NCBI GenBank assembly: GCA_020632555.1
Contig: JACKFI010000001.1
Location: 133,152 to 197,151, forward strand
Length of the DNA: 64,000 bases
Direction: 5' to 3'
Origin: Candidatus Omnitrophota bacterium
GTDB lineage: Bacteria; Omnitrophota; Gorgyraeia; Zapsychrales; JANLHA01
How positions within the stretch are numbered: the first letter of the stretch is position 1; every line of letters starts with the position of its first letter. The position numbers were made by a program, and so were the translations under genes. This document shows positions 1-64,000 of this stretch, piece by piece. The notes under the pieces were generated by a model. The model saw nothing but the letters and a program-made list of their open reading frames with translations, ran no database searches and had not been told where the DNA came from.

Positions 1-301
1 CCAAGAATCCAAAGGTGACAGCCAAAGCACCAAAATTAAGGCCTACGCATTGGGCCGCCAAAATAATTCCAAAAAAGACAATAGAATAATGGACAATCCG
101 CTGAAATGTATACGTGATACCTGCAGAAAGTTTCAGCTTCTTAGCAATTTGCACAGCAATAATGCGCTGCAGAATCATGGAGGTCAACAAAGCCGTAATA
201 AAAATAAAGACGGCGCTACCGATCCCCCCAAAAGTCACCGGCGTTGTCCCAATGTGCACAATGGGCAAATTGATCCATTGAACAACTTGTTCAAATGTCA
301 T
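1..301 (-). CDS. MscS-family mechanosensitive channel, N-terminal part (gene runs off the window start)
   Basis: Absent from the ORF track because it is truncated. Minus-strand ATG at 299-301 is preceded by AGGAGA (rc of 306-311). My translation MTFEQVVQWINLPIVHIGTTPVTFGGIGSAVFIFITALLTSMILQRIIAVQIAKKLKLSAGITYTFQRIVHYSIVFFGIILAAQCVGLNFGALAVTFGFLG shows the TM helices and Gly/Ala-rich pore-helix start of MscS-like channels. Confidence 0.5.
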   Translation of the reverse strand, partial: MTFEQVVQWINLPIVHIGTTPVTFGGIGSAVFIFITALLTSMILQRIIAVQIAKKLKLSAGITYTFQRIVHYSIVFFGIILAAQCVGLNFGALAVTFGFL

Positions 302-313
302 TTTATCTCCTGG

Positions 314-2290
314 TTACTGTTTCTTAAAAACAACGATGCCCAAAGGCGGCAAGGTCAACGATAAAGAATGATAAAACCCGTGAATCGCAACCGGGTCACT
401 GTCTTTGCCGCCGCAATTGCCCTGCCCGCTGCCCCCGTATTCTTGCGCGTCAGTGTTGAGAATTTCACGCCAATAACCCGATTGGGGCACACCCACCCGA
501 TACGCTAAACGAACCGCTGGCGTAAAATTACAAACAATCAAAATATCCTCGCTGGAATCCTGCGTTTTTCTTAAAAAACTAATAATACTTTGCTGAGCGT
601 CGCTGGCATCCACACAATGAAAACCCGCAGCAGAGAAATCTGTTTGATACAGCGCCGGTTCTCGTTTATACAAAGCATTCAAGTCTTTGACACACCGCTG
701 CAACCCCGAATGCGCCGGATAACTTAACAAATGCCAATCCAAACTCTTTTCATGATTCCATTCGGTCCATTGCCCTATTTCACTGCCCATAAACAATAAT
801 TTCTTGCCCGGATGGGTAAACATATAAGCAAACAATAAACGCAAATTCGCGAACTTCTGCCAAAGATCGCCGGGCATCTTATTGATCAATGACCCTTTGC
901 CGTGAACCACCTCATCATGCGACAAAGACAAAACAAAATTTTCTGTAAAAGCATACAAATAACTAAACGTCAGCTCACCGTGATGATATTTGCGATAAAT
1001 CGGATCTTGCGCAAAATAACTCAAAGTGTCATGCATCCATCCCATATTCCACTTCATCCCAAAACCCAAACCGCCCAAATACAAAGGCCGCGAAACCGAC
1101 GGCCAAGCAGTAGATTCTTCGGCAATCACTTGCGTATCCGGGAAATATTCATACACCGTTTTATTAAGTTGTTTTAAAAAATCAATCGATTCTAAATTTT
1201 CGCGTCCGCCGTATTTATTGGGAATCCATTCTCCGGCTTTACGTGAATAATCCCGATACAGCATGGAAGCGACCGCGTCAACGCGCAAGCCATCCACATG
1301 GTATTTTTCCAGCCAAAAAATAGCGCTGGAAATCAAAAACTCTTTGACCTCCACTCGCCCGCAATTGAAAATATAACTTTTCCAATCTGGATGAAAACCC
1401 TCTCGCTCATCAGCATGCTCATACAACTTGGTGCCGTCGAAATAAACCAACCCATGCTCATCCGACGGAAAATGCGATGGAACCCAATCCAAAATAACGC
1501 CAATATCATTCTGGTGCAGCATATCAATCAAAAACATAAAATCCTGCGGCGTGCCATAACGATTGGTCGGCGCGAAATACCCAATCGACTGATAACCCCA
1601 AGATCCATAAAACGGATGCTCCATCACCGGCAAAAATTCAACATGCGTGAAACCAATCTCTTTGATGTAATCCACCAACTGTTGCGCCAACTCCCGATAG
1701 GTCAAATACCGGTTGTTTTCTTCAATCACCCGACGCCAAGACCCCAAATGAATTTCATAAATTGACATCGGTTTATCCAAAGCGTTATGTTGATAACGCT
1801 TCTTCATCCACTGCTGGTCATTCCACGTATTATCCAAATCCCAAACGATCGATGCTGTCTTGGGAGGATTTTCATTAAAAAATGCGTATGGATCGCGTTT
1901 CTCTACGGAATAATTTTGATTATTCGAAACAATCGAATACTTATAAAGCGCACCCTTACCTATCCCTTCGATAAACCCTTCCCATATCCCTGAAGAATCC
2001 CAGCGGGCAAATAAAGGATGTTGTCCTTTGGTCCAATAATTAAAATCGCCGACAACCGAAACCGACTGAGCATTGGGCGCCCAAACCGCGAAATGCACAC
2101 CGCGTTTTCCATCTTTCTCAATGCAATGAGAACCCAACTTTTCATAAAGCTTTAAGTGATTACCTTCCCGAAATAAATAAATATCATGATCGGTAATAAA
2201 ACTCTGATTTTCTATCGGTACTTGCATAGTCCTTGTATTGACAATTGGCGCTACAACCGTATTCTTTATTTTGCTTTTCCCTGCCATCAT
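314..2290 (-). CDS. glgB: 1,4-alpha-glucan branching enzyme GlgB (GH13)
   Basis: 658 aa. HFAVWAPNAQSVSVVGDFNYW N-domain. GH13 catalytic strings GVILDWVPSHF, GLRVDAVASMLY, IAEESTAWP, LSHDEVVHGK. Confidence 0.95.
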   Translation of the reverse strand: MMAGKSKIKNTVVAPIVNTRTMQVPIENQSFITDHDIYLFREGNHLKLYEKLGSHCIEKDGKRGVHFAVWAPNAQSVSVVGDFNYWTKGQHPLFARWDSSGIWEGFIEGIGKGALYKYSIVSNNQNYSVEKRDPYAFFNENPPKTASIVWDLDNTWNDQQWMKKRYQHNALDKPMSIYEIHLGSWRRVIEENNRYLTYRELAQQLVDYIKEIGFTHVEFLPVMEHPFYGSWGYQSIGYFAPTNRYGTPQDFMFLIDMLHQNDIGVILDWVPSHFPSDEHGLVYFDGTKLYEHADEREGFHPDWKSYIFNCGRVEVKEFLISSAIFWLEKYHVDGLRVDAVASMLYRDYSRKAGEWIPNKYGGRENLESIDFLKQLNKTVYEYFPDTQVIAEESTAWPSVSRPLYLGGLGFGMKWNMGWMHDTLSYFAQDPIYRKYHHGELTFSYLYAFTENFVLSLSHDEVVHGKGSLINKMPGDLWQKFANLRLLFAYMFTHPGKKLLFMGSEIGQWTEWNHEKSLDWHLLSYPAHSGLQRCVKDLNALYKREPALYQTDFSAAGFHCVDASDAQQSIISFLRKTQDSSEDILIVCNFTPAVRLAYRVGVPQSGYWREILNTDAQEYGGSGQGNCGGKDSDPVAIHGFYHSLSLTLPPLGIVVFKKQ

Positions 2291-2297
2291 GGCCCCC

Positions 2298-5200
2298 TTA
2301 CGTGTCAGTGTTATTAATCGCCAAAATATACTTAATGCCTTTGATCGGAATAATCGTTTTGTCCGGCCGATTATTCAATTCATAACCCAGTTCATAAACA
2401 GCTTTATCCAAAAGGAAAATATCCAATAACAAAGCAATTTCGTCACGATCTTGCGGAATAAAACACAACGGCTGCTCAACATCCAAATAGGATTGAATAA
2501 AAAGCTGGCTGGCCCAAAAGTACCACGCGTGCGCCCACGGTTCGAGAAATTTTAAATCATCCTCCGGCAAGGTTGACTTGAGTAAAAGCGAACTCAACGC
2601 GGCATAATGAAACGACCGAATCATTCCGGCAATATCACGAAACGCTGAGCGTTTCAATTTTCGTTCAGAAACCGAACGGCTGGGCTCTCCTTCAAAATCA
2701 ATCACGGTAAAATCTTTACCGGTAAAAAGAACTTGACCCAAATGATAATCCCCATGAATACGAATTTTGGAAGCAGAAAATTTTTTATCTTTGATGCGCA
2801 TAAAACTTTTGAGAATCAATTTCTCACTGTCCATCACATCCAAAGCTTCTTTTCGCAAATGTTGCGGCAAACGGCTCTGCTGCAACTGTAACGTTTGAAA
2901 CACTCGTTTCAATTGCCCTTGCATCGACTGCAAAACAGAACGTTGATACAAAACGGTGGAATCTTCCGGAGCAAAATCAGGATCATCCTCTGAAGAAATC
3001 GCTTGATGCATCTGGCGCGTCCTTTGTCCTAATAGTTGAATCATCTGCGGGAATATCGGATCCAAAGCTTCTTGCAAAATCTTGGCACTTTCGATAGGCT
3101 CCACCTGCAATAAAGAAACAGGAACAACAGGAACCGCTTGATATTTGTCCTTATTCGACAAAATGTTTTCATAAAACCGACCCAACTGATCCATGAAATA
3201 CGCCCACGCATCTCCCTGATTAGGAACAAAATGACTTAAAAGCGCAACGGTCACCGGCTCAGATTTGGTGGACGCATATTGAATCGCGCCGGCGTACGCG
3301 GAAATATTTTTAAATCGCGTTTTTTCCGTTAAAAACTGCGTGATTTCTAAATCCGGGTTGATACCTTCTTTCACCTGCCGAAAGAACTTGAGAAACAACT
3401 CTTGCCCATAAATGATCGAAGAATTGCTTTGCTCGGCTTTCAGAACCTTTGACCCCAAAGGTTCTGGTTGACTCTTCAGCAAAGCCTTCACCGATTTACC
3501 CGGATAAAACAGCAAACGACCTTCCCGGCCGGTTAATCTTTTGCGATTAGCGATGTATTCTAAAAACAAAATTCGCAATGAAGCGCTATAAATTCCGTCG
3601 TAAAGATAGCCTTGTTCATTGTCAGAAACAACCTGCGCGATCAAACATTGCGGTTGTTCACTCACCAATCCTTCCATACGGCTTTTTTCTTCATACGCCA
3701 AAACCAAAGAATACGCTTGAGTCAACCCGTCAAATAGCACAACATTCACAAACACAAAATAAGCTTTTTGATCGGGAATATCGAAGATATCCATAATCTT
3801 GATGGTTCTAATCGAGCTGGCTTTTTGACCAAACCAGCGGCATTTTTTAAAATATTGCGGCAAAACTTGATTCTCAATTTGATCCTTCAACTCTCTTTCA
3901 AAAATCTCGCTCCAGCGATCATTGACATTCAACGTCGGCATTTCTTGTTCCTGATTAACACCGACAGACGATGTTTCTTGTTTCAACAAAAACCAAAAAT
4001 GCGTATACGAACCTAACGTCACCAGATAGGGAGATTGCGTGATCTTGGGAAACTTGTTCTGGCTAAAGATTTCTTCTGGAATATAACCGGCATAGTCGGG
4101 CAGGTTTAATTCCACTGCCTGCGAGAATCGAGACAAATTGATCACGCACAATATGGTTTCTTCTTCATATTTGCGAATAAATACCAAGACTTTTTTATTA
4201 TCTGTATAAAGAAAATCCACGCTCCCGCGGCTAAACGCTTTAAACTTTTTGCGCATATAAATCACACGACGCATCCACCATAACAAGGATGAAAGATTGG
4301 CATCTTGATTCTCGACATTCACACTGCTGTATTGATATTCTGGATCAATCACAACCGGCAAATACAAGCGCTGCGGATTAGCTTGCGAAAAACCGGCGTT
4401 TTTATCCGGGCTCCATTGCATCGGCGTACGAACCCCATTGCGATCCCCTAAATAAAAATTATCGCCCATCCCGATTTCATCGCCGTAATAAATAATGGGT
4501 GTCCCCGGCAAAGAAAACAACAGCACATTCATCAGCTCGACCTTTTTACGATTATTCCCCAAAAGCGGCACCAGCCGACGACGAATCCCCACATTAATCT
4601 TAGCTTTAGAATCCTTGGCAAAAGAGCTGTACATATAATCTCTTTCCTCATCGGTCACCATTTCCAAAGTCAACTCATCATGATTTCGCAAAAAAATCGC
4701 CCACTGGCAGGGTTCCGGAATAGCCGGTGTTTGTTCCAGAATATCTTTAATGGGAAAACTGTCTTCCATCTGCATGGCCATAAACATTCGCGGCATCAAA
4801 GGAAAATGAAACGCCATTTGGCAAGAATCCCCATCCCCAAAATACGCAGCAGCATCTTCCGGCCATTGATTGGCTTCCGCCAAAAGCATTCTGTTTTTAA
4901 ATTTACTGTCCACATACGCCCGCAACTTTTTTAGAAATGCGTACGTTTCGGGAAGATTTTCACAATTTGTTCCCTCGCGCTCATACAAATACGGCACCGC
5001 GTCCAAACGCATACCGTCGACACCCATGCCCAGCCAGAAATCAACCACTTTAAAAAGCTCTTTATGCACTTGCGGATTATCAAAATTCAAATCCGGCTGA
5101 TGCGAATAAAACCGATGCCAATAATACGATTTGGCCAGCGGATCCCACGTCCAATTGGATGTCTCGAAGTCTTTGAAAATAATGCGGGCTTCTTTGTATT

Positions 5201-5621
5201 TCTTGGGATTATCGCTCCAGACGTAATAATCGCGCAACACAGAACCCGGTTTAGCCAAACGCGCTCTCTGAAACCACGCGTGCTGGTCAGAGGTATGATT
5301 GACAACCAACTCCGTTATCACGCGAATCCCATGAGCGTGAGCGGCATTGAGAAATTCTTTAAAATCTTTAATGTTTCCATATTGCGGATGGACATCAAAG
5401 TAATCGGCAATATCATAGCCATCATCCCGCAAAGGTGACGGATAGAACGGCAATACCCAAATCGCGGTAACCCCTAACTTTTGCAAGTGATCCAATTTCT
5501 GTGTCAGTCCGCGAATATCTCCGATGCCGTCGGCATTGCTATCGTAAAAAGACTTGATATGAACCTGGTAAACAACCGCGTCTTTATACCACAAAGCATC
5601 TTCTTTAAGTTTTTTAATCAT
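2298..5621 (-). CDS. treS: Trehalose synthase fused to maltokinase (TreS-Pep2/Mak)
   Basis: 1107 aa. N-terminal GH13 TreS half (WYKDAVVYQVHIKSFYDSNADGIGD, GMRLDAVPYLYEREGT, FLRNHDELTLEMVTDEER). C-terminal kinase-like half (IRIHGDYHLGQVLF, VIDFEGEP). Lies 7 nt upstream of glgB. Confidence 0.9.
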   Translation of the reverse strand: MIKKLKEDALWYKDAVVYQVHIKSFYDSNADGIGDIRGLTQKLDHLQKLGVTAIWVLPFYPSPLRDDGYDIADYFDVHPQYGNIKDFKEFLNAAHAHGIRVITELVVNHTSDQHAWFQRARLAKPGSVLRDYYVWSDNPKKYKEARIIFKDFETSNWTWDPLAKSYYWHRFYSHQPDLNFDNPQVHKELFKVVDFWLGMGVDGMRLDAVPYLYEREGTNCENLPETYAFLKKLRAYVDSKFKNRMLLAEANQWPEDAAAYFGDGDSCQMAFHFPLMPRMFMAMQMEDSFPIKDILEQTPAIPEPCQWAIFLRNHDELTLEMVTDEERDYMYSSFAKDSKAKINVGIRRRLVPLLGNNRKKVELMNVLLFSLPGTPIIYYGDEIGMGDNFYLGDRNGVRTPMQWSPDKNAGFSQANPQRLYLPVVIDPEYQYSSVNVENQDANLSSLLWWMRRVIYMRKKFKAFSRGSVDFLYTDNKKVLVFIRKYEEETILCVINLSRFSQAVELNLPDYAGYIPEEIFSQNKFPKITQSPYLVTLGSYTHFWFLLKQETSSVGVNQEQEMPTLNVNDRWSEIFERELKDQIENQVLPQYFKKCRWFGQKASSIRTIKIMDIFDIPDQKAYFVFVNVVLFDGLTQAYSLVLAYEEKSRMEGLVSEQPQCLIAQVVSDNEQGYLYDGIYSASLRILFLEYIANRKRLTGREGRLLFYPGKSVKALLKSQPEPLGSKVLKAEQSNSSIIYGQELFLKFFRQVKEGINPDLEITQFLTEKTRFKNISAYAGAIQYASTKSEPVTVALLSHFVPNQGDAWAYFMDQLGRFYENILSNKDKYQAVPVVPVSLLQVEPIESAKILQEALDPIFPQMIQLLGQRTRQMHQAISSEDDPDFAPEDSTVLYQRSVLQSMQGQLKRVFQTLQLQQSRLPQHLRKEALDVMDSEKLILKSFMRIKDKKFSASKIRIHGDYHLGQVLFTGKDFTVIDFEGEPSRSVSERKLKRSAFRDIAGMIRSFHYAALSSLLLKSTLPEDDLKFLEPWAHAWYFWASQLFIQSYLDVEQPLCFIPQDRDEIALLLDIFLLDKAVYELGYELNNRPDKTIIPIKGIKYILAINNTDT

Positions 5622-5658
5622 ACCGTCCTCTGAATGTTAACCGGAAAGTTTCATCAAA

Positions 5659-7635
5659 CTAAGCTTGTTGAACACTAAAAATATGTGCTGGCATTTTATA
5701 AGGATTTAACTCAACAAAATTCCATTCTCCCTGCCAGCTGTACTCATCACTGGTCAACAAATCCACGACCTTATAAGATTGATCATAGGCAAAACCCCAC
5801 TGCCCTAAAGGCAACTTGACTGTACCAGCCTGCGTATTGGCGCTATCCAAATTGACAATGACCAAAATAATATTTTTCGAATCATCAGTCTTTTTATAAT
5901 ACGCAATCAGATTATCATTATTCACATCGCAAAATTTCACATTCCATGTTGTTTGCAAAGCTGGATTTCGTTTACGAATACGATTGATGCGCGTCATAAT
6001 ATCTTTAAGATTTTGCGGCTCATTCCAATTCCACTGTTTGATTTCATACTTTTCCGAATCAAAATACTCTTCTTTGCCGGCCACCGGAGTATTAACACAA
6101 AGCTCATAAGCCGGTCCATAAAGACCATAATTCGACGATAATGTCGCCGCTAAAATCAATCGGCTGATAAAAGCCGGACGGCCGCCAGTTTGCAAATGAT
6201 ACGGTAAAATATCTGGAGTATTTGGCCAAAAATTCGGCCGAAAATATTCCCGAGATTCCGTTTGCGTCAATTCGGTCATATATTCAATAAGTTCCGCCTT
6301 ACTGACCCGCCAGGTAAAATATGTATAGGATTGATGAAACCCTACTTTTCCTAATTGCTTCATAATATTCGGACGAGTAAAGGCTTCGGCGAGAAAAACA
6401 ACTTCCGGATGGTTCTTATGCGTTTCTCCAATCATCCATTGCCAAAAAGCAAATGGCTTGGTGTGCGGATTATCCACCCGAAAAATCGTAATCCCCTGGT
6501 CAATCCAAAAATCCACAATACTTTTTAACTCTTGCCATAATTCGAATGAATTCGAACAATAAAAATTGACCGGATACACATCTTCATATTTTTTAGGAGG
6601 ATTTTCGGCATATTGAATCGTGCCATCCGGCCTTTGGTAAAACCATTCGGGATGCTCTTTAACATAAGGATGATCCGGCGAACATTGATAAGCAATATCA
6701 ATCGAAACTTCTAAACCCAGCGAATTGGCTTTTTTGATAAAGCGATGAAAATCATCCATCGTTCCCAAACGAGCGTCAATAGCTTTATGGCCGCCCCCCT
6801 GACCTCCAATAGCCCAGGGACTGCCCGGATCATTGGGCCCGCCGACACGCGCATTATTCTTTCCCTTACGATGCGTTGTCCCGATCGGATGAATCGGCGG
6901 CAAATAAATCACATCAAATCCCATGCGCGCGATTTCCGGTAAAATGGCTTCACAATCTTTAAACGTTCCATGTTTCCCATTCTTGCCAAAGGAACGCGGA
7001 AAAAACTCATACCAACTGCTTAATAAAGCTTTGGGACTGTTGACCTGAACTTTTAAAACTTTGTCATAACAGACATATGAGGCCGTATCTGGTGTTGCTT
7101 GAGTTAAACTCAACAGCTGGGCACTCAATAGCAATGTCTGTTTCTGATTGGAATTGGAAGCCTTTTGTATTTCCTCCAGCAAAGATTTAATACGCTCAAC
7201 CTCTTTACCCTTTTCTTGTTCAACAATATGTTTTAAATAATTGATCCCGATCAGGATATCAACCGTGACATCTTGGCCGGCTTCAATCCGCTTTTTAAAA
7301 TCTTTTTGCCAGGTTTCAAAATGATTAACCCAGGCCTCAATGCAATATTCATGATCAGATTGTTCCGTAATCACAAAATCCGCCCGCCAACGATCATTGC
7401 CCAAACTCGTCATGGGCAATTTCTTCCAAGCTTTTTCTCCCAACTTCCTGTATAAAAGCACCGCGTTGACACTGTCATGCCCTTCGGTATAGATATCCGC
7501 CATTACCGCAACCTGCTCCTGCGGCACACGTTTAATAGGAAACACGCCCCCATCAATCTCAGGCGCAAGATGCTCAATAATCACGCGTTGAAAAGTATGT
7601 TTTGCGTTCGCCGTCTTTAACTGTGTCATAAACAC
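5659..7635 (-). CDS. glgE: alpha-1,4-glucan:maltose-1-phosphate maltosyltransferase GlgE
   Basis: 658 aa. N-terminal FPIKRV domain. GFDVIYLPPIHPIG, GSPWAIG, IFRVDNPHTKP, FLAEAFTRP. Sits at the head of the treS-glgB operon. Confidence 0.9.
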   Translation of the reverse strand: MFMTQLKTANAKHTFQRVIIEHLAPEIDGGVFPIKRVPQEQVAVMADIYTEGHDSVNAVLLYRKLGEKAWKKLPMTSLGNDRWRADFVITEQSDHEYCIEAWVNHFETWQKDFKKRIEAGQDVTVDILIGINYLKHIVEQEKGKEVERIKSLLEEIQKASNSNQKQTLLLSAQLLSLTQATPDTASYVCYDKVLKVQVNSPKALLSSWYEFFPRSFGKNGKHGTFKDCEAILPEIARMGFDVIYLPPIHPIGTTHRKGKNNARVGGPNDPGSPWAIGGQGGGHKAIDARLGTMDDFHRFIKKANSLGLEVSIDIAYQCSPDHPYVKEHPEWFYQRPDGTIQYAENPPKKYEDVYPVNFYCSNSFELWQELKSIVDFWIDQGITIFRVDNPHTKPFAFWQWMIGETHKNHPEVVFLAEAFTRPNIMKQLGKVGFHQSYTYFTWRVSKAELIEYMTELTQTESREYFRPNFWPNTPDILPYHLQTGGRPAFISRLILAATLSSNYGLYGPAYELCVNTPVAGKEEYFDSEKYEIKQWNWNEPQNLKDIMTRINRIRKRNPALQTTWNVKFCDVNNDNLIAYYKKTDDSKNIILVIVNLDSANTQAGTVKLPLGQWGFAYDQSYKVVDLLTSDEYSWQGEWNFVELNPYKMPAHIFSVQQA

Positions 7636-7671
7636 CTACTTTCTCTAAAGTTAAAACATCGGTGCATTATA

Positions 7672-8268
7672 CTATGCTTGAATCCCACGCAGGAAAATTT
7701 CCCACAAAACTTCGGCTTTATTTAATGGAAATACAGTGTAATTCGTCAAAGAGTACAAAATAATACATGTTTGAATCAGTCCAAAAAAAGCCAAACTCGC
7801 GACTTCCAAATCCGTCTCTGGACGCACTTCTTTCTGTTGCCGAGCTTGCTCAAGAATACTTCTGATCTTAAGCTGATAGCGCCGCACAACATCAAGAACT
7901 TTCTTGGTCAATACCTTATCTTTAAAATGAATCGACTCAGAAGTGATCGCAAAAAAAATGCCTTTTTTACGCTCCGAAAGAAATAAATGCGCCTTCATAA
8001 TTTCTTTGAGCTGCTCGATCGGATCAACAGTTGAAGCAATGGATTGGGCCACGCCATCACTTAAAGTTCCTTCAAAATCTTCAATCAAAGCACCTAAAAT
8101 CGCTCGTTTATTATCAAAATGCCGATACAAAGCCGGCTCAGAAATCTTCATTTTTGAAGAGAGATTCTTCATCGTCAAAGCTTTGATGCCTTGATGAATA
8201 ATCAAATCCCGAGCGGTGTCGATGATTTCTCTCTTGCGAATATCTGTGGGTTTTTTTGTCATAGTCAT
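7672..8268 (-). CDS. TetR/AcrR family transcriptional regulator
   Basis: 198 aa. N-terminal HTH ALTMKNLSSKMKISEPALYRHFDNKRAIL followed by an all-helical ligand-domain-sized C-terminus. Confidence 0.8.
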   Translation of the reverse strand: MTMTKKPTDIRKREIIDTARDLIIHQGIKALTMKNLSSKMKISEPALYRHFDNKRAILGALIEDFEGTLSDGVAQSIASTVDPIEQLKEIMKAHLFLSERKKGIFFAITSESIHFKDKVLTKKVLDVVRRYQLKIRSILEQARQQKEVRPETDLEVASLAFFGLIQTCIILYSLTNYTVFPLNKAEVLWEIFLRGIQA

Positions 8269-8343
8269 GTTAGTTAATGATAACTAACATAATGTAACAG
8301 AGTCTGATTCATCTGTCAACCACAACCTTAAAAAAGTCTTGCT

Positions 8344-9021
8344 TCACAGCACATTTTCTTTGCGACCTTTTAGGAATTTCTGCAAAACATAGACTCCTGC
8401 TAATAGGACAACAGCGACACCCACCTTCCAAATATGCTGCGGATTAGCAATAACGCTAATAAAAGAAGAGCCAAAATACACCAAAGCAAATGAGCCGGGC
8501 ATAATGCCAAAGAATGTGGCTAAAAAATAATCGCGAAACTTAACCTTGGTCAAACCTAAGCCAAGATTTTGAATATCCCAAGGCAAATTAGGAATCAACC
8601 GTATCAACAACACCGTTACAAACCCCCGTTTCTCAATAGCCACATCTATATTGCCCATTTTGCCTTTGAGCAATTTTTCAACCGCGTCCCGAGCCAGATA
8701 GCGCGCAATAAAAAATTCTCCCACCGCTGACAAATTCGCCGCAATCAATAAATACATAAAACCCTGCACGCCCCAAATCACACCAGCAGAAGCTGACAAT
8801 AGTGAAGCAGGAAAAAGAATCAACGGGCGAGCGATATAAAAAATGATATAAATCACCGGCCCCCAAATCCCGAAACCTTGGATGATTTCCCTGAATCTCT
8901 CCGGCGTCATCCCTGAAAAATCAATATGCAAAGCCCGCACCAAAATAAACATAGCCACCAGCAGATTCATCCCAATCAATAATTTCAACCACGGATTTTT
9001 CTTCATCAAGTCATCTCGCAA
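8344..9021 (-). CDS. TVP38/TMEM64 (DedA/SNARE-associated) family membrane protein
   Basis: 225 aa, multi-TM. Family-like stretch LIRLIPNLPWDIQNLGLGLTKVKFRDYFLATFFGIMPG. Lies 9 nt downstream of the flavoprotein gene. Confidence 0.7.
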   Translation of the reverse strand: MRDDLMKKNPWLKLLIGMNLLVAMFILVRALHIDFSGMTPERFREIIQGFGIWGPVIYIIFYIARPLILFPASLLSASAGVIWGVQGFMYLLIAANLSAVGEFFIARYLARDAVEKLLKGKMGNIDVAIEKRGFVTVLLIRLIPNLPWDIQNLGLGLTKVKFRDYFLATFFGIMPGSFALVYFGSSFISVIANPQHIWKVGVAVVLLAGVYVLQKFLKGRKENVL

Positions 9022-9030
9022 TTTCTCTAT

Positions 9031-10452
9031 TTATTTAAGCAAATAGGTTGCAATCTTAATCAAAGGACTTTGAGCGGCCAAATACGTCCCGCTGACCTTT
9101 TTATTAATCTGTGCCAGCGTCGGATAAACATGCATCGCTTTTTCAATTTTGCCAATGTCAACCTTGGCATGGATTGCCGCAACCCATTCATGAATCAATT
9201 CGCCGGCGTGAAGGCCAACAATTTGTGCTCCAATGATTTTCCGTTTGATATCAGTCAACAATTTGATAAATCCCTGCGTTGCCCCCTCAGCCAAAGCGCG
9301 ATCCAAATGAGCAAAGTCATATTTATAAACCTTGTATTGAATTCCCGCCTGCTGGGCCATGGTTTCATTTAAGCCAACACAAGCGACCTCTGGATCAGTA
9401 AACGTACACCACGGCACAGCAGTATAATCGGTTTTCAACAGCGGCCATGGCAATTTGGCATTTAAAGCGGCAATTCTCGCATCATATTCTGCGACATGCG
9501 TGAATAAAAACCCGCCTTTGCAATCTCCACAGGCATAAATATTTTTCGCCGTGGTTTGCAGGTTCCGATTCACTGTGATGCCCTGCGGTGCGTATTGAAC
9601 ACCCGCTTTTTCTAAATCCAATCCCGCAACATTGGGCTGCCGTCCCGTCGCAACCAGTAATCTTTGGGCTAATACCTTTTTCATATTGCCCTGATATTCC
9701 ATCGTGACTTCGATCCCCTCACCTGCTTTGCACACCTTTTGCGCTTTTGCTTGCACAAAGAACTCAATGCCTTCTTTAGCCAATAGCTCATGGACATAAG
9801 ACGAAACATCCGGGTCTTCCTTGGGCAGAATACAATCGGCAAACTCGATGACGGTGACTTTTGATCCCAAGCGCGAAAACGATTGCGCCATTTCCATACC
9901 AATGGGTCCCCCGCCCAAGACAATCAGAGATGCCGGCAACTTATCCAGCAAGAAAATTTCAACATTGGTGATAAAAGGAACATCTTTTAGTCCTTCAATG
10001 GGCAAGATCCGAGCCGATGAGCCCGTGGCTAAAATAATTTTTTTAGCAGTAATCTTTGCTCCGTTGCATTCAAGCGTGCGACTATCTAAAAATCTTGGCG
10101 AACCAAAGCGTGTTTCAATATTGTATTGCTTTTTAAATGCCTCGGGGGAATCATGCTTTTGTATGCCGGCGATAATGCCCTGAATGCGATCCCGGACCTT
10201 GGGAAAATCCACCGGTTCAATAGGAACTTTCGGCAAACCATACTGCTGGACCTGTTTCATCAAGTGATAAACGTTTGCACTTTTAATCAATGATTTCGAC
10301 GGTATACAACCATAATGCAAACAATCGCCGCCCAATTTTTCTTCTTTTTCAATCAACAATGTTTTGGAACCCAGCTGCGCTGACCAAATAGATGACGTTA
10401 ACCCTGCCGCCCCACCGCCGATCACCACCATATCAAAAGAAAAGTCTGCCAT
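9031..10452 (-). CDS. Class I pyridine nucleotide-disulfide oxidoreductase (dihydrolipoamide dehydrogenase / mercuric-reductase-like)
   Basis: 473 aa. VVIGGGAAG FAD fold, redox-active GGDCLHYGCIPSK disulfide, second GGGPIGMEMAQ NAD fold, dimerisation end HVYPTLAQ. No C-terminal Cys pair and no HMA domain. Confidence 0.85.
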   Translation of the reverse strand: MADFSFDMVVIGGGAAGLTSSIWSAQLGSKTLLIEKEEKLGGDCLHYGCIPSKSLIKSANVYHLMKQVQQYGLPKVPIEPVDFPKVRDRIQGIIAGIQKHDSPEAFKKQYNIETRFGSPRFLDSRTLECNGAKITAKKIILATGSSARILPIEGLKDVPFITNVEIFLLDKLPASLIVLGGGPIGMEMAQSFSRLGSKVTVIEFADCILPKEDPDVSSYVHELLAKEGIEFFVQAKAQKVCKAGEGIEVTMEYQGNMKKVLAQRLLVATGRQPNVAGLDLEKAGVQYAPQGITVNRNLQTTAKNIYACGDCKGGFLFTHVAEYDARIAALNAKLPWPLLKTDYTAVPWCTFTDPEVACVGLNETMAQQAGIQYKVYKYDFAHLDRALAEGATQGFIKLLTDIKRKIIGAQIVGLHAGELIHEWVAAIHAKVDIGKIEKAMHVYPTLAQINKKVSGTYLAAQSPLIKIATYLLK

Positions 10453-10462
10453 AAATCTCTCC

Positions 10463-11134
10463 TCAACGAATATTTTTGTAAAATTTTGCTAATCGCTGTG
10501 TGGACACACCTAAAATAAAACCCCAACTGAGTAAAATATTCATTAAGGTTGTTTTAACAATGCCTCGCTTTTCCCAACGCCGCGGCAAAACAGTGGCTGA
10601 TGAATCGAGAACAATGGTTTTACCTAACTGACGCAACTGTCGAGAGAAAAGCACATCTTCAAACAAAGGCACATTATCAAACCCACCGATTTGCTCAAAA
10701 ATATCTCGGCGGACAAAGATGGCTTGATCTCCATAAAAGATCTTAAATAATTCCGCACGCAAATTCCCAGACGATTCTATCCAACGATAAATCCATTTTC
10801 CAGAGTCAATCTTATGGGTAAAGCAACCGCCAACATAATTTAATAAAACTTGTTTAGCGATAATTCTCAATCCCTCCGCAGCGATGACACAGTCGGCATG
10901 TAAAAAAAGCAAAACATCTCCCTTTGCTGCACAAGCTCCCGCGTTCATTTGCACAGCTCTGCCGCGCGGGGATGTGATAACCTTCACTGAATACTGACCA
11001 ACAATATCCCTAGTCCTATCATTGCTATGACCGTCGACAACAATAACCTCAAGATCCGAAGCATAAGGCAGAGCCTTTAATGTTCTTTCAATCGCGGCCT
11101 CTTCGTTATAAACCGGAATAATAATAGAAATCAC
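10463..11134 (-). CDS. Family-2 glycosyltransferase, rSAM/ArsS-associated type (TIGR04283-like)
   Basis: GT-A strings IIIPVYNEE, VVDGHSNDRT, LLFLHADC. I moved the start to GTG 11134, which overlaps the upstream TGA stop as GTGA. The track ORF start at 11209 would overlap the upstream gene by 79 nt. Confidence 0.7.
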   Translation of the reverse strand: MISIIIPVYNEEAAIERTLKALPYASDLEVIVVDGHSNDRTRDIVGQYSVKVITSPRGRAVQMNAGACAAKGDVLLFLHADCVIAAEGLRIIAKQVLLNYVGGCFTHKIDSGKWIYRWIESSGNLRAELFKIFYGDQAIFVRRDIFEQIGGFDNVPLFEDVLFSRQLRQLGKTIVLDSSATVLPRRWEKRGIVKTTLMNILLSWGFILGVSTQRLAKFYKNIR

Positions 11135-12087
11135 TGCAAAGTTCCCTGACAACTGGATCCTGTTCCCGCGGTGCAACCAAAACAATGATTGGCGGTCAAC
11201 ACCTGCCAACTCTCCAAATCTTTTTTGGTAACATCAAAAACAGTAAGCTCATGATCCTTGCGCATTCCCATACCCAACATTTGATTAAAATCACAATCAA
11301 ACAGTTTCCCGTCCCAACCAATACTTAAGGTATTGCGACACATCAGTCCGTCTAAAGTGCCGGGATTAAAACTATTAACCAATAATTCACAATAACTTTC
11401 CAACTGATTAAATGTTTTTAAGAATTTGGCATAACGCGTAATGGGCATATTGGTGATGGTGTAAAGTTTATTAAAAACAATCCCGAAATCATCAGAAAGC
11501 CGCTGCTTGTAATCCTGTTGCAATTTCTCTTGTGCCGGTGGCAAATGCGCTCCGACGGGATTATAAACCAAATTCAACACAAGCCCACTATTGCTCTGCC
11601 CATACCCCAAGCGATTCAACTCTTGCAAAGCTTCAATAGATTTACCAAACACTCCCCTGCCTCGCTGTTGATCAACATTGTCTTGGGTATAACACGGCAA
11701 AGACGCAATCACCTCAACCTGATGCTGTGCCAGAAAATCTCCCAAGTCCTGCATGCCTTGTTCAAAGAGAATCGTTAAATTGCAACGGTCAATAATATGT
11801 ATTGCGCGCTGATGGGCTTGGTGCACCAAATAACGAAAGTGAGGATTCATTTCCGGCGCTCCACCCGTCAAATCCAAAGTCTTAGGATGAAATTCATCCA
11901 TTAACCGGACAATAGCCTGTGCTGTTCTCAAATCCATATTTTCTTTGACTTTGCTCGGCCCAGCCTCGACGTGACAATGAGAACAGGTCAAATTGCACAA
12001 CTTGCCTACATTGACTTGCAAAATGTCAATGCCCGTCTTGCGCAAATCATATTGATGTTGTGTTAATTTTTCTTTAAAGGATTTCAT
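11131..12087 (-). CDS. arsS: Radical SAM / Cys-rich-domain protein, ArsS-like (arsenosugar-type 5'-deoxyadenosyl transferase family)
   Basis: CNLTCSHC (CX3CX2C) radical-SAM cluster near the N-terminus. C-terminal Cys-rich tail NHCFGCTAGTGSSCQG matches the rSAM/selenodomain family as I recall it. Start taken at MKSFKEKL (12087). Confidence 0.75.
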   Translation of the reverse strand: MKSFKEKLTQHQYDLRKTGIDILQVNVGKLCNLTCSHCHVEAGPSKVKENMDLRTAQAIVRLMDEFHPKTLDLTGGAPEMNPHFRYLVHQAHQRAIHIIDRCNLTILFEQGMQDLGDFLAQHQVEVIASLPCYTQDNVDQQRGRGVFGKSIEALQELNRLGYGQSNSGLVLNLVYNPVGAHLPPAQEKLQQDYKQRLSDDFGIVFNKLYTITNMPITRYAKFLKTFNQLESYCELLVNSFNPGTLDGLMCRNTLSIGWDGKLFDCDFNQMLGMGMRKDHELTVFDVTKKDLESWQVLTANHCFGCTAGTGSSCQGTLQ

Positions 12088-12685
12088 GCATACTACCTGA
12101 TTTAATCTCATCTAAATCTTCTAAAACAGACACTGATTGATATTTTAATTTTAATTTTGTAATTATGTGATATGTCTGAGCTAAAACGTCGCTGGTGCTC
12201 CAACTGATATTCACGAACACTTGCGGATGATTCGCCGATAAACCAATCAAATAATAGCCGCCATCTTTAGCCGGCCCGATCACCACATCAATTTCATTAA
12301 GCAAGGCAAAACCTTGTTGAGCTATTGCAGTGGTCAAATGCAAAGTATCGCTGCCATAAGCGGCTACCCTTTTATACCCCTGAGCAAACGCCCAAGCAAA
12401 AGCCGACGTTAAACGCTGCCCCAAATCATCACCCTGCTGCGGAAGATACTCATCCGCACTGGGCAGCCACTGTTGAATTTTGTCATGATCCTCTGGCGGA
12501 TCAAAGAAAACGATCAAGTCTGTCTGCCCACAGGCCCGCAGAATAGAATAATTCTGCCCAGCCAATTGCCGATAAACTCGCGCGGCCGCTTGATCACCCA
12601 ATGTTTTGGCTAAGCGAGTCTTGACGTGTCCGGCCGTCGGATATTTCACAAAAAACAAAATCGCCTGTTGATTACGGCACGTCAT
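12074..12685 (-). CDS. DUF2064 / TIGR04282-like glycosyltransferase-fold protein (rSAM-associated transferase 1)
   Basis: 203 aa. N-terminal AILFFVKYPTAGHVKTRLA, later GDDLGQRL and DGGYYLIG, typical of DUF2064. Its 3' end overlaps the arsS-like gene. Confidence 0.7.
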   Translation of the reverse strand: MTCRNQQAILFFVKYPTAGHVKTRLAKTLGDQAAARVYRQLAGQNYSILRACGQTDLIVFFDPPEDHDKIQQWLPSADEYLPQQGDDLGQRLTSAFAWAFAQGYKRVAAYGSDTLHLTTAIAQQGFALLNEIDVVIGPAKDGGYYLIGLSANHPQVFVNISWSTSDVLAQTYHIITKLKLKYQSVSVLEDLDEIKSGSMHEIL

Positions 12686-12887
12686 TTAGTCTCCAATTTT
12701 AGGTAACTAAAAAAGCTCCACCGTCGCAGCGCCTCGCCTCAACCCCAGAACCAAAGATAAAATCAAAAAGATTTAACGCAATAATAAGAAATCCAACAAT
12801 TCAAACGGGAGTTTTTTGAACATAATTCACAAGCATTTGAATTTTTTCCAATTTGATTGTTATATTTTCCACACAAGCTCAAACCGC

Positions 12888-13481
12888 CTACGCGACGGGG
12901 ACAGAATTCTTAACACTGGGGCGCTGAGAAATTTTCTGATACCACTCATTGAGTTTGGAATGTTTTTCTGCGCGATACAAATCCGGTAAACGAAATTGCA
13001 AATAACCCAACGCGCACACAACGGCCACTGATCCCAAATGCCAAGATTCAAGATCAGCAAGGTGGCTATCAAAATATTCCAACACCCGGTCAATGGAAAC
13101 AATGTTAAGATCAATAAACTTCGCATTATAATCCTGAGGATGACGCATTTTTTCCATAACGACGCCAACCGTGATATCCATCAAACCGTCAGCTATTGCG
13201 GCCATATTAAGAACCTTCCAACGCTCAATTGAATCTTGCGGAATAAAGCGCGGCGCCGGCGTCAAAGCGTCAAGATACTCACAAATCAATGGATTATCAC
13301 AAAGACTCATGGTTTCATCGATAACCAAAGCAGGAACCTTACCGACAGGATTGGCTTTTAATAAAACCGAAGATTTATTGGCCAAATCTTCCTCGAACAG
13401 CTCTAATTTGATATTTTTTTCTTCAGCAATAATACGGGCCTTGCGAGCATAAGGCGAACGCTGGGTGTAATAAAGTTTCAT
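12888..13481 (-). CDS. Glutathione S-transferase family protein
   Basis: 197 aa. Thioredoxin-like N-domain MKLYYTQRSPYARKARI ... GKVPALV followed by a helical C-domain. Confidence 0.8.
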   Translation of the reverse strand: MKLYYTQRSPYARKARIIAEEKNIKLELFEEDLANKSSVLLKANPVGKVPALVIDETMSLCDNPLICEYLDALTPAPRFIPQDSIERWKVLNMAAIADGLMDITVGVVMEKMRHPQDYNAKFIDLNIVSIDRVLEYFDSHLADLESWHLGSVAVVCALGYLQFRLPDLYRAEKHSKLNEWYQKISQRPSVKNSVPVA

Positions 13482-13560
13482 GTTGATCTCCTATTAATAA
13501 GTTATCTAAAAGTATAAAAACTTTAACTGGACATTAACAGAAGCGGTCCTTCTCTTCTAT

Positions 13561-14868
13561 TTACTTTTCGTTACGCCACACAGAACGCAAATACGTTACA
13601 ACTTTTCGCTCTTGCCGCATTAAAGAATCAGTCCCATCACCCAAAGACATAATACCCCACCATTCATCGTGGGCCGTATGATCAGGCGTATTCCAAGACT
13701 TTGTTCCCGAATTATGTTCGGCGGGCGAACCATCCATATACCACCGATCTGTCCAATCAAAAACAACACCGCCAATTGAATTCCCAGCATGCCCGTCCAA
13801 CGAATCACGATGCTTCAAAATATCCTGCCAAGCCCCACGAGTATAATGATCCTGCCAATCTTGATCTTCACCTTTGTTTTTATTATAAGCTTGCGTACCA
13901 AACTCTAGAATAAACATTGGCCGATCAAAGATTTTCTTTGTTTCTGCCCATAAATCCCCAAAACCATACTGCCCCCGATAAGAATTATAAGCCACAATAT
14001 CAATCTCCGGCGCCAACTCGCTGTACAATTCCAAAGTCACTTCATTAAAACCAGCATCACCCTCACTGATAGCAACAGGATGATTTGGATCAAGCTCCTT
14101 AACAATTCTCGCCAATTCACCAACCAGCGTCGCATATTCCCGCGGCTTAGTCTTAGCATTGCACCGAGAAAAATCCGCCATATTATTTTCATTGCCCAAT
14201 AACCACATCAAAACATATGGCTCATCTTTATTATCCAAAACCATGGCCCGTACAGATTTCTTAATATTCTCACGATGAATAGGGTTTGCATAATCTGTCC
14301 CGGCATCCCAGCTAGCACCTGAGCCGATGGTCCAAGACCCCAAGAAATTACCCATAATCACCCTAATCCCATAATCCGAATAAAGCTGACGCAACAAGTC
14401 TTTATTAACAGGATGCGCAAATTGCAAAGCAACGCCAGGATTATTCTTATAAATGTCCCCAACAATTTTATTATTCGAAGCCACGTGATAAAGACGAATC
14501 GTATTGACCCCTAAATCTTTCATCAAAGAAAAATCGCCAATCGCCTTTTCATCGACATCCTGAACATTATTGTGATTCTTATCTAGCCAAGATTGATAAG
14601 CAAAATCATTCTGGCCATCATGATCATCATCATAATCCATCCAATTTCGCATCGTCAGCTGCTTAGGGTCTTCCCCAATCTTAACCGGAGTATACGTCAT
14701 ACCTTTGATAAAATACGGCTGGTCATCAACCAATAATTGCCAATTTCCGCTTTTATCTTTAACAACTTTGACAAAACCTTCTGTAGGTTTTATAACATCC
14801 TGACTCGATGCGTAAAAAACCTGAAAAAAAATCATCACCACCACAGACATTAGAATTCGGATCTTCAT
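13561..14868 (-). CDS. Secreted clan GH-A (beta/alpha)8 glycoside hydrolase, family unresolved
   Basis: 435 aa with an N-terminal signal peptide. LGVNTIRLYHV, WLLGNENN (candidate acid/base Glu) and MFILEFGTQ (candidate nucleophile Glu) have the spacing expected for clan GH-A. Confidence 0.55.
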   Translation of the reverse strand: MKIRILMSVVVMIFFQVFYASSQDVIKPTEGFVKVVKDKSGNWQLLVDDQPYFIKGMTYTPVKIGEDPKQLTMRNWMDYDDDHDGQNDFAYQSWLDKNHNNVQDVDEKAIGDFSLMKDLGVNTIRLYHVASNNKIVGDIYKNNPGVALQFAHPVNKDLLRQLYSDYGIRVIMGNFLGSWTIGSGASWDAGTDYANPIHRENIKKSVRAMVLDNKDEPYVLMWLLGNENNMADFSRCNAKTKPREYATLVGELARIVKELDPNHPVAISEGDAGFNEVTLELYSELAPEIDIVAYNSYRGQYGFGDLWAETKKIFDRPMFILEFGTQAYNKNKGEDQDWQDHYTRGAWQDILKHRDSLDGHAGNSIGGVVFDWTDRWYMDGSPAEHNSGTKSWNTPDHTAHDEWWGIMSLGDGTDSLMRQERKVVTYLRSVWRNEK

Positions 14869-14929
14869 ACTATCTTACCTCCCACAACATCGACGAGAAT
14901 ATTACGGGTTGAAAATGTCTTATAAATTT

Positions 14930-16165
14930 CTAGAACTTAATCCCAACATCCAAGATGACTTTTTGCGTATCTGTCAAAAAATCATCAGCATTATAGTACG
15001 CATACTTGACGGAAGTTGTAACATACTGATTGATCGGCTTTTCCAAAAAGAGACCCCACTCTTGGCCATAATCCATTGGGCCATATTCCGCCGAGAAATA
15101 ATGATACTGTGCATTAACAAGCAACCCGTTGATCATTTTAAGATTTCCTGCCAAATCCTTCACTTTATAATTTAAATCAACATAAATATCTTCCAGCCCC
15201 GCAGCGGGTGTCGTTAAAAATTTATCCGCCCATCCATTAAATTTATGTCCTGTAGCCAAAGGCGTTCTAAACGCAAACTTGCCATGATCACTGCCCAAAA
15301 CTTCATAGCCTACTGTCGTGGTTAAACCTTGCCAAACAATAGCAGGAGCAATGTGAAAATAATTAGCTCCATAATTCGTTGGATTGTCGGCAAAATCCAA
15401 TTGATGCGCATATTCTCCATAATATTTGAATTTGATATCCTCACTTAAGTCAACATCTCCGGCGAGACTTGCGCCAAATGTTTGACTGGAATTCGCAGCT
15501 GAATCACTGCCAAAATCAAAAAGATAACCATAGGTCGTAAGTTTGCCGATTGACAAACTTGTATTTGAAATATTATAGAAATGACTTTTGGAGCCCCAAT
15601 CTCCAACTAAGGATTGTTCACCAAAAATACGATTAACATTATAAATGTAACCATATTTTATTTCGGTAGCGACGATGGACTTATTCGCAATGGTCGCTGC
15701 ATCAAAGACCTGATTATTTTGCCGCCATCCCACCGCGCCAATAAACCGCTGATTATCCACGACAATCACTTGCCGCCCGCCACGAAGAGTTGTATCTGGA
15801 ATCCCGGTATACTGACCATAAGCTTGATTGACCTGTATGTTTTCGGGATCGGCCACAACTGGATAATTTGTCCGTCCGTTGACGGTATCATTATAATTAT
15901 CCTTCCCTAAATAATTGACGGATTCTCCCTCAATCACAGCAGAGACGCCATAAAATTCCCCGGTCTTCAAACCCAAAAGAGTACGCAGTGTTGAAGAATT
16001 GGCTCGTTTGACTATTGCATCTTGGTCAACATACTCATAACGCATTCTCATTTGGGCATAAAACTGGCTCTCTTTAATCGCTTCTTTTACGGTGTCACCG
16101 GCATTAGCTGGGATTGCCATGAACAACACCGCCCCAACAACCAAACCTCGTAATAATAATCTCAT
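14930..16165 (-). CDS. Outer-membrane beta-barrel porin (alginate-export/AlgE-like)
   Basis: 411 aa. Signal peptide ending ANAG, alternating amphipathic beta-strand pattern rich in Y/G/N, C-terminal aromatic residue (..DVGIKF). Confidence 0.5.
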   Translation of the reverse strand: MRLLLRGLVVGAVLFMAIPANAGDTVKEAIKESQFYAQMRMRYEYVDQDAIVKRANSSTLRTLLGLKTGEFYGVSAVIEGESVNYLGKDNYNDTVNGRTNYPVVADPENIQVNQAYGQYTGIPDTTLRGGRQVIVVDNQRFIGAVGWRQNNQVFDAATIANKSIVATEIKYGYIYNVNRIFGEQSLVGDWGSKSHFYNISNTSLSIGKLTTYGYLFDFGSDSAANSSQTFGASLAGDVDLSEDIKFKYYGEYAHQLDFADNPTNYGANYFHIAPAIVWQGLTTTVGYEVLGSDHGKFAFRTPLATGHKFNGWADKFLTTPAAGLEDIYVDLNYKVKDLAGNLKMINGLLVNAQYHYFSAEYGPMDYGQEWGLFLEKPINQYVTTSVKYAYYNADDFLTDTQKVILDVGIKF

Positions 16166-16224
16166 AAACTCCTCCGTATTATTTCTATTTAAAAATTAAC
16201 TCTGCTCAAAAGTGGGAGCTGTCG

Positions 16225-17034
16225 CTACTTTTGAACGAAATATTTCATTGCTTGCGGCATCAACTCTTTAATATTATTAATGCGGGTTTGGTCTGAAGGA
16301 TGCGAGCTTAAGAATTCTAAGTTGAAATTCCCTTGCTTTAATTTGGCCATTCTTTCCCAAAAGGCAATGGCAGCATGCGGATCATAGCCAGCCATAGACA
16401 TAAAAATCAAACCCAAGTGGTCGGCTTCGCTCTCTTGCAGACGGCTATAAGGCAATTGCACTCCATATTGGGCACCCACATTAAAAGTGGTCATCCAAAG
16501 TTTTTTTGTCTCTTCTGGTTTGTCTTTCAAGGCGATAGACAGAGCTTGACCACCCAAACTCGAAAGCACTCCCTGACTCATCCGCTCATTTCCATGCTGA
16601 GCAATTGCGTGCGCAATCTCATGAGAGAGAACAACGGCTAATCCCTTGTCATCCTCAGCGACGGGTAAAATACCGGTATAAACAACAACCTTGCCTCCCG
16701 GCATACACCAGGCATTGATCTCTTGGCTCTCCACCACATTAAATTCCCACTGATAATTTTTCAACCGATCTGACATATTATTTTCAGCCATGTATTTCTC
16801 AACAGCCGTTTGGATCTGTCGTCCAACAGTCTTAACAGATTGAACTTTAGCTGCATCCTTACTGATTGTATTCGATTTAAGAAAATCGCCATATTGTTGA
16901 AAACTTATGGAAAGCATAACGTCCGCCGGAACAATATCAAGCTGTCTTCGTCCAGTCAACGGCACCGTCGCACAAGAGGAACACGCAACACACAAGATGA
17001 ATAAAACAATAATAAATCTAAATTCATTTTTCAT
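16225..17034 (-). CDS. M48 family zinc metallopeptidase, lipoprotein
   Basis: 269 aa. Lipobox ILCVACSSC, zinc motif LSHEIAHAIAQH, downstream SRLQESEAD. Confidence 0.85.
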   Translation of the reverse strand: MKNEFRFIIVLFILCVACSSCATVPLTGRRQLDIVPADVMLSISFQQYGDFLKSNTISKDAAKVQSVKTVGRQIQTAVEKYMAENNMSDRLKNYQWEFNVVESQEINAWCMPGGKVVVYTGILPVAEDDKGLAVVLSHEIAHAIAQHGNERMSQGVLSSLGGQALSIALKDKPEETKKLWMTTFNVGAQYGVQLPYSRLQESEADHLGLIFMSMAGYDPHAAIAFWERMAKLKQGNFNLEFLSSHPSDQTRINNIKELMPQAMKYFVQK

Positions 17035-17061
17035 ATAATCCTGACTGTTTTGAATTTTTTA

Positions 17062-17616
17062 TTAAACGGTTTCATCTTCCACCGAGGCCTCGATATCAAT
17101 CACCTCATCAGATCGATCATAATTTGGCGGCACTCTTTCTTGTAATTTTGCCGACATCTTTACCCCATAAAGACGCATGCCATAAGTAAATACTACGCCA
17201 ACACATAGCAAGAATGCTGATCCTATTTGCCCCTTAAGCAACAGCCCAATCATAGCTATGGGCGCAACCAAATGAAACATAAACATAAAAAATATCGCAA
17301 TCCATCCTAAATAATAGAATATTGTCAGAAATGAATACATAAAAACTGATGCCCCGACGATATAAGACAATATAAACGACAATCCCGCCAAACGTCCCCG
17401 CAGATTTTCAAACAAAGATAATGGCAAAATGATCAACAAAAACGCGACAATCGACGCACCCGCCAATACTGAGATAACCGGATAAAGAAATTCCGAAACT
17501 TTGAGAATTCCGAAAATCAAAATAAACGGAATCAGGAGAAACCCCAAAAACAATAAGAAACCCAAAACCCTCAAACCAAAACCTTGGGCATTATTCATTA
17601 TATTTATTCTAATCAT
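17062..17616 (-). CDS. Hypothetical integral membrane protein
   Basis: 184 aa with 5-6 predicted TM helices and an acidic C-terminal tail. No recognisable family. Confidence 0.45.
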   Translation of the reverse strand: MIRINIMNNAQGFGLRVLGFLLFLGFLLIPFILIFGILKVSEFLYPVISVLAGASIVAFLLIILPLSLFENLRGRLAGLSFILSYIVGASVFMYSFLTIFYYLGWIAIFFMFMFHLVAPIAMIGLLLKGQIGSAFLLCVGVVFTYGMRLYGVKMSAKLQERVPPNYDRSDEVIDIEASVEDETV

Positions 17617-17860
17617 GAAACTTCCTTAAGTTAATTCTTAAACAGGCTGGAACACTATCGAATAATTTTAAACGGCATAATCTTTCTTTTACAATATCAA
17701 AAATCTTAACCTGGTCTTCTTAATTAATTTTGGAAACCCTTATGATATTTTTAATGGTCTCTAATTTTCCCTTACGAAAATACACACATCCTGAGGACAC
17801 TTCCGCCGCAACTTACGCAATATAAGAGGCCAATAAAAAACGGTTCAAGTTATGGCTGAT

Positions 17861-18370
17861 CTAGAACTTGCGGCTATCATAGGCCCAATGCAACAATGCC
17901 TGACGCTGTTTACGACGACATGCTAAATCTCGAGGTTTACAATTTCTCTTTATTTGGGTGACATGGCGTTGCATAGCCCGCCAACGCTTGATCTGACGAA
18001 CATCCTCATCTGGTATGCGCCGGCCCATATAATAGCGACAATACCACTGAAACCAACCTCTGGGATCAGCTGGATGAATCCACCCTTTCATGCGCCAGGT
18101 ATGTAACGATTGACTAGCCTTTACCCCAAAAAAATTCGACTTTGAATCGTGACGCAAAGGACATAATTTCGCCTTCTTAAACCAAGTCGATGGAAACTCC
18201 TTGACACAATCGGTCATATACTTTCCACCAAAAACACCCAAAGATAACATCTGTTGTGGACTCAATTCAGGTTTGAATGCTTGATCAAAGTTCTTTCCCA
18301 TCGGTTGGACGAGTTGATAGTGGTAATTCTTTTGCATATGATCGTTTACAATAACAATCCTATGTCTCAT
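17861..18370 (-). CDS. Conserved hypothetical protein (basic, Trp/Arg-rich)
   Basis: Long ORF with well-conserved-looking strings GVFGGKYMTDC and GWFQWYCRYYMGRR. The start is uncertain (M16 at 18370 or M27 at 18337). It overlaps the end of the Nudix gene. Confidence 0.45.
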   Translation of the reverse strand: MRHRIVIVNDHMQKNYHYQLVQPMGKNFDQAFKPELSPQQMLSLGVFGGKYMTDCVKEFPSTWFKKAKLCPLRHDSKSNFFGVKASQSLHTWRMKGWIHPADPRGWFQWYCRYYMGRRIPDEDVRQIKRWRAMQRHVTQIKRNCKPRDLACRRKQRQALLHWAYDSRKF

Positions 18371-18923
18371 CGCTAATCCATTGACTGACGACAAACACAT
18401 ACCAAAGATTGGCACTAATCACCACTGCTTGCTTTATGGAGTTTAATAAAAATTGTTTTATTTCATTGACCGGGATAATAATCACTTCGATATCTTCCAA
18501 TGCCCCCAAATGCTGTTTTGGATTTTGATTCACCTGAGCATTTTCATCAATATAAACAAACACAACCCGTCCAGAATCATTGATGATTCCTGCTTGTGAT
18601 TTGATTAAAGGCCCCTTGTGTTTTATAAATCCAGTATATCCCGTTTCTTCCTTAAGTTCTTTGATAATTTGGGAATCGGAATGATTGTCTATTCCGGCCG
18701 GAAATCCGAGAATATAACCATTTATCGCAGGTCGGAATTGTTTAATCAATACAAATCTCCGAGATGGAATTAATTTTGCAATTATGACCACGCTAGAAGT
18801 ATTATTTTTACGAGCAACACTTTCCCAGCGTACTAAATCACCGTTTTTATTTTCATAAACGGTCTCTTTCAGCGATAACCAGCGGCCAGAATACAAATTA
18901 TTCTCAGTTATTCTTCTCATCAT
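18360..18923 (-). CDS. NUDIX hydrolase (ADP-ribose pyrophosphatase-like)
   Basis: 187 aa. Nudix-box-like GFPAGIDNHSDSQIIKELKEETGY. Confidence 0.7.
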   Translation of the reverse strand: MMRRITENNLYSGRWLSLKETVYENKNGDLVRWESVARKNNTSSVVIIAKLIPSRRFVLIKQFRPAINGYILGFPAGIDNHSDSQIIKELKEETGYTGFIKHKGPLIKSQAGIINDSGRVVFVYIDENAQVNQNPKQHLGALEDIEVIIIPVNEIKQFLLNSIKQAVVISANLWYVFVVSQWISDET

Positions 18924-19470
18924 TAACCAGTTCCCCAGATTGTTTTTGCCAGAGTTGAGGAACTTTACGTACTTTGCTCATATCATAACCCTGGTCTTTT
19001 AACATACTGATCAGACGCTGATAATCAGCCTCAGGAATTTCGGGAGTGCGCGCCATGATCCAAAAATAATCACGTTTATTGCGGCCAATAATGGTTTGAC
19101 TATAATCCGCGTTTAAATAGGTAATCAGATACTCCGCTTTAAAAGGCCAAATAAACTGCATCGCCCAGGTTGAGTTGTTGACCTTATCGACAACAAAACC
19201 ACGCGGATTGTATCGTTTAGCCGGTCCATCAAAACCGCCTTGATTAAAAGTAAAAATCGTGTCAATCGAACCATCGTCCAGCAGCCGGTATTCTTCAATG
19301 CCGTTATAAGCTTTGGTTTCTATAAAGGTGGGAATCGCCGCCAAAACATACCAAGGCCCCATAAATCTTTTCAAATCAACTTTCTCGGCAGTCTTCAACC
19401 GAGGCAGCGAACTGGCACAGCCGGTCACAAAAAAGGTGCACATTAAAATCAATATCGCTTGTATTCTCAT
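18904..19470 (-). CDS. blc: Bacterial lipocalin (Blc-like) outer-membrane lipoprotein
   Basis: 188 aa. Lipobox FFVTGC. Lipocalin signature FMGPWYVLAAIPTFIE and later YLITYLNADYSQTIIG. Confidence 0.75.
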   Translation of the reverse strand: MRIQAILILMCTFFVTGCASSLPRLKTAEKVDLKRFMGPWYVLAAIPTFIETKAYNGIEEYRLLDDGSIDTIFTFNQGGFDGPAKRYNPRGFVVDKVNNSTWAMQFIWPFKAEYLITYLNADYSQTIIGRNKRDYFWIMARTPEIPEADYQRLISMLKDQGYDMSKVRKVPQLWQKQSGELVNDEKNN

Positions 19471-19525
19471 ATTTCTCCTTTTGGTTTTAAAATCATTCTT
19501 AATTTATTGATCGTTCTCTTTATCA

Positions 19526-20311
19526 TCATCGCCGCTTTGGCAAGGGGATAAAGAAACTTGTTGTCCGCATATATTCTTTAAAGGCCTCTCCTTTATTCTT
19601 CAAAGCTCGTGTTTCCATCAGCGGGATTCCTGTCACTTTCATTAAAAGAAAGAGCATCAATGCTGGTGCGATGAAACCCCACCATCCCTGAGGACTGCCT
19701 AAAGCGAAGATAAAATAGGCCACCCACATCAGCCATTCAAAAAAGAAATTAGGATGTCGTGAATAATTCCATAATCCTTGCTGACAAATCTTGCCTTTGT
19801 TGTTTGAATCCGCTTTAAATTTTCTTAATTGTTCATCCGCTACCGATTCGCCGATCAGACCAATCAACCATATCACCACCGCGATAAGTTCAATCACCTT
19901 AATGGTTGGATCAGTATTGAGAAACGCAATAAAAAACGGGACGGACAGCACAACATTAAAAATTGGCTGCAGTTGGAAGATCACAAAAAAATTCCGCCCA
20001 GCTTGGCGCCCCCAATCTTCTCTAAATTGAGCGTAACGACTGTCCTCGCGTCCATCATGAATGATTCGCCGCAGCAAATGCGAGGACAAACGCAAGGTCC
20101 AAATGAAAATAGGCAGCAAAATCAACCACTTCCTTAATAGAAACCCATCTAAGTTGATCGCATACCAACCAACTAAAACAGACATGCCAATACTCCAACC
20201 CACATCAGCTGTTGACGCATCTTTGGTGCGCATTTGTATGCCCCACAACACCGTCTGCATCAAGACAAGCATCAGGTACCCTTTAAAAATGATGTCAAAG
20301 TTTTCGCTCAT
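19526..20311 (-). CDS. DUF1295 / steroid-5-alpha-reductase-like membrane protein
   Basis: 261 aa, multi-TM. C-terminal GLWNYSRHPNFFFEWLMW motif of the DUF1295/ICMT-like superfamily. 4-nt overlap with the upstream gene. Confidence 0.7.
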   Translation of the reverse strand: MSENFDIIFKGYLMLVLMQTVLWGIQMRTKDASTADVGWSIGMSVLVGWYAINLDGFLLRKWLILLPIFIWTLRLSSHLLRRIIHDGREDSRYAQFREDWGRQAGRNFFVIFQLQPIFNVVLSVPFFIAFLNTDPTIKVIELIAVVIWLIGLIGESVADEQLRKFKADSNNKGKICQQGLWNYSRHPNFFFEWLMWVAYFIFALGSPQGWWGFIAPALMLFLLMKVTGIPLMETRALKNKGEAFKEYMRTTSFFIPLPKRR

Positions 20312-20754
20312 TGTGGTTTATGATGGTTCGCCATTTTGTTTTTAACAAAACGCACCATCCCTCCTAAAATTGGTATACCTTCGTAGACAAACTCACCCAG
20401 ATCAAAATAATCCCGGTGATAAATAGCTTTGCCTTCTTTTCCTCCGAATTTAATAACCGATACGCCATCAACGATAACCGGTTGACCTTTATTAAAGTTT
20501 TTGGCTATCAATGTCATCTTCCAGACCAAACTGCAACTGTTGCCATCTCTGATCTGATCAGGAATATCCCAATGGATTGATTGAACATTGTTATACATGT
20601 TCCGATAATAATCCTTCATTTGCTGGCGATTGTTGACGGCGACTAAAGGATCAAGAAATTTGATATTCTCGTCGTAAAATTGATCAACCAGATGCATGGT
20701 ATCCTTGTTGAGTGCTTCAAAAAATTCTTTGGGTGTTAAGATTTCAGCAGCCAT
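20308..20754 (-). CDS. SnoaL/NTF2-like fold protein
   Basis: 148 aa. Size and pattern (FYDENIKFLDPL ... SLVWKMTL ... GVSVIKF) fit the nuclear transport factor 2 / SnoaL-like family. Confidence 0.5.
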   Translation of the reverse strand: MAAEILTPKEFFEALNKDTMHLVDQFYDENIKFLDPLVAVNNRQQMKDYYRNMYNNVQSIHWDIPDQIRDGNSCSLVWKMTLIAKNFNKGQPVIVDGVSVIKFGGKEGKAIYHRDYFDLGEFVYEGIPILGGMVRFVKNKMANHHKPQ

Positions 20755-20777
20755 AGATAACTCTCCTTATCAGCTGA

Positions 20778-21773
20778 TTAAATAAGATTGTTGACCTTTA
20801 GTAAACCACACAACTGTTTTAATGTAAATCGCTTATTAACTGCCAAATACGTCTGCTGTTTATTCGCTTTGTAATGATCTTTATGCTGACCAATGGTCTG
20901 ATAATTGTAAAATAAACTTGTCCGATAAATCAGTTGAAATATCTTTTCTGCGAATTGTGAATATGGGAATGATTGATTGTTCCTTTGATATAAGGGCGCC
21001 AATCCTAATGATATCTGTTCGAATCCTTCTTGTTTAAATTGAAACAAAGCATTGAGTATTAAAAAATCCTGGGATCCTAAAGGCGCTTTATCAGATACCC
21101 GAAGATGTTGAAGGGTGTAACTTAACACCTGACCTGTGTTCATTTTAGAAAAAATTGGATCAAAAGTGCAAAATCCAATGATATCTTTGTTTTTGACCAT
21201 ATAGAAATATCTAACCCCTGGCTCTTTGGTCCCATTAAAGGGCCGAGCCATAAACCGCAATTCTTTAGAACCCGGTTTTACTTTGAGCCATTGATCATTG
21301 ATGTCCCAGACTTTTTGAGCGTCAGCGTTATACTCAAAAACAAAATACTTTTGATTATTCAATTTTGAAAGATAACTCTTTAAACATTTTCTTTTTTTCC
21401 AAGACACCTCAAAATCTTGAGTATTGATCACATGCTCAACACCAAACCCATTGATTGTATAATTTAAACATTTTAATACTGTTGCATAGTCATAAGAAAT
21501 CTGACAATAAACAGCATTTTTGTGCTTTTGCTCAAACAAAACGGTTGCTTTTAACATTTCACTTTTGGGTGTTATCGGATCAGAAAGCACAAAATCAACA
21601 CCCCAAACAGATGTATAAGGAATAAAGCCTTGAAACGACGGATGACGAAATTCTCGAATGTCTTTCTGAAGAGCTGAATAAGACATGCTATTGGTACCGT
21701 ATTTCAAGATATTTTCAATCTTTATATGATTGTCAAAATTTACCAATGATTTATTTAAGGTTTGTCCGCTCAT
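20778..21773 (-). CDS. DUF2156-like protein (aminoacyl-phosphatidylglycerol synthase C-terminal-domain family)
   Basis: 331 aa. Pattern GFIPYTSVWGVDFVLSDPI ... GFGVEHVINTQDFEVSWKKRKCLKSYLSK resembles the MprF/LPG-synthase C-terminal tandem-GNAT domain. Called from memory of the family. Confidence 0.45.
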   Translation of the reverse strand: MSGQTLNKSLVNFDNHIKIENILKYGTNSMSYSALQKDIREFRHPSFQGFIPYTSVWGVDFVLSDPITPKSEMLKATVLFEQKHKNAVYCQISYDYATVLKCLNYTINGFGVEHVINTQDFEVSWKKRKCLKSYLSKLNNQKYFVFEYNADAQKVWDINDQWLKVKPGSKELRFMARPFNGTKEPGVRYFYMVKNKDIIGFCTFDPIFSKMNTGQVLSYTLQHLRVSDKAPLGSQDFLILNALFQFKQEGFEQISLGLAPLYQRNNQSFPYSQFAEKIFQLIYRTSLFYNYQTIGQHKDHYKANKQQTYLAVNKRFTLKQLCGLLKVNNLI

Positions 21774-21945
21774 GATAAATTCCTCTCTGGTCTAGGCATA
21801 ATTGGGCCAAGGTCCCCCTACCAAAAAATAATTGGGTCCCATCTTTTCCTTATTGATTGTTCTCTTTGAAGGCTCTTGCTCAACAAAACAATCTTTGCAA
21901 TTTATACCGTGCAACTTTGCATAAATTGTTTGCGCTAATCTTTTT

Positions 21946-23214
21946 TTATCCAATAGTGTTTGTGCACACATGATTCATCTCCCTTTTTAGTTTATGTGTT
22001 CTTCCGTATTTCTTATGGGCTTGAGTAAAGTGTCCGGCCGCAATGGCAGCCGCAATTGAGATTTCTCCTGCCAGAACAGTGGCGGCACAAATTTCAGCAA
22101 ACTTTTTTGATTTATCTTTTCCATAACAATCCATCAGTTCTAAACATTCTTTCTGAGTGGGAAGATGCGTTCCTCCACCCACAGTGCCCACAATCAAATT
22201 GGGCAATGAAATGGAGATATAAAGATCCCCTTGTTTGGTTAACTCCGCCCTGGAGGTCCCTGTTGAGGACTCAGCAACACAAGCAGCATCTTGACCACAA
22301 GCAATAAAAAGAGCTGTCAAAGCATTGGAGAAATGCGCATTGACCCCAATAGAACCACTGTGAATGCCGCCGACCATAGCCATATTGCTATACTCAACAA
22401 ATTCTTCAGGCGTTGTATGCAAAAACTTTTTGACTAGCAATTTATTGATAGTAACTTCGGCCAACATATTTTTTCCTCTACCTGCATATTGAGATAGCCT
22501 AGTGGCCTTTTTATCTCCAGAAAGATTGGCATCGATATACCATTTATTGGGTTTAATGGGACTGAACTTTTCAATATAGTGACAAATCGCGTCGGTGGCG
22601 ATAGTCACCATATTCTGCCCAGCCGCATCCCCGCTAACAAACTTAAAGTTAATCCAAACATATTTACCGTCTATCTTAGAATCAAAATCTTCAAGGTGAC
22701 CATAACGGGTTGTTGTTGTAACGATATCTCTTAAAATAGTAAAATGCTCTGATACCCAAGCCACAAATTGCGCGGACTCAAAAATACTATTAAAAATAAA
22801 TCCAGGCGAGCGCGTTATCGTTTCGGAAATACACAAAACATTCGCTCCACCACTGAGTGTTATAATCTTTGCTCCTCTGTTATAGGAGGCCACCAAAGCC
22901 CCTTCAGTGGTCGCTAATGGGACGTGCCATGAGCCACCCGCATAAGCCCCATTGACTCTCAAGGGACCAATCAATCCAATTGGAATCTGAGCCATACCAT
23001 AAAAGTTCTCTATATTCCCATCAAAAATACTGGGATCTTGAATCTTCTTGATTCCAGCCAAATAAGGCCCAGCTGGCGGTTGCTGATTTTTCATAGGTTT
23101 TACCCCAATCCCGTGATTCTTAATGTTATTTTTTATTTGACCTAAAACTTCCGAATCAATGATTGTATTTAACCTCGTTTTCATTTGACTTTTTGATATA
23201 TACATTTCGCTCAC
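21946..23214 (-). CDS. Hydroxymethylglutaryl-CoA reductase
   Basis: 422 aa. ENFYGMAQIPIGLIGPLRVNG, PLATTEGALVAS, SGDAAGQNM, GTVGGGTHLPTQ. Its start abuts the stop of the upstream gene (23214/23215). Confidence 0.9.
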   Translation of the reverse strand: MSEMYISKSQMKTRLNTIIDSEVLGQIKNNIKNHGIGVKPMKNQQPPAGPYLAGIKKIQDPSIFDGNIENFYGMAQIPIGLIGPLRVNGAYAGGSWHVPLATTEGALVASYNRGAKIITLSGGANVLCISETITRSPGFIFNSIFESAQFVAWVSEHFTILRDIVTTTTRYGHLEDFDSKIDGKYVWINFKFVSGDAAGQNMVTIATDAICHYIEKFSPIKPNKWYIDANLSGDKKATRLSQYAGRGKNMLAEVTINKLLVKKFLHTTPEEFVEYSNMAMVGGIHSGSIGVNAHFSNALTALFIACGQDAACVAESSTGTSRAELTKQGDLYISISLPNLIVGTVGGGTHLPTQKECLELMDCYGKDKSKKFAEICAATVLAGEISIAAAIAAGHFTQAHKKYGRTHKLKREMNHVCTNTIG

Positions 23215-23823
23215 CTACCTTTCCACTCGCATGGCGAGTTGCTCTTGACGAAAGTTCTGGTCATTTTTTAACCCTAGGATTTGATTTTTTAAATTCTGAT
23301 CAAATGGTTTTTCCCCAATCCATACCGAAAATAAAGCCTTGGCAAAATCATTGCCTTGAATAACTCCGGTGAGTTGATCATTATGAGCAAACTTTGTACC
23401 AACTCCGGGAATATACGTTAATGAAAATCTATCGCCGGGTTTTAAATCAACAAAATATTGGCCCATTAAATCAACTTCTGCGGCAATGCTGTTGAATTGC
23501 TCATTGGTTATATTTTCTTTCATCGTATCAATTGTAAAATTGTTGAGTTTTTTGCCAGGGATTTTAACGAAATACTCAACTTCAATTCTTTTTGCTGTCT
23601 GGCCGAGAACAATTTCTTGATCAATCGCATCTGTATAAAAACCAGCAACAAAGGCCTTAAAAAAGACCACGGTCTTTAAACCTGTTCCTTGAAGAGTCAT
23701 GCTAATGCCTTCGTCTTGATAAGTCTCTTCAAAATTAACGCCAACAATCTGTGCCGCATTGGCATTGAATGAAATAAAAATGCTGCACAAAAAAGTTGTG
23801 ACAAAAATATTAATTTTCTTCAT
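23215..23823 (-). CDS. Secreted chalcone-isomerase-like (fatty-acid-binding fold) protein
   Basis: Start moved to MKKINIF (23823). Signal peptide ..FNANAAQ. VAGFYTD and C-terminal KALFSVWIGEKPFDQNLKNQILG resemble the bacterial Chalcone_3 family. Confidence 0.5.
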   Translation of the reverse strand: MKKINIFVTTFLCSIFISFNANAAQIVGVNFEETYQDEGISMTLQGTGLKTVVFFKAFVAGFYTDAIDQEIVLGQTAKRIEVEYFVKIPGKKLNNFTIDTMKENITNEQFNSIAAEVDLMGQYFVDLKPGDRFSLTYIPGVGTKFAHNDQLTGVIQGNDFAKALFSVWIGEKPFDQNLKNQILGLKNDQNFRQEQLAMRVER

Positions 23824-24313
23824 TTGACCTCCCCTGACTATTGGCACTGTTTAAGATGGATGAAGTCGTATAATTAAAAGCAACTCCTAAATAACCCATG
23901 CTCTTGGACTGCATAGAACCTTTGAAATAATTTTGGCTTTGTTGATACTCTAGCTGGTCGGGGAAAAACATAGCCGCGATATATTGACAGCTTATGGTAA
24001 ATTTTCTTTTTGGAGAGACCAGAACACTAAAATATCTATCCGTCAAATCCGGCACTATCCGACTTTCCTCAATATCCCAAAAAAGGAAATTATTAACCAT
24101 CACGGGAAAGTCATTGGGATTAAATATCGTTATTAATATGTCGTGGCGTGTTCTCAGTTCACCATGCTGATCTGTAGTTCCACAAATAAAATCAGCCCGA
24201 TTCTCATACTCAATAGGATCTTGAATATATGCTTGGACGCTGACAACAGTGCTGGCCGCAATGATTGCAGCAAAAAGTAGAATTTTGATAAGTTGATTGA
24301 TTTTGACTGTCAT
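23810..24313 (-). CDS. Hypothetical secreted protein
   Basis: Start moved to MTVKINQL (ATG 24313), preceded by AAGGAG. N-terminal signal/TM helix. No recognisable domain. Confidence 0.5.
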   Translation of the reverse strand: MTVKINQLIKILLFAAIIAASTVVSVQAYIQDPIEYENRADFICGTTDQHGELRTRHDILITIFNPNDFPVMVNNFLFWDIEESRIVPDLTDRYFSVLVSPKRKFTISCQYIAAMFFPDQLEYQQSQNYFKGSMQSKSMGYLGVAFNYTTSSILNSANSQGRSNEEN

Positions 24314-24431
24314 TGCTCTGCTCTCCTTTATGTTGCTAGAATAGCAGGCTCCAAAAAACAATCAACGCCGCATGATACACTACATAACATGTATATAAAA
24401 GTAAGTGTTTAGTATATTTCTTGAAATCTTC

Positions 24432-25256
24432 TTAAAGCGTTTGAAGATAAGTGGTTAGGTTAACATCCTTGTTTGTTATACCTAATTTATTGCGGATTCT
24501 GTTCCGATGAGTCTCTACAGTCTTGGAAGAAATGTTTAACATTTCTACAATTTCTTTGCTGCTAACTCCGTTTTTAATGAGATTGGCGATCTCGACTTCA
24601 CGTGGGGATAATTTCAACTGCTGCTCAGAAACCTTAATGCCAAAAGTTGAAGTTAAGTCTTTCAAGTTCTTCTCTAAAATGTCAATATACTTTTTGTCTA
24701 AGCGGGTTCCTTTTCGCTTGATTTTCTTTAAAGCGGGAATCAAAACTTCCTCGACATTCATCACAACCCCTTCTTTGATTCTTTTTTTCTCTAATTCTAT
24801 TTGCTCCAAAATCTCCTTCAATGCCCCATTTTTTTGCTCGATAGCTTGCTCTGATTTCTTGCGATCGGTTATGTCATGCTGAATAGCGATATAATGAGTC
24901 AAATTCCCCGATTCATCCTTGATGGGCTCAATATGCCACTCATTCCAAAACTCGGAACCATCTTTGCGATAGTTAATGGCTTGCCCATAAAACACTTCTC
25001 CGGCTTCTAATGCTGCTCTAAGCCTGCGGGTAACAGATTGATCTGTCTTTGGCCCTTGTAGGATGCGAGGCGTCTTTCCCAGCACGTCCTCGGGCAAATA
25101 GCCGGTCATCCTTGTAAAACCCGGATTCACATAAAGAATTTTAGGGCCGGGCGGATCCAAATCTTTTGTTGTGACAATAATCGAATCTTGAGTAAAGTGA
25201 ACCACAGAGGCCAGAAGCTTTTCATCTGCTTGATATTTTGAATTGTATTGACTCAT
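24432..25256 (-). CDS. LOV-like PAS domain + LuxR-type HTH transcriptional regulator
   Basis: PAS core PKILYVNPGFTRMTGYLPEDVLGKTPRILQGPKTDQ ... INYRKDGSEFWNEWHIEPI ... HYIAIQHDITDRK. Coiled linker. C-terminal LSPREVEIANLIKNGVSSKEIVEMLNISSKTVETHRNRIRNKLG. Start taken at MSQYNSKY (25256, AGGAAA upstream); the track ORF extends to 25325. Confidence 0.85.
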   Translation of the reverse strand: MSQYNSKYQADEKLLASVVHFTQDSIIVTTKDLDPPGPKILYVNPGFTRMTGYLPEDVLGKTPRILQGPKTDQSVTRRLRAALEAGEVFYGQAINYRKDGSEFWNEWHIEPIKDESGNLTHYIAIQHDITDRKKSEQAIEQKNGALKEILEQIELEKKRIKEGVVMNVEEVLIPALKKIKRKGTRLDKKYIDILEKNLKDLTSTFGIKVSEQQLKLSPREVEIANLIKNGVSSKEIVEMLNISSKTVETHRNRIRNKLGITNKDVNLTTYLQTL

Positions 25257-25497
25257 GCTTGTGAAATTTCCTAAAGTTTTAATCACTTTTCCCCTAATTC
25301 TACGTTGACTTGTGCAACATGACAAGTGAATTTACGAGCCTGAAAACATCCCTTGATCATTCTTTTCTCATGACTATTAATAGTGGTTTTATTGTCAAAA
25401 GGCGGGATAGAACTATCTTCGATAGGTTCAGGTTATGAAAGGTCTAGCCTGATTCCCAACCTGTTTAATAACAATATGTTGCGTGATGGTCAAAAAA

Positions 25498-25515
25498 ATG
25501 TGCCAGATTTGTGCC
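25498..25515 (-). promoter_or_regulatory. sigma54-promoter-like motif, copy 1
   Basis: Minus strand reads ATAGGCACAAATCTGGCACATTT (GGCAC-N5-TGGCA, compared with consensus TGGCAC-N5-TTGCA). About 240 nt upstream of the PAS-LuxR start and 40 nt downstream of the fic stop. Confidence 0.4.
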
Positions 25516-25556
25516 TATCCTAAAGAGCTACTTTTTTTGATGATAAGCCGACCTGA

Positions 25557-26690
25557 TTAAGTGTCCTTCAATGCGTAACTTGTGCTGCGCCCACCCGCGG
25601 TTTCTTTTACTAAAATACCCTTTTCAACAAGATCGAGAATATCGCGCAACGCCGTGTCCTGTGAACACTGGGTGATCTTCGCCCATTTAGAAGAAGTGAG
25701 CTTGCCTTCAAAACCATCAAACAACTTATTGATGATCATCTTCTGCCTCTCGTTAAGGGATTGGGCAGGATGAGATTCCCAAAAACGCGCTTTCTTAAAT
25801 ACACCCGACAAAGTATTTTCAGTTGCATCCAACGCCCGACCCAAACAGCTCAGGAACCACACAAGCCATGGCGTAATATCAATGCCGTCTTTTGTGGCAC
25901 GGTTACTTTTCTGTGTTTTTTCAAGAATATCATAATAGGCATTCCGTTCCTGCCGGATCTGATTCGACATGCTGTAAAAACGCTCCCGGCTGCCGTCGGC
26001 ACGTGCCAGTTGCATATCGGCAATAGCCCGGGCAATTCTTCCGTTACCATCATCAAAAGGATGAAGTGTCACAAACCACAAATGCCCAATACCAGCTTTG
26101 AGCACAGGATCTAAATCCTTTGTGAGCGAAATCGAAGTGTTAAACCATTTCAGAAATTCCTTCATTTCACTTTTAAGACGGTTGGCCTGCGGTGCTTTAT
26201 AATGAACCTTCTCCCGGCCGATAGGACCAGACACAACTCTCATGGGACCATGCTTATCGTCGCGCCAATCAGCCACTGTAATTTTATGCATTCCGCTTCT
26301 ACCGGTTGGGAATAAACTGGCATGCCAGCCAAACATTCGATCCTGCGTAAGGGGCTTGTCAAATTTCTGTGTGGCATCGAGCATCATTTCCACCACTCCA
26401 TCCACATGACGATCAGAAGGCACAAGTCCACCGATGTCCATGCCCAGCCTGCGTGCAATGGATGACCGCACTTTGGCAGGGTCAAGAATCTCACCTTCAA
26501 TTTCACTACTTTTTAAAACATCAAGGGTGAGAGTCTGCAGGATTGCCTCGGAACGCAAAGAAAAACCCAATGCTTCCATTCTTCCAATCAGTCGCCCTTG
26601 GCGATTGCGGACAGTCCCCAAGATAGACGCGACCTTTTCGTGATCCCATGTCAATTTAGGCCAAATGGTTAATTCATGAATGTATTTCAT
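25557..26690 (-). CDS. Fic/DOC family protein (AMPylase-type) with N-terminal DUF4172-like region and C-terminal winged helix
   Basis: 377 aa. Fido motif HPFDDGNGRIARA. N-terminal WPKLTWDHEKV. C-terminal ..ALRDILDLVEKGILVK. Confidence 0.9.
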   Translation of the reverse strand: MKYIHELTIWPKLTWDHEKVASILGTVRNRQGRLIGRMEALGFSLRSEAILQTLTLDVLKSSEIEGEILDPAKVRSSIARRLGMDIGGLVPSDRHVDGVVEMMLDATQKFDKPLTQDRMFGWHASLFPTGRSGMHKITVADWRDDKHGPMRVVSGPIGREKVHYKAPQANRLKSEMKEFLKWFNTSISLTKDLDPVLKAGIGHLWFVTLHPFDDGNGRIARAIADMQLARADGSRERFYSMSNQIRQERNAYYDILEKTQKSNRATKDGIDITPWLVWFLSCLGRALDATENTLSGVFKKARFWESHPAQSLNERQKMIINKLFDGFEGKLTSSKWAKITQCSQDTALRDILDLVEKGILVKETAGGRSTSYALKDT

Positions 26691-26721
26691 GGCAAATTCC
26701 TGCGGTGAATAGTCTCATTAT

Positions 26722-26765
26722 TCTACGCATACTATGCGGAGAATATACCATGTTTTCTCCGCATA
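26722..26765. promoter_or_regulatory. Candidate operator upstream of fic
   Basis: Palindrome TCTACGCATA-c-TATGCGGAGA (26722-26742) plus a third half-site TCTCCGCATA (26756-26765), 30-75 nt upstream of the fic ATG. Confidence 0.35.
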
Positions 26766-26877
26766 CACAAGAGAGATTTAAATCTATATTGCTCCCTACT
26801 AAAAGAAAGCGTCATTGGATATAACGGCTATGTCCAATCATATCCAATTATTGAATCTTTCCATGAGATTTGAAACG

Positions 26878-26895
26878 ATGTGCCGGATTCCTGCC
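26878..26895 (-). promoter_or_regulatory. sigma54-promoter-like motif, degenerate copy 4, fused to an 18-nt palindrome
   Basis: Minus strand reads GTAGGCAGGAATCCGGCACATCG (3 differences from the 18-nt core). About 190 nt upstream of fic. Overlaps CCTGCCTACCGGCAGGCA (26890-26907). Confidence 0.25.
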
Positions 26896-26918
26896 TACCG
26901 GCAGGCAGGTGTGCCAAG

Positions 26919-27866
26919 TTATAATCGATCTGAATATTGTGAGATTGTACTTAAAATTTCATCAAACGATATTTGCCCCTGATAATACAATGTTGCAGTT
27001 TTTAGGCACTCCTTCTTAAATTGATCTCTTATCTTCGTATCTTTCAGCAAAAAAGCCTCCTGCTTTGCAATAGGAAACTTTTGATCTGCGACGGGAAATC
27101 TCTTCTTCTTATGCTCGTTGTATTCTGAAGTCCCGATAAACTTCTGAACCGTATCGTTTTGCAAAAGGCAAGCAACATCGTAATAATGCCGGATAAAATT
27201 AGCAGGCATCTTTCCGGACTCTTGCAGTTTCCGAAACTTTGTTGCGATTGTTTGCAATTTCTCAACAAACGTATAACCCAGATGATAGCACAAAACACCA
27301 CCAGCTCTATTATCCTTAACCTTGAGTCCATTCTGCAATGCAAAATCAAGCGCCCAAGAGCTAATATCCATCGGGCTGTTGGGCGTCACCTCATCAAACC
27401 CAACTTCGAGCAATACACCCTCTTTTATGCCGCCGGCAACAGAGAAAGCACTTTTGTAAAAAAGCCGTATTCCACCGCTAAAGAATTTTTCATTATCAAA
27501 TTCCGTGTCACGAATAATTCTTTGTATCCCATCAATATTAATTTTCTTCGCCAACCAGTCATAGTATTTCTTACGGCTTGCACAATGATCTGGTTTTATA
27601 TGGTTTGGACCTGTCTTGACTTCCATGCCGGCAGGCGGTTCGATACGAATATCAATGTCCTCAGAAAATCGATGAATAATGCCATACCCTTTTGAGAGCG
27701 ACGTACCTCCTTTGAGCTCGAAGGTAAATCCCCCTTGTTGCAAACCATATAAAACATGCATGATCCAATAATCTTTTTCAACCAGACTACGCTCTATCTT
27801 TTTTTCATGCTCTACAGCTCGCAAGAGTTCTTTAAATTCAGCGTGGTTATGTAAATAATCAGACAT
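26919..27866 (-). CDS. AbiEii/AbiGii nucleotidyltransferase toxin (type IV TA, DUF1814)
   Basis: 315 aa. LKGGTSLSKGYGIIHRFSEDIDI nucleotidyltransferase motif. 8-nt overlap with the upstream antitoxin-like gene. Confidence 0.85.
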   Translation of the reverse strand: MSDYLHNHAEFKELLRAVEHEKKIERSLVEKDYWIMHVLYGLQQGGFTFELKGGTSLSKGYGIIHRFSEDIDIRIEPPAGMEVKTGPNHIKPDHCASRKKYYDWLAKKINIDGIQRIIRDTEFDNEKFFSGGIRLFYKSAFSVAGGIKEGVLLEVGFDEVTPNSPMDISSWALDFALQNGLKVKDNRAGGVLCYHLGYTFVEKLQTIATKFRKLQESGKMPANFIRHYYDVACLLQNDTVQKFIGTSEYNEHKKKRFPVADQKFPIAKQEAFLLKDTKIRDQFKKECLKTATLYYQGQISFDEILSTISQYSDRL

Positions 27867-28452
27867 GTGCTAAGTTTCCCTCTAACATCCATTGATTAAA
27901 TAAAGTTTTTGTTCTTTCTCCTGCATAAACATTGACCGCGCGCTTCATCTGAGATTCTGGTTCTTTCAGCACTTTTTCCTTAACACTTCGCAAAACACTT
28001 TCCCGATCTTCCGCTAACTCATTTAAATTGTTCAGTAAATCAACCAGTAGAAATTCTTCGGACAATTCTCTGGGGAATTTATGCTTTAATCGAAAATCAA
28101 ACTCCTTTCCACCAAGAACGAATTGACCATGCCGTTTATGATTATAAACAAAGCGCGTATTGTACAACTGCGTAGTTCCCACTCCTAAAGAATTGTAAAG
28201 GTTAGGCGAGGTTAAAAGAAAATCATCGCTTTTTAAGAAGGCCCGTACCAATTTTTCGTCTTCCGGTGGCACAGAGCCAAACGAGGCTTTTGCAGGATAA
28301 TAGTACAATCCCTGTGACATTTTTTGCAAGGTCCCCTCATCAACCAGTTGCTTTAAATGCCGATCAACCGCGGTTGACCATTGCTCCAGATCAACCCTGC
28401 GATAAACCTGTCCCGGTTTTAAATGCCTTTTAAGTTCGCTAAGCGCGTCCAC
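27859..28452 (-). CDS. AbiEi-family antitoxin-like protein (wHTH)
   Basis: 197 aa. N-terminal wHTH-like HLKQLVDEGTLQKMSQGLYYYP. Positioned directly upstream of AbiEii and overlapping it. Confidence 0.65.
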   Translation of the reverse strand: MDALSELKRHLKPGQVYRRVDLEQWSTAVDRHLKQLVDEGTLQKMSQGLYYYPAKASFGSVPPEDEKLVRAFLKSDDFLLTSPNLYNSLGVGTTQLYNTRFVYNHKRHGQFVLGGKEFDFRLKHKFPRELSEEFLLVDLLNNLNELAEDRESVLRSVKEKVLKEPESQMKRAVNVYAGERTKTLFNQWMLEGNLAHV

Positions 28453-28568
28453 GTCTTCTGCCTCCTACTTACCTCAAGTATAAAGAGTTTTCTCTAAGAA
28501 TGCAACAATATTAATTTAAAATTCATGCAAATAAAGTGGAAGGACGCACCCAAGATGCTGATATAAAT

Positions 28569-29918
28569 CTAATTGTGATGATTAGCCATCATCCAATCAA
28601 GCACCCCTTTAACACGACGCCAGACAGTAGCCATCTCATGGGCATAATACCGAGCCTCATCCTCTCCGCCCATAGATAAATAATCAGGAATCGCCTTCAA
28701 ACGGAAACCTTTGACAAGATAATTAGGAATAAATTTATTTGTTTTAAAAGCGCGCGCCATCATTTCCCTTGATTGCAACGAATCACCTTCTTTAATAAAC
28801 CACACCAACGCCCTCGTGTAGCACCATGGCGCGGAGCAATCATTCGCATACGGCCCATCCTCCATGAATTGTTCAAGTTCCGCAAATTTCGATCTCTTTG
28901 CCAGATAGCCTGCAAGAACATAGCGCATTCCCTGATTGTCATTCTCATTCAAACACAGCATATCGCGACACACCTCAATCGCTTCGGCATGCTTACCAAG
29001 CTCCCATAAAATTTCCTGAAGTCCAGCCAAAGCGCGCATATACGGCCTTGATTCCAGCAAAGCCCAAAATTGTCCGGCATTCTCTATAAAAAATTTTTGC
29101 CCTAATGCTTCTTTGCCAACCCTAACCCCTTGTAAAAAGTAGGTTGCGGCTTCGTCAAGATACTCTGCTGAATCACCTAAAACAACGTAGGCATCCGTGC
29201 AATTCGGATCAAGATTTAAAGCTTTTTGAGCCAAACCAACACGCTCATCAGAATCAGCCCGCTCCCATGCTTCATAAATCAACTCTTGAGCGATACGTGC
29301 AGGCGACGCATCTGCGAGCTCAGAGGCGGCTTCACCCAATTCTCTTCTTAAGTAAGTCTTCAAATCTTCCTCTTTTGGAATACCCCAAAGAATATTTCTA
29401 AGATCTGGTGGGACCTTGTAACCGTAAAGTGCCGAAAACGTCTCGATCGGAAACCCGTATTTCAGCGCTCCCATGGGCATGCCATTCAATTGAGCGGCTA
29501 CGACGGCCGCAGGATCCTCGTCCTTCTTAGCTTTACTCAGCCACCAGCGGGAATTTAAGACCATCTGGTTCATGGAGGCAAGCACACTGCGATCATTGGC
29601 TTTATCGACGACAATCTCGTCACAGCCTTGCAAAACTTTCTGCATCATTTCACTTGGACAATGCGTATGAAACATAGCACGCGAAAGCCCTTTGTAAAAA
29701 AGTTCACGAAGGTTTTTGAGATCCTTTTTCTTCACTCCCGCGACAAGGAAAGAAAACAGCGTCGATCGATGAGTAAAAAGCAGCTGCTTCTTGTGCTCAT
29801 GATAAAATAAATTCACGAACCATTCTGAAACAGATGGACTATCAGTGTTCAAAGATAAAGACTGAGGCTTGATACCGCTAAACAATAAAAACTTTTGTGT
29901 CCCACGTAAAAGAATCAT
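28569..29918 (-). CDS. Hypothetical protein with C-terminal TPR-like helical repeats
   Basis: 449-aa ORF, coherent with no internal stops. C-terminal half is helical-repeat-like (AQELIYEAWERADSDERVGLAQKALNLDPNCTDAYVVLG). No function assignable. Confidence 0.55.
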   Translation of the reverse strand: MILLRGTQKFLLFSGIKPQSLSLNTDSPSVSEWFVNLFYHEHKKQLLFTHRSTLFSFLVAGVKKKDLKNLRELFYKGLSRAMFHTHCPSEMMQKVLQGCDEIVVDKANDRSVLASMNQMVLNSRWWLSKAKKDEDPAAVVAAQLNGMPMGALKYGFPIETFSALYGYKVPPDLRNILWGIPKEEDLKTYLRRELGEAASELADASPARIAQELIYEAWERADSDERVGLAQKALNLDPNCTDAYVVLGDSAEYLDEAATYFLQGVRVGKEALGQKFFIENAGQFWALLESRPYMRALAGLQEILWELGKHAEAIEVCRDMLCLNENDNQGMRYVLAGYLAKRSKFAELEQFMEDGPYANDCSAPWCYTRALVWFIKEGDSLQSREMMARAFKTNKFIPNYLVKGFRLKAIPDYLSMGGEDEARYYAHEMATVWRRVKGVLDWMMANHHN

Positions 29919-29994
29919 TTTTTAATAACCTAACGTTGTTAAATCACCTACAAGCGCCCTCGTTTTGTCATACACTGCGTAATGGTCAATAAAA

Positions 29995-30012
29995 ATGTGC
30001 CAGATTTGTGCC
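29995..30012 (-). promoter_or_regulatory. sigma54-promoter-like motif, copy 2
   Basis: Minus strand reads TGTGGCACAAATCTGGCACATTT (TGGCAC-N5-TGGCA). 77 nt upstream of the 449-aa ORF start. It shares a further ~17 nt (TTGACCATYACGCA) with copy 1. Confidence 0.45.
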
Positions 30013-30017
30013 ACATG

Positions 30018-30443
30018 CTATATGAGTTTTTCCATTTTTTCTATAGCAGCATAGTAAATACTCAAAAACTTATCTTTTATTGTAAAAAGCTCGTCCATCA
30101 TTTTTTCAGAATGGGACTTATTCTCATATTCAAAAGGATAAAACCGAATACCCTTTTTATAAAATCCGCCTTCATAATTAATTTGAAAAAAATAATCTCG
30201 GTCAACAAGAGATCGATGCTTACTCAAGTTACAAAAACTCCTCACGTAGCCAAACTCATCTGAGTCAATCCATTCTCCTATAGCATTCTCTAAATCCGGA
30301 GCGATACCTTTCAATTGTTTACTCACTTTATAAATTGTAACTTTGCTTCGGGGCAGCGTAGAAGATAGGATTACCATATTGATTACCTGTGCGCAAATAT
30401 CAGGAGCCAAAGAGAATATTTCCAAACGTGCCATATTCAGCAC
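30018..30443 (-). CDS. Hypothetical protein
   Basis: 141-aa ORF beginning 103 nt downstream of rtcA on the same strand. No recognisable motif. Confidence 0.4.
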   Translation of the reverse strand: MLNMARLEIFSLAPDICAQVINMVILSSTLPRSKVTIYKVSKQLKGIAPDLENAIGEWIDSDEFGYVRSFCNLSKHRSLVDRDYFFQINYEGGFYKKGIRFYPFEYENKSHSEKMMDELFTIKDKFLSIYYAAIEKMEKLI

Positions 30444-30546
30444 AAACCTGCCGAAGGACGAGCAAGTCCGCCAGAAGCAAATGAACCCGACACTCCTGGA
30501 AATGTTCTCTTTTACTCTCTTTTGAGTTTCTTTAGAATTTTATTTT

Positions 30547-31560
30547 TCATATTGAAACGTGGCATTGCCCATTGCCAAGATCAACAAAATTAATTTTAAC
30601 ATCCATGAACTTCTCAATAATCTCGGCATTGGTAAGGCTGTGCAGCGTCAGGGCCGTAGTTTTAAATTCTCCACCTTTGGCCAAAGCAAACGGGATCAAA
30701 AGCTGATCAGCCAAATACGTCCCCACCGGAGCATCGATTTGTAAATATTTCTTTACTTGTTCAATGGCTTCATGCGCTACTGCTTCCGCGCTTTTACGCA
30801 ATTCTCCGAAACCCACAAACATTTCCCTGATATTTTCACTATCAACCTCAACCGTAAAAATATTTCCCGGACCTTGAGAATCCATGGCTTGAAAAATCTC
30901 ACTTTGATCATCTTCCAGAGAAAAATGTTTTTTAGCGACCGCGATTTCTCTGACAGCAACATTGCCAGGGATTTGGGCAAAGAGTGATCTTGCCTTTATG
31001 CCTTTAAGTTTGCCGCGCTCTAACAAAAATATGGGTTTTAATTTCTTTATAGGCACAATTTTAGCTTCGATCTTTCCGCCGCCGGCCGGGTAAAAACCGT
31101 GGCGATGCAAAGTCACTTCTAAATCCACACCCATTTGTTTGAGAATCGGCGCAAAAACTATTTTTAAAAAATCCACCGGGGGTGCGAAAGGATTATGCGT
31201 TCCTCCTTCGATCACAATTATGGATGGTGAGTCCGCGATCATCAAAGCCGGTAAAATGGTTTGCAAAACAAGAGTCGCGCTACCCGCCGTCCCAACTGAA
31301 AAATGGTATTCCCCTGCGGTGACTTCTCCCGGATAGAAAGTCAGCTTTTGCGAGCCGATAACATTCCCATCGACCTTTGCATCTCCAATCTTCGTAGCTG
31401 CTTCGACAGCCGTTAAATGCTGGCGTAAAAGCCCCGGCTTACTACGCTTAGCGCGGATATTCTCAATCGTAAACGGCTCGCCCGTTACTAAGGACAACCC
31501 GAGAGCTGTCCTTAGTATTTGGCCCCCGCCTTCACCGATTGAACCGTCGATTTTAATCAT
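30547..31560 (-). CDS. rtcA: RNA 3'-terminal phosphate cyclase RtcA
   Basis: 337 aa. MIKIDGSIGEGGGQILRTALGLSLVTGEPFTIENIRAKRSKPGLLRQHL, HRHGFYPAGGG, YLADQLLIPFALA. ATGA overlap with the upstream SPFH gene. Confidence 0.92.
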   Translation of the reverse strand: MIKIDGSIGEGGGQILRTALGLSLVTGEPFTIENIRAKRSKPGLLRQHLTAVEAATKIGDAKVDGNVIGSQKLTFYPGEVTAGEYHFSVGTAGSATLVLQTILPALMIADSPSIIVIEGGTHNPFAPPVDFLKIVFAPILKQMGVDLEVTLHRHGFYPAGGGKIEAKIVPIKKLKPIFLLERGKLKGIKARSLFAQIPGNVAVREIAVAKKHFSLEDDQSEIFQAMDSQGPGNIFTVEVDSENIREMFVGFGELRKSAEAVAHEAIEQVKKYLQIDAPVGTYLADQLLIPFALAKGGEFKTTALTLHSLTNAEIIEKFMDVKINFVDLGNGQCHVSI

Positions 31561-32306
31561 TTGACCTCTTTGGTTCTCACCGGAACGACTTGACCCGATA
31601 CTCCTAAGACAATCGTACTTCCCGGTGATTGTAAAGCTCGCAATTGCAATAACGCAGGATTGTCTTCCAACACTTTAGAAACATTGGCCAAATTGCGCAA
31701 AGACGCGGTTTCTCCGCGGGCACGTTCCAATGCCGCCAACCCTTCTTTTTGCGCCTCAACAACCTTAGCAAAGATTTTCTTTAATTCACCCGGAAACATA
31801 ACGTCCTTAACGCCGATGAGCGTAATTTTTAAACCGATTTCCTTCGCTTTGGCAACCGTCGCTTCCATCAACTTTTGATTAATCGTTGCTCGCTGTGCCA
31901 AAACCTCATCGATCGCTAAAGAGCCAATGATGTCACGAACTGCCAATTGTACCACCGCGTATAAAGCCTCGGTGTAACTAGCGATCTTATTAACGGCGAT
32001 GTTGGCATCTTCGATCTCATATTGCGCCGTAATGCTGACCTTTAAGGACACATTGTCCGAACTTAAGACTTCCTGCCCCGGGATCGTGATGACTCGAGGA
32101 CGAACATCGATCTTAACGATGATCGTATTCTGAGAAAACTTAAAATAACGACCCGGTTCCAAAATTCCGACAAATTTTCCCTTGCGATATTTTAAACCCT
32201 TCTCATATTCAAGAATAGTGACAAAATATTTTGCACTAAAAACCGCAATGACGACCCAACCGATAAAGCCGAGCACCGCCATGCTTACTAATGTTGATAA
32301 TGTCAT
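31557..32306 (-). CDS. SPFH/band-7 (stomatin/slipin-like) membrane protein
   Basis: 249 aa. N-terminal TM helix. SPFH core VDVRPRVITIPGQEVLSSDNVSLKVSITAQYEI, then a coiled AKVVEAQKEGLAALERARGETA segment. Confidence 0.85.
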   Translation of the reverse strand: MTLSTLVSMAVLGFIGWVVIAVFSAKYFVTILEYEKGLKYRKGKFVGILEPGRYFKFSQNTIIVKIDVRPRVITIPGQEVLSSDNVSLKVSITAQYEIEDANIAVNKIASYTEALYAVVQLAVRDIIGSLAIDEVLAQRATINQKLMEATVAKAKEIGLKITLIGVKDVMFPGELKKIFAKVVEAQKEGLAALERARGETASLRNLANVSKVLEDNPALLQLRALQSPGSTIVLGVSGQVVPVRTKEVK

Positions 32307-32602
32307 TTCTTTCTCCTTTTGTTTTTAAAAGTTCTGTCTTAAAAAAATTGTAGAATCGCAGTGGAGGTTGTTGACCTGCAAGACGGCTTTTCTACGAGCA
32401 ACTTTCTTAAGACAGAACGTGGGGATTTGAACCCCTCGGATTACTCCTTGACCAGGGCGAGCGTTTATCTGCAAAATGATATGGCCGATGCCATGTCATC
32501 GCACTGGATTCGCTCGCATATTTTTTTATCCCAATTTTTGCTAAAGGATTTTGCTTTTGGTAAATTGGGATTACGCAAATTTTTTCTATCGAAAATCTGC
32601 CT
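32307..32602 (-). ncRNA. Structured non-coding spacer between rtcB and the SPFH gene, with a tRNA T-arm-like motif (candidate ncRNA or tRNA remnant)
   Basis: No ORF. On the minus strand: 10-bp hairpin ATCCCAATTT/AAATTGGGAT (32528-32571); 7-bp stem GCGAGCG/CGCTCGC (32457-32517); exact T-arm GGGGTTCAAATCCCC (rc of 32421-32435); 12-bp stem GTTCTGTCTTAA/TTAAGACAGAAC (32331-32342 with 32407-32418) followed by TTTT. Confidence 0.35.
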
Positions 32603-34120
32603 TTAAGCTGCTCCTTTTAAACTTTTATCTTCATCTTTAATAACAAACCGCGCTTTTAACTTTGCCACAGGACTCGCCAGCCCGGCGCTCTCGATTGATC
32701 TCAAAACTTCTTTGAAATCTTTATAAGCCGCAGGGGCTTCATCCAAAGGATATTGCCGGCAATTAGACAGAATGTCATTGTCTTTGAAACTCTGGTCGAC
32801 TTCCTGTTGGACCAAAGTTCTCATCGCCGCCTTCCGTCCCAACGCACGACCAGCGCCGTGATTAACGCTGTAACAACTTTTTTCTGCGCCCGGATCAGCA
32901 ACCATAACAACCGAGCCATCTTTAGGATTACCCGGAAGCAAAATCGGATGTCCGGTATCAGCAAACAAAGTGTCCTTTAATGCAAAGTGTCCCGCCGGGA
33001 AAGCCCGCGTCGCCCCTTTGCGGTGGACCCAGACTTTTTGATTGTCCACCACTTCCTGCCGGGCAATGTTATGGCTGATAAAATAAACCAACTGCCCTTT
33101 TGTTCCAGGAACCACCTCTTGAAACGCTTCTAAAACCAAAGCATTGATTAACAGATGATTGATCGTCGCAAAATTAGCGCCCAAGGCCATGTCATTCAAG
33201 TAGGCATCTGCTTCGGGCGTTCCCAAGGGCGCATACACCAACTCCTTATCCTCGCCCGGCAATGGAATATCCCAAACCGAGAATTTATTTTGCAAGGTCT
33301 TGAATTGATGCTGCGCTAAATGATAACCAAAACCGCGCGAACCGCAATGCGAGAGAAAGGCTACCTTGTTATCTTGAAGCCCAAAGACTTCGGCCACCTT
33401 CTTGGCGCGCTCATCATTCTCGATTTCAACAACTTCGCATTCTCCAAAGTGATTTCCACCACCATAAGAACCCAATTGCGAAATCTTTTTCTCAAAATTA
33501 TCGAACAATCCCGTATCGATCAAAAATTGCAATCTTTGACCTAAGGCATCGGCTGTTCCATCATGCCCGACGTGAAAAGCATCTTCGCAACGCAAAGCCC
33601 AATCCACAGGAATGCCTAATTGCTCGCAGACCGAAGCCGAAGCACCCTGGATAGCGACTTGTTTACCCAGGATTTCATTGACCCGTCTCGCCTTCTTAAC
33701 TGAACGCTGCCCCTGCCCCGCACCCGTCGGGGTTCTTTCAAGGATCGCGTTAATTAAAGCCCGACGGGTGCTTTGATCAATGACGGCATTTGCCGGCAAA
33801 TCCATTTGCAATAAACTCATCGAACACTTAATGTCCACACCAACCGGACCAGGATATATATGAGTAGGTGACACCAGAACACAACCAACCGGTGCGCCGT
33901 ACCCGCAGTGAGCATCTGGGTTCAATACTAAATCGGTAACCCCGGGAGCGCCGCGAGAATTTAAAGCTTGTTGAATACAAAGGTCATCAAAAGTTTTTCT
34001 GATCGCCTCGGTTCCAATCACCGTGATTGGTTTTCCTTCACTATTATGCATAGGAAGAAAACCCGTTGCTTCCCCGGTGGCATGAATTCTTGAAGTTGAT
34101 TCGTTCGTTTGTTCTGACAT
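32603..34120 (-). CDS. rtcB: RNA 3'-phosphate ligase RtcB
   Basis: 505 aa. DAHCGYG, HCGSRGFGYHLAQH, ISHNIARQE, VHRKGATRAFP, NHGAGR. Confidence 0.95.
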   Translation of the reverse strand: MSEQTNESTSRIHATGEATGFLPMHNSEGKPITVIGTEAIRKTFDDLCIQQALNSRGAPGVTDLVLNPDAHCGYGAPVGCVLVSPTHIYPGPVGVDIKCSMSLLQMDLPANAVIDQSTRRALINAILERTPTGAGQGQRSVKKARRVNEILGKQVAIQGASASVCEQLGIPVDWALRCEDAFHVGHDGTADALGQRLQFLIDTGLFDNFEKKISQLGSYGGGNHFGECEVVEIENDERAKKVAEVFGLQDNKVAFLSHCGSRGFGYHLAQHQFKTLQNKFSVWDIPLPGEDKELVYAPLGTPEADAYLNDMALGANFATINHLLINALVLEAFQEVVPGTKGQLVYFISHNIARQEVVDNQKVWVHRKGATRAFPAGHFALKDTLFADTGHPILLPGNPKDGSVVMVADPGAEKSCYSVNHGAGRALGRKAAMRTLVQQEVDQSFKDNDILSNCRQYPLDEAPAAYKDFKEVLRSIESAGLASPVAKLKARFVIKDEDKSLKGAA

Positions 34121-34163
34121 TTGTTTTTCCCTTATATTGCCCCTTTCCTTTATCGTTGCTTAA

Positions 34164-34192
34164 AGCATACCCTATCCAAAGCCAAATGTCAA
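34164..34192 (-). promoter_or_regulatory. sigma70-type promoter candidate for rtcB
   Basis: Minus strand reads TTGACA (rc of 34187-34192), a 17-nt spacer, then TATGCT (rc of 34164-34169), about 45 nt upstream of the rtcB ATG. Confidence 0.4.
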
Positions 34193-34243
34193 ATTTATTT
34201 TTATTTTCTTGTATAAATGTTTATCCTGTGATATATTTATACC

Positions 34244-35842
34244 ATGAATACAAAAATTGCTATTGGGCTACTTGGGACAACCCTCGATCAAGGGAAAGAT
34301 GAAAATCGCTGGAACAAGTGGCGTCCGACCATCTCCCTTTTTCAGCACGAAGACCTCTTGATCCATCGTTTTGACTTGCTATACGAAAAAAAATTTCAAG
34401 ATCTTGCCGAGCAAGTTATTTCTGACATCAAATCCATCTCCCCTGAAACCAGAGTTGTGCCCCACATTATTGAAGTGAAAGACGCGTGGGATTTTGAGAA
34501 TATGTACAGCGTCCTTTTTGACTTTGCCCGCAATTATCCTTTTAATATAGAGAAAGAAGAATATCTCATCCACATCACCACCGGATCGCACGTAGCGCAA
34601 ATTTGTGAATTTCTTTTAACTGAAAGCCGATACTTCCCAGCTAAACTCATCCAGACCTCCCCTTCCAAAACCGAAGGCTTTAAAGGCGAATACCGCATCA
34701 TTGATCTTGACCTTTCTAAGTACGACAACATCGTCAAGCGATTCCGTAAAGAACAAAGAGAAAATTTATCATTTCTTAAATCCGGGATAGCGACTCGCAA
34801 TAGTAAATATAATCGGCTCATTGAACAAATCGAACGCGCGACGATCAACTCTAATGCCCCGCTTCTTCTCACCGGCCCGACCGGTGCCGGAAAATCACAT
34901 CTTGCCCGACAAATTTTTGAACTCAAAAAGATTCACAACCAAATCAAAGGCCAATTTATCGAAGTCAACTGCGCGACTCTGCGCGGAGAAATGTCGGCCT
35001 CCACCCTTTTTGGGCATGTCAAAGGAGCATTTAACTGCGCCATCAAAGACCGAATGGGATTATTACGCGAAGCCAATGAAGGGGTTTTATTTCTCGACGA
35101 GATTGGAGAATTAGGGATCGATGAGCAAGCCATGCTTCTTAAAGCATTGGAAGAACAAAAATTCTTGCCCATCGGCAGCGACGAGGAAGTTGAAAGTAAA
35201 TTTCAGTTAATTGCCGGGACGAATTTAGACCTTGGCATTGAAGTTGATAAAGGCAATTTTCGCACCGACCTCTACTCCCGAATCAATCTTTGGACATTCT
35301 CATTGCCTTCTCTTAAGGACCGTCCTGAAGATATCGATGCCAACATTGAATTTGAATTAGAAAAGTTTTCACAAACACACAATATCAACGCCACCATCAA
35401 TAAAGAAGCCAAAGATGCCTATTTGAAATTTGCGACATCAGAGAAAGCATTATGGAAAGCGAACTTCCGTGACTTGAATGCCTCCATCATTCGCATGACC
35501 ACATTAGCCGACGGCGGGAGAATCAATATTGAACTTGTGCAGGAAGAAATTGACCGGTTAAATAAACTTTGGAAGAGAAGCGAAGATACTCAAGAAGCGG
35601 AGATACTCGAACGTTTACTAACTCAAGAACAACTGCAAAAGCTAGACCGGATTGAAAAAATCCAATTGATTGAAGTTATAAAGATTTGCCGCGAATCACG
35701 CAACCTGTCTGAAGCCGGCCGCATTTTATACAATGCTTCCCGCACACTCAAATCAAGCACCAATGACGCCGATCGACTTAAAAAACTTCTCGCCCGCCAC
35801 GATCTATCCTGGGACCAAATTAAAAACGCTTCCGTACTATGA
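34244..35842 (+). CDS. rtcR: RtcR: CARF-domain / AAA+ bacterial-enhancer-binding-type regulator of the rtc operon
   Basis: 532 aa, divergent from rtcB. N-terminal ~185 aa RtcR-type CARF region. Walker A LLTGPTGAGKSHLA. LFLDEIGELGIDEQAMLLKALEE. C-terminal HTH. The L1 loop reads GAFNCA (35024-35041) instead of GAFTGA. Confidence 0.9.
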   Translation: MNTKIAIGLLGTTLDQGKDENRWNKWRPTISLFQHEDLLIHRFDLLYEKKFQDLAEQVISDIKSISPETRVVPHIIEVKDAWDFENMYSVLFDFARNYPFNIEKEEYLIHITTGSHVAQICEFLLTESRYFPAKLIQTSPSKTEGFKGEYRIIDLDLSKYDNIVKRFRKEQRENLSFLKSGIATRNSKYNRLIEQIERATINSNAPLLLTGPTGAGKSHLARQIFELKKIHNQIKGQFIEVNCATLRGEMSASTLFGHVKGAFNCAIKDRMGLLREANEGVLFLDEIGELGIDEQAMLLKALEEQKFLPIGSDEEVESKFQLIAGTNLDLGIEVDKGNFRTDLYSRINLWTFSLPSLKDRPEDIDANIEFELEKFSQTHNINATINKEAKDAYLKFATSEKALWKANFRDLNASIIRMTTLADGGRINIELVQEEIDRLNKLWKRSEDTQEAEILERLLTQEQLQKLDRIEKIQLIEVIKICRESRNLSEAGRILYNASRTLKSSTNDADRLKKLLARHDLSWDQIKNASVL

Positions 35843-35934
35843 TCAATCCCTAATTTAATCATCCGTGATAGTTTATTTGAGAATTTATTGTAACCCCAAG
35901 AAGTGGCGTCAGGGGGGATTTTTGGTGCCAAAAC

Positions 35935-35952
35935 ATGTGCCAGATTTGTGCC
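35935..35952 (-). promoter_or_regulatory. sigma54-promoter-like motif, copy 3
   Basis: Minus strand reads TATGGCACAAATCTGGCACATGTT. Lies 25 nt downstream of the HEPN gene and points antisense into the 3' end of rtcR. No downstream minus-strand gene. Confidence 0.35.
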
Positions 35953-35976
35953 ATAGCAAAATGCCATCTTTTTGTA

Positions 35977-36384
35977 TCACTTTCCCATCATCTCTCTGAC
36001 CCATTGATAAACCCGGGTAGTCACCTTGACCATTTCATCAGCATCGGCTCGATTAACACTACGGCATTCATACTGGATCACATTCTTTCGGGCAATGATT
36101 TTGCGTAATTGCTTGGCTTTTTCAGCAGCGCCATCAATCGGCAATTTTGAAACCAGCTCACAGACATCCAAGTGATCTTGGGAAATTGACCGAACACCTT
36201 TTTCATTCACACAAATCGCATCCGCCGAAGAAATCGCACATTGCAATGCCAACGTTGCCGCGGCGTTCCAATTCTCAGCATGAAAAGCAATGAGCATTTG
36301 ATCGTAATTGTCCGATGCCTTTTTCAGATATTCACTAGCGGCAGATTTGCTCTCTTCTCTCACCTTCATTTCACGCGCTGTCAC
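35977..36384 (-). CDS. HEPN-domain protein (HepT-like toxin of a HEPN/MNT module)
   Basis: 135 aa, all-helical. Rx4-6H-type motif RSISQDH. Lies immediately downstream (1-nt gap) of the MNT gene. Confidence 0.7.
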   Translation of the reverse strand: MTAREMKVREESKSAASEYLKKASDNYDQMLIAFHAENWNAAATLALQCAISSADAICVNEKGVRSISQDHLDVCELVSKLPIDGAAEKAKQLRKIIARKNVIQYECRSVNRADADEMVKVTTRVYQWVREMMGK

Positions 36385-36385
36385 A

Positions 36386-37015
36386 TCACACCTCCAAAGG
36401 TTCTTTTCCGTATAAAACTGAATAGGATTTCATTAATGTTGATATCGGCGGAAGATTCTTTTTAAGACGTTCACGAAATTCAGCCGCTGACTTTACATAA
36501 AAATCCAAATGAATACCAAAATATGACTTAAACCGATCCGCAATGCTTGAATTAAAAACCTCCGCAACCTGCTTCGTATGGCTTGCCTTATCGACAACAA
36601 CGGCCACATCAACATCGCTTTTTTTATTTGCTGTACCTTGCTGAACACTTCCATAAAGGATCAAAGAAACAATATCCGTCTTGATCCCGCCTTTCTTTAT
36701 CTCCTCCAAGAGCAGATCGCGGATCTCTCCCTTATAATTACTCTCCGCCTCGAACATCGGGCGAATAATTTTTTGAACGATGCGGTCCTCTTCATTCAAA
36801 GAATAGATATGCTGTTTTCCGATGACTTCGACATTAAGAATATTGTGTGCCTGAAGATTCTTTAATGATTCGTGGGTAGCAGGCACAGAAAAACCAGACA
36901 ATTTAGCAATCTCGCGGCCCGTGGCTCTTAATCCTTTACGGATAGTCAGAACACGCAGGATGGCCACCGCTGACTGCGTCCCAACAATTTCACTGATTTG
37001 GAAAGGAGAATCCAT
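36386..37015 (-). CDS. Minimal nucleotidyltransferase (MntA-like antitoxin) with N-terminal winged-helix domain
   Basis: 209 aa. N-terminal wHTH (GREIAKLSGFSVPATHESLKNLQAHNIL). NTase motif LILYGSVQQGTANKKSDVDVAVVV. Confidence 0.8.
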   Translation of the reverse strand: MDSPFQISEIVGTQSAVAILRVLTIRKGLRATGREIAKLSGFSVPATHESLKNLQAHNILNVEVIGKQHIYSLNEEDRIVQKIIRPMFEAESNYKGEIRDLLLEEIKKGGIKTDIVSLILYGSVQQGTANKKSDVDVAVVVDKASHTKQVAEVFNSSIADRFKSYFGIHLDFYVKSAAEFRERLKKNLPPISTLMKSYSVLYGKEPLEV

Positions 37016-37020
37016 AAACT

Positions 37021-37058
37021 TTACCTAACATATGTAAGGTTAACCTAACACGTAAAGT
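37021..37058. promoter_or_regulatory. Candidate operator upstream of the MNT/HEPN pair
   Basis: TTACCTAACATATGTAAGGTTAACCTAACACGTAAAGT: imperfect palindrome CCTAACAT/ATGTAAGG plus a repeated ACCTAACA, starting 6 nt upstream of the MNT start codon. Confidence 0.3.
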
Positions 37059-37346
37059 ATAACATTGTTTCCAGAACTGTCAAATTTATACTGCTCCACG
37101 GTGATATACCGTATTGTGTGTAAATTAACTGTCATCCCCGAAATTTTTTATCGGGGAACCATTTAAAAGTAGTAAAAAAAGGCGTATCTTTCTGTTTGGA
37201 AATGTTTAACCGGGTTGACCCATGTCAGCCCAGAACAGAAAGGATACGCCCATGTACCAAACATTTGATACTTTAAAACATCGCGGAGCCGGGTCAAGGA
37301 TTTCATTAATTATACCCAACCGAAAGATTTTTGGATCGATATTAAT

Positions 37347-38471
37347 ATGCATCTTAGAAAACTAACCAAAAGTTTTATTGAAGAAACTCTCGACGAAGAA
37401 ATGACCCAATATCAACAACGAGAAAAACATCAGCGGTTAAAGAAAATGATCGATTACCGAAACGGACATTATCAACGCAACCTCGATACGACCATCGGCC
37501 CTCTTGATAATATTGCCGTTCCGCGTTCACGAAGCGGACTATTTAAACCTACGGTTTTTAAGCGTTACCAAAGACGCCAAGAAGCTGTTAACACCGTCAT
37601 CTGCAATGCCTTCCTGCGCGGCATATCCACCCGTGAAGTCGCTGGCGCTTTAAAACCAATCCTTGACACCAACATCTCCGCTTCCGCCGTCTCACGAATA
37701 ACAAAATCTTTAAATGCCCAAGTTAAAGCATTCCATCAACGTCAACTGCTCGACGAATATCAGTTTTTATTCCTAGACGGTATTGCTATCTCAGTCAAAG
37801 GAGCGCTTAAAGCCAAGAAAATTCTTGTCCTAACTGCTTATGGCATTACGATCTTCGGTAAAAAAGAGCTCATCGCCTTTAGAATCTCTAACAGCGAGTC
37901 AAATCAAGCCTGCGAAGGATTTTTAAATGATCTATTTAAACGCGGCCTGCAAGGCAAAAACCTTAAATTGATTATCACCGACGGGTCCAAAGGCTTTATT
38001 AACGCCGTCGACCTCGTTTACCCTCACGTCAAACATCAGCGCTGCTGGGTTCATAAACTTCGTAATTGCACTAAACATCTTAAGAAATGCGATATTGATG
38101 CATTTAAAAATGATGCCCGCAAGATTTACAATGCCTCGACTCATCGAGATGCTGTCGCGGCTTTTAAGAGTTTACGCCAACATTGGGTCAAAGATTATCC
38201 GCAAGTTGTCAAACTCATCGAACAGGATTTAGATAGTCTTTTGGCTTTTTTAGAAATTCCAATCAAGGAACAATACCGCGAATTTATCCGTCGTCGAATT
38301 CGTACAACCAACATCATCGAGCGTTCATTCCGGGAAATCAGACGCCGCACCAGACCCATGGGATGTTTTGCAAATATTGATAGCGTCAGCAGGATTATTT
38401 ATGCGATATTTAATCGCTTAAACACCAAATGGCAGGAGAAACCTTTAACCCAATTTACACAATTTATTTGA
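37347..38471 (+). mobile_element. IS256-family (mutator-type) transposase gene; IS ends not delimited
   Basis: 374 aa. FLFLDGIAISVK, IITDGSKGFINAVDLVYPHVKHQRCWVHKLRN, TTNIIERSFREIRRR (DDE region). N-terminus somewhat short for the family. I could not identify convincing terminal inverted repeats. Confidence 0.8.
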
Positions 38472-38549
38472 CATTACCGCAAATTGAAAGGTGCGGTTAA
38501 AACAAGAAAACCCCGTCTCTCCTCGACGGAAAACAGGGTTTTATATTGG

Positions 38550-38563
38550 TTGCGGGGACAGGA
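38550..38563 (-). repeat. 14-nt duplicate of the tRNA-fMet 3' end
   Basis: TTGCGGGGACAGGA is identical to 38731-38744 (discriminator, 3' acceptor strand and start of the T stem), 181 bp from the intact gene. It runs directly into the palindrome CCTGCCTACCGGCAGGCA (38564-38581). Confidence 0.6.
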
Positions 38564-38695
38564 CCTGCCTACCGGCAGGCAAGTTTGAATGGTTTCGCGG
38601 CTTCGCTTACGCTCAACCATTTCCTCGCCTAACGGCTCGGTCACCTGCGCTCGCTTTCGCTCGCTGCACGTCCATTCACCCATCCCACTAATAAA

Positions 38696-38725
38696 TTAAG
38701 AAGGCCCCAATTGGGGCCTTCTTAA
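38696..38725 (-). terminator. Rho-independent terminator downstream of tRNA-fMet
   Basis: Perfect 30-nt palindrome TTAAGAAGGCCCCAATTGGGGCCTTCTTAA, 6 nt after the tRNA 3' end, followed on the minus strand by TTTATT. Confidence 0.7.
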
Positions 38726-38730
38726 TTTAA

Positions 38731-38804
<74 letters not shown>

Positions 38805-38827
38805 GCTATTCTTAGTAATAATATCTT

Positions 38828-39040
38828 GAGGTAGCCGCGGCACTTCCTCGGGTATTAAGCGTCTGTCGGCCTCGCCACGGTGGGCTCGGCACTCCTTCGC
38901 ACTTTACGTGCTCAGTCGCCCGCTTTGGTACTAAATACATCTTAATATAACGGCGGCACTTCCTCGGGCATTAAGCGTCTGTCGGCCTCGCCACGGTGGG
39001 CTCGGCACTCCTTCGCACTTTACGTGCTCAGTCGCCCGCT
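38828..39040. repeat. GC-rich tandem repeat, two ~96-bp copies with 116-bp period, immediately 5' of tRNA-fMet
   Basis: CGGCACTTCCTCGGGYATTAAGCGTCTGTCGGCCTCGCCACGGTGGGCTCGGCACTCCTTCGCACTTTACGTGCTCAGTCGCCCGCTTTGGTACTA occurs at 38828 and 38944, nearly identical. A degenerate related stretch lies at ~38585-38690. Confidence 0.85.
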
Positions 39041-39084
39041 TTGGTACTAATGCTATCTTTTGATACTATAAATATCTTTAAATC

Positions 39085-39225
39085 TTTATGCAGATCCCCA
39101 ATAAAATCCTTCGGGGATGACAACTAATTAGGATTGCCGCGCCCCTTCGGGGCCCGCAATGACAAATCTTTTCGATTTGGTTCTCGTCGAAAAGGGACTC
39201 ACTGCGTTCGCAATGACAACACTTC
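39085..39225. repeat. Three hairpin units each ending in ATGACAA (small REP/MITE-like family)
   Basis: ATCCCC..CCTTCGGGGATGACAAC; ATTGCCGCGCCCCTTCGGGGCCCGCAATGACAAA; ..CACTGCGTTCGCAATGACAACA. An inverted relative, CTGTCATCCCCGAAATTTTTTATCGGGG, lies at 37129-37157. Confidence 0.6.
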
Positions 39226-39230
39226 TAATT

Positions 39231-39512
39231 CTATCTTTTCTCGCTATTAGCGGGTTGGTTGATTCGATAAACCACTTCACCATTGCGAATCAGGCCCATC
39301 TTTTCGCGGCCTACTTTTTCTAAATAAATCGGGTCTTCTTCCAAGCGCCGCTTTTCTTCTAACATCTTAATTTTACGCAACTTAAGCGCCTCAATCTTGT
39401 CGCTATACTCCACATTCTTCTGTCGCAAATCTTGAAGTTTTGTATAAGACGGCAAAAAAATATAAAGAGCGAGAATCGCAAAACCAAAAAGCCAAAGGGC
39501 GTTTTTTATCAT
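39231..39512 (-). CDS. ftsB: Cell division protein FtsB/DivIC (septum formation initiator)
   Basis: 93 aa. N-terminal TM helix followed by a coiled coil. Classical position directly downstream of eno. Confidence 0.7.
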   Translation of the reverse strand: MIKNALWLFGFAILALYIFLPSYTKLQDLRQKNVEYSDKIEALKLRKIKMLEEKRRLEEDPIYLEKVGREKMGLIRNGEVVYRINQPANSEKR

Positions 39513-39579
39513 CGTAATCAGAAGTTAGAATTTAGTGGAAAATATTTTTTCCCAACTAGCCGCTAACCACCCGTTGCTA

Positions 39580-40854
39580 TTAATATATCTTGCCCCACAA
39601 AGCGCCGGCATAAACTGCTTTTTTGCCAAGCTGTTCTTCAATACGCAAAAGTTCATTATACTTGCAAAGCCGATCGGTGCGCGATAAAGATCCGGTCTTA
39701 ATCTGCCCAACGCCGGTGGCAACAGCCAAATGCGCAATGGTGGTGTCTTCTGTCTCGCCTGAGCGATGAGAAATAATCGATGTATATTTGTTCTTTTTAG
39801 CCAAATTCACGGTATCCAATGTTTCGGACAAACTGCCGATCTGATTGACTTTAACCAAAATCGAATTGGCAACGCCCCTATTAATACCGTCTTTTAAACG
39901 TTTGACATTGGTCACAAACAAATCATCTCCAACCAGCTGAACTTTCGCAGCTAATTTATCAGTCATAACCTTCCAACCGTCCCAATCATTTTCATCCAAA
40001 CCATCTTCGATAGAAACAATCGGATAATTCTTGAGCATGCTGGCATATACCGCGATCATTTCGTCAGCGGTATTAATTTTGCCATTGTAATTGTAACCAC
40101 CTTTTTTATCAAAAAAGGAAGCCGCCGCGCAATCTAACGCGATAGAAATATCTTTGCCTGGTTTATAACCGGCTTTGCTGATCGCGTCGATAATCAAAGA
40201 CAAGGCTTCTTCATTCTTGCCCAAGTTCGGCGCGAAACCACCTTCGTCACCGACGGAGGTAGAAAGTTTTTTGTCATGCAAAATTTTCTTTAAGTTATGA
40301 AAAACTTCGGTCGCCATGCGAATCGCTTCGCTAAACGTTGGTGCGCCGATGGGAGCGATCATAAATTCTTGAATGTCCAGATTATTGTCCGCGTGCAAAC
40401 CGCCGTTTAAAATATTCATCAAAGGCACCGGCAAGATGCTGGCCCGATTGCCACCCAAATAACGATACAGCGGTTCTTCCTTATCTTCTGCGGTCGCCTT
40501 GGCAACAGCCATCGAAACGCCCAAAATCGCATTGGCGCCCAATTTGGATTTGTTTTCAGTGCCGTCTAAATCTAATAAAATTTGATCGATATCTTGGAAG
40601 TCAGCCTTTTGGCCTTTGATTTTTTTAGCAATCAAGGTGTTCACATTGTCAACAGCTTTGGTAACGCCTTTGCCCATCCAACGGCTTTTGTCCCCGTCGC
40701 GCAATTCGATAGCTTCGTATTCTCCCGTCGATGCGCCTGATGGAACCGCTGCGCGTCCGAAAGCGCCGCTGCCCAAAAGAACGTCAACCTCAACGGTTGG
40801 ATTACCACGAGAATCAATGATCTGTCTTGCTTTCACTGCTTTAATTTTTGCCAT
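39580..40854 (-). CDS. eno: Enolase
   Basis: 424 aa. [55 protein letters not shown]. Confidence 0.97.
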
Positions 40855-41031
40855 GTCGCTATCCTTTTGAAAAATAATTTATAATGAACTCTAAAAGTGG
40901 AGAAAACTGCGATTTACCTGCTTTAAGAATATGGACAAGTTATCATAGTTCCTTTTTAAAGTCAAGGTTTGTGAACTTTATGCTATACTTTAACCTGCAA
41001 TCTTAAGAGAACTTTTACCCAAGGACACGCT

Positions 41032-42720
41032 ATGAAGCGCCTCGTTATCTATCTTAAACTTTATTGGTTAAGAATCATTTTTGCCACAATCATCCTCATT
41101 GGAATATATTTCACAATACAATTTTTAATTTATTGCGTTCACAACTTTAATATGCTGGAAGATTTCAGTAAACGGCAGATTTCTGGTCAAATGGCGCTGC
41201 TTTTGCCGATGTTTGTTCTGGTCAACCTGATCGCACTACCTATTATGCTCGGGATGCAATATTATTTTATGCAAGGCGGATTGGCTGGCTCAATGGGCCG
41301 GGAAAAATTAGATCGCGAAAAAGTCAATGTTCATTGGTCAGAAGTTATTGGCATGGAAAGTGCCAAACGCGAGGCCTGGGAATTGGTCAAACTTCTCAAA
41401 GACCGTCATCTAGTCAAAGTCATTGGCGGAAAAATCATCAAAGGAACCATGATGATCGGCCCGCCGGGCTGCGGAAAAACTTATCTGGCCAAAGCCATTG
41501 CCACCGAATGCGGTTTCCCTTTTTTATCTGCCGTCGGTAGTGAATTCGTCGGAATTTTTATCGGCGTTGGTGCCGCACGCATGAAATCAATGTTTAAGCA
41601 AGCTCGCGCCTTGGCGAAGATGGAAGGCGGATGTCTCATTTTTATCGATGAAATTGATTCTTTTGCTCGACCACGCCAAGCTGAACGCGGATTCGGCGGA
41701 GCAACAGATCACAATGCCACCATCAATCAGTTTTTAACTGAACTCGATGGTTTACGAAAAACAGAAAACAATGTCGTTGTCATCGCGGCAACCAATGTGC
41801 CTGAAAATGAATTAGACCCAGCTATTATGCGGTCTGGACGCTTTGACCGCAAAATCCATATCACGCTCCCAAATCTCGAAGAACGCGTCGAGCTTTTTAA
41901 ATTTTATTTAAACCGTATCAAATGCGATGCCTCCGTCGATGCCCAACTCTTGGCAAGAAAAGCTTTATGGTTTACTCCATCGGATATTGATTCCATGGTG
42001 CGTGAAGCCGTTTTAATCGCCTTGCGAGATATCCGTGATGTTATTTCAACAAAAGACATTTCCGAAGCTTATGATCGAGTCACCTTTGGATTGAAAGCCA
42101 ATATCACTTTATCTGAAAAAGAAAAAATCTGGACCGCCTATCACGAAGCTGGTCACGCTGTCATTTCTTATCTGACGCATCCTTCTAACGACGTTATTAA
42201 AGCTTCTATAATTCCTCACAAAGGAAACCTAGGTTTTGTTTTTCAACGCCCAACGGAAGAACTGCATTCTTCTAACCGCGAACACTTACTAGCAAATATT
42301 AAAGTCAGCGTTGCCAGTTTTGTCGCCGAACAAATGAAATTCAACTCCACCTCCAGTGGTGTCGGCGGCGGCCGCGGCAGTGACTTTGATACGGCCATGC
42401 GCATTGCCCACGCGATGGTTTGGCAATACGGCATGGGCAAATCTGGCTTGCTGGGCGATTTTCATGCCATCAGCACTCAGCAAGAACTTCCCTTGGTATC
42501 CGAAAAAACAAAAGAAATTCTCGACCACGACGTACAAGACATTTTACAATCCTGCATCAAAGAGGTTCGCGAAATCCTGACAGCCAAAAATGAAATTCTT
42601 GAACACTTTGCCCAAGAACTTTTACGCAAAGGCGAATTAGAATACGATGAGATTGAAGCTATTTTCAATAAGTTCGGCGCCCGAGCGGCATCACGACCAA
42701 TACAAAGCAATGAAATATAA
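41032..42720 (+). CDS. FtsH-family AAA+ zinc metalloprotease (short N-terminal region)
   Basis: 562 aa. Two N-terminal TM helices. Walker A GPPGCGKT, Walker B IFIDEIDS, SRH TNVPENELDPAIMRSGRFDRKIHI, zinc site HEAGHAV. Confidence 0.85.
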   Translation: MKRLVIYLKLYWLRIIFATIILIGIYFTIQFLIYCVHNFNMLEDFSKRQISGQMALLLPMFVLVNLIALPIMLGMQYYFMQGGLAGSMGREKLDREKVNVHWSEVIGMESAKREAWELVKLLKDRHLVKVIGGKIIKGTMMIGPPGCGKTYLAKAIATECGFPFLSAVGSEFVGIFIGVGAARMKSMFKQARALAKMEGGCLIFIDEIDSFARPRQAERGFGGATDHNATINQFLTELDGLRKTENNVVVIAATNVPENELDPAIMRSGRFDRKIHITLPNLEERVELFKFYLNRIKCDASVDAQLLARKALWFTPSDIDSMVREAVLIALRDIRDVISTKDISEAYDRVTFGLKANITLSEKEKIWTAYHEAGHAVISYLTHPSNDVIKASIIPHKGNLGFVFQRPTEELHSSNREHLLANIKVSVASFVAEQMKFNSTSSGVGGGRGSDFDTAMRIAHAMVWQYGMGKSGLLGDFHAISTQQELPLVSEKTKEILDHDVQDILQSCIKEVREILTAKNEILEHFAQELLRKGELEYDEIEAIFNKFGARAASRPIQSNEI

Positions 42721-43693
42721 CTTTCTTTTTCTTTGTTTGCTCAGCGGACTCATTTGCACGCCTTTGGCTTGTGCACCCCAAAACGTACCCCAAAAAGTTT
42801 CACTGACCTCTGCGCAGGAAAAATTTCTTAAACTCTGCCATGAAGAGCTCAAGTACGAGGTCTCCGTGTTTCCCAAGGGCAAAACGCTGTGGGTTTATGT
42901 TCCGCTGTCTGATAATATCAGCATTCTCAAAGCGGCACCCAAAAACCAAACACCGCCGGCGGATACCATAGAAAGCTGGTCCATCAATTTTCTAAAAAGC
43001 ACGTTTGAAAACAAAACATTTGTGATCAGCTATGACATTACGCCGACTAAGAAATATGATCAACCCCTAACATATAAAAATAGCTATTCCGATGAATATT
43101 CGAAGAAACAAAGAGAAGTCTTAACCGCTTTGACGCGCGCGTATTTTGATGTCGGGCAAAAGAACATCGACAGTTCTTTGACCGTTGGCAATCAAGCCGA
43201 TACGACCAGCGATAAACCCCTAGTCAAAAACATTGCCGAGGGCATTTTGCCGCCAGAGAAAGAAGCCGCGCCTCCCGAATTCTTTGTCACAATCTTTGCC
43301 GACATCAAAAACGGGGTCGCGGTAAAAACCACCAACTATTTTGAAGATATGCGCATGGCTCTCTCAAACCCGCCGGCTATTTCTAACGACGAATATGCCA
43401 AACGTTTTGTTTATGAAATATTGGGAGATGAGAAGATGATTGGCAATACAACCGGTACCAATCTAGAAATGAATGAAATCATTTTGAGCGATTTTTTGGC
43501 CAAACAAATCGAAACCCGCATCAAATACCAGTTCACGCAAAGTAATTTTCCTCCCACGGGACAAGTGCTAGATGAGATTTGGACTATCGTCGGAGAAACC
43601 TGCCGTTTGTATCAATTCAAGGATTTCGAGAAAATCAAACTCATTGACCTGCAGACTCAAAAAGAATCAACTTTCGATAAAAGCCAACTTTAG
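42710..43693 (+). CDS. Hypothetical lipoprotein
   Basis: Start moved to MKYNFLFLCLLSGLICTPLAC (lipobox LAC). This ATG (42710) overlaps the FtsH-like stop. No known domain. Confidence 0.55.
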   Translation: MKYNFLFLCLLSGLICTPLACAPQNVPQKVSLTSAQEKFLKLCHEELKYEVSVFPKGKTLWVYVPLSDNISILKAAPKNQTPPADTIESWSINFLKSTFENKTFVISYDITPTKKYDQPLTYKNSYSDEYSKKQREVLTALTRAYFDVGQKNIDSSLTVGNQADTTSDKPLVKNIAEGILPPEKEAAPPEFFVTIFADIKNGVAVKTTNYFEDMRMALSNPPAISNDEYAKRFVYEILGDEKMIGNTTGTNLEMNEIILSDFLAKQIETRIKYQFTQSNFPPTGQVLDEIWTIVGETCRLYQFKDFEKIKLIDLQTQKESTFDKSQL

Positions 43694-44535
43694 AACTCCA
43701 CGCCCACTTTCATGCCGACGATAATTGAAGTATTCTCGAATTCTTGCTGTGATTTAGCCGCTTGCACGCCGGTGTGGAAAACGGGCTTCACCTCCGAGCT
43801 GTCGATGCTCCAATAATCCACGTAAGGCTCAAAAATATAATTTTTGTCACTCATTTCTTTACGAATTTGGATAGAAATTTTAAAACCATACCCGGAATCT
43901 TGGTCATTATCAACATCACCAAATAAAGGGTCCAAATCACTCAAATAGGTCGTTTGTTTGCCAGACCAAAAGAAATCATATTCTGCCTTGACTCCAGCCG
44001 ACCAACCTTTGGCTAATGGGGTATTGGTTTCAAAACCCAACGGCGTGTACAAATATTCAGAAACTCGTCGATATCCCGCATTAACTTTTTGCAATTGATC
44101 TTTCAAATAACGATAACCAATCCCGGCAAATGGCGTGATCGTCGTGTCTGAAAATATCGAAAAATCATAGCCAGCCAAACCGCGAAATTCACTGATAAAG
44201 TTTTTAACATCCTGAATCTCATAATAACGATCATCATAAAGATAACCGTTAAAATCAACTCTGCCGAAGATAATGCGGCCATCAACTTTGAGCATAACCT
44301 TGGAAAATTGTTCCACCCACGATTCTCCCCGATACGTGTACGAACCCGACAAACCATACAAAAATCCATTTTCTTCCATAGCTGTTTCTTTAAAATCGTA
44401 ATAGCCCGCCTCGGGACTTAAAGTGATGGTATGTGTTTTAGGTTCCAAAGCGTCGACCGCACCAGGAGCCAAAGCACAAACTAAAAATAATACAACAATC
44501 AATATCGCAAACCTTGGCATAATCAACCTCCTCAA
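43690..44535 (-). CDS. Hypothetical outer-membrane beta-barrel protein
   Basis: 281 aa. Signal peptide, alternating beta-strand pattern rich in Y/G/D, C-terminal ..MKVGVEF. Confidence 0.5.
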   Translation of the reverse strand: MRRLIMPRFAILIVVLFLVCALAPGAVDALEPKTHTITLSPEAGYYDFKETAMEENGFLYGLSGSYTYRGESWVEQFSKVMLKVDGRIIFGRVDFNGYLYDDRYYEIQDVKNFISEFRGLAGYDFSIFSDTTITPFAGIGYRYLKDQLQKVNAGYRRVSEYLYTPLGFETNTPLAKGWSAGVKAEYDFFWSGKQTTYLSDLDPLFGDVDNDQDSGYGFKISIQIRKEMSDKNYIFEPYVDYWSIDSSEVKPVFHTGVQAAKSQQEFENTSIIVGMKVGVEF

Positions 44536-44568
44536 AAATTAAAATAAAACATACGTTGCCGTCCCATT

Positions 44569-44961
44569 TTATTGCCTGGGCAGAACAAAAAGCGGTAAAG
44601 ACGCACAATTGATTCCGTCAACGGCCAAATCAATAGAATACTCGCCGATCCTTTCAACTTTTAATCCATGAATATTAAGAATCAAATTGGCTGAACCTGT
44701 CCGTTGTTGATCAGGAAAATTCACATGAATCACTCCTGTTGTAGACGGAATAATGTGCTTGCCGTCGATATCCACAAAATTGACCGTAATGCGATGCTCT
44801 CCGCGCTCCTGATTATTAAATCGAATGCGCAAAACAACCGCGCATTGAGGATGAACTCCAGGAACTTGCTTAATCCACAACGTGTCAAACGCGCCTAAAA
44901 TATTTAATTTGCCGGTATCATTGGTCGCGGCATCACAAAGAGAAAACACTTCAATATTCAT
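44569..44961 (-). CDS. Hypothetical protein
   Basis: ORF with the ATG at 44961 (MNIEVFSL) preceded by AAAGGG. The track start at 44982 is a TTG. No recognisable domain. Confidence 0.4.
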   Translation of the reverse strand: MNIEVFSLCDAATNDTGKLNILGAFDTLWIKQVPGVHPQCAVVLRIRFNNQERGEHRITVNFVDIDGKHIIPSTTGVIHVNFPDQQRTGSANLILNIHGLKVERIGEYSIDLAVDGINCASLPLFVLPRQ

Positions 44962-45034
44962 AAGCCCAAACCCTTTCTTCAAAAGTCACGGCTTGGATTA
45001 TAGCATTGAAACGAATATGAGAAAATTATTTGAT

Positions 45035-45191
45035 CCCAAATTTTGCATTACAACACAGTGCGCGACGATACGTTGCGCACAAAAAAGTGAAATGCAAAAT
45101 TTGCCTTCGGTTCTGGTTTTTCTCGAGACATGCGGCCCTTTGGGCGAAGTTTGCTTGGCCTCGCAGAGGCGAGGCTAATGCAAAATTCGGG
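45035..45191 (-). repeat. 157-bp inverted-repeat-bounded element (MITE-like or structured RNA) downstream of purN
   Basis: 16-nt arms CCCAAATTTTGCATTA (45035-45050) and TAATGCAAAATTCGGG (45176-45191). The single mismatch becomes a G-U pair only on the minus strand. Internal GC hairpins GTGCGC..GCGCAC and GCCTCGCagagGCGAGGC. Confidence 0.5.
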
Positions 45192-45234
45192 TTAATTACG
45201 ACAAGCATCAGGAAGAATCAACGTGCATGAGAAT

Positions 45235-45870
45235 TTATTGCGAGTTTTCTGCTTTAACTTCGGGCTTTTCTAAAATTGTGACGCGTCGGCCTTTGACTTT
45301 CAACCGCTGATCAGCCATCAAAACCACAGCTTGTGGATAAATTCGATGCTCGACACGATGGATTTTGGCTTCCAAAGTTTCTAAGGTGTCCTCTTCATTG
45401 ATCTTAACAGTATCCTGTAAAATAATCGGGCCATTGTCCATTTTTTCATTGACAAAATGCACAGTCACGCCGGTCTGCTTGACACCGTAAGTAAACGCGT
45501 CTTTAATGCCGTGAGCGCCTTTAAATGATGGCAGCAATGACGGGTGGACGTTAATAATTTTATTGGGGTACTCTTTGATAAAATACGGGGTCAATAAGCG
45601 CATATAACCGGCTAAAACAAGAAAATCAATTTTATGCTCTTTGAGCGCGATCACAATATCACGGTCAACACTTTGTCGATTGGTGTAATTGTCAGGAGAG
45701 AAGACCAGAGTTTTGATGCCAGCTTTTTCAGCACGCTTGAGACCAAAGGCTTTATCAGTGCTGGAAATGACCAAAGACAATTCAGCTTTGATCTCACCGT
45801 TTGCGACGCTATCAATAATCGCTTGCAAATTGCTGCCATTGCCTGAAATAAAAACCGCAAACTTTTGCAT
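45235..45870 (-). CDS. purN: Phosphoribosylglycinamide formyltransferase PurN
   Basis: 211 aa. FAVFISGNGSNLQAIID, VLAGYMRLL, INVHPSLLPSFKG, GVTVHFV. Confidence 0.9.
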   Translation of the reverse strand: MQKFAVFISGNGSNLQAIIDSVANGEIKAELSLVISSTDKAFGLKRAEKAGIKTLVFSPDNYTNRQSVDRDIVIALKEHKIDFLVLAGYMRLLTPYFIKEYPNKIINVHPSLLPSFKGAHGIKDAFTYGVKQTGVTVHFVNEKMDNGPIILQDTVKINEEDTLETLEAKIHRVEHRIYPQAVVLMADQRLKVKGRRVTILEKPEVKAENSQ

Positions 45871-45974
45871 ATCAATCTCTTGTCCTTTTTGCTGACTTAC
45901 TTAAAGTACGTCAATTATGCCCTGTTTTGGTCGAAAAATCAAGGTAAGCGGATAAAAGAACTTAAAAAGAACAA

Positions 45975-47996
45975 TTAAGGACGATGTTGAAGTTTTTTCT
46001 CGAGGGTTTGCAATTGCAGTTCAATTTTTTCAAAGGTCTGATCTTGTAAGCGCATTTGATTGTTCTGCTCTTTGAGCGCGCCGGTTAGAACCGCGGTAAT
46101 GCCCATCGGATCAACACTTCTGCGACCTTCTTCAGCGACGAACTCCGGAACATCTTCGGCAATAAACCCGACGTGATGTTCCTCATGATTGACTTTATAA
46201 TTATAAGTCACAGGCTGCAATTCTTTGACCACTTCTAAAGCTTGGCGGGTATCTAATGGATAGATATGCTCTTTATACTCGCGGCTGGATAAAGTCATCC
46301 ACGTTCCAACATCGTCCAAATGCGCATTATTACCAAAATGCAAAGGGTAGGCCGGATCAGGTCGTCCAACACCAATTCGACCATTATTTTTAACCATAAA
46401 AATATCTCCAGCGGTTGCGGAGTTCTGTGAAGTCACAGCAAAAAAATCGTCCCCATTATTAATTTTTATATCTAAAATCGCACTGGGCGCAGTGTTACGA
46501 ATACCGAATTTGGGATTATTGGTACTGGGCGCAATAATAAACGCATCCGAGGCTGAAATCGAAACAGCTGATATGGAATACCCCCACACAAAAGATCGAT
46601 TTGCGCTATTAATCAAATTCATATAACGTCCTCCTGCCCATGAATAATCGCCCAAAACCGTATTATTTCGACCATTGCTAATGACTGAATAATTTCCTGA
46701 AACATCATTATTCACACCACCAACAACTATTGAAGAACGTCCAGCCCTATTATTAGCCCCTCCCCAAATAACCGCATAATCCCCAGATGTCACATTTCCT
46801 GTTCCACCCATAATCGCCGACCAAGAGCCATTAACTGTATTGCTCCTGCCTCCATCAATCACTGAATACAAACCATTCGCGGTATTGGTCAATCCTCCCG
46901 CAATAAATGAATAACTCGCCAACGCATTATTTGATTGCCCCCCGCCGACCACAGCATAAGGACCAGCTGAATTTTGACAACCGCCACTGACCACAGAATA
47001 AATACCGGGATCGTGATGCAATGTGCCGCCGGAAATAGTAAAATAATCGGCCGCAACAGTTTTGGTCGGATCCGTTAAACAATTTGGAAAAACCCATTGC
47101 GCATTATTACTACTGCCGCCGGTGATCGTCGCACCGACTCCTGCCGCAACATTACAAGAACCACTAAAAACAACATTATAATCATTTCGTGTTTGGCTTG
47201 ATTCTCCACCGACAACAGAAGCTCTCCCCTGCACATCACTTCGCTCACCCCAATTGACAGCATACTGACTGAAAACATCTGTTTTTAAACCGCCCAAATT
47301 AGCTGAATAATCTCCGGAAGCTTTTGAATACCGTCCAAATGCAACTGCAGCTAACCCACTGGCCTTAATATTGTCTTTACCTAAAGCAATTGAATAATCG
47401 CCAATATTGCCATCATTCCAAGCATCGGAAAAATCTTCTTCCCCCCAAAAATGCGTTAAATGTCCAACACGAAAAGCCGCTTTACGAGGATACCAAATCA
47501 TTTGCACCGCCCCTTCAAAACTAGACTCAGCAATAGCAGGCAAGTCAGGCAAAAGTTGGCCACTGCCCAATTGCCCCATCGCTAAAATACCGCCATCATT
47601 TTCTAAAGTCAGCTTGAATTCCGGAACAGTCGTGCCAATACCCACAAAAATATTGGGATTGGTGACTATCGCAGTTGGAAAAACATCATTGCCCGACTGG
47701 GTCCAAGAGCTTTCCAACAATGTCCATTGTCCATTTCCACTGCCATCATCAAAACAATAATGCAATTGATCTGTCCCCTGCTTAACAGACAATGTCCCAA
47801 GCGCACAAGGGGTGGATAATACTTGCGGCAATAAAGTCACTCGATCATAAGCGCCTTGCGGTGCCGGATAATATGTCGTTAATGTAAGACTCTCAGCCAA
47901 CGCAGACAAAGAACTCAATACAATCAAAGCGACGCTGATCGCCCCAATTTGAATTGAGCGTAAAAAACCATCGTCTCTGTGCTGAGCCTTTTGCAT
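45975..47996 (-). CDS. Secreted tail-fibre-like Gly-rich beta-helix repeat protein with C-terminal peptidase-S74 / intramolecular chaperone domain (paralog 1)
   Basis: 673 aa. Signal peptide ..LSALAESL. N-module TTYYPAPQGAYDRVTLLPQ..C..G..C. Many GGxxNxaxGxYSxixGG repeats. C-terminal LSSREYKEHIYPLD..LQPVTYNYK..HVGFIAEDVP then a coiled coil. Confidence 0.75.
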   Translation of the reverse strand: MQKAQHRDDGFLRSIQIGAISVALIVLSSLSALAESLTLTTYYPAPQGAYDRVTLLPQVLSTPCALGTLSVKQGTDQLHYCFDDGSGNGQWTLLESSWTQSGNDVFPTAIVTNPNIFVGIGTTVPEFKLTLENDGGILAMGQLGSGQLLPDLPAIAESSFEGAVQMIWYPRKAAFRVGHLTHFWGEEDFSDAWNDGNIGDYSIALGKDNIKASGLAAVAFGRYSKASGDYSANLGGLKTDVFSQYAVNWGERSDVQGRASVVGGESSQTRNDYNVVFSGSCNVAAGVGATITGGSSNNAQWVFPNCLTDPTKTVAADYFTISGGTLHHDPGIYSVVSGGCQNSAGPYAVVGGGQSNNALASYSFIAGGLTNTANGLYSVIDGGRSNTVNGSWSAIMGGTGNVTSGDYAVIWGGANNRAGRSSIVVGGVNNDVSGNYSVISNGRNNTVLGDYSWAGGRYMNLINSANRSFVWGYSISAVSISASDAFIIAPSTNNPKFGIRNTAPSAILDIKINNGDDFFAVTSQNSATAGDIFMVKNNGRIGVGRPDPAYPLHFGNNAHLDDVGTWMTLSSREYKEHIYPLDTRQALEVVKELQPVTYNYKVNHEEHHVGFIAEDVPEFVAEEGRRSVDPMGITAVLTGALKEQNNQMRLQDQTFEKIELQLQTLEKKLQHRP

Positions 47997-48011
47997 ATTT
48001 TTATCCCTGTC

Positions 48012-50006
48012 TTATTTCTCTAACCTTGTCCGCAATACTTTAATTCTTTCTTCAATCAGCTGAATCTTGTGTTCCCGTTGTTCAATTTCAGATTGTTGAT
48101 TTTGAACAACCTTGGTTAAAACGGCAACAATATCCATTGTGCTCAAAGTTTTGCGGTCTTTAACCGCAACTAAACTCGGAACATCTTCGGCAATAAATCC
48201 AATATTCGTATGATCAGGATCATTTTTATATTCAAATGTAACCGGATTTAATTGCTCAAAAGCTTGCTGGGCATCTGCTCCTGTCAGCGGAATAATATTT
48301 TCTTTAAGCTTGCGGCTAGATCCATTTTCCCAGGATCCTCCAGAACTCACATAAGCCCCATTGCCAAACTCCATTGCATAAGTAGGATTTGTTGGCATTA
48401 TTTTTTGGCTGCCAATATAACCATTTCTTTTCACAATAAAAACATCCCCAGAAGTTATTTTTCCCAAAGCCAAGAAATTATCAGCAGTTCCGTTGGCATT
48501 AACTTCTAAAACACCAACCGGATTAGTATCCCTGATCCCAACTCTGGGATTCCAAACAACTCCGCCAATCGTTCCCGGCGCAATAATAAATGCATCCGGC
48601 ACAACAATAGAAACCGCTGTATCAGAATATCCCCACGCAAAAGTTCGCTGCGCGGTACTTGTCAAATTCATAAAACGTCCCCCAGCCCAAGAATAATCGC
48701 CATCTACTATATTGTCCGTCCCACCCATGATCGTAGAATACCCGCCGTAAGCTCTGTTTCGCTCACCCCCCGCGATCACAGAATAATTATAGCTAGCATC
48801 ATTTTGCCACCCACCACCTATAATCTGGCCGAAACCTCCGCGAATCACATTCGTGCGTCCACTAGAAATAAACGAATACCTATTACCAGTTAAAATGGAA
48901 TTGCTGTCCCCACCGGAAATTCGCACATATTCACCAGCTGGACTAAACACAGAAACGTATTCACCGGTTTTATTCGCCAAGCCACCGCCAATGCTTGAAT
49001 AAGGTCCCTCAACAATATTGCCCTCACCCCCCAAAACAATAGAATAATCAGATCTGACTTTATTGTCCTTACCCCCACCAATCAGCGAATACCCCGTCGG
49101 AACACCAAAATCAGTAAAATCAATTAAATTATTAAAACCACCATTGATGTTTGAATATGGAATTGTGACACGATTTTGTGCCCCGCCGGCAACAACACTA
49201 TAAATCGCAGTGGCCTGATTATCTAAACCCCCAAGAATCGCAGAAAAATCTCCGGAAACCACATTGTTTTCTCCACCCCAAAGTGCCGCATATCGACCAC
49301 TGGCCATATTGTCCTTGCCACCGCCAACCGCTGAAAAATCCGCACTGGCCGTGTTCCTAAATCCACTGCCAACCACAGAATATAATGCACTGGCAATATT
49401 TCCATCGCCGCCGCCGATAGCTGAATAATGTCCACTGGCCCTTGTATTCTTTCCAAAAGCCGTGGAATAATTGCCGATATTCCCATTGTCCCATTGAGCC
49501 CCATCAACATAACCGGCGCGAATCGCGGCTTTACGCGGATACCAAATAAACCGGCTGCCCGCTCCTAAATTCGGCAAGGTCGCGCCACTGCCAAATGTCC
49601 CCTTAGCCATAATCCCGCCATCTTTTATTAAAGTCAGTTTTGAATCCGGCGTGTTGGTCCCAATCCCAACACGCAATAAAGGATTGCTCAAAGTATCTTT
49701 CAAATAAATATCATCATTCGTTTGCATCCAAACATCACTAAGCGCTTCCCACGCACCATTACCGCTGCCATCATTGTGACAATACTGAAGACTCCCCAAA
49801 GAATTCACATACAAAGATCCAATCGGACAAGCCGCAGTCAAGTCTGCGCGTGGCAGTAAACGAAAAGTGTCATATTCCCCTACCAATGAAGGATAATAAA
49901 TATCCATTTTCATTTCTGGGCTCGCCTGCGCAACGGGGACAAACACAAATCCCGTACAAATGAGGAGAAGAATTAGGAAAAGTTTTTTTGAATTATTTAT
50001 CATCAT
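48012..50006 (-). CDS. Secreted tail-fibre-like repeat protein with C-terminal S74 chaperone domain (paralog 2)
   Basis: 664 aa. Signal peptide ..PVAQASPE. DIYYPSLVGEYDTFRLLPR. Same repeat core. C-terminal GSSRKLKENIIPL..LNPVTFEYK..NIGFIAEDVP. Confidence 0.75.
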   Translation of the reverse strand: MMINNSKKLFLILLLICTGFVFVPVAQASPEMKMDIYYPSLVGEYDTFRLLPRADLTAACPIGSLYVNSLGSLQYCHNDGSGNGAWEALSDVWMQTNDDIYLKDTLSNPLLRVGIGTNTPDSKLTLIKDGGIMAKGTFGSGATLPNLGAGSRFIWYPRKAAIRAGYVDGAQWDNGNIGNYSTAFGKNTRASGHYSAIGGGDGNIASALYSVVGSGFRNTASADFSAVGGGKDNMASGRYAALWGGENNVVSGDFSAILGGLDNQATAIYSVVAGGAQNRVTIPYSNINGGFNNLIDFTDFGVPTGYSLIGGGKDNKVRSDYSIVLGGEGNIVEGPYSSIGGGLANKTGEYVSVFSPAGEYVRISGGDSNSILTGNRYSFISSGRTNVIRGGFGQIIGGGWQNDASYNYSVIAGGERNRAYGGYSTIMGGTDNIVDGDYSWAGGRFMNLTSTAQRTFAWGYSDTAVSIVVPDAFIIAPGTIGGVVWNPRVGIRDTNPVGVLEVNANGTADNFLALGKITSGDVFIVKRNGYIGSQKIMPTNPTYAMEFGNGAYVSSGGSWENGSSRKLKENIIPLTGADAQQAFEQLNPVTFEYKNDPDHTNIGFIAEDVPSLVAVKDRKTLSTMDIVAVLTKVVQNQQSEIEQREHKIQLIEERIKVLRTRLEK

Positions 50007-50008
50007 AT

Positions 50009-51943
50009 TTACTCAAAGTGCCTGTTTAATTGCTCTAGCTCATTTAATAAATCTTCACTTTTTTGCTTCTGTTGCTCAATTTTCTCTTGTTGATAAGCAA
50101 CAACCTTGGTTAAAACCGCAGCAATATCCATTGGGGCTAATCCTTGGCGTTGTTTTTGAACAACCAAAGCAGGAACATCTTCGGCAATAAAACCAACATA
50201 TTCTTCATCTTTTTGTAATTTATAATTAAACCGTACCGGATTTAAACCACGCAATGTTTCTAAAGCTTGATCCAGGTCCAAAGCCGTAATATTTTCTTTA
50301 TATTCACGACTTGATGAAGGCATGAATTTACCACTGGCATCAACATAGGCACCGTTACCAAAATCCATAATGTATTGCGGATTACTCTTATTAACCCCAA
50401 TGCAACCATTGCAACTGCCGCCTTTCTTGATGGTAAAAATATCACCCACAACAGAACTAGAGTTGCTGGTAAAGTTTAAATAATCATCCGCAGAATTATT
50501 GCCATTAATTTCCAACCCAGCGGCAGGAGTTATATCGCGAATACCCATTCTGCCAGAATAAATGATAAAAGCATTGGCTGTCGAAATATCTGCAGGCGCT
50601 GCAGAATATCCCCACAAAAAAGTATTATTAGCCCCAGTGGTCAATCTCATATTTCGACCAGCAACAAATGAATATGGGCCAACAATAGAATTATCAGCCC
50701 CACCGGCAATCATCGAACAATCAGAAGCCGCCTCAACCCTATTGAGCTTACCCCCCATAACCGTTGCATAAGGACTCAAAACGCCATTGTCTTCTCCTGC
50801 GCCAATCACAGAATAATCCTGACTCACAGTATTTCTATGCCCACCACCGACGACCGAATAAAGACCCTGAACAAGATTATCACTGCCGCCGGCAATAACC
50901 GAATACTGTCCAGAAATAACATTTGACTTCCCACCGGAATTAACAGAATATGAAGCGCTGGACGAATTTAAATGCCCCCCCGCAATAACAGTCCGATCCG
51001 TTACATTGACAAAGGTGTTGGCCCGACCGCCGCTAATGACCCCATAACTGCTAACCTGACTTGGCGAAAAAGAATTATCCCCACCACCTGAAATTATTTG
51101 ATAATCATAATAAGTCTTATTATTGTTCCCACCCGCAATAATTCTAAAACGAGAATAATTATCCGACCCGCGCGGGTGAGAATTATCTCTCCCTCCGCCG
51201 ATATCAGACCACACGTCCCCCGCACTATTATTAAAACCGGCTAGTCCTCCCTCCCAACAATCATCACGGCAAACATTGTTTTCTCCACCAAGAATAATTC
51301 CGCCCTTAGCTGCATTCGATTTACCTCCTAAAATCATTCCCCATCTGGCATCGTTATTCTCGCCACCTAAAACAAACATCCCTCTGCTGCCATATCCCAT
51401 AACTACACTGCCTGGATCAATATTCCCAACATCCCATTCATTCCCGGCAGCATACCCGGAACGAAAAGCTTTTTTCGATGGAATCCACATCAAGCGCGTA
51501 CCGGCTCCCGCAGTAACTAAGGCTGTCCCACTGGCCCAACTGGGCGTAAACCATCGCGATAAAATTCCACCATCACCGGCGAGCGTTAACTTAAACTGCG
51601 GCATCATTGTTCCAATCCCAACTTTTTTAGCTGCTGGATTCGTCGTATCGGCAAGATGGAGATTGTCTCCTGTCAATACCCACGTACCAGAGACAAGCAC
51701 GTATTTAGAAAACGGAGTGTCCTTAACACAATAATAAAGTCTGCCTAGGTCTGTCGCATTGGCATACAATGTACCAACAGGACAATTTGTATTTGGAGTA
51801 ATAGCTGGCTGAGGATTTAATCTGAGTTTGCTGTAATTTCCCGTTGGAGCAGGATAGTAGGACGTCATTTCCAAACCGCTGCAAGCTGCACAGGCGATAA
51901 ACGCGAACGAAAAAAACAAATATGCTGAAAATATTCTTCGCAT
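50009..51943 (-). CDS. Secreted tail-fibre-like repeat protein with C-terminal S74 chaperone domain (paralog 3)
   Basis: 644 aa. Signal/lipobox-like FIACAACSG. TSYYPAPTGNYSKLRLNPQ. Same repeat core. C-terminal PSSREYKENITALD..LNPVRFNYK..YVGFIAEDVP. 2-nt gap to paralog 2. Confidence 0.75.
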   Translation of the reverse strand: MRRIFSAYLFFSFAFIACAACSGLEMTSYYPAPTGNYSKLRLNPQPAITPNTNCPVGTLYANATDLGRLYYCVKDTPFSKYVLVSGTWVLTGDNLHLADTTNPAAKKVGIGTMMPQFKLTLAGDGGILSRWFTPSWASGTALVTAGAGTRLMWIPSKKAFRSGYAAGNEWDVGNIDPGSVVMGYGSRGMFVLGGENNDARWGMILGGKSNAAKGGIILGGENNVCRDDCWEGGLAGFNNSAGDVWSDIGGGRDNSHPRGSDNYSRFRIIAGGNNNKTYYDYQIISGGGDNSFSPSQVSSYGVISGGRANTFVNVTDRTVIAGGHLNSSSASYSVNSGGKSNVISGQYSVIAGGSDNLVQGLYSVVGGGHRNTVSQDYSVIGAGEDNGVLSPYATVMGGKLNRVEAASDCSMIAGGADNSIVGPYSFVAGRNMRLTTGANNTFLWGYSAAPADISTANAFIIYSGRMGIRDITPAAGLEINGNNSADDYLNFTSNSSSVVGDIFTIKKGGSCNGCIGVNKSNPQYIMDFGNGAYVDASGKFMPSSSREYKENITALDLDQALETLRGLNPVRFNYKLQKDEEYVGFIAEDVPALVVQKQRQGLAPMDIAAVLTKVVAYQQEKIEQQKQKSEDLLNELEQLNRHFE

Positions 51944-52033
51944 AAGCGGTTTTGAAAAAGACCAACTGATATAAAAAAAACACTTTTTTATACTATAGGA
52001 GAAGTATACCTGAAAAAATGACTAGTCACAATG

Positions 52034-53317
52034 TCAAGAATGCATCTTTTCAGTCAAAAAGGCAAGATCGCCGCCGTGGCGATAACGAATCATACCGGCA
52101 ATGCCTACAATGGTAAAAATCGCGCCCACCGAAACCAAAATCCAAAACGCGTCAATACGTTCAGCTAGCCATGAACTGATCAACATGGAGGTCAAAAACG
52201 CAAAATGAATAACGATTTCCAACGCGCTAAAAACTTTTCCTCGCATCGCCTCATCACTGGCCACATGAACAATCGTATTAGACGCGATAAAAATCGGACC
52301 AATCACAATACCCAATAAAAACGCCAGAATCCCAGCCAAAAAAACACTTGGGTATTGCTGGACGGTCGTCGCGAAAACAATAACCATCGCTCCGCCAGCC
52401 ATCAAGCTCAAAAAAATCGTACGCGACCACAAAACTTTTTTGCCCCAACGCCCATAAAGCAAAGCGCCAATAAAGAGCCCCACACCTAAGCAAACAGCCA
52501 AAACACCCAAGTCCCGCGTGACCGTGTTAAAAGCTTTTTGAATAAAAACGATAATGACTACATAAATAGCACCAGCTGCGGACAAAAGAATAAAAAACAT
52601 ATTCATCACGAAACGAATCTGACGCTGGCTAAACAAATACTGCAAGCCTTCTTTGATTTCTGAAAAAAAAGATTTCTCAATCGCAAGAAATTCCTTGCCC
52701 TTATCAATGATTTGTTTTTTACTCAATTCGACATGAAACTTAGCACCCATTGATCCAATTAATAACGCTGAAAAAAAGTATGTTGCTCCATCACCAAAAA
52801 AACCTGCTTTCACGCCAACTTTATCAACCAAAAAACCACCTAATGCACAACCCAAGACAAAAGCCAACATACCTGTGGTCGTCAAAAGCGAATTGGCCAT
52901 CAAAATATTTTCGGCGGGAACAAGTTCAGGAACAATAGACATTTTAGCGGGCACATAAAAACGGCTAAAACAAAAAATCAGAAAAACAATAATATAAATT
53001 TCGATCATGGATTGTTTATACAAAAAGAAAAAAGGAATGATCAAAACCAGAAGTCCACGAACCAAATCACATACAAATAATGTCTTGCGTTTGTCCCAAC
53101 GATCCACATAAACGCCGGCAATAGGCCCGACGATAAAAACGGGAATAATCGTAAACGACAACAGTTTGGCCAAGCTGTAAGCTGAACCAGGTTCACGCTG
53201 GGCAATCAAACCAATCAAGGCCATTTGATTTAAGCGATCTCCAAACTGCGAAATCAGCTGTGCCCACCACAGACGCATAAACTGCTTATTTTTTTTATCA
53301 AAAATAAAACGCAACAT
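52034..53317 (-). CDS. MFS transporter
   Basis: 427 aa, about 12 TM helices. GVYVDRWDKRKT loop motif between TM2 and TM3. Confidence 0.85.
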   Translation of the reverse strand: MLRFIFDKKNKQFMRLWWAQLISQFGDRLNQMALIGLIAQREPGSAYSLAKLLSFTIIPVFIVGPIAGVYVDRWDKRKTLFVCDLVRGLLVLIIPFFFLYKQSMIEIYIIVFLIFCFSRFYVPAKMSIVPELVPAENILMANSLLTTTGMLAFVLGCALGGFLVDKVGVKAGFFGDGATYFFSALLIGSMGAKFHVELSKKQIIDKGKEFLAIEKSFFSEIKEGLQYLFSQRQIRFVMNMFFILLSAAGAIYVVIIVFIQKAFNTVTRDLGVLAVCLGVGLFIGALLYGRWGKKVLWSRTIFLSLMAGGAMVIVFATTVQQYPSVFLAGILAFLLGIVIGPIFIASNTIVHVASDEAMRGKVFSALEIVIHFAFLTSMLISSWLAERIDAFWILVSVGAIFTIVGIAGMIRYRHGGDLAFLTEKMHS

Positions 53318-53320
53318 AAT

Positions 53321-55126
53321 TTAAAGCTTCTCAATACGCCGGGCCATATCGGCCAAATGCATAGTCGCCAGACGATCCAATTCATCAGGACCGGACTTGA
53401 GCAACAAAACACGCTCATAAAACGCGATCGCTTTTTCCCGTTGCCCCAGCATTTGATACGTTGAAGCGAGGTTAAATAAAGCTTCTTTCAAATTTCCATC
53501 TAATGAAATTGCTTTTTCGTAATACTCAATGGCCCGCCGGGGATCAGATAATTTCGAATACAAAATCCCCAAACTATGGTAACCGCGCGCATTATCGGGT
53601 TTTTCTCTCATCAAACGTTCATAATGTGAAACCAAAAACAATTCCGTAGACTTGATATTATCGTCAAGCAAGTTCTTCAAATCGCCCGGATCGGTAATCT
53701 TATCATATTCGCGCAAACCTTCCCAAAACTTACCTTGATCACATAAGGATTTACCCAAACCAATGCGCGCCCGGATATTAAAAGGTTCAACATCCAAAAC
53801 TTTTCGAAAATTATGTTCAGCCAGATCAAACCGATTGCGCTTAGCATAAGATAAAGCCAAAGAATTGCGAATACGCGTATTGGTCGGATTAATGGACAAA
53901 GTGCGCTCGAACATTGCGATTTCATTGCTGGAATAAATGTTGTATTGAATCGTTAAAAGAATCAAAAATAAAGAAAACCCTATCACACCAGAGCGAATCA
54001 TGAAAGGAGAAATCAATTTACGGCGCGCACAGGCTTTTTTGTAATGCTCAAAGAGCACCATGGCTAAAACAAAAATACCAATGCTGGGCACATATAAAAA
54101 ATGCTCCGCTGTTGAAATATAGCCCGGCTGGACTCCCACTGTTGTAATAATCTGAGAAACAGGTAAAAGTTCAATAAAAAACCAGCTCACACAAAAAGCT
54201 TGCAACCCTGTGATTTTCTCGCGCTTAATCCAAGCCATCGCCATTAAGGCCAAGAAAAATAGCACAGTCAGAATCACCTGAGTGTCCATGAAACTAATAA
54301 AAATCGGCTGAGAACGATCAAAATAAAGATCAACCGGAAAAATGAAAAGGCGCAAATCGATGATCACACTTTTTAAAAATGTCAAAAAACCCAAAACCAT
54401 TTCACTCGCCGATCGCCACGGAAAAGTTCTCGTAATGCCTAAAATATGGCGTATCCCCAAATAAACTCCGGCGACAGCAGCGTAAGGAACAAGGCCAACG
54501 AAAAGTTTTTTAAAATGAAAGCTTTGTTTTTCCTTAATAAAATAAGAATAACTTAAAAACACCAATGGAAGAATACCCGCGGATTCTTTGCACAGCAGCG
54601 CCAAAGCAAACGCGATCAGTGAAAAATACGAATAATATTTCCGGCGGTCGGAATAAATAAAAAAATAAAATGACGCCAGCCCATAAAAAGCGCACAAAAG
54701 AATAGAACGCCCGGGAATATTAGACACCGCCTCCCATTGAATCGGATGCAAAGCAAACAAAAATGCCGCTCCCAAGGCCATGGCTCGTCGATCTGTCAAA
54801 GCAAAAACAATCGCAAAAACCCAGAAAGCGTTGAGAATATGAATAAGAATATTGTCTACATAATACGGAACGGGATCGAGTTTAAAAAAATGGTATTCCT
54901 TCATAAAACTCAGCGTAACCAATGGCCGATAATAAGCCTCCCCACTAAAAAAAGCGCTGGTCATCACTTTGGGAATATTACGAAAACTGCGAACATCTTC
55001 ATTGCGGACAATTGAATAATCATCATCCAGCGTCTTAAAAGCGCCATTAATGCTAAACGAATAGACAAAACATGTCATAAACGCCAACAAAATCAACCCA
55101 ACAAGTGTTTTACGTTTTTCAATCAT
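53321..55126 (-). CDS. GT-C-fold membrane glycosyltransferase with C-terminal TPR repeats (TMTC/PMT-like), paralog A
   Basis: 601 aa. First-loop acidic motif FKTLDDDYSIVRNEDV, YYRPLVTLSF, about 10 TM helices, then 4-5 TPR units (..YHSLGILYSKLSDPRRAIEYYEKAISLD..). Confidence 0.7.
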   Translation of the reverse strand: MIEKRKTLVGLILLAFMTCFVYSFSINGAFKTLDDDYSIVRNEDVRSFRNIPKVMTSAFFSGEAYYRPLVTLSFMKEYHFFKLDPVPYYVDNILIHILNAFWVFAIVFALTDRRAMALGAAFLFALHPIQWEAVSNIPGRSILLCAFYGLASFYFFIYSDRRKYYSYFSLIAFALALLCKESAGILPLVFLSYSYFIKEKQSFHFKKLFVGLVPYAAVAGVYLGIRHILGITRTFPWRSASEMVLGFLTFLKSVIIDLRLFIFPVDLYFDRSQPIFISFMDTQVILTVLFFLALMAMAWIKREKITGLQAFCVSWFFIELLPVSQIITTVGVQPGYISTAEHFLYVPSIGIFVLAMVLFEHYKKACARRKLISPFMIRSGVIGFSLFLILLTIQYNIYSSNEIAMFERTLSINPTNTRIRNSLALSYAKRNRFDLAEHNFRKVLDVEPFNIRARIGLGKSLCDQGKFWEGLREYDKITDPGDLKNLLDDNIKSTELFLVSHYERLMREKPDNARGYHSLGILYSKLSDPRRAIEYYEKAISLDGNLKEALFNLASTYQMLGQREKAIAFYERVLLLKSGPDELDRLATMHLADMARRIEKL

Positions 55127-56927
55127 TTTTTTTCTCTGCCTGGTTAAGGTAATTTTCTACCGCTTTTAAATTCATATCCCCATCAAACTTTTCTTGAGCT
55201 TTTGCCAATACCGTCCGCGCTTGCGGCAAATCACCGGCCTCAATGTTAATATGTATCACAAAAACATAAGCCAGTACCGATTGAGAATCAACTGCCATGG
55301 CCTGCAAAGCACAATCTTTTGCCGACACATAATCTTTTTTAATCAAATAATTCCTCGAAAGCTCCAAATACAATCCCGAAAAACCGGGAGCCAACTCAAT
55401 GGCTTTCTTCAAATAACCAATCGCGGCGTCGGGAGTAGCAGCCGCTTTACTTAGAAGATGATAAGTCATAAATTTTTCTTTGTCACTGGAAATAAACGGA
55501 TTATTCATCGCGACTTTAAGATGTTGTGTAAGATATTTAACCGCCTGCGGCGAATGACCTGCCAAATAACTATCCAAGCCTAAAATCCAATACGGGCGAG
55601 AACTATCCGGATACCGGCGAATCATTTCGCGGCAAGCCACAAAATTATTTCTAAAGAAATCATTATTGGCAATGGTTAAAATAATCAAAAACCCTGTCCA
55701 AACTCCTGGCAATATCAATCTCATGTTCAACGTAATATGTCGTCGAGTAAACCACTGCGCAAGATGGTCTATACCAATCGCAAATAACAAAAAAAATCCA
55801 ATCGACGGCAAATACAAGAAACGAAATGCTAAAGGATTAAGCAAAGGAAAGATCCCAGAAGCCGGGAAATAATTGACAAAAAACCACACAAACCCAAAAG
55901 TAATAATTTTATCGCGTCGAAAAAAATTAACGGCTAAAATTATGGACAATAAGCTAACAACCAACGGCACCATCAATTCCCAAATCGGCATTGGAAAAAT
56001 TGGCGGGGCATACAAGGGAGGAAGAACAGAAACTTTAAACGGCAAAACCAGCGCCACGCAGTACTGTAAGAAAAGTTTAAGCATCAAGACAATTTGCGCT
56101 AAACCTTTTAAAGCATAAGGCGAAGGCTGTAAATAAAATACATTAGGAATTAAAATGAAGTACACACATAAATAAAAGATCGTGATTCCAGCCAAAACCG
56201 CGTAAAGCCCCTTCTTTTGACCAAGAATCTGTCGACCCTTTTGCGCTGAAAGAAAGAACCAGTCGACAATAAAAATAATAAATGGAAAAGTTACTGCTGT
56301 TTCTTTTGAAAACAAAGCCAAAAAATATGACACTCCGACAAGACCAAACCAGAGGCCTTTTCTTTTAGCCTCACTAAAGCGCGCATAAGCTAAAACCGCG
56401 CACAAATAAAACATCGTCATCAAAATATCCGAACGATACCCGCTGGCATTGACAACTTCCGACTGAATTGGATGGACTGCGAAAAAACTTGCCGCCCAAA
56501 AAGCTATTTTTTTATTGCCGGAAATCCGCAGGATAAAATAAAAAACCAAAATGCAGGTCAAAAAATGAAGAAATATATTACTAAAATGATGCCCCGTCGG
56601 ATTGTTCTTCCATAAAGCGTAATCTATAAAAAAGGTCGCAGCGCTAACCGGACGATAAGAAACGCACCCGGAAAAAGATTGAGTCTTTTGTGAAGCATCA
56701 TAAGTCGACGGATTCATGACCAAATCTTGTGAGAAAATCTTTGGGAAATTGGTCAGACTTTTATAAAATTCATTGCCGCTAAAAAGAGCCTTGTCGTCGC
56801 CAACAAAGTCATTTTGCAAACAATTGTGAAAAGCGGCTGCAACAAAAAGCGCTAAAAGAAAAATAATTAATCGATTGGTGAAGGGAATTTTTGTGAAGGA
56901 AAAATTTTTCAAGGCACGAAGAATCAA
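55119..56927 (-). CDS. GT-C-fold membrane glycosyltransferase with C-terminal TPR repeats (TMTC/PMT-like), paralog B
   Basis: 602 aa. NDFVGDDKALFSGNEF, SYRPVSAATFF, multi-TM core, C-terminal TPR units. 8-nt overlap with paralog A. Confidence 0.7.
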   Translation of the reverse strand: MILRALKNFSFTKIPFTNRLIIFLLALFVAAAFHNCLQNDFVGDDKALFSGNEFYKSLTNFPKIFSQDLVMNPSTYDASQKTQSFSGCVSYRPVSAATFFIDYALWKNNPTGHHFSNIFLHFLTCILVFYFILRISGNKKIAFWAASFFAVHPIQSEVVNASGYRSDILMTMFYLCAVLAYARFSEAKRKGLWFGLVGVSYFLALFSKETAVTFPFIIFIVDWFFLSAQKGRQILGQKKGLYAVLAGITIFYLCVYFILIPNVFYLQPSPYALKGLAQIVLMLKLFLQYCVALVLPFKVSVLPPLYAPPIFPMPIWELMVPLVVSLLSIILAVNFFRRDKIITFGFVWFFVNYFPASGIFPLLNPLAFRFLYLPSIGFFLLFAIGIDHLAQWFTRRHITLNMRLILPGVWTGFLIILTIANNDFFRNNFVACREMIRRYPDSSRPYWILGLDSYLAGHSPQAVKYLTQHLKVAMNNPFISSDKEKFMTYHLLSKAAATPDAAIGYLKKAIELAPGFSGLYLELSRNYLIKKDYVSAKDCALQAMAVDSQSVLAYVFVIHINIEAGDLPQARTVLAKAQEKFDGDMNLKAVENYLNQAEKKND

Positions 56928-56951
56928 ATTTTAATGAAACATCAAAAAACA

Positions 56952-57024
56952 AGCTGGCGGTCAGGGTTGAACTGACGGCCTGCGCATTACGAATGCGCTG
57001 CTCTACCGACTGAGCTACGCCAGC
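56952..57024 (-). tRNA. tRNA-Thr (CGT)
   Basis: rc = GCTGGCGTAGCTCAGTCGGTAGAGCAGCGCATTCGTAATGCGCAGGCCGTCAGTTCAACCCTGACCGCCAGCT. All four stems pair. Anticodon loop TTCGTAA. Confidence 0.9.
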
Positions 57025-57483
57025 GAATTACCTTAAAATAATCAAAACAAACCTTAAGAAAAATTCGCCAGTACTGTTTTCCTTATATCTTTTTACAGAA
57101 AAAACAGTGCGCCAGCAAACTTCCACTAAACTTACAAAATTTACCCTTAGAACAGTTTGCCAGTACTGCCTTCTACTTTTACTATCTTGAGAAGGCATGT
57201 ACGCCAGCGAATTACCTTAAAATCATCAAAACAACCTTAAGAAAAATTTGCCAGTACTGTTTTCCTTATATCTTTTTACAGAAAAAACAGTGCGCCAGCA
57301 AACTTCCACTAAACTTACAAAATTTACCCTTAGAACAGTTTGCCAGTACTGCCTTCTACTTTTACTATCTTGAGAAGGCATGTACGCCAGCGAATTACCT
57401 TAAAATCATCAAAACAAACCTTAAGAAAAATTTACCAGTACTGTTTTCCTTATATCTTTTTACAGAAAAAACAGTGCGCCAGC
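57017..57483. repeat. Tandem repeat, about 2.6 copies of 183-184 bp, starting inside the 5' end of tRNA-Thr
   Basis: ACGCCAGCGAATTACCTTAAAAT recurs at 57017, 57201 and 57384. Each unit holds two ~91-bp sub-units: a hairpin (ACTGTTTTCC..GAAAAAACAGT or TGCCTTCT..AGAAGGCA) bracketed by GCCAGTACTG and CGCCAGC, then an A-rich spacer. Confidence 0.9.
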
Positions 57484-57503
57484 ATTTACATCAAATTTTT
57501 CGC

Positions 57504-57650
57504 GGGAAACCGGGACATCACCCACCGAACAACATTGCACCAAACTAAAAAAAAAGAATGGTGCCGAGACTAAGGGATTGTTGTGGGAAACCGGGATTTC
57601 ACCCACCGAACAACAAAGCACCAAACTAAAAAAAAGAATGGTGCCGAGAC
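57504..57650. repeat. 81-bp tandem duplication carrying the 3' end of tRNA-Phe
   Basis: GGGAAACCGGGAYWTCACCCACCGAACAACAWWGCACCAAACTAAAAAAAA(A)GAATGGTGCCGAGAC occurs at 57504-57570 and 57585-57650. The second copy runs into the intact tRNA; the first ends in a 12-nt tRNA 3' fragment. Confidence 0.85.
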
Positions 57651-57714
57651 CCGGAATTGAACCGGGGACGCACGGCTTTTCAGGCCGTCGCTCTACCGAC
57701 TGAGCTATCTCGGC
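57639..57714 (-). tRNA. tRNA-Phe (GAA), CCA encoded
   Basis: rc = GCCGAGATAGCTCAGTCGGTAGAGCGACGGCCTGAAAAGCCGTGCGTCCCCGGTTCAATTCCGGGTCTCGGCACCA. All stems pair. Anticodon loop CTGAAAA. Confidence 0.9.
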
Positions 57715-57973
57715 ACAACTGCTGCTACAAATAAAAGGTTGCTACCTTAGAAGTTTTGCTTTGAATAGCTTTTGTCCCGCTTGCGGGACTGAGCTACTCA
57801 AGCGTTTGCATCTAAATCTTTTCTGAGAAAACGCCAGTGCCGCACAATTAGCGGCGCTCGGCACAACTATCTTTTAAGATATTAAATCCAAATCAAAGAC
57901 CAGTGATTCTATCCAACCTCATCCCAAATGTCAACCGCGAAAGCCCACAACGACCACCGCGACACAATCACAA

Positions 57974-58375
57974 CTACGGATGCGACCGTTGAACAATCTT
58001 GGTATAAATATCCTGAGCTAATTTAATTCTTGGCATCATGCCCCGACGAGCTTTGACTCGTAGTTTTACAGTATCTGCGACCGGTTCAGCCACTGTCACC
58101 GTAATATGAGCCCCAGAAACCTTAGCAACAACCACTCCGGCAATTTCATTCTTCTCTTCAATCAGCCCCATAATGGATACTGTATCAACCGCGGCCTGCC
58201 AAATATCCTGCATGGTATATCCACTGACCATGCCCTCAACCGTGTCTGGACTAATCGCATAACCGCCCAAAGCCCCGACGCCGCCAATTACCAAATAAAA
58301 ACAGCCACTGCCGGTCAATAAAAATAAAACCAACGCTATCGAAAAAAAACTTTTCTTAACAGAAAACCTTTCCAC
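57974..58375 (-). CDS. Hypothetical lipoprotein
   Basis: 133 aa. Lipobox LLTGSGC followed by a Gly-rich segment GGVGALGGYA. Confidence 0.5.
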   Translation of the reverse strand: MERFSVKKSFFSIALVLFLLTGSGCFYLVIGGVGALGGYAISPDTVEGMVSGYTMQDIWQAAVDTVSIMGLIEEKNEIAGVVVAKVSGAHITVTVAEPVADTVKLRVKARRGMMPRIKLAQDIYTKIVQRSHP

Positions 58376-58426
58376 CCTTTATCTCCCAACCAAATGAGCA
58401 ATCCATTACAGCGTCAAGATTTTTGC

Positions 58427-58507
58427 TTATCCCTTGCAAGGCTTACGGCCATGATTGGCTTTTTTTGATCGCCAATTCAATTTGCCAACTTTACTTTTAC
58501 GTCCCAT
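58427..58507 (-). CDS. Possible 26-aa highly basic small protein
   Basis: Not in the ORF track (too short). My translation is MGRKSKVGKLNWRSKKANHGRKPCKG. The ATG is preceded by AAGGAGGGGA at optimal spacing. Confidence 0.3.
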   Translation of the reverse strand: MGRKSKVGKLNWRSKKANHGRKPCKG

Positions 58508-58562
58508 TCTGATCCCCTCCTTAATAATTTAAGGTACCATCGTACTACGCGACACGAAAAAA

Positions 58563-59216
58563 TCAAAGCAAAAATTTTCTCACCTGATAAACATTCTCAA
58601 CTACGGCCAAAGGCTTTAAAGCTGTTAATTCTGCAATTGTACTGGAACCTGTTGCTACCGCTACGGTTTTAACTCTCGCCCGCCGGCCGGTCAAAACATC
58701 AATCCCCATATCTCCCACATAGAGAGCTTGAGACGGCTTGAGCTTAAACTTCTTTAAAATCGCCTTAAGAATATCCGCCGCCGGCTTAGGACGCGCCACC
58801 TTATCCCCACATAAAACATAATCGAAGAAAATATTGATTTTTAAATACCTTATCGCAATCAGCGAAAACTTAGTCGGGCGATTGCTGGCCACTGCGATTC
58901 TTAATCCTTGCGCCTGCAAATATTGTAGAATTTTCAACGCGCCCGGCAATAGCTTGGTATCTTTGCGCAAAGCTAAAGCATGATGCTGTCGATAAACACT
59001 CAGCGCTCGGTCAATATCTTTGTCTCCGATTTTGTCCCCCAGAAAAGACTGCAACAAATGCCGGTCACCCCAACCCACTGTGCGTTTAATCGTCGAGTGC
59101 GCAATTGGGGCAAAACCAAATTTATCGACGGTATAATTGACACTGCGATAAACCGCCGGATAAGCGTTCATCAAAGTCCCATCAAGATCAAAAACAACAA
59201 GTTTGATTTTTTTCAT
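58563..59216 (-). CDS. HAD-superfamily hydrolase (phosphoglycolate phosphatase-like)
   Basis: 217 aa. Motif I VVFDLDGTL, motif II VASNR, motif III/IV K..YVGDMGIDV. Confidence 0.85.
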   Translation of the reverse strand: MKKIKLVVFDLDGTLMNAYPAVYRSVNYTVDKFGFAPIAHSTIKRTVGWGDRHLLQSFLGDKIGDKDIDRALSVYRQHHALALRKDTKLLPGALKILQYLQAQGLRIAVASNRPTKFSLIAIRYLKINIFFDYVLCGDKVARPKPAADILKAILKKFKLKPSQALYVGDMGIDVLTGRRARVKTVAVATGSSTIAELTALKPLAVVENVYQVRKFLL

Positions 59217-59376
59217 AGTCGAATATTATAATTTAGAAATATTTTAGAAACTCATCTTATCATCGATTAACTAAATTGCTTGCCTTAGTGCTACAATTTT
59301 ATTTCGATGCTAAGACAAAAAAATCCCGCATGCCGATTTTCCAACATGCGGGATTGTGACGCAATGACTAATGAAC

Positions 59377-62300
59377 TTACAACTTGGGCGAAAGAACAAT
59401 AACGCCAGATTTTACAGTACTGGTATCCTGATCTTGCGGATAAGCCGCAACAACCGTATCTCCACTTAAAGCAATACTCTGCCCAAAATTGAGAATACCG
59501 GCTCCTGCTAAATTATACGCCCAGGCAAAAGAATTATTGGCCTGACGTTTAAAAACAATCACTGAATCCGTTGTATGTATCGAACCTAACGAGAAGGTTT
59601 TAGGATGCATCGCAACGGCGACAGTATTGTCTTTGGCCGTAAGGCTGATAATCGCACTGCTCGAATGCCACGGCAAGCTTAAGCGAGAATACGATGTATT
59701 CCACGTGCTAACCGGCGCTCCATACGGAGCATTGCGCATTTCATTAAAAATAAAAACATTACTCAAAAGAGTAATATCAGGAACAGCACTCAACGCAACA
59801 ATAAGCTGATGACCAACAACCTTGGTTGCCGTCAAAACAGCCTCAGCATTCTGCGGCGTTAATAACCCTATCTCTTGACCAAAATTAGCTATATCGTTTT
59901 CATACGTTTTTTCTAATGTCCAGAGACCTTGTCCTTTGTAACGATAGATAAAGATTTTACTCTTTTCGGTTTCCGAAGCTTTGGGCGCGCCAACTGCAAT
60001 AATCCCATCACCGACAGCTACCGATTGAGCAAATTGAACTTTACCAGCTTCCACTCCAGACAACTTCAATGTGGCCGCATAAGCCCATGCACCATTGTTA
60101 CGACTGATCACATACACAACTTTAGCCGACGGTAAAGAAACCGCCAAGCTGTCTGACGAAAGAGCCAGTTTCATATTACTAACTAAAGCTGGATCTAAAT
60201 TATCAATTTTACTAAGATCCAATTTATTGCCAGCTTGAACCCAAGCATTATTAACTTTGGAGAAAAAATAAAGACTGCTCTGCGCTTGCACAACCAACGC
60301 ATCTTTATTAGCCGCCAAAGTCTTGCCAAACTGATCACCATCTGCCAAACCTACAGGCGCGATAATCGCGGGCACAGGCACAGACTGTGTTGCATCAACA
60401 GGCATGCTCTTATATTGATAAACAACACCTTTGCCATTAACACTAGGGGCTCCGACGAATAATTCATTGCTCTCTTGCAAAACAGCAACGCTTTGCGCAA
60501 AACCAATGTTAAACTGCGGCGTTGCCAAACGGCCTGCTGACAGATTATCCAAATTGCTATAATACTCACCAACCGTGATTTTATCAGCTGGCTTTTTTAT
60601 AGCAGCAATAAATGAATCCATCACAAATTTTGCTTTCGCAGGATCTTTTAATGCCCAAATATTTTGAAAATACTTATTCATTGCATACTTTGTGTTCCAA
60701 AGCATTTTACTATCATAATAGTTACCAACGTTTGTTTTATCTGCCGGATTAAGAACTACGGCTATAATGGATTCCATCACAAACTTCTCTTTGGCAGGAT
60801 CCTTCGCCTGCGCCAAAATCGAAACATAACTATTGATTGCCGCTTGAGCTTTAAGCACAGCCGTTTGATCATAATACTGCCCAATTGTGGTTTTATCCGC
60901 AGGATTTAAAACTGTGGCCAACAATGATGTCATCACAAACTTCGCCTTAGCTGGATCTTCGTTCCCAGCCGATAAAACTGTGAAATAATTGTCAATCGCG
61001 ACTTTCGCTTTTGTCACCGCCACTTGATCCAAATACTGACCAATTGCGGTTTTGTCGGCAGGATTTAAAACTGTGGCCAACAATGATGTCATCACAAACT
61101 TCGCCTTAGCTGGATCTTCGTTCCCAGCCGATAAAACTGTGAAATAATTGTCAATCGCGGCTTTCGCTTTTGTCACCGCCACTTGATCCAAATACTGACC
61201 AATTGCGGTTTTGTCGGCAGGATTTAAAACTGTGGCCAACAATGATGTCATCACAAACTTCGCCTTAGCTGGATCTTCGTTCCCAGCCGATAAAACTGTG
61301 AAATAATTGTCAATCGCGGCTTTCGCTTTTGTCACCGCCACTTGATCCAAATACTGACCAATTGCGGTTTTGTCGGCAGGATTTAAAACTGTGGCCAACA
61401 ATGATGTCATCACAAACTTCGCCTTAGCTGGATCTTCGTTCCCAGCCGATAAAACTGTGAAATAATTGTCAATCGCGGCTTTCGCCTTTGTCACCGCCAC
61501 TTGATCCAAATACTGACCAATCGCGGTTTTGTCGGCGGGATTTAAAACCGTCGCAATCACTCTATCCATAACCAATTTTGCATTAACTGGATTTTGTACC
61601 GCAGCCAATAAAACCTGAAAATAATTATCAATTGTAATTTTAGAATTTGTTACCGCAGATTGATTGTAATAATCTCCAACAATCGCTTTTTCTGCAGGAT
61701 TCAAAACTGCAGCAATAGCCGAATCCATCGCCAGTTTTGCTTGCGCTGGATTTTTGGTAACAATCAACAATGTCGCAAAATAATCATCAATCGCAGCTTT
61801 AGCTTTATTAACAGCCATCTGAGACATTCCAATGCTGTAATAATTTGCAACAATGGTTTTGTCAGCAGCATTAAGAACCGTCGCCATTACAGCCTCCATA
61901 ACAGCTTTTGCCGTTGCTGGATTTTGCCCAGCGGCCAAAGCAGAAAAATAATTATCAATCGCAACTTTGGCCTTCACAATAGCTGTTTGGCCGTAATAAT
62001 TATTAACAATAAGTCTATCCGATGGATTAAGAACCGCCGCCATAGCGGCTTCCATGACAGTTTTCGCTATTGCTGGATTTTGCGCAGCCATCAAAGCAGA
62101 AAAATAATTATCAACCGCAGCTTTGGCCTTCACAATAGCCGTTTGGCCGTAATAATTATTAACAATAAGTTTATCTGATGGATTAAGAACCGCCGCCATA
62201 GCGGCTTCCATGACAGTTTTCGCTATTGCTGGATTTTGCGCAGCCATTAAAGCAGCAAAATACTTATCAATCGCCGCTTTGGCCTTCACAATAGCCGTTT

Positions 62301-63051
62301 GGCCGTAATAATTATTAACAATAAGTCTATCTGATGGATTAAGAACCGCCGCCATAGCGGCTTCCATGACAGTTTTCGCTATTGCTGGATTTTGCGCAGC
62401 CATCAAAGCAGCAAAATAATTATCAACCGCCGCTTTGGCCTTCACAATAGCTGTTTGGCCGTAATAATTACTAACAATAAGTTTATCTGATGAATTAAGA
62501 ACCGCCGCTATAGCGGCTTCCATGACAGTTTTCGCTATTGCTGGATTTTGCGCAGCCATCAAAGCAGCAAAATACTTATCAATCGCAGCTTTGGCCTTCA
62601 CAATAGCTGTTTGGCCGTAATAATTACTAACAATAAGTTTATCTGATGGATTAAGAACCGCCGCCATAGCGGCTTCCATGACAGTTTTCGCTATTGCTGG
62701 ATTTTGCGCAGCCATCAAAGCAGCAAAATAATTATCAACCGCCGCTTTGGCCTGAATAATAGCTGTTTGACCATAATAATTATTCACGATAGATCTATCT
62801 GCCGTGTTAACTACGGCAGCCATGGCCTGATCCATTGCAACCTTAGCTGCTGATGGATTCTGTCCACTCAACAAGACGCTAAAGTAATTGTCAATAGCCA
62901 CTTTAGCAGCTTCGACAGAAGTCAACTGCACTGCTGTCCCCACACTTGAACTTTGAGCATACACCATACTGGGCAATGCCAGCATGCCAAAACCAGCGCA
63001 CGCTCCCAACAATACAACAACAACCTTCTTAACCAAACTCTTTCGATTCAT
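59377..63051 (-). CDS. Large secreted repeat protein: about 15 tandem 52-54-aa helical repeats plus a C-terminal FG-GAP-like beta-propeller region
   Basis: 1224 aa. Signal peptide ..PSMVYAQ. Repeats of the form AKAAIDNYFxxLxAxxxPAxAKxVMxxxxAxVLNPxDKxxxxxYYxQxAxxK. C-terminal ~390 aa has FAQSVAV..VGAP, FGKTLA, FAQSVAVGDGIIAVGAP, FGQEIGL, FGQSIALSGDTVVAAYP. Confidence 0.8.
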   Translation of the reverse strand: MNRKSLVKKVVVVLLGACAGFGMLALPSMVYAQSSSVGTAVQLTSVEAAKVAIDNYFSVLLSGQNPSAAKVAMDQAMAAVVNTADRSIVNNYYGQTAIIQAKAAVDNYFAALMAAQNPAIAKTVMEAAMAAVLNPSDKLIVSNYYGQTAIVKAKAAIDKYFAALMAAQNPAIAKTVMEAAIAAVLNSSDKLIVSNYYGQTAIVKAKAAVDNYFAALMAAQNPAIAKTVMEAAMAAVLNPSDRLIVNNYYGQTAIVKAKAAIDKYFAALMAAQNPAIAKTVMEAAMAAVLNPSDKLIVNNYYGQTAIVKAKAAVDNYFSALMAAQNPAIAKTVMEAAMAAVLNPSDRLIVNNYYGQTAIVKAKVAIDNYFSALAAGQNPATAKAVMEAVMATVLNAADKTIVANYYSIGMSQMAVNKAKAAIDDYFATLLIVTKNPAQAKLAMDSAIAAVLNPAEKAIVGDYYNQSAVTNSKITIDNYFQVLLAAVQNPVNAKLVMDRVIATVLNPADKTAIGQYLDQVAVTKAKAAIDNYFTVLSAGNEDPAKAKFVMTSLLATVLNPADKTAIGQYLDQVAVTKAKAAIDNYFTVLSAGNEDPAKAKFVMTSLLATVLNPADKTAIGQYLDQVAVTKAKAAIDNYFTVLSAGNEDPAKAKFVMTSLLATVLNPADKTAIGQYLDQVAVTKAKVAIDNYFTVLSAGNEDPAKAKFVMTSLLATVLNPADKTTIGQYYDQTAVLKAQAAINSYVSILAQAKDPAKEKFVMESIIAVVLNPADKTNVGNYYDSKMLWNTKYAMNKYFQNIWALKDPAKAKFVMDSFIAAIKKPADKITVGEYYSNLDNLSAGRLATPQFNIGFAQSVAVLQESNELFVGAPSVNGKGVVYQYKSMPVDATQSVPVPAIIAPVGLADGDQFGKTLAANKDALVVQAQSSLYFFSKVNNAWVQAGNKLDLSKIDNLDPALVSNMKLALSSDSLAVSLPSAKVVYVISRNNGAWAYAATLKLSGVEAGKVQFAQSVAVGDGIIAVGAPKASETEKSKIFIYRYKGQGLWTLEKTYENDIANFGQEIGLLTPQNAEAVLTATKVVGHQLIVALSAVPDITLLSNVFIFNEMRNAPYGAPVSTWNTSYSRLSLPWHSSSAIISLTAKDNTVAVAMHPKTFSLGSIHTTDSVIVFKRQANNSFAWAYNLAGAGILNFGQSIALSGDTVVAAYPQDQDTSTVKSGVIVLSPKL
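60902..61537. repeat. 4 x 159-bp nearly identical in-frame tandem repeats inside the 1224-aa gene
   Basis: GGATTTAAAACTGTGGCCAACAATGATGTCATCAC.. recurs at 60902, 61061, 61220 and 61379. Only about 1-6 nt differ between copies by eye. Confidence 0.9.
61972..62751. repeat. 5 x 156-bp highly similar in-frame tandem repeats inside the 1224-aa gene
   Basis: CATAGCGGCTTCCATGACAGTTTTCGCTATTGCTGGATTTTGCGCAGCCAT recurs with a 156-bp period (for example 62041 and 62197). Encodes repeat copies 2-6. Confidence 0.9.
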
Positions 63052-63402
63052 ATAAACTCTCCTGTAAAATTAGTTTTCATTGAATATTTAAAAAAACTTA
63101 AGCATCAAAGGTTAATGCTTGGTCGCCAAACCACGCCAGATCCATCGATTGTTATATAGGGAAGGGTGCAACAGGTGATTTAGCTTGAAGGCTCCATTTA
63201 AGGAAGCTTGAATCTTAACCAATGATCCTAAAGTCTTACTAGAAGCACAGGACTCTGAAAAAGAGCATTGAAATCATTACGTCAAATGTAACATGCCAAT
63301 TGAAAATTGGCAAATTAATTTGACTAACCCAAAAATCTGATATTAAGTGATTAATTAACACAAAAAACAACCCTAGAAAAGGGCTGAGAAATGGGTGCTT
63401 TG

Positions 63403-63588
63403 CTACTTTTGCAGCAAATACAAAATCAACAAACCGCCCAGAGCCAACAAAACGCCAATAAATCCGCGAAAAACGACCATTACATCATTCCACCACAACA
63501 AAACCAAGGTTATACCCGCAATCATCACTGATAACCCAAGAATAAAACGCAGAATCTTGCCAAATGTGGATGATGACTTAGGCTGCAT
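63403..63588 (-). CDS. Possible small membrane protein (61 aa)
   Basis: Internal start MQPKSSSTFGKILRFILGLSVMIAGITLVLLWW.. has two TM helices. The ATG at 63588 overlaps the acyltransferase stop. The longer track ORF (to 63723) would overlap that gene extensively. Confidence 0.3.
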   Translation of the reverse strand: MQPKSSSTFGKILRFILGLSVMIAGITLVLLWWNDVMVVFRGFIGVLLALGGLLILYLLQK

Positions 63589-64000
63589 AATCAGACTCCT
63601 TATCCGTCTGTCGATTTTCAGGCACCTGCGTCTTCCACCGCCTGTGCATCCAGCCCCATTCATGCGGATATTTGCGAATATATCCTTCAATGATTTTTGT
63701 AATCTTGGCGACATTGGCAACAATCATCTCTTGGCTATCTTCACGCTGTTCCAATTGCATTTCCGGTTCAATGGCAATTTTATTAACATCATCTTCTTGA
63801 CGGCGAATAAAAATCGGCACAATCGGAGCCCCGGCTCTTTGCGCTAAAACAATCGGACCCGGCGCGGTTGCCGCTTTTTGTCCAAAAAAATCAACAAAAA
63901 CTCCGCCGCTGCTGCCAAAATTTTGATCCATTAAAATAAACACAATCTCATTATTACGCAAAGCTTTGAGCGTATCCATCACGGCTTTTTTGCGCGGCAA
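63578..64000 (-). CDS. LpxL/HtrB-type lysophospholipid (lipid A) acyltransferase, C-terminal part (gene runs off the window end)
   Basis: 140 aa visible. IVFILMDQNFG, GVFVDFFGQKAATAPGPIVLAQRAGAPIVPIFIRR, typical of the late lipid A acyltransferase family. Confidence 0.65.
   Translation of the reverse strand: MPRKKAVMDTLKALRNNEIVFILMDQNFGSSGGVFVDFFGQKAATAPGPIVLAQRAGAPIVPIFIRRQEDDVNKIAIEPEMQLEQREDSQEMIVANVAKITKIIEGYIRKYPHEWGWMHRRWKTQVPENRQTDKESDYAA

Follow-up and report, generated by a model that had tools for sequence, protein, structure and literature searches.

An RtcR-controlled RNA-repair operon with a slipin gene and its structured RNA leader in a Candidatus Omnitrophota genome

The 64,000-nucleotide stretch of DNA analyzed here, hereafter the window, belongs to the genome of a Candidatus Omnitrophota bacterium and contains a block of RNA-repair genes. 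All genes named in a first-pass annotation of this DNA were recovered in their places with Pfam, NCBIfam, and PADLOC, and the repair block is composed as follows.

30547-31560, minus strand: rtcA, RNA 3'-terminal phosphate cyclase (Pfam RTC 272 bits plus RTC_insert; NCBIfam equivalog 439 bits, cut-off 352)
31557-32306, minus strand: SPFH/Band-7 'slipin' membrane-scaffold protein, 249 aa (Pfam Band_7 106 bits)
32603-34120, minus strand: rtcB, 3'-phosphate/2',3'-cyclic phosphate to 5'-OH RNA ligase, 505 aa (Pfam RtcB 343 bits)
34121-34243, minus strand: divergent control region between rtcR and rtcB, with a sigma70-like box inside
34244-35842, plus strand: rtcR, transcriptional activator with CARF, AAA+ sigma54-interaction, and HTH domains (Pfam RtcR (CARF) 269 bits, Sigma54_activat 161 bits; NCBIfam RtcR equivalog 755 bits, cut-off 650)

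The profile searches upheld the identities proposed for rtcA, rtcB, the RtcR CARF domain, and Band_7, by Pfam in all four cases and also by NCBIfam for rtcA and RtcR. As the annotation had described, the CARF/AAA+ gene rtcR on the plus strand is divergent from rtcB on the minus strand, rtcB and rtcA are separated by a 296-nt spacer (32307-32602) and the SPFH gene, and the slipin stop codon overlaps the rtcA start codon in an ATGA (GTCAAATGATTAAA). The N-terminus of the slipin was hydrophobic and transmembrane-like on inspection of the sequence, and a database protein titled 'slipin family protein [Candidatus Omnitrophica bacterium]' is 100% identical to it. The three core genes and their divergent arrangement are those of E. 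coli rtcR/rtcBA, but the window has two extra elements between rtcB and rtcA, and its RtcB, which is 87-96% identical to that of the related loci L001, L006, and L008, is of a long 505-aa type that scored under the cut-off of every NCBIfam RtcB model. A further difference from E. coli lies in the control of the operon: RtcR carries GAFNCA at the position where sigma54 activators carry GAFTGA, and a sigma70-like promoter, TTGACA-17-TATGCT at 34192-34164, is conserved in relatives, while no -24/-12 element with correct spacing was found in the region between rtcR and rtcB. Because RtcR lacks GAFTGA and the promoter is sigma70-like, rtc regulation may here depart from the scheme that holds in E. 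coli and Salmonella.

The spacer consists of three parts, an 82-nt insert, a 192-nt structured RNA, and a 22-nt linker, with the following elements.

32521-32602, minus strand: 82-nt genome-specific insertion between the rtcB stop codon and the conserved RNA, forming two hairpins
32329-32520, minus strand: slipin-associated structured RNA, the slipin leader (fold, covariation, models R1 and R2)
32512-32516 with 32458-32462, minus strand: P1 of the RNA, enclosing hairpin domain A
32470-32503, minus strand: hairpin domain A of the RNA, within P1
32448-32457, minus strand: junction CCCUGGUCAA of the RNA
32438-32447, minus strand: P2, small hairpin of the RNA
32421-32435, minus strand: T-arm GGGGUUCAAAUCCCC of the RNA
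32331-32418, minus strand: P4, long helix of the RNA, with a conserved inner hairpin UGCAGG-N5-CCUCC at 32363-32380
32307-32328, minus strand: linker containing the slipin gene's Shine-Dalgarno sequence, AAGGAG, predicted mostly unpaired

The annotation had spoken of an ORF-free structured spacer, and the structured part of this description is borne out by a predicted fold of -90.5 kcal/mol, compared to -59.9 +/- 4.6 kcal/mol for shuffled sequences (z = -6.6; 0 of 200 shuffles as good). The spacer is not free of ORFs, as an 81-codon antisense ORF (32361-32606) overlaps it, and it can be regarded as a structured element only over the 192 nt of the RNA; its first 82 nt are an insertion that is absent from the relatives L001, L006, L008, and L089 and occurs once in the window and in none of the other loci examined. 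No reading frame was open across the homologues of the RNA, and in L006 and L093 the RNA region contains stops in all six frames. The RNAalifold consensus of 11 homologues comprises 59 pairs, of which 38 show compensatory changes on both sides, and 96.3% of the cells are paired, a value inflated by the fitting of the alignment to the model; slid controls gave such changes in 10-14 pairs and approximately 45% pairing, and none of 500 shuffles reached the observed pairing and covariation. Two covariance models, R1 and R2, scored the RNA of the window at 222 and 196 bits, respectively. A conserved structured RNA of around 190 nt is therefore real, and the annotation was right to describe a module of RtcR, RtcB, and RtcA in which rtcB is set apart from rtcA by an SPFH gene and a genuine structured RNA. 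The RNA has four helical domains, among them a canonical tRNA T-arm, after which comes a long closed hairpin, and is not a cloverleaf; neither Rfam 15, including its tRNA and YrlA models, nor ARAGORN gave a match to the 192 nt, and tRNA mimicry is only partial. Since the RNA starts shortly after the rtcB stop codon, 82 nt past it in the window and 8 nt past it in close relatives without the insert, it is presumably co-transcribed with rtcB.

Model R2 located the RNA 13-28 nt upstream of the slipin start codon and on the same strand in all 15 loci of the slipin subfamily, which come from several phyla (the window, L001, L008, L006, L089, L090, L003, L004, L092, L093, L095, L047, L058, L010, and L094), with scores from 196 down to 36.5 bits and full-length matches at E values from 1e-48 to 4e-8. 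The same model gave no match in 76 rtcB loci without this slipin (~803 kb, being the 867 kb searched minus the 64-kb window). The RNA thus belongs to the slipin gene and not to rtc, and RNA and slipin travel as one unit. To regard the RNA as an rtc element was therefore mistaken: it forms the slipin gene's leader and is also present at slipins without an rtc neighbour. In L003, L004, L092, L094, and L095, amounting to roughly half of the independent lineages sampled, no repair gene was found within the fetched 4-8 kb flanks, indicating that the unit also has a role outside Rtc. Its position is between rtcB and rtcA in this Omnitrophota clade, and in other phyla it lies between rtcR and rtcB, beside the repair nucleotidyltransferase RlaP, or alone.

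A comparison of rtcB neighbourhoods, suggested along with the annotation, showed that the insertion of an SPFH gene recurs in several phyla, although in just 4 of 80 rtcB loci from other species (L010 from Methylacidimicrobium, L047 from Planctomycetales, and L058 and L083 from Luteolibacter). In Elusimicrobia (L093) the unit lies alongside RlaP and a kinase, and in Burkholderia multivorans (NZ_CP143551, L096) the order is rtcR / tRNA-like / SPFH - rtcB - RlaP. Altogether, independent recurrence was seen in Omnitrophota, Planctomycetota, Verrucomicrobiota (in two arrangements), an unclassified bacterium, Burkholderia, and Pseudomonas. The P. aeruginosa rtc locus, PA4581-PA4585, likewise encodes an SPFH protein, PaFlo8 (PA14_60630/PA4582), there in a cultured organism (PMC13086221, PMC8619066); by the published description PA4582 is located beside rtcR and before rtcB, whereas the slipin of the window lies between rtcB and rtcA. 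Deletion of PaFlo8 caused no phenotype in the assays done.

The annotation had taken the arrangement to be undescribed, which did not hold, given these P. aeruginosa, B. multivorans, and rtcB loci and a published prediction. As cited in Wang et al. 2018 (10.1101/312249), Burroughs and Aravind predicted in 2016, from genome comparisons, RtcB operons that contain a Band-7 protein along with a b7a-tRNA, short for 'band 7-associated tRNA', and the prediction, still described as such in 2018, covers redundancy of this module with Rsr/YrlA. The RNA-slipin module corresponds to what was predicted there, a Band-7 equivalent of the accessory module of Ro60 and Y RNA. The layout is therefore known; the RNA of the window is absent from Rfam 15. 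As far as the published system is described in that citing paper, the window shares with it an SPFH/Band-7 gene within an rtcB operon controlled by RtcR, a conserved non-coding RNA that lies immediately upstream of this gene and has a T-arm of the tRNA type, occasional co-occurrence with Rsr/YrlA (here L006 and L047), and frequent presence of RlaP in the operon (L001, L006, L008, and L096). By the same description, the published RNA is very similar to a genuine tRNA, which sets it apart from the 192-nt, four-domain RNA without cloverleaf found here, and the published Band-7 type has the order RNA-slipin-rtcB instead of rtcB-RNA-slipin-rtcA. The tRNA-like RNA of Burkholderia scored 44 bits with the Rfam tRNA model and was called as a tRNA by ARAGORN, neither of which applies to the RNA of the window; model R2 gave no match in L096, and the slipins of the two loci are ~32% identical.

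Compared to the Salmonella-type operon rsr-yrlBA-rtcBA (Rfam RF02553), the window likewise has RtcR divergent from an rtcB...rtcA operon and carries a candidate RNA-binding scaffold and a tRNA-mimicking RNA as extra cargo, and as in YrlA the T-arm is directly followed by a closed acceptor-like hairpin. The scaffold differs from Ro60 in being a membrane protein of another fold, and the RNA differs from YrlA in lacking the Ro-binding stem and in not matching the RF02553 model. The proposal that scaffold and RNA take the place of Ro60 and Y RNA was right about the parallel, an idea published in 2016 as cited in 10.1101/312249, but not about replacement. In the close relative L006, rsr (Ro60), three YrlA RNAs (68, 62.7, and 41 bits), and the RNA-slipin unit are found in one operon, and in L047 rsr/YrlA and the unit likewise share an operon, so the modules are additive. 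Searches of the window for an rsr gene and with the YrlA RNA model found neither; rsr/YrlA was lost in the lineage of the window.

The locus is thus an RtcR-controlled RtcB/RtcA RNA-repair operon with a second accessory module, a membrane-anchored slipin gene with a 5' leader RNA, and the interpretation of the annotation is supported in part. The best explanation as a whole is probably, though with considerable room for doubt, that this slipin-RNA module acts as a ribonucleoprotein platform. RNA nicked by metal-independent RNases has 2',3'-cyclic phosphate and 5'-OH ends. Such fragments would activate RtcR through its CARF domain, as established for Salmonella, where tRNA fragments with cyclic-phosphate ends are activators (PMC7790460), and the operon transcript would then provide RtcB and the RNA along with the slipin and RtcA, the translation of rtcA being coupled to that of the slipin gene. 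The slipin may oligomerize at the membrane and bind its own tRNA-mimicking leader, either attached or cut free, and the platform might recruit, present, or shield tRNA-like substrates for RtcB and RtcA, as is thought for Ro60-YrlA. Through the same mimicry, the slipin could also restrain its own translation.

The constant placing of the RNA a short way ahead of the slipin start codon is equally compatible with a purely cis-acting leader that sets the expression of slipin and the coupled rtcA, without any trans role in RNA repair, be it riboswitch-like, protein-binding, autoregulatory, or a processing or stability element for tRNA-handling enzymes such as RNase P. We consider this possible, but a good deal less probable. 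It would account for the constant strand, the short distance with the Shine-Dalgarno sequence in between, and the failure of the model searches to find the RNA apart from a slipin gene. Promoters are present immediately upstream of the RNA both where the unit stands alone and where it adjoins rtcR (sigma54 promoters TGGCAC-N5-TTGC in L010 and L058; -10-like boxes TATAAT in L092 and CATAAT in L095), and the strong conservation of nucleotides in the junction and loops (GGU, UUCRA, UGCAGG...CCUCC) is aptamer-like. However, the Shine-Dalgarno sequence is not consistently sequestered in the predicted folds (0.5-0.9 unpaired in the window and close relatives), the RNA is not followed by a terminator-like expression platform, and the conserved CCUCC, although similar to an anti-Shine-Dalgarno sequence, is paired within a covarying hairpin. 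Moreover, the true tRNA-like gene at the same position in Burkholderia looks like a processed RNA and not like an aptamer.

It is unlikely that the slipin and its leader are mere passengers, a housekeeping cassette that in one Omnitrophota lineage came to lie between rtcB and rtcA and has no functional link to repair. The nearest slipins outside the clade (L003 and L004, 67-69% identical) do stand alone in unrelated housekeeping neighbourhoods with the same RNA, and the scarcity of SPFH genes among the rtcB loci of other species fits this too, but it is at odds with the independent recurrence across phyla, including Burkholderia, Pseudomonas, and the Elusimicrobia unit beside RlaP. Furthermore, the slipin of the window lies inside the operon, overlapping rtcA, and the insertion has been kept in relatives despite divergence of the slipin to 74-92% identity with that of the window.

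The surroundings of the repair block contain the following toxin and defence genes and border repeats.

25420-25545: border repeat, further copy
25557-26690: Fic
26919-27866: AbiEii
27859-28452: AbiEi
29960-30045, minus strand: border repeat, second copy, at the opposite flank of the rtc block
35900-35985, minus strand: border repeat with the core TGGCACAAATCTGGCACA, separating the rtc block from the HEPN-MNT block
35977-37015, minus strand: HEPN-MNT pair (Pfam), a neighbour and not a conserved part of the rtc module
35977-36384, minus strand: HEPN (Pfam HEPN 27 bits)
36386-37015, minus strand: wHTH-MNT nucleotidyltransferase (Pfam NTP_transf_2 36.5 bits; MntA 32.8 bits, under the cut-off)

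The HEPN pair indeed adjoins rtcR, AbiE (26919-28452) and Fic follow further along, and the module does sit within a variable region rich in toxin and defence genes. In L001 the border repeat is fused to the 3' half of tRNA-Met, and an IS256-family transposase is present in the region; the rtc block is part of a region of variable cassettes beside tRNA-Met, and the other cargo of this region (HEPN-MNT, AbiE, and Fic) differs between related genomes. The HEPN, MNT, AbiE, Fic, and DUF6933 genes of the window had no homologue next to rtc in L001, L006, or L008, which speaks against the claim that the repair unit is wired into toxin genes; only the general hot-spot context recurs in relatives. As a class, HEPN RNases produce RNA ends with a 2',3'-cyclic phosphate. 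Despite this property, the abutting of HEPN-MNT and rtcR, and the presence of AbiE and Fic within 5 kb, a repair unit specifically wired to these toxins, with RNA and scaffold replacing Ro/Y RNA, is the least probable reading and very unlikely, given the missing homologues, the repeat scars of serial integration at tRNA-Met that part the blocks along with the transposase, the joint presence of both modules in L006 and L047, and the weak match of the HEPN protein, a putative RNase. Defence genes near rtc, which would also fit such wiring, do occur in relatives, namely SIR2-DUF87 and AbiE in L001 and methyltransferases in L008.

The rtc gene set that the first-pass annotation had described in the window was borne out by an ORF map and profile searches. 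The locus holds the elements that define an Rtc operon, an RtcB ligase, an RtcA cyclase and a divergent CARF-AAA+ regulator RtcR (Pfam, NCBIfam and ORF map), and in addition a gene for an SPFH/Band-7 membrane-scaffold protein (slipin). All Pfam and NCBIfam matches of the rtc genes were above their cut-offs except for RtcB, which matched four NCBIfam RtcB models and stayed below the cut-off of each. The genes are as follows.

30547-31560, minus strand, rtcA
31557-32306, minus strand, SPFH/Band-7 slipin gene (Band_7, 106 bits)
32603-34120, minus strand, rtcB
34244-35842, plus strand, rtcR, divergent from rtcB

Within the operon, the slipin gene follows rtcB after 296 nt, and the sequence confirmed that the slipin stop codon and the start codon of rtcA share an ATGA overlap. 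A public protein identical to this slipin is named as coming from Candidatus Omnitrophica. The observations of the first-pass annotation were confirmed, and its interpretation was supported in part. One of these observations was a structured rtcB-slipin spacer (32307-32602), and indeed these 296 nt fold much better than shuffled controls (z = -6.6). The spacer was aligned with those of four related contigs (L001, L008, L006 and L089; slipins 74-92% identical to that of the window), and this divided it into three parts. The 82 nt after rtcB (32521-32602) are unique to the window; this insert forms two hairpins between the rtcB stop codon and the conserved RNA, and is absent in every relative. 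That it could be a repeat or mobile element was rejected, as neither the window nor any fetched locus has a second copy. The following 192 nt (32329-32520, minus strand), here called the RNA, are conserved above the level of the flanking protein genes, and the final 22 nt hold the ribosome-binding site. In the relatives, the RNA follows the rtcB stop codon at a distance of 8 nt; its RNAalifold consensus comprises 59 pairs in four parts.

Parts of the RNAalifold consensus structure
P1: 5-7-bp helix enclosing a bulged hairpin
P2: short hairpin, loop usually GNRA-like
T-arm: hairpin with the tRNA T-arm sequence GGGGUUCAAAUCCCC
P4: long helix, inner hairpin UGCAGG-N5-CCUCC almost invariant

Over 11 homologues, standard pairs were found in 96.3% of the cells, a somewhat flattering value because the alignment was fitted to the model, and 38 of the 59 pairs showed changes on both sides. 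When the pairing partners were slid by 1-3 columns as a control, ~45% were paired and both-side changes occurred in 10-14 pairs, and none of 500 shuffles reached the observed pairing values. Despite the model-fitted alignment, the count of compensatory pairs is still convincing, and the predicted RNA, with its clear boundaries, is robustly supported by covariation. Other identities of the spacer could be ruled out. A small protein gene on either strand is excluded by the lack of a conserved reading frame. An intrinsic terminator or attenuator between rtcB and slipin was ruled out as well; the sole terminator-like match in the spacer is the small domain-A hairpin, and no U-tract follows P4 in the homologues. 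A D-arm pairing GCUC/GAGY around CCUGGUCAAG was dismissed since it is lost in L006, L008 and L089, and a GGA/UCC hairpin covaries in its place. Finally, ARAGORN and Rfam ruled out that the spacer is a tRNA, a YrlA RNA or a member of any Rfam family. ARAGORN found no tRNA in the RNA, Rfam 15 gave only chance or T-arm matches at the window RNA (E <= 1 over 8 kb, E <= 10 on the spacer alone), and whole-locus Rfam scans of 11 other RNA-bearing loci, including L001, L006, L008, L003 and L092-L095, found nothing at the RNA. The Rfam tRNA model did not match the spacer alone even at E <= 10, the similarity being confined to the 15-nt T-arm. This arm, which is like the T-arm of mascRNA, is the sole resemblance of the RNA.

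A first covariance model, built on the first six RNA sequences, matched immediately before two slipin genes (loci L003 and L004; 142-145 bits) that are located away from any rtc gene. The RNA was present at the same place in all four further slipin homologues picked for diversity (L092, Omnitrophota; L093, Elusimicrobia; L095, Obscuribacterales; and L094). With a second model, based on 11 sequences, distant matches reached clear significance, each of them the top-scoring match in its locus and just upstream of the slipin gene.

Distant matches of the second covariance model
L047 (Planctomycetales), 55.3 bits
L058 (Luteolibacter), 42.7 bits
L010 (Methylacidimicrobium), 38.7 bits
L094, 36.5 bits

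Taken together, the covariation-supported RNA directly precedes the slipin gene in 15 out of 15 loci, and the second model had no match in the 76 rtcB loci without this slipin subfamily (~803 kb, the 64-kb window subtracted). A two-block motif scan for the RNA in viral contigs gave no matches, and a 20-base motif scan of metagenomes gave a single one, L091, which is unrelated and arose by chance. The RNA ends 13-28 nt ahead of the slipin start codon in every case, and near-consensus -10 boxes are present just upstream of the RNA in L092 and L095. This fixed spacing and the promoters directly upstream show that the slipin transcript has the RNA as its 5' leader; RNA and slipin make up one mobile two-part unit, which in the clade of the window is located between rtcB and rtcA. 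The RNA was detected in Omnitrophota, Elusimicrobiota, Obscuribacterales/Melainabacteria, Planctomycetota and Verrucomicrobiota. A weak model match (14.5 bits) was seen in Methylobacterium bullatum (L097, 4843-4970), immediately before the gene of a distant slipin (32% identical). The CUGCAGG...CCUCC hairpin is kept in this match, so that the P4 domain may reach the Alphaproteobacteria, with L097 as a possible remnant of the RNA. In the Elusimicrobia locus L093 (1531-4477), the RNA-slipin unit is followed by a 530-nt gap without an RNA call, and then by the repair nucleotidyltransferase RlaP and an AAA_33/Zeta-like kinase; no RtcB is found within the fetched region, and the unit stands in a different repair-type context. 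In L004, a tRNA-Ala(CGC) gene (8802-8876) lies 43 nt downstream of the standalone slipin with its leader RNA, which may be a coincidence or a link to tRNA.

Since slipins with 67-69% identity stand alone, it was first suspected that the linkage of SPFH genes to rtc is limited to one clade. This view was overturned by a survey of 80 rtcB loci, a plasmid search and the literature. The survey covered other species, mostly Verrucomicrobiota and Planctomycetota, with RtcB proteins 70-75% identical, and revealed an SPFH gene between rtcR and rtcB in four of the 80 loci (L010, L047, and the Luteolibacter loci L058 and L083), and rsr, the Ro60 gene, upstream of rtcB in approximately half of them. The P. 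aeruginosa SPFH protein PaFlo8 (PA14_60630) has been described as 'embedded within the rtc locus' (2026, PMC13086221), and PA4582 and PA4584 are listed as unknown genes of the P. aeruginosa rtc operon (PMC8619066). A protein search with the L058 slipin, aimed at PA4582, gave no Pseudomonas protein among the 120 matches listed. A class consisting of RtcB, Band-7 and a Band-7-associated tRNA-like RNA (b7a-tRNA) was predicted by Burroughs and Aravind in 2016, according to the passages on this class in Wang et al. 2018 (10.1101/312249), which add that b7a-tRNA sometimes adjoins Rsr, that YrlA sometimes adjoins Band-7, and that b7a-tRNA was unvalidated as of 2018. The window shares with this class a Band-7/SPFH gene adjoining RtcB (Band_7, 106 bits) and a conserved non-coding RNA beside it. 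However, in the same passages b7a-tRNA 'strongly resembles an authentic tRNA', whereas the window RNA does not, as it has no cloverleaf and tRNA models remain silent. A counterpart that does resemble an authentic tRNA is found in Burkholderia multivorans (L096, replicon NZ_CP143551), where the order is rtcR, a sigma54-like promoter, a T-arm minihelix, a tRNA-like gene, SPFH, rtcB and RlaP.

RNA region of the Burkholderia locus L096
4091-4345, promoter-to-RNA region upstream of SPFH-rtcB-RlaP
4240-4272, acceptor/T-arm minihelix
4276-4345, tRNA-like gene with a shortened anticodon loop

On the Rfam tRNA model, this tRNA-like gene reaches 44 bits; ARAGORN calls it 'tRNA-Phe(aaa)', and the region 4091-4345 carries no annotation in the record. 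Presumably, this gene is the published b7a-tRNA, here in a cultured pathogen. The slipin-RNA covariance model gave no match in L096. The distinction between the window RNA and b7a-tRNA is based on the description of the latter in Wang et al. 2018 and on the comparison with L096. The window system belongs, as a variant, to a class already known from computational prediction, and its operon layout is not new; the suggestion that the layout was undescribed had to be abandoned in view of the 2016 prediction (via 10.1101/312249) and the SPFH-rtc linkage in PaFlo8, L096 and four of the 80 rtcB loci.

The RNA and the scaffold had also been proposed to take the place of Ro60 and Y RNA. In the window, a tblastn search with the Rsr of L006 finds nothing, and the region 29500-37500 has no YrlA (RF02553) match at E <= 1. 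Yet in L006 itself, a close relative with an 83% identical slipin, the order is rtcR, rsr, three YrlA, rtcB, RNA, slipin, rtcA and RlaP, and the tandem YrlA copies, with RF02553 scores of 68, 62.7 and 41 bits, are just below the Rfam gathering score. The Planctomycetales locus L047 (CAZTQK010000218, 3354-7497) comprises rsr, the RNA, slipin, eight tRNA genes, YrlA copies (two strong and two weak) and rtcB. The presence of both modules in L006 and L047 means that Ro60/YrlA and RNA-slipin coexist, which contradicts the proposed replacement. The window, L001 and L008 have lost rsr and YrlA, and the window also RlaP. The eight tRNAs of L047 (Gln x2, Arg x2, His, Pro, Leu x2) are apparently normal; such an array inside an RNA-repair operon is unusual. 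In L006, rsr (4269-6233) is called as two ORFs of 207 and 294 aa in different frames, which suggests a frameshift; the gene may be a decaying pseudogene, or the assembly may be at fault.

RtcB and RtcA act on RNA ends with cyclic phosphates. RtcR-type regulators respond to tRNA fragments with such ends (PMC7790460). Beyond the established gene identities, RNA structure, RNA-slipin linkage, leader position and repeated recruitment into repair operons, we propose that the slipin oligomer would bind its tRNA-mimicking RNA, and that this slipin-RNA complex could assist repair as a cofactor, a decoy or a platform at the membrane, parallel to Ro60-YrlA. The main rival explanation is that the RNA acts purely in cis, as a leader. 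Its fixed distance from the slipin start codon supports this, and the position and conserved core of the RNA would fit a riboswitch or another cis-regulatory leader, in which a conserved aptamer is joined to an expression platform that alternately hides the Shine-Dalgarno sequence or folds into a terminator. However, neither consistent Shine-Dalgarno masking nor a terminator is predicted, and a tRNA-like gene is found at the same position in Burkholderia L096. The two explanations are compatible, as autoregulation by molecular mimicry would combine a cis-acting leader with slipin binding. Our broader interpretation, which we put forward tentatively and consider rather doubtful, is that the RNA represents an uncatalogued broad family ('slipin leader RNA'), different from the cloverleaf b7a-tRNA, which marks SPFH-scaffold ribonucleoproteins with a tRNA-elbow mimic. 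Operons for RNA repair would have recruited this unit again and again, in several phyla, to sense damaged tRNA or to act as its decoy or membrane platform. If this is true, bacteria would have in the slipin ribonucleoprotein a counterpart of vault particles, which contain small RNAs and a Ro-related protein, and in which an SPFH-like domain is part of the major protein.

To our knowledge, few membrane proteins of still unknown bacterial function are as widespread as SPFH/slipin proteins, and we know of no established mechanism for the bacterial RtcB accessory factors (Ro60/Y RNA; Band-7 plus RNA). The noteworthy part of the locus is the RNA rather than the operon layout. Spanning several phyla and absent from Rfam, it is a candidate new Rfam family, for which a working covariance model and clear boundaries provide concrete material. 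Across phyla, the RNA is strictly linked to one slipin subfamily, which makes the 2016 prediction directly testable, and the occurrence of the unit with rtc, with rsr/YrlA, with RlaP or alone offers natural 'experiments'.

Regulators that act through sigma54 contact it with a GAFTGA loop, and the corresponding -24/-12 promoter reads TGGCAC-N5-TTGC. In RtcR of the window, residues 261-266 are GAFNCA, and in the close relatives GAFNGA, whereas in other phyla the loop is GAFTGA in 31 loci and GSFTGA in 11. A correctly spaced -24/-12 element, as sigma54 dependence demands, was looked for in the rtcR-rtcB intergenic region and none was found. Instead, a sigma70-like TTGACA-17-TATGCT is present upstream of rtcB (34164-34192) and conserved in L001, L008 and L006, the consensus being TTGACA-17-TAWGCT before rtcB (before rsr in L006). 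The GAFNCA/GAFNGA loops and this sigma70-like promoter without a -24/-12 element suggest that control by RtcR in the clade of the window may not go through sigma54. Canonical sigma54 promoters do occur in L010 and L058, just upstream of the slipin RNA.

The surroundings of the locus contain a HEPN gene and an MNT-type nucleotidyltransferase gene beside rtcR, and AbiEi/AbiEii and Fic genes farther on, together with the following features.

25420-25545, 29960-30045 and 35900-35985, all minus strand, border repeat of 40-90 nt with the core TGGCACAAATCTGGCACA...TTGACCATCACGCAAC
28569-29918, DUF6933 + TPR protein between AbiE and the rtc block (PADLOC candidate family PDC-S63, 65.6 bits)
30018-30443, orf141 (141 aa), after rtcA, where relatives have RlaP
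37347-38471, IS256/Mutator-family transposase between HEPN-MNT and tRNA-Met (Transposase_mut, 301 bits)
38731-38804, tRNA-Met

A type VII toxin-antitoxin system combines a HEPN toxin, with an Rx4-6H RNase motif, and an adjoining MNT adenylyltransferase antitoxin. The HEPN protein of the window scores 27 bits (cut-off 22) and contains the R-X5-H string RSISQDH (residues 65-71), a candidate for this motif, and the MNT protein has the GS...DVD nucleotidyltransferase motif, with an MntA score of 32.8 that is below the cut-off of 60. AbiEi (286 bits) and AbiEii (232 bits) form an AbiE pair according to PADLOC, their genes overlapping at 27859-27866. No Pfam, NCBIfam or PADLOC family was found for orf141, nor a homologue in the related loci, and RlaP is absent from the window. 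Nucleotide similarity to L008, L001 and L006 is confined to 30659-35953 (rtcA through rtcR), and the HEPN, MNT, AbiE, Fic, DUF6933 and orf141 proteins have no homologue in these three loci. Thus, of the suggested damage-sensing unit wired into a toxin island, the island setting stands, but the specific connection to the HEPN toxin finds no support, as the neighbours have no homologues in L001, L006 and L008. In L001 the equivalent slot holds SIR2-DUF87 and AbiE, and in L008 methyltransferases lie between tRNA-Met and rtcR. The border repeat bounds three blocks (Fic-AbiE-DUF6933, rtc, and HEPN-MNT-transposase), and is also present in L001 (10540-10750 and 15905-16030), where it is fused to a 3' half of tRNA-Met. 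These repeats look like att scars, pointing to serial integration of cassettes or islands at a tRNA-Met hot spot. The repeat core TGGCACAAATCTGGCACA...TTGACCATCACGCAAC resembles a sigma54 -24/-12 element with one mismatch. Immediately upstream of tRNA-Met, a 116-nt unit is tandemly duplicated (38813-39044), the copies being 91% identical.

Follow-up and report, generated by a model that had tools for sequence, protein, structure and literature searches.

The 296-nt spacer that separates rtcB from the slipin gene in the window (i.e. the whole 64,000-nt stretch of DNA under analysis) carries on its minus strand a conserved, structured RNA element of ~187 nt (32331-32517), which is most probably a member of a previously predicted, unannotated RNA family, and for which the structural model and the one-to-one linkage to slipin are new here. 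On the basis of its genomic context, and of a second-hand description of the prediction, the element is most probably the b7a-tRNA (Band-7-associated tRNA-like RNA). The RNA co-occurs one-to-one with the window's slipin subfamily, irrespective of the presence of rtc genes nearby, and the alignments of its relatives indicate that compensatory changes maintain the fold in no fewer than three named phyla (Omnitrophota, Verrucomicrobiota and Planctomycetota) and in many unassigned contigs. As a whole, the explanation that we favour (a widespread structured slipin-leader RNA, probably b7a-tRNA, that acts as an RNA partner and operator of slipin) appears to us moderately probable.

Locus and architecture of the element

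A Pfam scan of the neighbouring ORFs gave the gene order rtcR, rtcB, 296-nt spacer, slipin, rtcA. The rtcB gene (32603..34120, minus strand, 505 aa; Pfam RtcB E=4.4e-102) lies directly upstream of the spacer, and is followed beyond it by the slipin (SPFH/Band-7) gene (31557..32306, minus strand, 249 aa; Pfam Band_7 E=2.4e-30) and by rtcA (30547..31560, minus strand, 337 aa; Pfam RTC and RTC_insert), the start of which overlaps the slipin stop codon. The sigma-54 activator gene rtcR (34244..35842, plus strand; Pfam RtcR and Sigma54_activat) is divergent from rtcB, upstream of which no sigma-54 promoter was found, the only candidate there being a sigma-70-like TTGACA-17-TATGCT. The Band-7 protein of the window (database name: "slipin family protein [Candidatus Omnitrophica bacterium]", which assigns the window to an Omnitrophota genome) has an N-terminal transmembrane helix followed in the translation by a K/R-rich segment, which, under the positive-inside rule, points to a cytoplasmic orientation of the SPFH domain. 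No Ro60/TROVE-family match was obtained among the 10 neighbouring ORFs scanned with Pfam. The same scan identified mobile/defence genes (AbiEii and HEPN/NTase) near the spacer, a Logan contig was found to carry the same gene block, and three ordinary tRNAs are located elsewhere in the window (ARAGORN and Rfam).

The spacer was predicted to fold with a minimum free energy of -90.5 kcal/mol, as compared to -59.9 +/- 4.6 kcal/mol for 200 dinucleotide shuffles (z = -6.63), none of which (0/200) folded as well. A preliminary description of this spacer had reported that it is structured, with a set of minus-strand helices, an exact T stem-loop and a perfect 12-bp stem followed by TTTT, and all of these features were recovered at the positions given for them. 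The extent ascribed to the element stood only in part: the conserved ~187 nt were confirmed, while the first 77 nt of the described structure, together with their 10-bp hairpin, fall outside the conserved RNA. This 77-nt segment (32530..32606, minus strand) is a lineage-specific insertion with two hairpins that carries the rtcB stop codon, and the 10-bp hairpin (AAUCCCAAUU.../...AAUUGGGAU) occupies its positions ~32568-32530. It is missing from three loci (L082, L083 and L084) that otherwise align end to end with the spacer, and the covariance-model match begins downstream of it, at 32520. The possibility that the insertion is a repeat element was rejected, as no second copy exists in the window.

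Read on the minus strand, the element opens with the P1 domain (32457..32517), in which a 7-bp stem (GCGAGCG, 32517-32511, paired with CGCUCGC, 32463-32457) encloses a 34-nt hairpin (32503-32470) capped by the apex GGC-AUCG-GCC, the apical AUC being at least 97% conserved in the family consensus. It is followed by a variable linker (32456-32448, CCUGGUCAA) that contains a D-loop-like 'UGG(U)' motif, by a 3-bp mini-hairpin with a GNRA loop (32447-32438, GGA-GUAA-UCC), and by a canonical tRNA-type T-arm (32435-32421, GGGGUUCAAAUCCCC; GGGG-UUCAAAU-CCCC). The remainder is made up by the P4 rod (32418-32331, ~88 nt), composed of a 19-bp basal helix and two 5-bp helices with internal loops between them; its base is the perfect 12-bp stem GUUCUGUCUUAA/UUAAGACAGAAC (19 bp when G-U pairs are counted), and the rod was also found as an inverted repeat. 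The P4 apex (32379-32363) reads GCAGGU-CAACA-ACCUCC and corresponds to the family consensus YUGYRGGU...RCCYCCRC. A U4 tract (32330-32327) directly follows P4, and 25 nt separate the end of the element from the slipin ATG (32306-32304), which is preceded by the ribosome-binding site (RBS) GGAG (32316-32313). A promoter-like site is present inside P4 (32374-32347), which we treated as a chance match, given that its sequence differs in relatives (e.g. L091).

Conservation of the fold and variation within the family

The preliminary description had proposed that relatives be inspected for compensatory changes, and these were clearly found. Within a model-free alignment of 11 sequences from the Omnitrophota-like group (group A; MAFFT and RNAalifold), compensatory double changes were present in 22 of 58 pairs, and a separate alignment of 20 sequences from group B (slipin ~50% identical, mostly soil metagenomes) contained compensatory changes in 20 of 48 pairs. 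These two unfitted alignments are the independent check on a third one, of 27 model-aligned sequences, which was fitted to the model and so leans to the model structure. In this third alignment, 94% of cells pair (vs 40-50% when the partners are slid by 1-3 columns), double changes occur in 52 of 58 pairs (shuffle mean 35.2), and, for all five measures, none of 500 shuffles reached the observed value. Every pair but one in helices 1-4 (the P1 region) showed double changes, as did 19/19 basal and 12/15 upper pairs of helices 6-8 (P4), and the T-arm stem (helix 5) covaries as well (UUGG/CCAA becoming CUGG/CCAG in group B). Examples at single loci include the outer P1 pairs of L084, which switch from GC/CG to UA/UA, and the mini-hairpin GGA-GUAA-UCC, which reads GGC-GAAA-GCC in L084 and GGA-GCAA-UCC in L083. 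Matches of the model to the reverse strand were weak and partial (20-28 bits, P4 rod only, vs 155-207 bits) and, taken together with the frequent G-U pairs, establish that the transcribed strand is that of slipin. An 81-aa ORF on the opposite strand (32361-32606) was considered as a cause of the conservation and discarded, since the G-U pairs and the compensatory changes fit an RNA of the slipin strand.

The comparison of 64 distinct family sequences revealed that the T-loop G[GU]UCRA is present in all of them (64/64), and that the region between P1 and the T-arm differs between clades. A small hairpin precedes the T-arm in most Omnitrophota-like members, and one variant (L100) has at this position a D-like hairpin together with a 5-bp stem bearing a 7-nt anticodon-like loop (CUGUUAA). 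Within group B the T-arm directly follows P1 and is itself followed by a second small hairpin, the loop of which contains GG. The 'UGG' that follows P1 recurs in most of the members outside group B, and a GG near the T-loop in most of the 64 distinct sequences; judging from these motifs, the T-loop and the nearby GG are compatible with a T-loop/D-loop elbow. Furthermore, the most conserved bases of the family sit on the distal loops of long rods, and not in a compact junction pocket.

Association with slipin and position as a leader

Two sets of loci were compared, of which one was selected by RtcB homology (80 loci, 70-75% identity, from Verrucomicrobiota, Planctomycetota and others; 845 kb) and the other by slipin homology alone (80 metagenome loci, L086-L165, 47-72% identity), with the use of two covariance models (R1, built from 11 Omnitrophota-like sequences, and R2, built from 27 diverse matches). 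The closest three loci with the order rtcB-spacer-slipin-rtcA (L082, L083 and L084) have a spacer that aligns to that of the window over ~215 nt. In nearly all of the 80 slipin-selected loci a GG[GT]TC[AG]A T-loop was observed 100-165 nt upstream of slipin and on the same strand. The R2 search covered 86 sources (85 slipin-selected loci and the window) and yielded 77 full-length copies, and 3 copies cut by contig ends, directly 5' of slipin; the 6 sources lacking a match have no sequence upstream of slipin, and the RNA is accordingly present directly upstream of slipin, on the same strand, in 80/80 loci with upstream sequence. The window itself gave a single R2 match (32324-32520, minus strand, 155 bits). 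As the slipin loci were chosen by homology to the window's subfamily (47-100% identity), the one-to-one link holds for that subfamily; a Band-7 gene with only 29% identity (L075) also has a T-arm leader, which R2 does not detect.

The preliminary description had named RtcB or RtcA as a possible partner of the RNA, a proposal that the distribution does not bear out, as the element follows slipin, and RtcB-selected loci match only where a Band-7 gene is present. R2 produced three matches in the 845 kb of RtcB-selected DNA (L039, L050 and L002), each of them directly 5' of a Band-7 gene, and a window-type spacer after rtcB is absent from the 80 RtcB-selected loci. Among the slipin-selected metagenome loci (L086-L165), rtcR, rtcB and rtcA occur together only at L093, and L100 has rtcA only. 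The pair of RNA and Band-7 gene adjoins RtcB in the window, L082-L084, L093, L039, L050 and L002, and stand-alone copies adjoin unrelated genes (i.e. panB, DinB, GT2 glycosyltransferase, M17 peptidase, MarR and a radical-SAM enzyme). What looks like a link to rtc in the window is thus secondary, and the RNA and slipin make up a self-contained two-part module.

With respect to transcription, we observed at stand-alone loci a conserved sigma-70-type promoter, in group B the box TTCGACA-17-TGATATAA, that ends ~10 nt before P1, and at that same pre-P1 position L002 has a sigma-54-type TGGCACGGCGGTTGC, beside a divergent rtcR. At L075, the order is a sigma-54 promoter (TGGCACGAGGCATGCA), the T-arm leader and Band7-RtcB-RtcA. 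The slipin RBS starts 3-25 nt after the P4 base in all 64 distinct copies; in group B this distance is 3-4 nt, with no U-tract, a U-rich tail after P4 being limited to the Omnitrophota-like group A, and no terminator was found in group B between the RNA and the slipin gene. A promoter before P1 and an RBS shortly after P4 together imply that transcription yields the RNA as the 5' leader of the slipin mRNA. By position, then, the RNA is a slipin 5' leader, which in the window takes the form of an intercistronic segment between rtcB and rtcA.

Known RNAs and competing readings

No Rfam family matched the element at gathering score (window and 31 related loci), and permissive searches of the spacer and of 11 divergent members (at E<=10, E<=5 or E<=1) returned nothing other than a 15-nt echo of the T-arm of mascRNA (E=8.7). 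The likeness of the window copy to a tRNA consists of the canonical T-arm, the GG linker and a 7-bp acceptor-like stem, with no D or anticodon arm; in agreement with the earlier statement that it is not a tRNA, ARAGORN called none in the spacer or in the native sequences of its relatives, and the Rfam tRNA model had no match in the spacer. We also discarded a permuted tRNA, ARAGORN having called 0 in 1920 circularly permuted constructs (relaxed threshold included). The tRNA-like domain of tmRNA consists of a T-arm and a reduced, stemless D-loop analogue, with no anticodon arm. The T-arm, the reduced D-loop analogue and the missing anticodon arm are shared by the element with tmRNA and mascRNA, from which it differs in that neither an acceptor nor a CCA end is free (the 7-bp stem being hairpin-capped) and in that the 3' strand of its T-arm runs into a rod of ~90 nt. 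The present analysis gave no sign of processing of the element by RNase P or RNase Z.

The closest correspondence was found with the b7a-tRNA, which, in the passage that Wang et al. (bioRxiv 10.1101/312249) devote to it, is attributed to a prediction by Burroughs & Aravind 2016, is said to adjoin Band-7 and RtcB and to 'strongly resemble an authentic tRNA', and is presented as experimentally unvalidated. As far as that description goes, both are predicted noncoding RNAs that show features of a tRNA and adjoin a Band-7/SPFH gene (and, in some genomes, RtcB), and neither is in Rfam. They differ in that the b7a-tRNA is described there as authentic-tRNA-like, whereas the window copy possesses only the T-arm, the D-loop-like GG linker and the closed 7-bp stem; rare variants, such as L100, agree with the wording of the passage more closely than the window copy does. 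We found no other description of a slipin-leader RNA in the literature, and the family is absent from Rfam 15.

The preliminary description had further suggested a Y-RNA-like or otherwise tRNA-mimicking RNA, of which the tRNA mimic within a repair operon holds and the YrlA type does not. Under a YrlA reading, the element would be a Y RNA with Ro60/Rsr as its binding partner and a function alongside RtcB, and its T-arm, long irregular stems and location in an rtc operon are in line with this. YrlA (RF02553), a proposed cofactor of a scaffold protein, likewise mimics a tRNA, is encoded in rtc/RNA-repair operons and has long stems along with a canonical T-arm. Moreover, YrlA copies were present immediately upstream of related rtcB genes (9 Rfam matches in 7/11 scanned RtcB-selected loci, 70-84 bits), the T-loop motifs of most RtcB-selected loci are clustered just upstream of rtcB and not downstream, which implies that the RtcB clade of the window usually travels with Y-like RNAs, and the operon of L084 has a vWA_Ro60 gene. 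However, the Rfam YrlA scan that had been proposed as a check gave no match to the element at gathering score or at E<=10, nor any on the 11 divergent members; rtcR abuts rtcB in the window, with no room for rsr, and the element accompanies slipin in loci that have neither Rsr nor RtcB nearby. The order of modules differs as well: YrlA runs stem, T-arm, acceptor hairpin, D-arm and stem and is closed by its 5' and 3' ends, whereas the window element runs P1 hairpin, linker, T-arm and P4 rod, with no closing 5'/3' stem. Finally, the partner gene of YrlA is Ro60/Rsr and not slipin, and YrlA is a separate gene, whereas the slipin element is a leader that abuts the RBS. We hold a YrlA identity to be highly improbable, and nevertheless regard the window RNA as a functional analogue of the YrlA copies upstream of related rtcB, an analogy that rests on its being a discrete, folded RNA that has a genuine tRNA-type T-arm and lies inside an operon for RNA repair.

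The fixed 5' position (P4 3-25 nt from the RBS in 64/64 distinct copies) and the lack of a terminator between RNA and gene in group B are also what would be expected of a purely cis-acting leader that controls slipin translation or mRNA stability (e.g. as a riboswitch, as a 5' stabiliser or by sensing a tRNA-binding factor) and has no role as an RNA partner of a protein. This reading, which overlaps partly with the explanation that we favour, is in our estimation rather unlikely in its pure form, as the conserved bases lie on distal loops, a pattern seen more typically at docking sites for proteins or RNAs, and no expression platform was recognised: the RBS is unpaired in every predicted fold, and no switch is visible. 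The ACCUCC of the P4 apex was considered as an anti-Shine-Dalgarno sequence that masks the slipin RBS, and was rejected on the ground that group B has CCCCC at this place, and the A-U to G-C change in the P4 apex fits pairing within the local hairpin. A riboswitch is made unlikely by this combination of a missing expression platform and an anti-Shine-Dalgarno candidate that is not conserved. The 12-bp stem of the window (19 bp with G-U pairs) and the UUUU behind it, like the U-rich tails of its group-A relatives, recall an intrinsic terminator or attenuator that would lower read-through from rtcB into slipin-rtcA, but P4 was not called by the terminator scan, most members open a transcript, a position in which termination would make no sense, the RBS of group B follows P4 by 3-4 nt with no U-tract, and the conserved T-arm, P1 and apical motifs are not needed for termination. 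Termination as the function of the element appears improbable to us, and partial termination after P4 in the window operon is possible as a side effect. As regards the earlier suggestion that an integration event left behind the 3' half of a tRNA gene, which then decayed, the exact T stem-loop and the AbiEii and HEPN/NTase genes nearby speak for it; against it, only 15 nt are tRNA-like, neither an acceptor 3' strand nor CCA comes after the T-arm, the sequence past which is a covarying rod, and 64 distinct sequences of several phyla, each of them located 5' of slipin, retain the whole fold of ~190 nt through compensatory changes, so that we give this origin practically no credence.

A possible role as RNA partner of slipin

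Returning to the explanation that we favour, we infer that the slipin leader may act as an RNA partner and operator. The RNA would be the cognate partner of a membrane-anchored and probably cytoplasm-facing slipin oligomer, with which it would form a particle analogous to Ro-Y RNA, and RtcB or other enzymes that recognise tRNAs would be engaged through its tRNA-like elbow. The same RNA would double as the translational operator of slipin, and its binding could set slipin translation in the manner of ThrRS on the thrS leader, an effect that is possible because the RNA physically is the slipin 5' UTR. The thrS operator is the tRNA-like leader of the E. coli threonyl-tRNA synthetase mRNA; it mimics anticodon arms, and its binding by the encoded protein is proven. 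Both this operator and the slipin element are tRNA-mimicking structures located immediately 5' of the RBS of their own gene, and the former offers a possible model for an autogenous translational control of slipin; they differ in the part that is mimicked (an anticodon arm in thrS, a T-arm here) and in that protein binding is only inferred for the slipin element.

A more far-reaching version, which we put forward tentatively and consider possible, although doubtful, is that this slipin subfamily consists of RNA-binding scaffolds, the own leader of which is loaded in cis on a membrane-anchored SPFH ring or cage, giving rise to a vault-like or Ro-like membrane ribonucleoprotein that either docks repair enzymes able to recognise tRNA (e.g. 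RtcB and RtcA) at the membrane or senses tRNA damage. In a variant of this scheme, the hairpins with the T-loop and the GG-loop, which adjoin each other, may form a platform for the elbow of cellular tRNAs, in the manner of T-box stem I and RNase P, instead of mimicking a tRNA. If true, the slipin-leader particle would represent a type of membrane ribonucleoprotein for which bacteria have so far provided no demonstrated example. To our knowledge, bacterial SPFH/slipin proteins are widespread and their function is poorly understood, and little has been established about what bacterial RtcB acts on and which cofactors it uses. As the family is absent from Rfam, genome annotation misses it, and the structural model, the covariation data and the coordinates given here would allow the construction of a seed alignment. 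A slipin-linked T-arm RNA that is sometimes found in RtcR-controlled operons furthermore offers a concrete, testable handle on slipin function and on RtcB substrates and cofactors.

Candidate ribonucleoprotein modules and tRNAs beside rtcB or the slipin RNA

In L084 (427-4235), a close relative whose slipin is 83% identical to that of the window, rtcB is preceded by a vWA_Ro60 gene together with T-loop motifs and followed by the slipin RNA, so that both candidate ribonucleoprotein modules are found in one operon. In comparison with this arrangement, the Ro module has been lost from the lineage of the window. Just 5' of rtcB, L084 (1527-1668) and two loci chosen by RtcB homology (L003, 5631-5770; L077, 5693-5846) carry elements of ~140 nt that match the tRNA covariance model at 37-40 bits, in which neither the YrlA model (i.e. 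that of the bacterial Y RNA) nor ARAGORN (for tRNAs) made a call; these elements look like tRNA-like RNAs carrying a large insertion.

An operon-like block in a Planctomycetales MAG (L039, 3354-7497) contains rtcR, the slipin RNA, a Band-7 gene, eight ordinary tRNA genes (two each for Gln, Arg and Leu, and one each for His and Pro), two YrlA copies and, after these, rtcB, and represents an unusually dense mixture of tRNAs and tRNA mimics. Within the slipin-selected locus L108 (1-287), the start of the slipin RNA coincides exactly with the end of a genuine tRNA (47 bits, truncated by the contig end), which suggests that the two are co-transcribed and that the 5' end of the slipin RNA is set by tRNA processing.

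Upstream of rtcB in a Luteolibacter MAG (L075, 600-1627), we observed a distant Band-7 gene (29% identical) preceded by a sigma-54 promoter (TGGCACGAGGCATGCA) and, downstream of this promoter, a leader with the T-arm CCGG-UUCGAAU-CCGG. This leader was not detected by model R2 (the covariance model built from 27 diverse slipin RNAs), and the family is probably broader than the set modelled here.

Promoter-like patterns and a direct repeat in the window

The inventory of sigma-54-like patterns (TGGCAC-N5-TTGC, at most one mismatch) across the whole window yielded 12 occurrences against 4.8 +/- 2.2 expected, a count equalled by none of 100 shuffles. The rtcR-rtcB intergenic region harbors none of the 12, and a sigma-70-like TTGACA-17-TATGCT is present there. 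The entire rtcR-rtcB-RNA-slipin-rtcA-orf141 block is enclosed by two copies of a 23-nt direct repeat (AAAAATGTGCCAGATTTGTGCCA at 29991-30013 and AAACATGTGCCAGATTTGTGCCA at 35931-35953; 96% identity, spacing 5940 nt), which read on the minus strand as TGGCAC-N5-TGGCA, i.e. sigma-54 promoter-like. The two copies may delimit an inserted cassette or, alternatively, represent paired regulatory sites.

Genes flanking the rtc block

The rtc block is bordered by gene pairs of the toxin-antitoxin or defence type (26919-28452 and 35977-37015), one combining AbiEii and a DUF6088-like protein and the other HEPN and a nucleotidyltransferase. Downstream of rtcA, the window encodes a DUF6933/ST7-like protein of 449 aa (28569-29918), the place of which is taken in L084 and a further related locus (L083) by an RlaP nucleotidyltransferase.

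What the first reader, a model, noticed from the sequence alone, without database searches (positions are those of the whole stretch)
34121..35041. RtcR has GAFNCA instead of the sigma54-contact GAFTGA loop, and rtcB has a good sigma70-type promoter
Seen: the AAA+ L1 loop reads GHVKGAFNCAIKD (codons at 35024-35041). The rtcR-rtcB intergenic region contains TTGACA-N17-TATGCT on the rtcB strand. The only TGG..TGC element there (TGGATAGGGTATGC) has the GG-to-GC spacing one nt too short for sigma54. Established: GAFTGA, and especially its Thr, is the sigma54-contacting signature of bacterial enhancer-binding proteins. As I recall, E. coli RtcR carries GAFTGA, and bEBP relatives that lost the motif act at sigma70 promoters. 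Inference: this RtcR may regulate rtcB without sigma54, as a repressor or activator of a sigma70 promoter.
Basis: partly seen in the sequence, partly recalled or inferred. Interest (0 to 1): 0.55.

Follow-up and report, generated by a model that had tools for sequence, protein, structure and literature searches.

The report
RtcR regulator rewired away from sigma-54
In one lineage of uncultured Omnitrophota bacteria, the regulator of the RNA-repair operon has lost the threonine it needs to contact sigma-54, and the operon has a housekeeping-type promoter where its relatives have a sigma-54 promoter, so this looks like a natural rewiring of an enhancer-binding protein.

Summary
RtcR (34244-35842, +) reads GAFNCA at 35024-35041. 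The rtcR-rtcB spacer carries TTGACA-N17-TATGCT on the rtcB strand and no usable -24/-12 element.

It is not an error or a pseudogene. The identical protein is on an independent contig. Nine distinct RtcR sequences from related MAGs (window protein = MCB9756950.1, Candidatus Omnitrophota) all carry Asn in place of the Thr of GAFTGA. The gene is under strong purifying selection (dN/dS about 0.03), and the ATPase motifs are intact.

All eight loci of this clade keep TTGACA-N17-TA(T/A)GCT, while the spacer between the hexamers varies. Their best sigma-54 match is 7 of 12 or lower and is not conserved. The nearest Thr-bearing relatives (73, 70 and 63% identity) and E. coli have textbook TGGCAC-N5-T(T/G)GC promoters, matching 11-12 of 12.

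No other Asn occurs among 270 RtcR homologues. About eight family representatives have a degenerate L1 loop, and the two I inspected also lack a -24/-12 promoter.

Best reading: a lineage-specific switch of the rtc operon from sigma-54 to sigma-70, with RtcR kept as a functional CARF/AAA+/HTH regulator. It is a new variant of a known kind (GAFTGA-less NtrC, VpsR). Two things are untested: whether this lineage has rpoN, and whether RtcR activates or represses.

The parts
34244..35842 (+). rtcR, 532 aa: CARF-like RtcR N-domain, AAA+ sigma-54-interaction-type domain, C-terminal HTH region
   Evidence: Pfam PF06956 at 2.3e-80 and PF00158 at 3.7e-47. 54% identical to E. coli RtcR over the full length. 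Identical to MCB9756950.1, Candidatus Omnitrophota MAG.
35024..35041 (+). L1 loop GAFNCA (G261-A266). Asn264 replaces the sigma-54-contacting Thr, and Cys265 replaces the second Gly.
   Evidence: Asn is fixed in nine clade sequences. Cys occurs only in the window sequence and an identical fragment.
34874..34897 (+). Walker A, GPTGAGKS (residues 211-218), intact
   Evidence: Read from the sequence.
35087..35101 (+). Walker B, LFLDE (residues 282-286), intact
   Evidence: AAA+ domain dN/dS is 0.012-0.044.
34187..34192 (-). Predicted -35 hexamer TTGACA of the rtcB-operon promoter
   Evidence: Invariant in all eight clade loci.
34164..34169 (-). Predicted -10 hexamer TATGCT (TAAGCT in L002). The predicted start site is near 34157.
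   Evidence: The 17-nt spacing is kept in all loci, while the spacer is only 8 of 17 identical between the window and L002.
34157..34172 (-). Weak, correctly spaced GG-N10-GC (GGGTATGCTTTAAGCA), 7 of 12 consensus positions; judged non-functional
   Evidence: The GC is lost in L005, L006, L022 and L002.
34209..34237 (+). Predicted rtcR promoter TTGTAT-N17-TATATT, ending 6 nt before the ATG, which suggests a leaderless rtcR mRNA
   Evidence: Read; conserved in the clade. Inference only.
32603..34120 (-). rtcB (RNA ligase), first gene of the operon
   Evidence: PF01139 at 4.4e-102.
32310..32520 (-). Conserved structured non-coding RNA between rtcB and the Band_7 gene, with a T-arm-like hairpin (GGGGTTCAAATCCCC)
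   Evidence: 61 predicted pairs, 10 with compensatory changes. No Rfam match at E <= 1.
31557..32306 (-). SPFH/Band_7 gene within the operon
   Evidence: PF01145 at 2.4e-30.
30547..31560 (-). rtcA (RNA 3'-phosphate cyclase)
   Evidence: PF01137 at 2.7e-81.

Best explanation
In this Omnitrophota lineage the rtcB-(ncRNA)-band7-rtcA operon is no longer transcribed by sigma-54 RNA polymerase. The ancestral -24/-12 promoter and much of the spacer were lost: the intergenic region is about 122 nt here against 187-298 nt in the Thr-bearing relatives. A sigma-70-type promoter, TTGACA-N17-TA(T/A)GCT with an A/T-rich upstream tract, now sits 52-55 nt from the rtcR start codon.

In the same ancestor the sigma-54-contacting Thr of the RtcR L1 loop became Asn. 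RtcR itself stayed fully functional, with its CARF sensor, its ATP-binding and hydrolysis motifs and its HTH all under strong purifying selection. Most likely it still binds the short divergent control region and modulates sigma-70 RNA polymerase at the rtcB promoter and at its own promoter in response to RNA damage. This would resemble the GAFTGA-less NtrC proteins of Rhodobacter and Caulobacter, or VpsR.

Because the -35 hexamer is a perfect consensus, I lean towards repression and de-repression, or modest class I-type activation, rather than obligatory activation.

Shown: the sequence states, their co-occurrence across loci, and the purifying selection. Inferred: which sigma factor is used, that RtcR still regulates this promoter, and the sign of that regulation.
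For: 1. GAFNCA is confirmed, and the identical protein is on an independent contig.
2. Asn is fixed in nine distinct sequences that are 88-97% identical to the window protein. Synonymous AAC/AAT variation occurs at that codon and at neighbouring codons.
3. dN/dS is 0.014-0.047 over the whole gene and 0.012-0.044 in the AAA+ domain, while dS runs from 0.34 to saturation. Walker A, Walker B, arginine-finger and sensor II residues align with those of E. coli RtcR.
4. All clade loci (window/L004, L001, L005, L006, L002, L022/L023, L024) carry TTGACA-N17-TA(T/A)GCT at the same place, with conserved hexamers and a variable spacer.
5. The best GG-N10-GC match within about 700-840 nt upstream is 7 of 12 or lower and is not conserved in the clade. 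It is 11 of 12 in L003, L012 and L016 (RtcR with GAFTGA or GSFTGA) and 12 of 12 in E. coli.
6. Among the 120 closest homologues and 150 representatives at 50% identity, no other sequence has Asn. Thr dominates and Ser is the only recurrent substitute.
7. Two RtcR-family loci with a degenerate or deleted L1 loop (L020, L021) also lack a -24/-12 promoter.
8. Literature. PspF T86A fails to engage the closed complex, and T86S was altered in binding one of two sigma-54 region I fragments. NifA Thr-to-Pro is inactive, and the natural D. vulgaris variants judged functional keep Thr or Ser. GAFTGA-less NtrC and VpsR are reported to act at sigma-70 promoters, and NtrX also lacks the motif.
Against: - No transcription start site or expression data exist. 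The sigma-70 match alone is not above chance in one sequence.
- Thr-to-Asn has not, to my knowledge, been tested in any bEBP, so Asn could be tolerated.
- The L1 loop is otherwise intact and invariant (GAFNGATKDR) across the clade, and the catalytic ATPase residues are conserved. One would not strictly expect this if the sigma-54-remodelling function had been abandoned, since known sigma-70-acting bEBPs mostly have deleted or scrambled loops.
- Whether the lineage has rpoN could not be checked.
- Perfect -24/-12-like elements (TGGCACAAATCTGGCA) exist near the locus, so sigma-54 may be present in these genomes.
Confidence: 0.62

Rival explanations
1. The Asn variant still couples ATP hydrolysis to sigma-54, perhaps with a co-adapted sigma-54 region I. 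RtcR would then activate a sigma-54 promoter that is non-canonical or lies elsewhere, for example the TGGCACAAATCTGGCACAT elements near the locus, one of which is 111 nt downstream of rtcR. The TTGACA/TATGCT promoter would give only basal expression.
For: ATPase motifs and the rest of the L1 loop are strictly conserved. Three copies of a perfect -24/-12-like 19-mer lie within 10 kb of rtcR, with 0.04 expected by chance. Its TGGC -12 element resembles the real rtc promoters of L003 and L012. D. vulgaris bEBPs often control sigma-54-dependent ncRNAs located next to their own genes.
Against: The 19-mer behaves like part of an integrative-element end rather than a promoter.
- It is followed by partial tRNA-Met 3' halves.
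- It flanks a 1.3-kb insertion present in L006 but not in L005.
- It lies next to a tyrosine integrase in L024.
- The copy at 35953 points into the 3' end of rtcR with no gene downstream.

No -24/-12 element is conserved upstream of rtcB in any clade member. Only Thr or Ser is seen in bEBPs regarded as functional.
Confidence: 0.17
2. The operon has become constitutive or is otherwise controlled from the sigma-70 promoter. RtcR no longer regulates rtcBA transcription and is kept for another role, for example autoregulation only, or a protein-level role through the binding of its CARF domain to RtcA/RtcB.
For: The perfect -35 hexamer, 17-nt spacer and A/T-rich upstream tract predict an activator-independent promoter. 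E. coli RtcA and RtcB bind the RtcR CARF domain directly, according to the abstract of PMC9650030. The window sublineage shows two further changes in the L1 tip (G265C, T267I) out of 18 differences from its closest relative. About 0.27 would be expected in such a short segment, which hints at relaxed constraint on the loop.
Against: The divergent rtcR-rtcB arrangement and the rtcR-proximal part of the spacer are conserved in all clade loci. The C-terminal DNA-binding region is under purifying selection (dN/dS 0.04-0.09). This argues that DNA binding at this locus still matters.
Confidence: 0.18
3. GAFNCA is a sequencing or assembly error, or rtcR is a decaying pseudogene.
For: None beyond the rarity of the motif.
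Against: The identical protein is found on an independent assembly. Asn is present in nine distinct sequences. The reading frame is intact and dN/dS is about 0.03.
Confidence: 0.01

Closest known systems
E. coli / Salmonella RtcR with the sigma-54-dependent rtcBA (rsr-yrlBA-rtcBA) operon
   Same: The domain order is the same (CARF-like RtcR domain, AAA+, HTH) and identity to E. coli RtcR is 54% over the full length. The regulator is divergently arranged next to rtcB and rtcA. Walker A/B, arginine-finger and sensor residues are conserved. Early-branching relatives keep Ro60 and a YrlA-like RNA, as in Salmonella.
   Different: Thr of GAFTGA is Asn, and in the window sequence the second Gly is also Cys. 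There is no -24/-12 promoter. The spacer is about 122 nt, against 188 nt in E. coli, and carries a conserved -35/-10 promoter. Ro60 is absent. A Band_7 gene and an unclassified structured RNA lie inside the operon.
bEBP-derived regulators that act with sigma-70: Rhodobacter capsulatus NtrC, Caulobacter NtrC, Vibrio VpsR (NtrX also lacks the motif)
   Same: These have an AAA+ bEBP architecture that has lost the sigma-54-contacting determinant, and NtrC and VpsR are reported to act at sigma-70-type promoters. Caulobacter NtrC is predicted to still need ATP binding and hydrolysis.
   Different: In those proteins the L1 loop is deleted or unrecognisable. Here a single residue differs and the loop is otherwise conserved. 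The sensor is a CARF domain rather than a receiver domain. No experimental data exist for the present protein.
Laboratory GAFTGA mutants (PspF T86A/T86S, NifA Thr-to-Pro, NorR G266C, NtrC G219C)
   Same: The same two loop positions are altered. Non-Ser changes of the Thr abolish engagement of sigma-54 while leaving ATPase activity intact. Cys at the second Gly is tolerated.
   Different: These are engineered loss-of-function alleles. The Asn here is a naturally fixed state maintained by selection. I found no report in which Thr-to-Asn itself was tested.
Other RtcR-family proteins with a degenerate L1 loop (for example P0141, P0177, P0199, P0239; Myxococcota and unnamed MAGs)
   Same: They are full-length RtcR-like proteins without GAFTGA. 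The two loci inspected also lack a -24/-12 promoter next to rtcB or rtcA.
   Different: Their loops are scrambled or deleted, and some have lost Walker motifs. The present clade keeps everything except the Thr.

Membership tests
RtcR family (regulator of the RNA 3'-phosphate cyclase / RtcB ligase operon) | [quoted passage not shown] | tested here: met
   PF06956 at 2.3e-80 over residues 4-181 and PF00158 at 3.7e-47 over residues 184-350. Aligns end to end with E. coli RtcR at 54% identity.
RtcR family (regulator of the RNA 3'-phosphate cyclase / RtcB ligase operon) | Encoded divergently from, or next to, rtcB and rtcA | tested here: met
   rtcB, the Band_7 gene and rtcA lie on the opposite strand, starting 123 nt from rtcR. 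The layout is the same in all clade loci.
Canonical bacterial enhancer-binding protein (sigma-54-dependent activator) | GAFTGA L1 loop with the sigma-54-contacting Thr (Ser tolerated) | tested here: not met
   GAFNCA in the window and GAFNGA in the rest of the clade. Asn is seen in none of 270 other homologues.
Canonical bacterial enhancer-binding protein (sigma-54-dependent activator) | Cognate target promoter of the -24 GG / -12 GC type | tested here: not met
   The best match is 7 of 12 or lower and is not conserved in the clade. Thr-bearing relatives and E. coli score 11-12 of 12.
Canonical bacterial enhancer-binding protein (sigma-54-dependent activator) | Intact AAA+ ATPase motifs (Walker A, Walker B, arginine fingers, sensor II) | tested here: met
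   GPTGAGKS, LFLDE, FRTDLYSRI and NFRDL align with the E. coli residues. AAA+ dN/dS is 0.012-0.044. This is sequence evidence only; activity was not measured.
Canonical bacterial enhancer-binding protein (sigma-54-dependent activator) | rpoN present in the same genome | not testable with these tools
   No RpoN box and no second bEBP were found in the 64-kb window or in the clade loci.
Sigma-70-acting bEBP derivatives (R. capsulatus NtrC, Caulobacter NtrC, VpsR type) | Loss of the sigma-54-contact determinant in L1 | tested here: inconclusive
   The Thr is lost, but the loop is not deleted as it is in the described examples. The effect of Asn is untested.
Sigma-70-acting bEBP derivatives (R. 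capsulatus NtrC, Caulobacter NtrC, VpsR type) | Target promoter with -35/-10 elements recognised by the housekeeping sigma factor | tested here: met
   TTGACA-N17-TA(T/A)GCT is conserved in eight loci with a variable spacer. This is a sequence-level test only; no start site has been mapped.
Sigma-70-acting bEBP derivatives (R. capsulatus NtrC, Caulobacter NtrC, VpsR type) | Demonstrated regulation of sigma-70 RNA polymerase | not testable with these tools
   This needs in vitro transcription or reporter assays.

The most novel reading that the evidence does not exclude
RtcR of this clade is an evolutionary intermediate that still uses an intact, ATP-driven L1 loop, now tipped with Asn, to act on a partner other than sigma-54. 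That partner could be sigma-70 holoenzyme or another factor at a -35/-10 promoter. If so, a single Thr-to-Asn change plus promoter replacement would be enough to move a CARF-controlled AAA+ activator from sigma-54 to the housekeeping polymerase. A related possibility is that this made the rtc module portable into hosts lacking rpoN: it sits beside tRNA-Met island junctions and, in one locus, beside an integrase.
Probability: 0.15. Interest if true: 0.8.

Novelty: new variant of a known kind. Interest (0 to 1): 0.55.

Why it matters
RtcR has so far been treated as strictly sigma-54-dependent. Here the regulator and its promoter changed together within one narrow lineage, while close relatives keep the ancestral state. 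The residue change is the smallest possible (one Thr), and the rest of the motor is under strong selection.

This makes a testable natural experiment on three questions:
- how enhancer-binding proteins leave the sigma-54 system;
- whether the GAFTGA Thr is the decisive switch;
- what a CARF-gated AAA+ ATPase does at a sigma-70 promoter.

It is also a warning for annotation. These proteins are labelled 'sigma 54-interacting transcriptional regulator' or 'RNA repair transcriptional activator', and several other RtcR-family lineages have lost the loop altogether.

Tried and rejected
- Artefact or pseudogene. Rejected: the identical protein is on an independent contig, nine sequences carry Asn, and dN/dS is about 0.03.
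- A hidden sigma-54 promoter. I scanned about 700-840 nt upstream of the operon in all loci. The only hit is the weak GGGTATGCTTTAAGCA in the window and L001, and it is not conserved.
- rpoN or other bEBP genes in the window and clade loci. An RpoN-box regex and an AAA+ HMM built from 120 homologues found only rtcR itself. This says nothing about the rest of the genome.
- More clade members. The metagenome scan added none. The genome scan gave two MAGs labelled Planctomycetales and Omnitrophota.
- The 19-mer TGGCACAAATCTGGCACAT as evidence that sigma-54 is present. This is ambiguous. Its association with partial tRNA-Met sequences, with an insertion junction and with an integrase fits an integrative-element end better.
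- Rfam search of 29800-36100 at E <= 1: no match. The first blastn for the rtcB-band7 RNA returned nothing because of a name clash in my script. Alignments show that the element is present in L012.
- Literature search for a tested Thr-to-Asn GAFTGA mutant or for a sigma-54-independent RtcR: none found in the held library. The Bush and Dixon review is not held.
- An RtcR operator. AT-rich GATAA-N4-TTAT(C/A) palindromes lie about 60 nt upstream of the predicted rtcB start, and E. coli has CGATA-N6-TATCG. In DNA this AT-rich I do not regard that as evidence.
Full report
**What is there.** The window encodes RtcR at 34244-35842 (+). Pfam finds the RtcR/CARF-like domain (PF06956, 2.3e-80) and the sigma-54-interaction AAA+ domain (PF00158, 3.7e-47). 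On the opposite strand lie rtcB (32603-34120), a Band_7/SPFH gene (31557-32306) and rtcA (30547-31560). Codons 35024-35041 read GGA GCA TTT AAC TGC GCC, giving GAFNCA inside GHVKGAFNCAIKD. The 123-nt spacer, read on the rtcB strand, contains TTGACA (34192-34187), a 17-nt spacer and TATGCT (34169-34164). It matches only 7 of 12 consensus positions. E. coli K-12 RtcR is 54% identical, reads GAFTGA, and has TGGCACGACGGTTGCA in front of rtcB.

**Is it real and is it selected?** The identical protein is encoded on an independent Logan contig (L004) and equals GenBank MCB9756950.1 from a Candidatus Omnitrophota MAG. Its 90%-identity cluster, plus P0002, gives nine distinct sequences that are 88-97% identical to the window protein. 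Seven read GAFNGA-TKDR. The window sequence and an identical fragment read GAFNCA-IKDR. The next relatives, at 73, 70, 66 and 63% identity, read GAFTGA or GSFTGA. The Asn codon is AAC in three loci and AAT in two, and nearly every neighbouring codon shows synonymous variation. Pairwise Nei-Gojobori dN/dS within the clade is 0.014-0.047 for the whole gene and 0.012-0.044 for the AAA+ domain, while dS runs from 0.34 to saturation. Walker A, Walker B, both arginine-finger positions and sensor II align with E. coli. This is a functional gene in which Asn has been maintained for a long time. The Gly-to-Cys change is recent and private to the window's sublineage.

**How rare is it?** Of the 120 best homologues, 117 have Thr in G[AS][FY]TGA, one reads GAFTSA, and the only two with Asn are the clade members. 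Among 150 representatives of 50%-identity clusters none has Asn. Roughly 126 have Thr, 5 Ser and 1 Pro, about eight have a scrambled or deleted loop, and the rest are fragments that lack the region.

**The promoter.** I collected eight loci of the Asn clade: window/L004, L001, L002, L005, L006, L022/L023 and L024. All have TTGACA-N17-TA(T/A)GCT starting 52-55 nt from the rtcR start codon. Between the window and the most distant member, L002, the hexamers are 11 of 12 identical but the spacer only 8 of 17, with its length unchanged. That is the pattern expected of a working -35/-10 promoter. By contrast, the Thr-bearing relatives L003, L012 and L016 carry TGGCACGCTTCTGGCT, TGGCACGGTTTTGGCT and TGGCACACCAGTTGCT about 142-144 nt from rtcR, each matching 11 of 12 positions. 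E. coli scores 12 of 12. No clade member exceeds 7 of 12 anywhere within about 700-840 nt upstream, and the weak hits are not conserved. The spacer is also shorter in the clade: 121-123 nt, and 156 nt in L002 where Ro60 remnants follow, against 187-298 nt in the relatives. The loss of the Thr and the replacement of the promoter therefore map to the same branch. Two unrelated RtcR-family loci with a degenerate loop (L020 with SHLGVA, L021 with the loop deleted) likewise show no -24/-12 element next to rtcB or rtcA. The coupling thus appears to recur in the family.

**What the literature says.**
- In PspF, Phe85 and Thr86 of GAFTGA contact sigma-54 region I.
- PspF T86A keeps its ATPase activity but cannot engage the closed complex, and T86S was altered in binding one of two sigma-54 region I fragments (PMC3467059, PMC4132715).
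- A Thr-to-Pro change inactivates NifA. Natural D. vulgaris variants regarded as functional keep Thr or Ser (PMC4641369).
- The second Gly is more tolerant. NorR G266C remains active, and NtrC G219C can form open complexes (PMC2941729).
- NtrC of Rhodobacter capsulatus, NtrC of Caulobacter and VpsR lack the motif and are reported to act at sigma-70 promoters, and NtrX also lacks it. Caulobacter NtrC is still predicted to depend on ATP binding and hydrolysis (bioRxiv 10.1101/2023.06.06.543975).
- I found no report of a sigma-54-independent RtcR, and none of a tested Thr-to-Asn variant.

**Best explanation (confidence about 0.6).** The lineage switched its rtc operon from sigma-54 to a housekeeping-type promoter. 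RtcR, relieved of the need to touch sigma-54, fixed Asn in the loop tip but remained a working CARF/AAA+/HTH regulator of the short divergent control region. The consensus -35 hexamer, the 17-nt spacing and the A/T-rich tract upstream predict appreciable basal activity. I therefore lean towards RtcR acting as a repressor that is released by RNA damage, or as a modest class I-type activator. This last step is inference.

**Rival explanations.**
- The Asn variant still works with sigma-54 at another or an atypical promoter (about 0.17). The intact loop and ATPase favour this, as do perfect -24/-12-like 19-mers near the locus. Against it, no such element is conserved in front of rtcB, and the 19-mers behave like ends of integrative elements.
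- RtcR no longer regulates rtcBA and is kept for another role (about 0.18). The conserved divergent layout and the selection on the DNA-binding region argue against this.
- Artefact or pseudogene (about 0.01). This is excluded.

**What could not be done.** The presence of rpoN in these MAGs could not be checked. No transcription start or expression data are available.

**Comparison and novelty.** The protein is a member of the RtcR family: domains, full-length homology and gene context all pass. It fails two defining features of a canonical sigma-54 activator, the Thr/Ser of GAFTGA and a -24/-12 target promoter. It passes the ATPase-motif test. It works most like the sigma-70-acting bEBP derivatives. 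It differs from them in keeping the whole loop apart from one residue, and in being CARF-gated. I rate it a new variant of a known kind, of moderate interest. It offers a clean, experimentally tractable case of a regulator and its promoter changing together.

**Things seen on the way.**
1. A conserved structured RNA of about 190 nt, with a T-arm-like hairpin, lies between rtcB and the Band_7 gene in the clade and in L012. Ten of 61 predicted pairs show compensatory changes, and there is no Rfam match.
2. The 19-mer TGGCACAAATCTGGCACAT occurs three times in the window (35953, 30013 and 25516, all on the minus strand) and in most clade loci. It is often followed by a partial tRNA-Met 3' half. 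It flanks an insertion in L006 and lies next to a tyrosine integrase in L024.
3. The neighbourhood is rich in toxin-antitoxin and mobile genes: Fic, AbiEii, HEPN/MNT and an IS256-type transposase.
4. rtcR is predicted to be leaderless.
5. Ro60 and YrlA-like RNAs are present in L003, Ro60 is split in L002, and Ro60 is absent from the window.

Noticed in passing
window 32310-32520 (minus strand), between rtcB and the Band_7 gene; also L001, L002, L005, L006, L012: A non-coding element of about 190 nt that is far more conserved than synonymous sites. It has a long terminal stem, a 5' hairpin domain and a T-arm-like hairpin (GGGGTTCAAATCCCC). Ten of 61 predicted pairs show compensatory changes. 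Rfam gives no match at E <= 1. It may be a Y-RNA-like or tRNA-like RNA of the rtc operon in genomes that lack Ro60.
   Followed up: partly
window 35953-35935, 30013-29995, 25516-25498 (all minus strand); L001 5827, L005 1596, L006 205/1516/7814/11332, L022 11864, L024 3358: A repeated 19-mer, TGGCACAAATCTGGCACAT. It is a perfect -24/-12 sigma-54-like sequence and also a direct repeat of TGGCACA; 0.04 matches are expected by chance in the window. It usually sits just after a stop codon. It is often followed by about 40 conserved nt and a partial tRNA-Met (CAT) 3' half. It flanks a 1.3-kb insertion present in L006 but not in L005, and it lies inside the 3' end of a tyrosine integrase gene in L024. 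Most likely it is part of the end (att arm) of tRNA-Met integrative elements. Whether it also works as a sigma-54 promoter is open.
   Followed up: partly
window 25400-38804: The rtc locus sits in a variable, island-like region: Fic (25557-26690), AbiEii toxin (26919-27866) with a DUF6088 partner, DUF6933 (28569-29918), HEPN (35977-36384) with an MNT nucleotidyltransferase (36386-37015), an IS256/Mutator-type transposase (37347-38471) and tRNA-Met (38731-38804, minus strand). No integrase is present in the window. The order of island junctions differs between the window, L005 and L022 and was not resolved.
   Followed up: partly
window 34209-34246 (+): The predicted rtcR promoter, TTGTAT-N17-TATATT (with TGn before the -10 hexamer), ends 6 nt before the ATG. 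rtcR may therefore be translated from a leaderless mRNA. This is conserved in the clade. Upstream in-frame extensions annotated in some relatives (541 aa) are blocked by a stop codon in the window.
   Followed up: no
L003 5874-5996; L002 5850-6300 and 6302-7844; L006 4362-5878: Relatives keep a Salmonella-like layout, with Ro60 (TROVE/vWA) and YrlA-type RNAs between rtcR and rtcB. L003 has an Rfam YrlA hit at 71 bits, and L002 has three tRNA-like repeats. Ro60 is split into two ORFs in L002 and is absent from the window, L001, L005 and L006. rtcB is split into two ORFs in L006.
   Followed up: partly
P0141, P0177, P0193, P0199, P0200, P0239, P0263, P0269, P0145 (family representatives); loci L020 and L021: About eight of 150 RtcR-family representatives have a scrambled or deleted L1 loop, and one reads GAFPGA. 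Some have also lost Walker motifs. L020 (rtcB next to a Cas3-like gene) and L021 (rtcA only) show no -24/-12 promoter. Loss of sigma-54 coupling may be recurrent in this family.
   Followed up: partly
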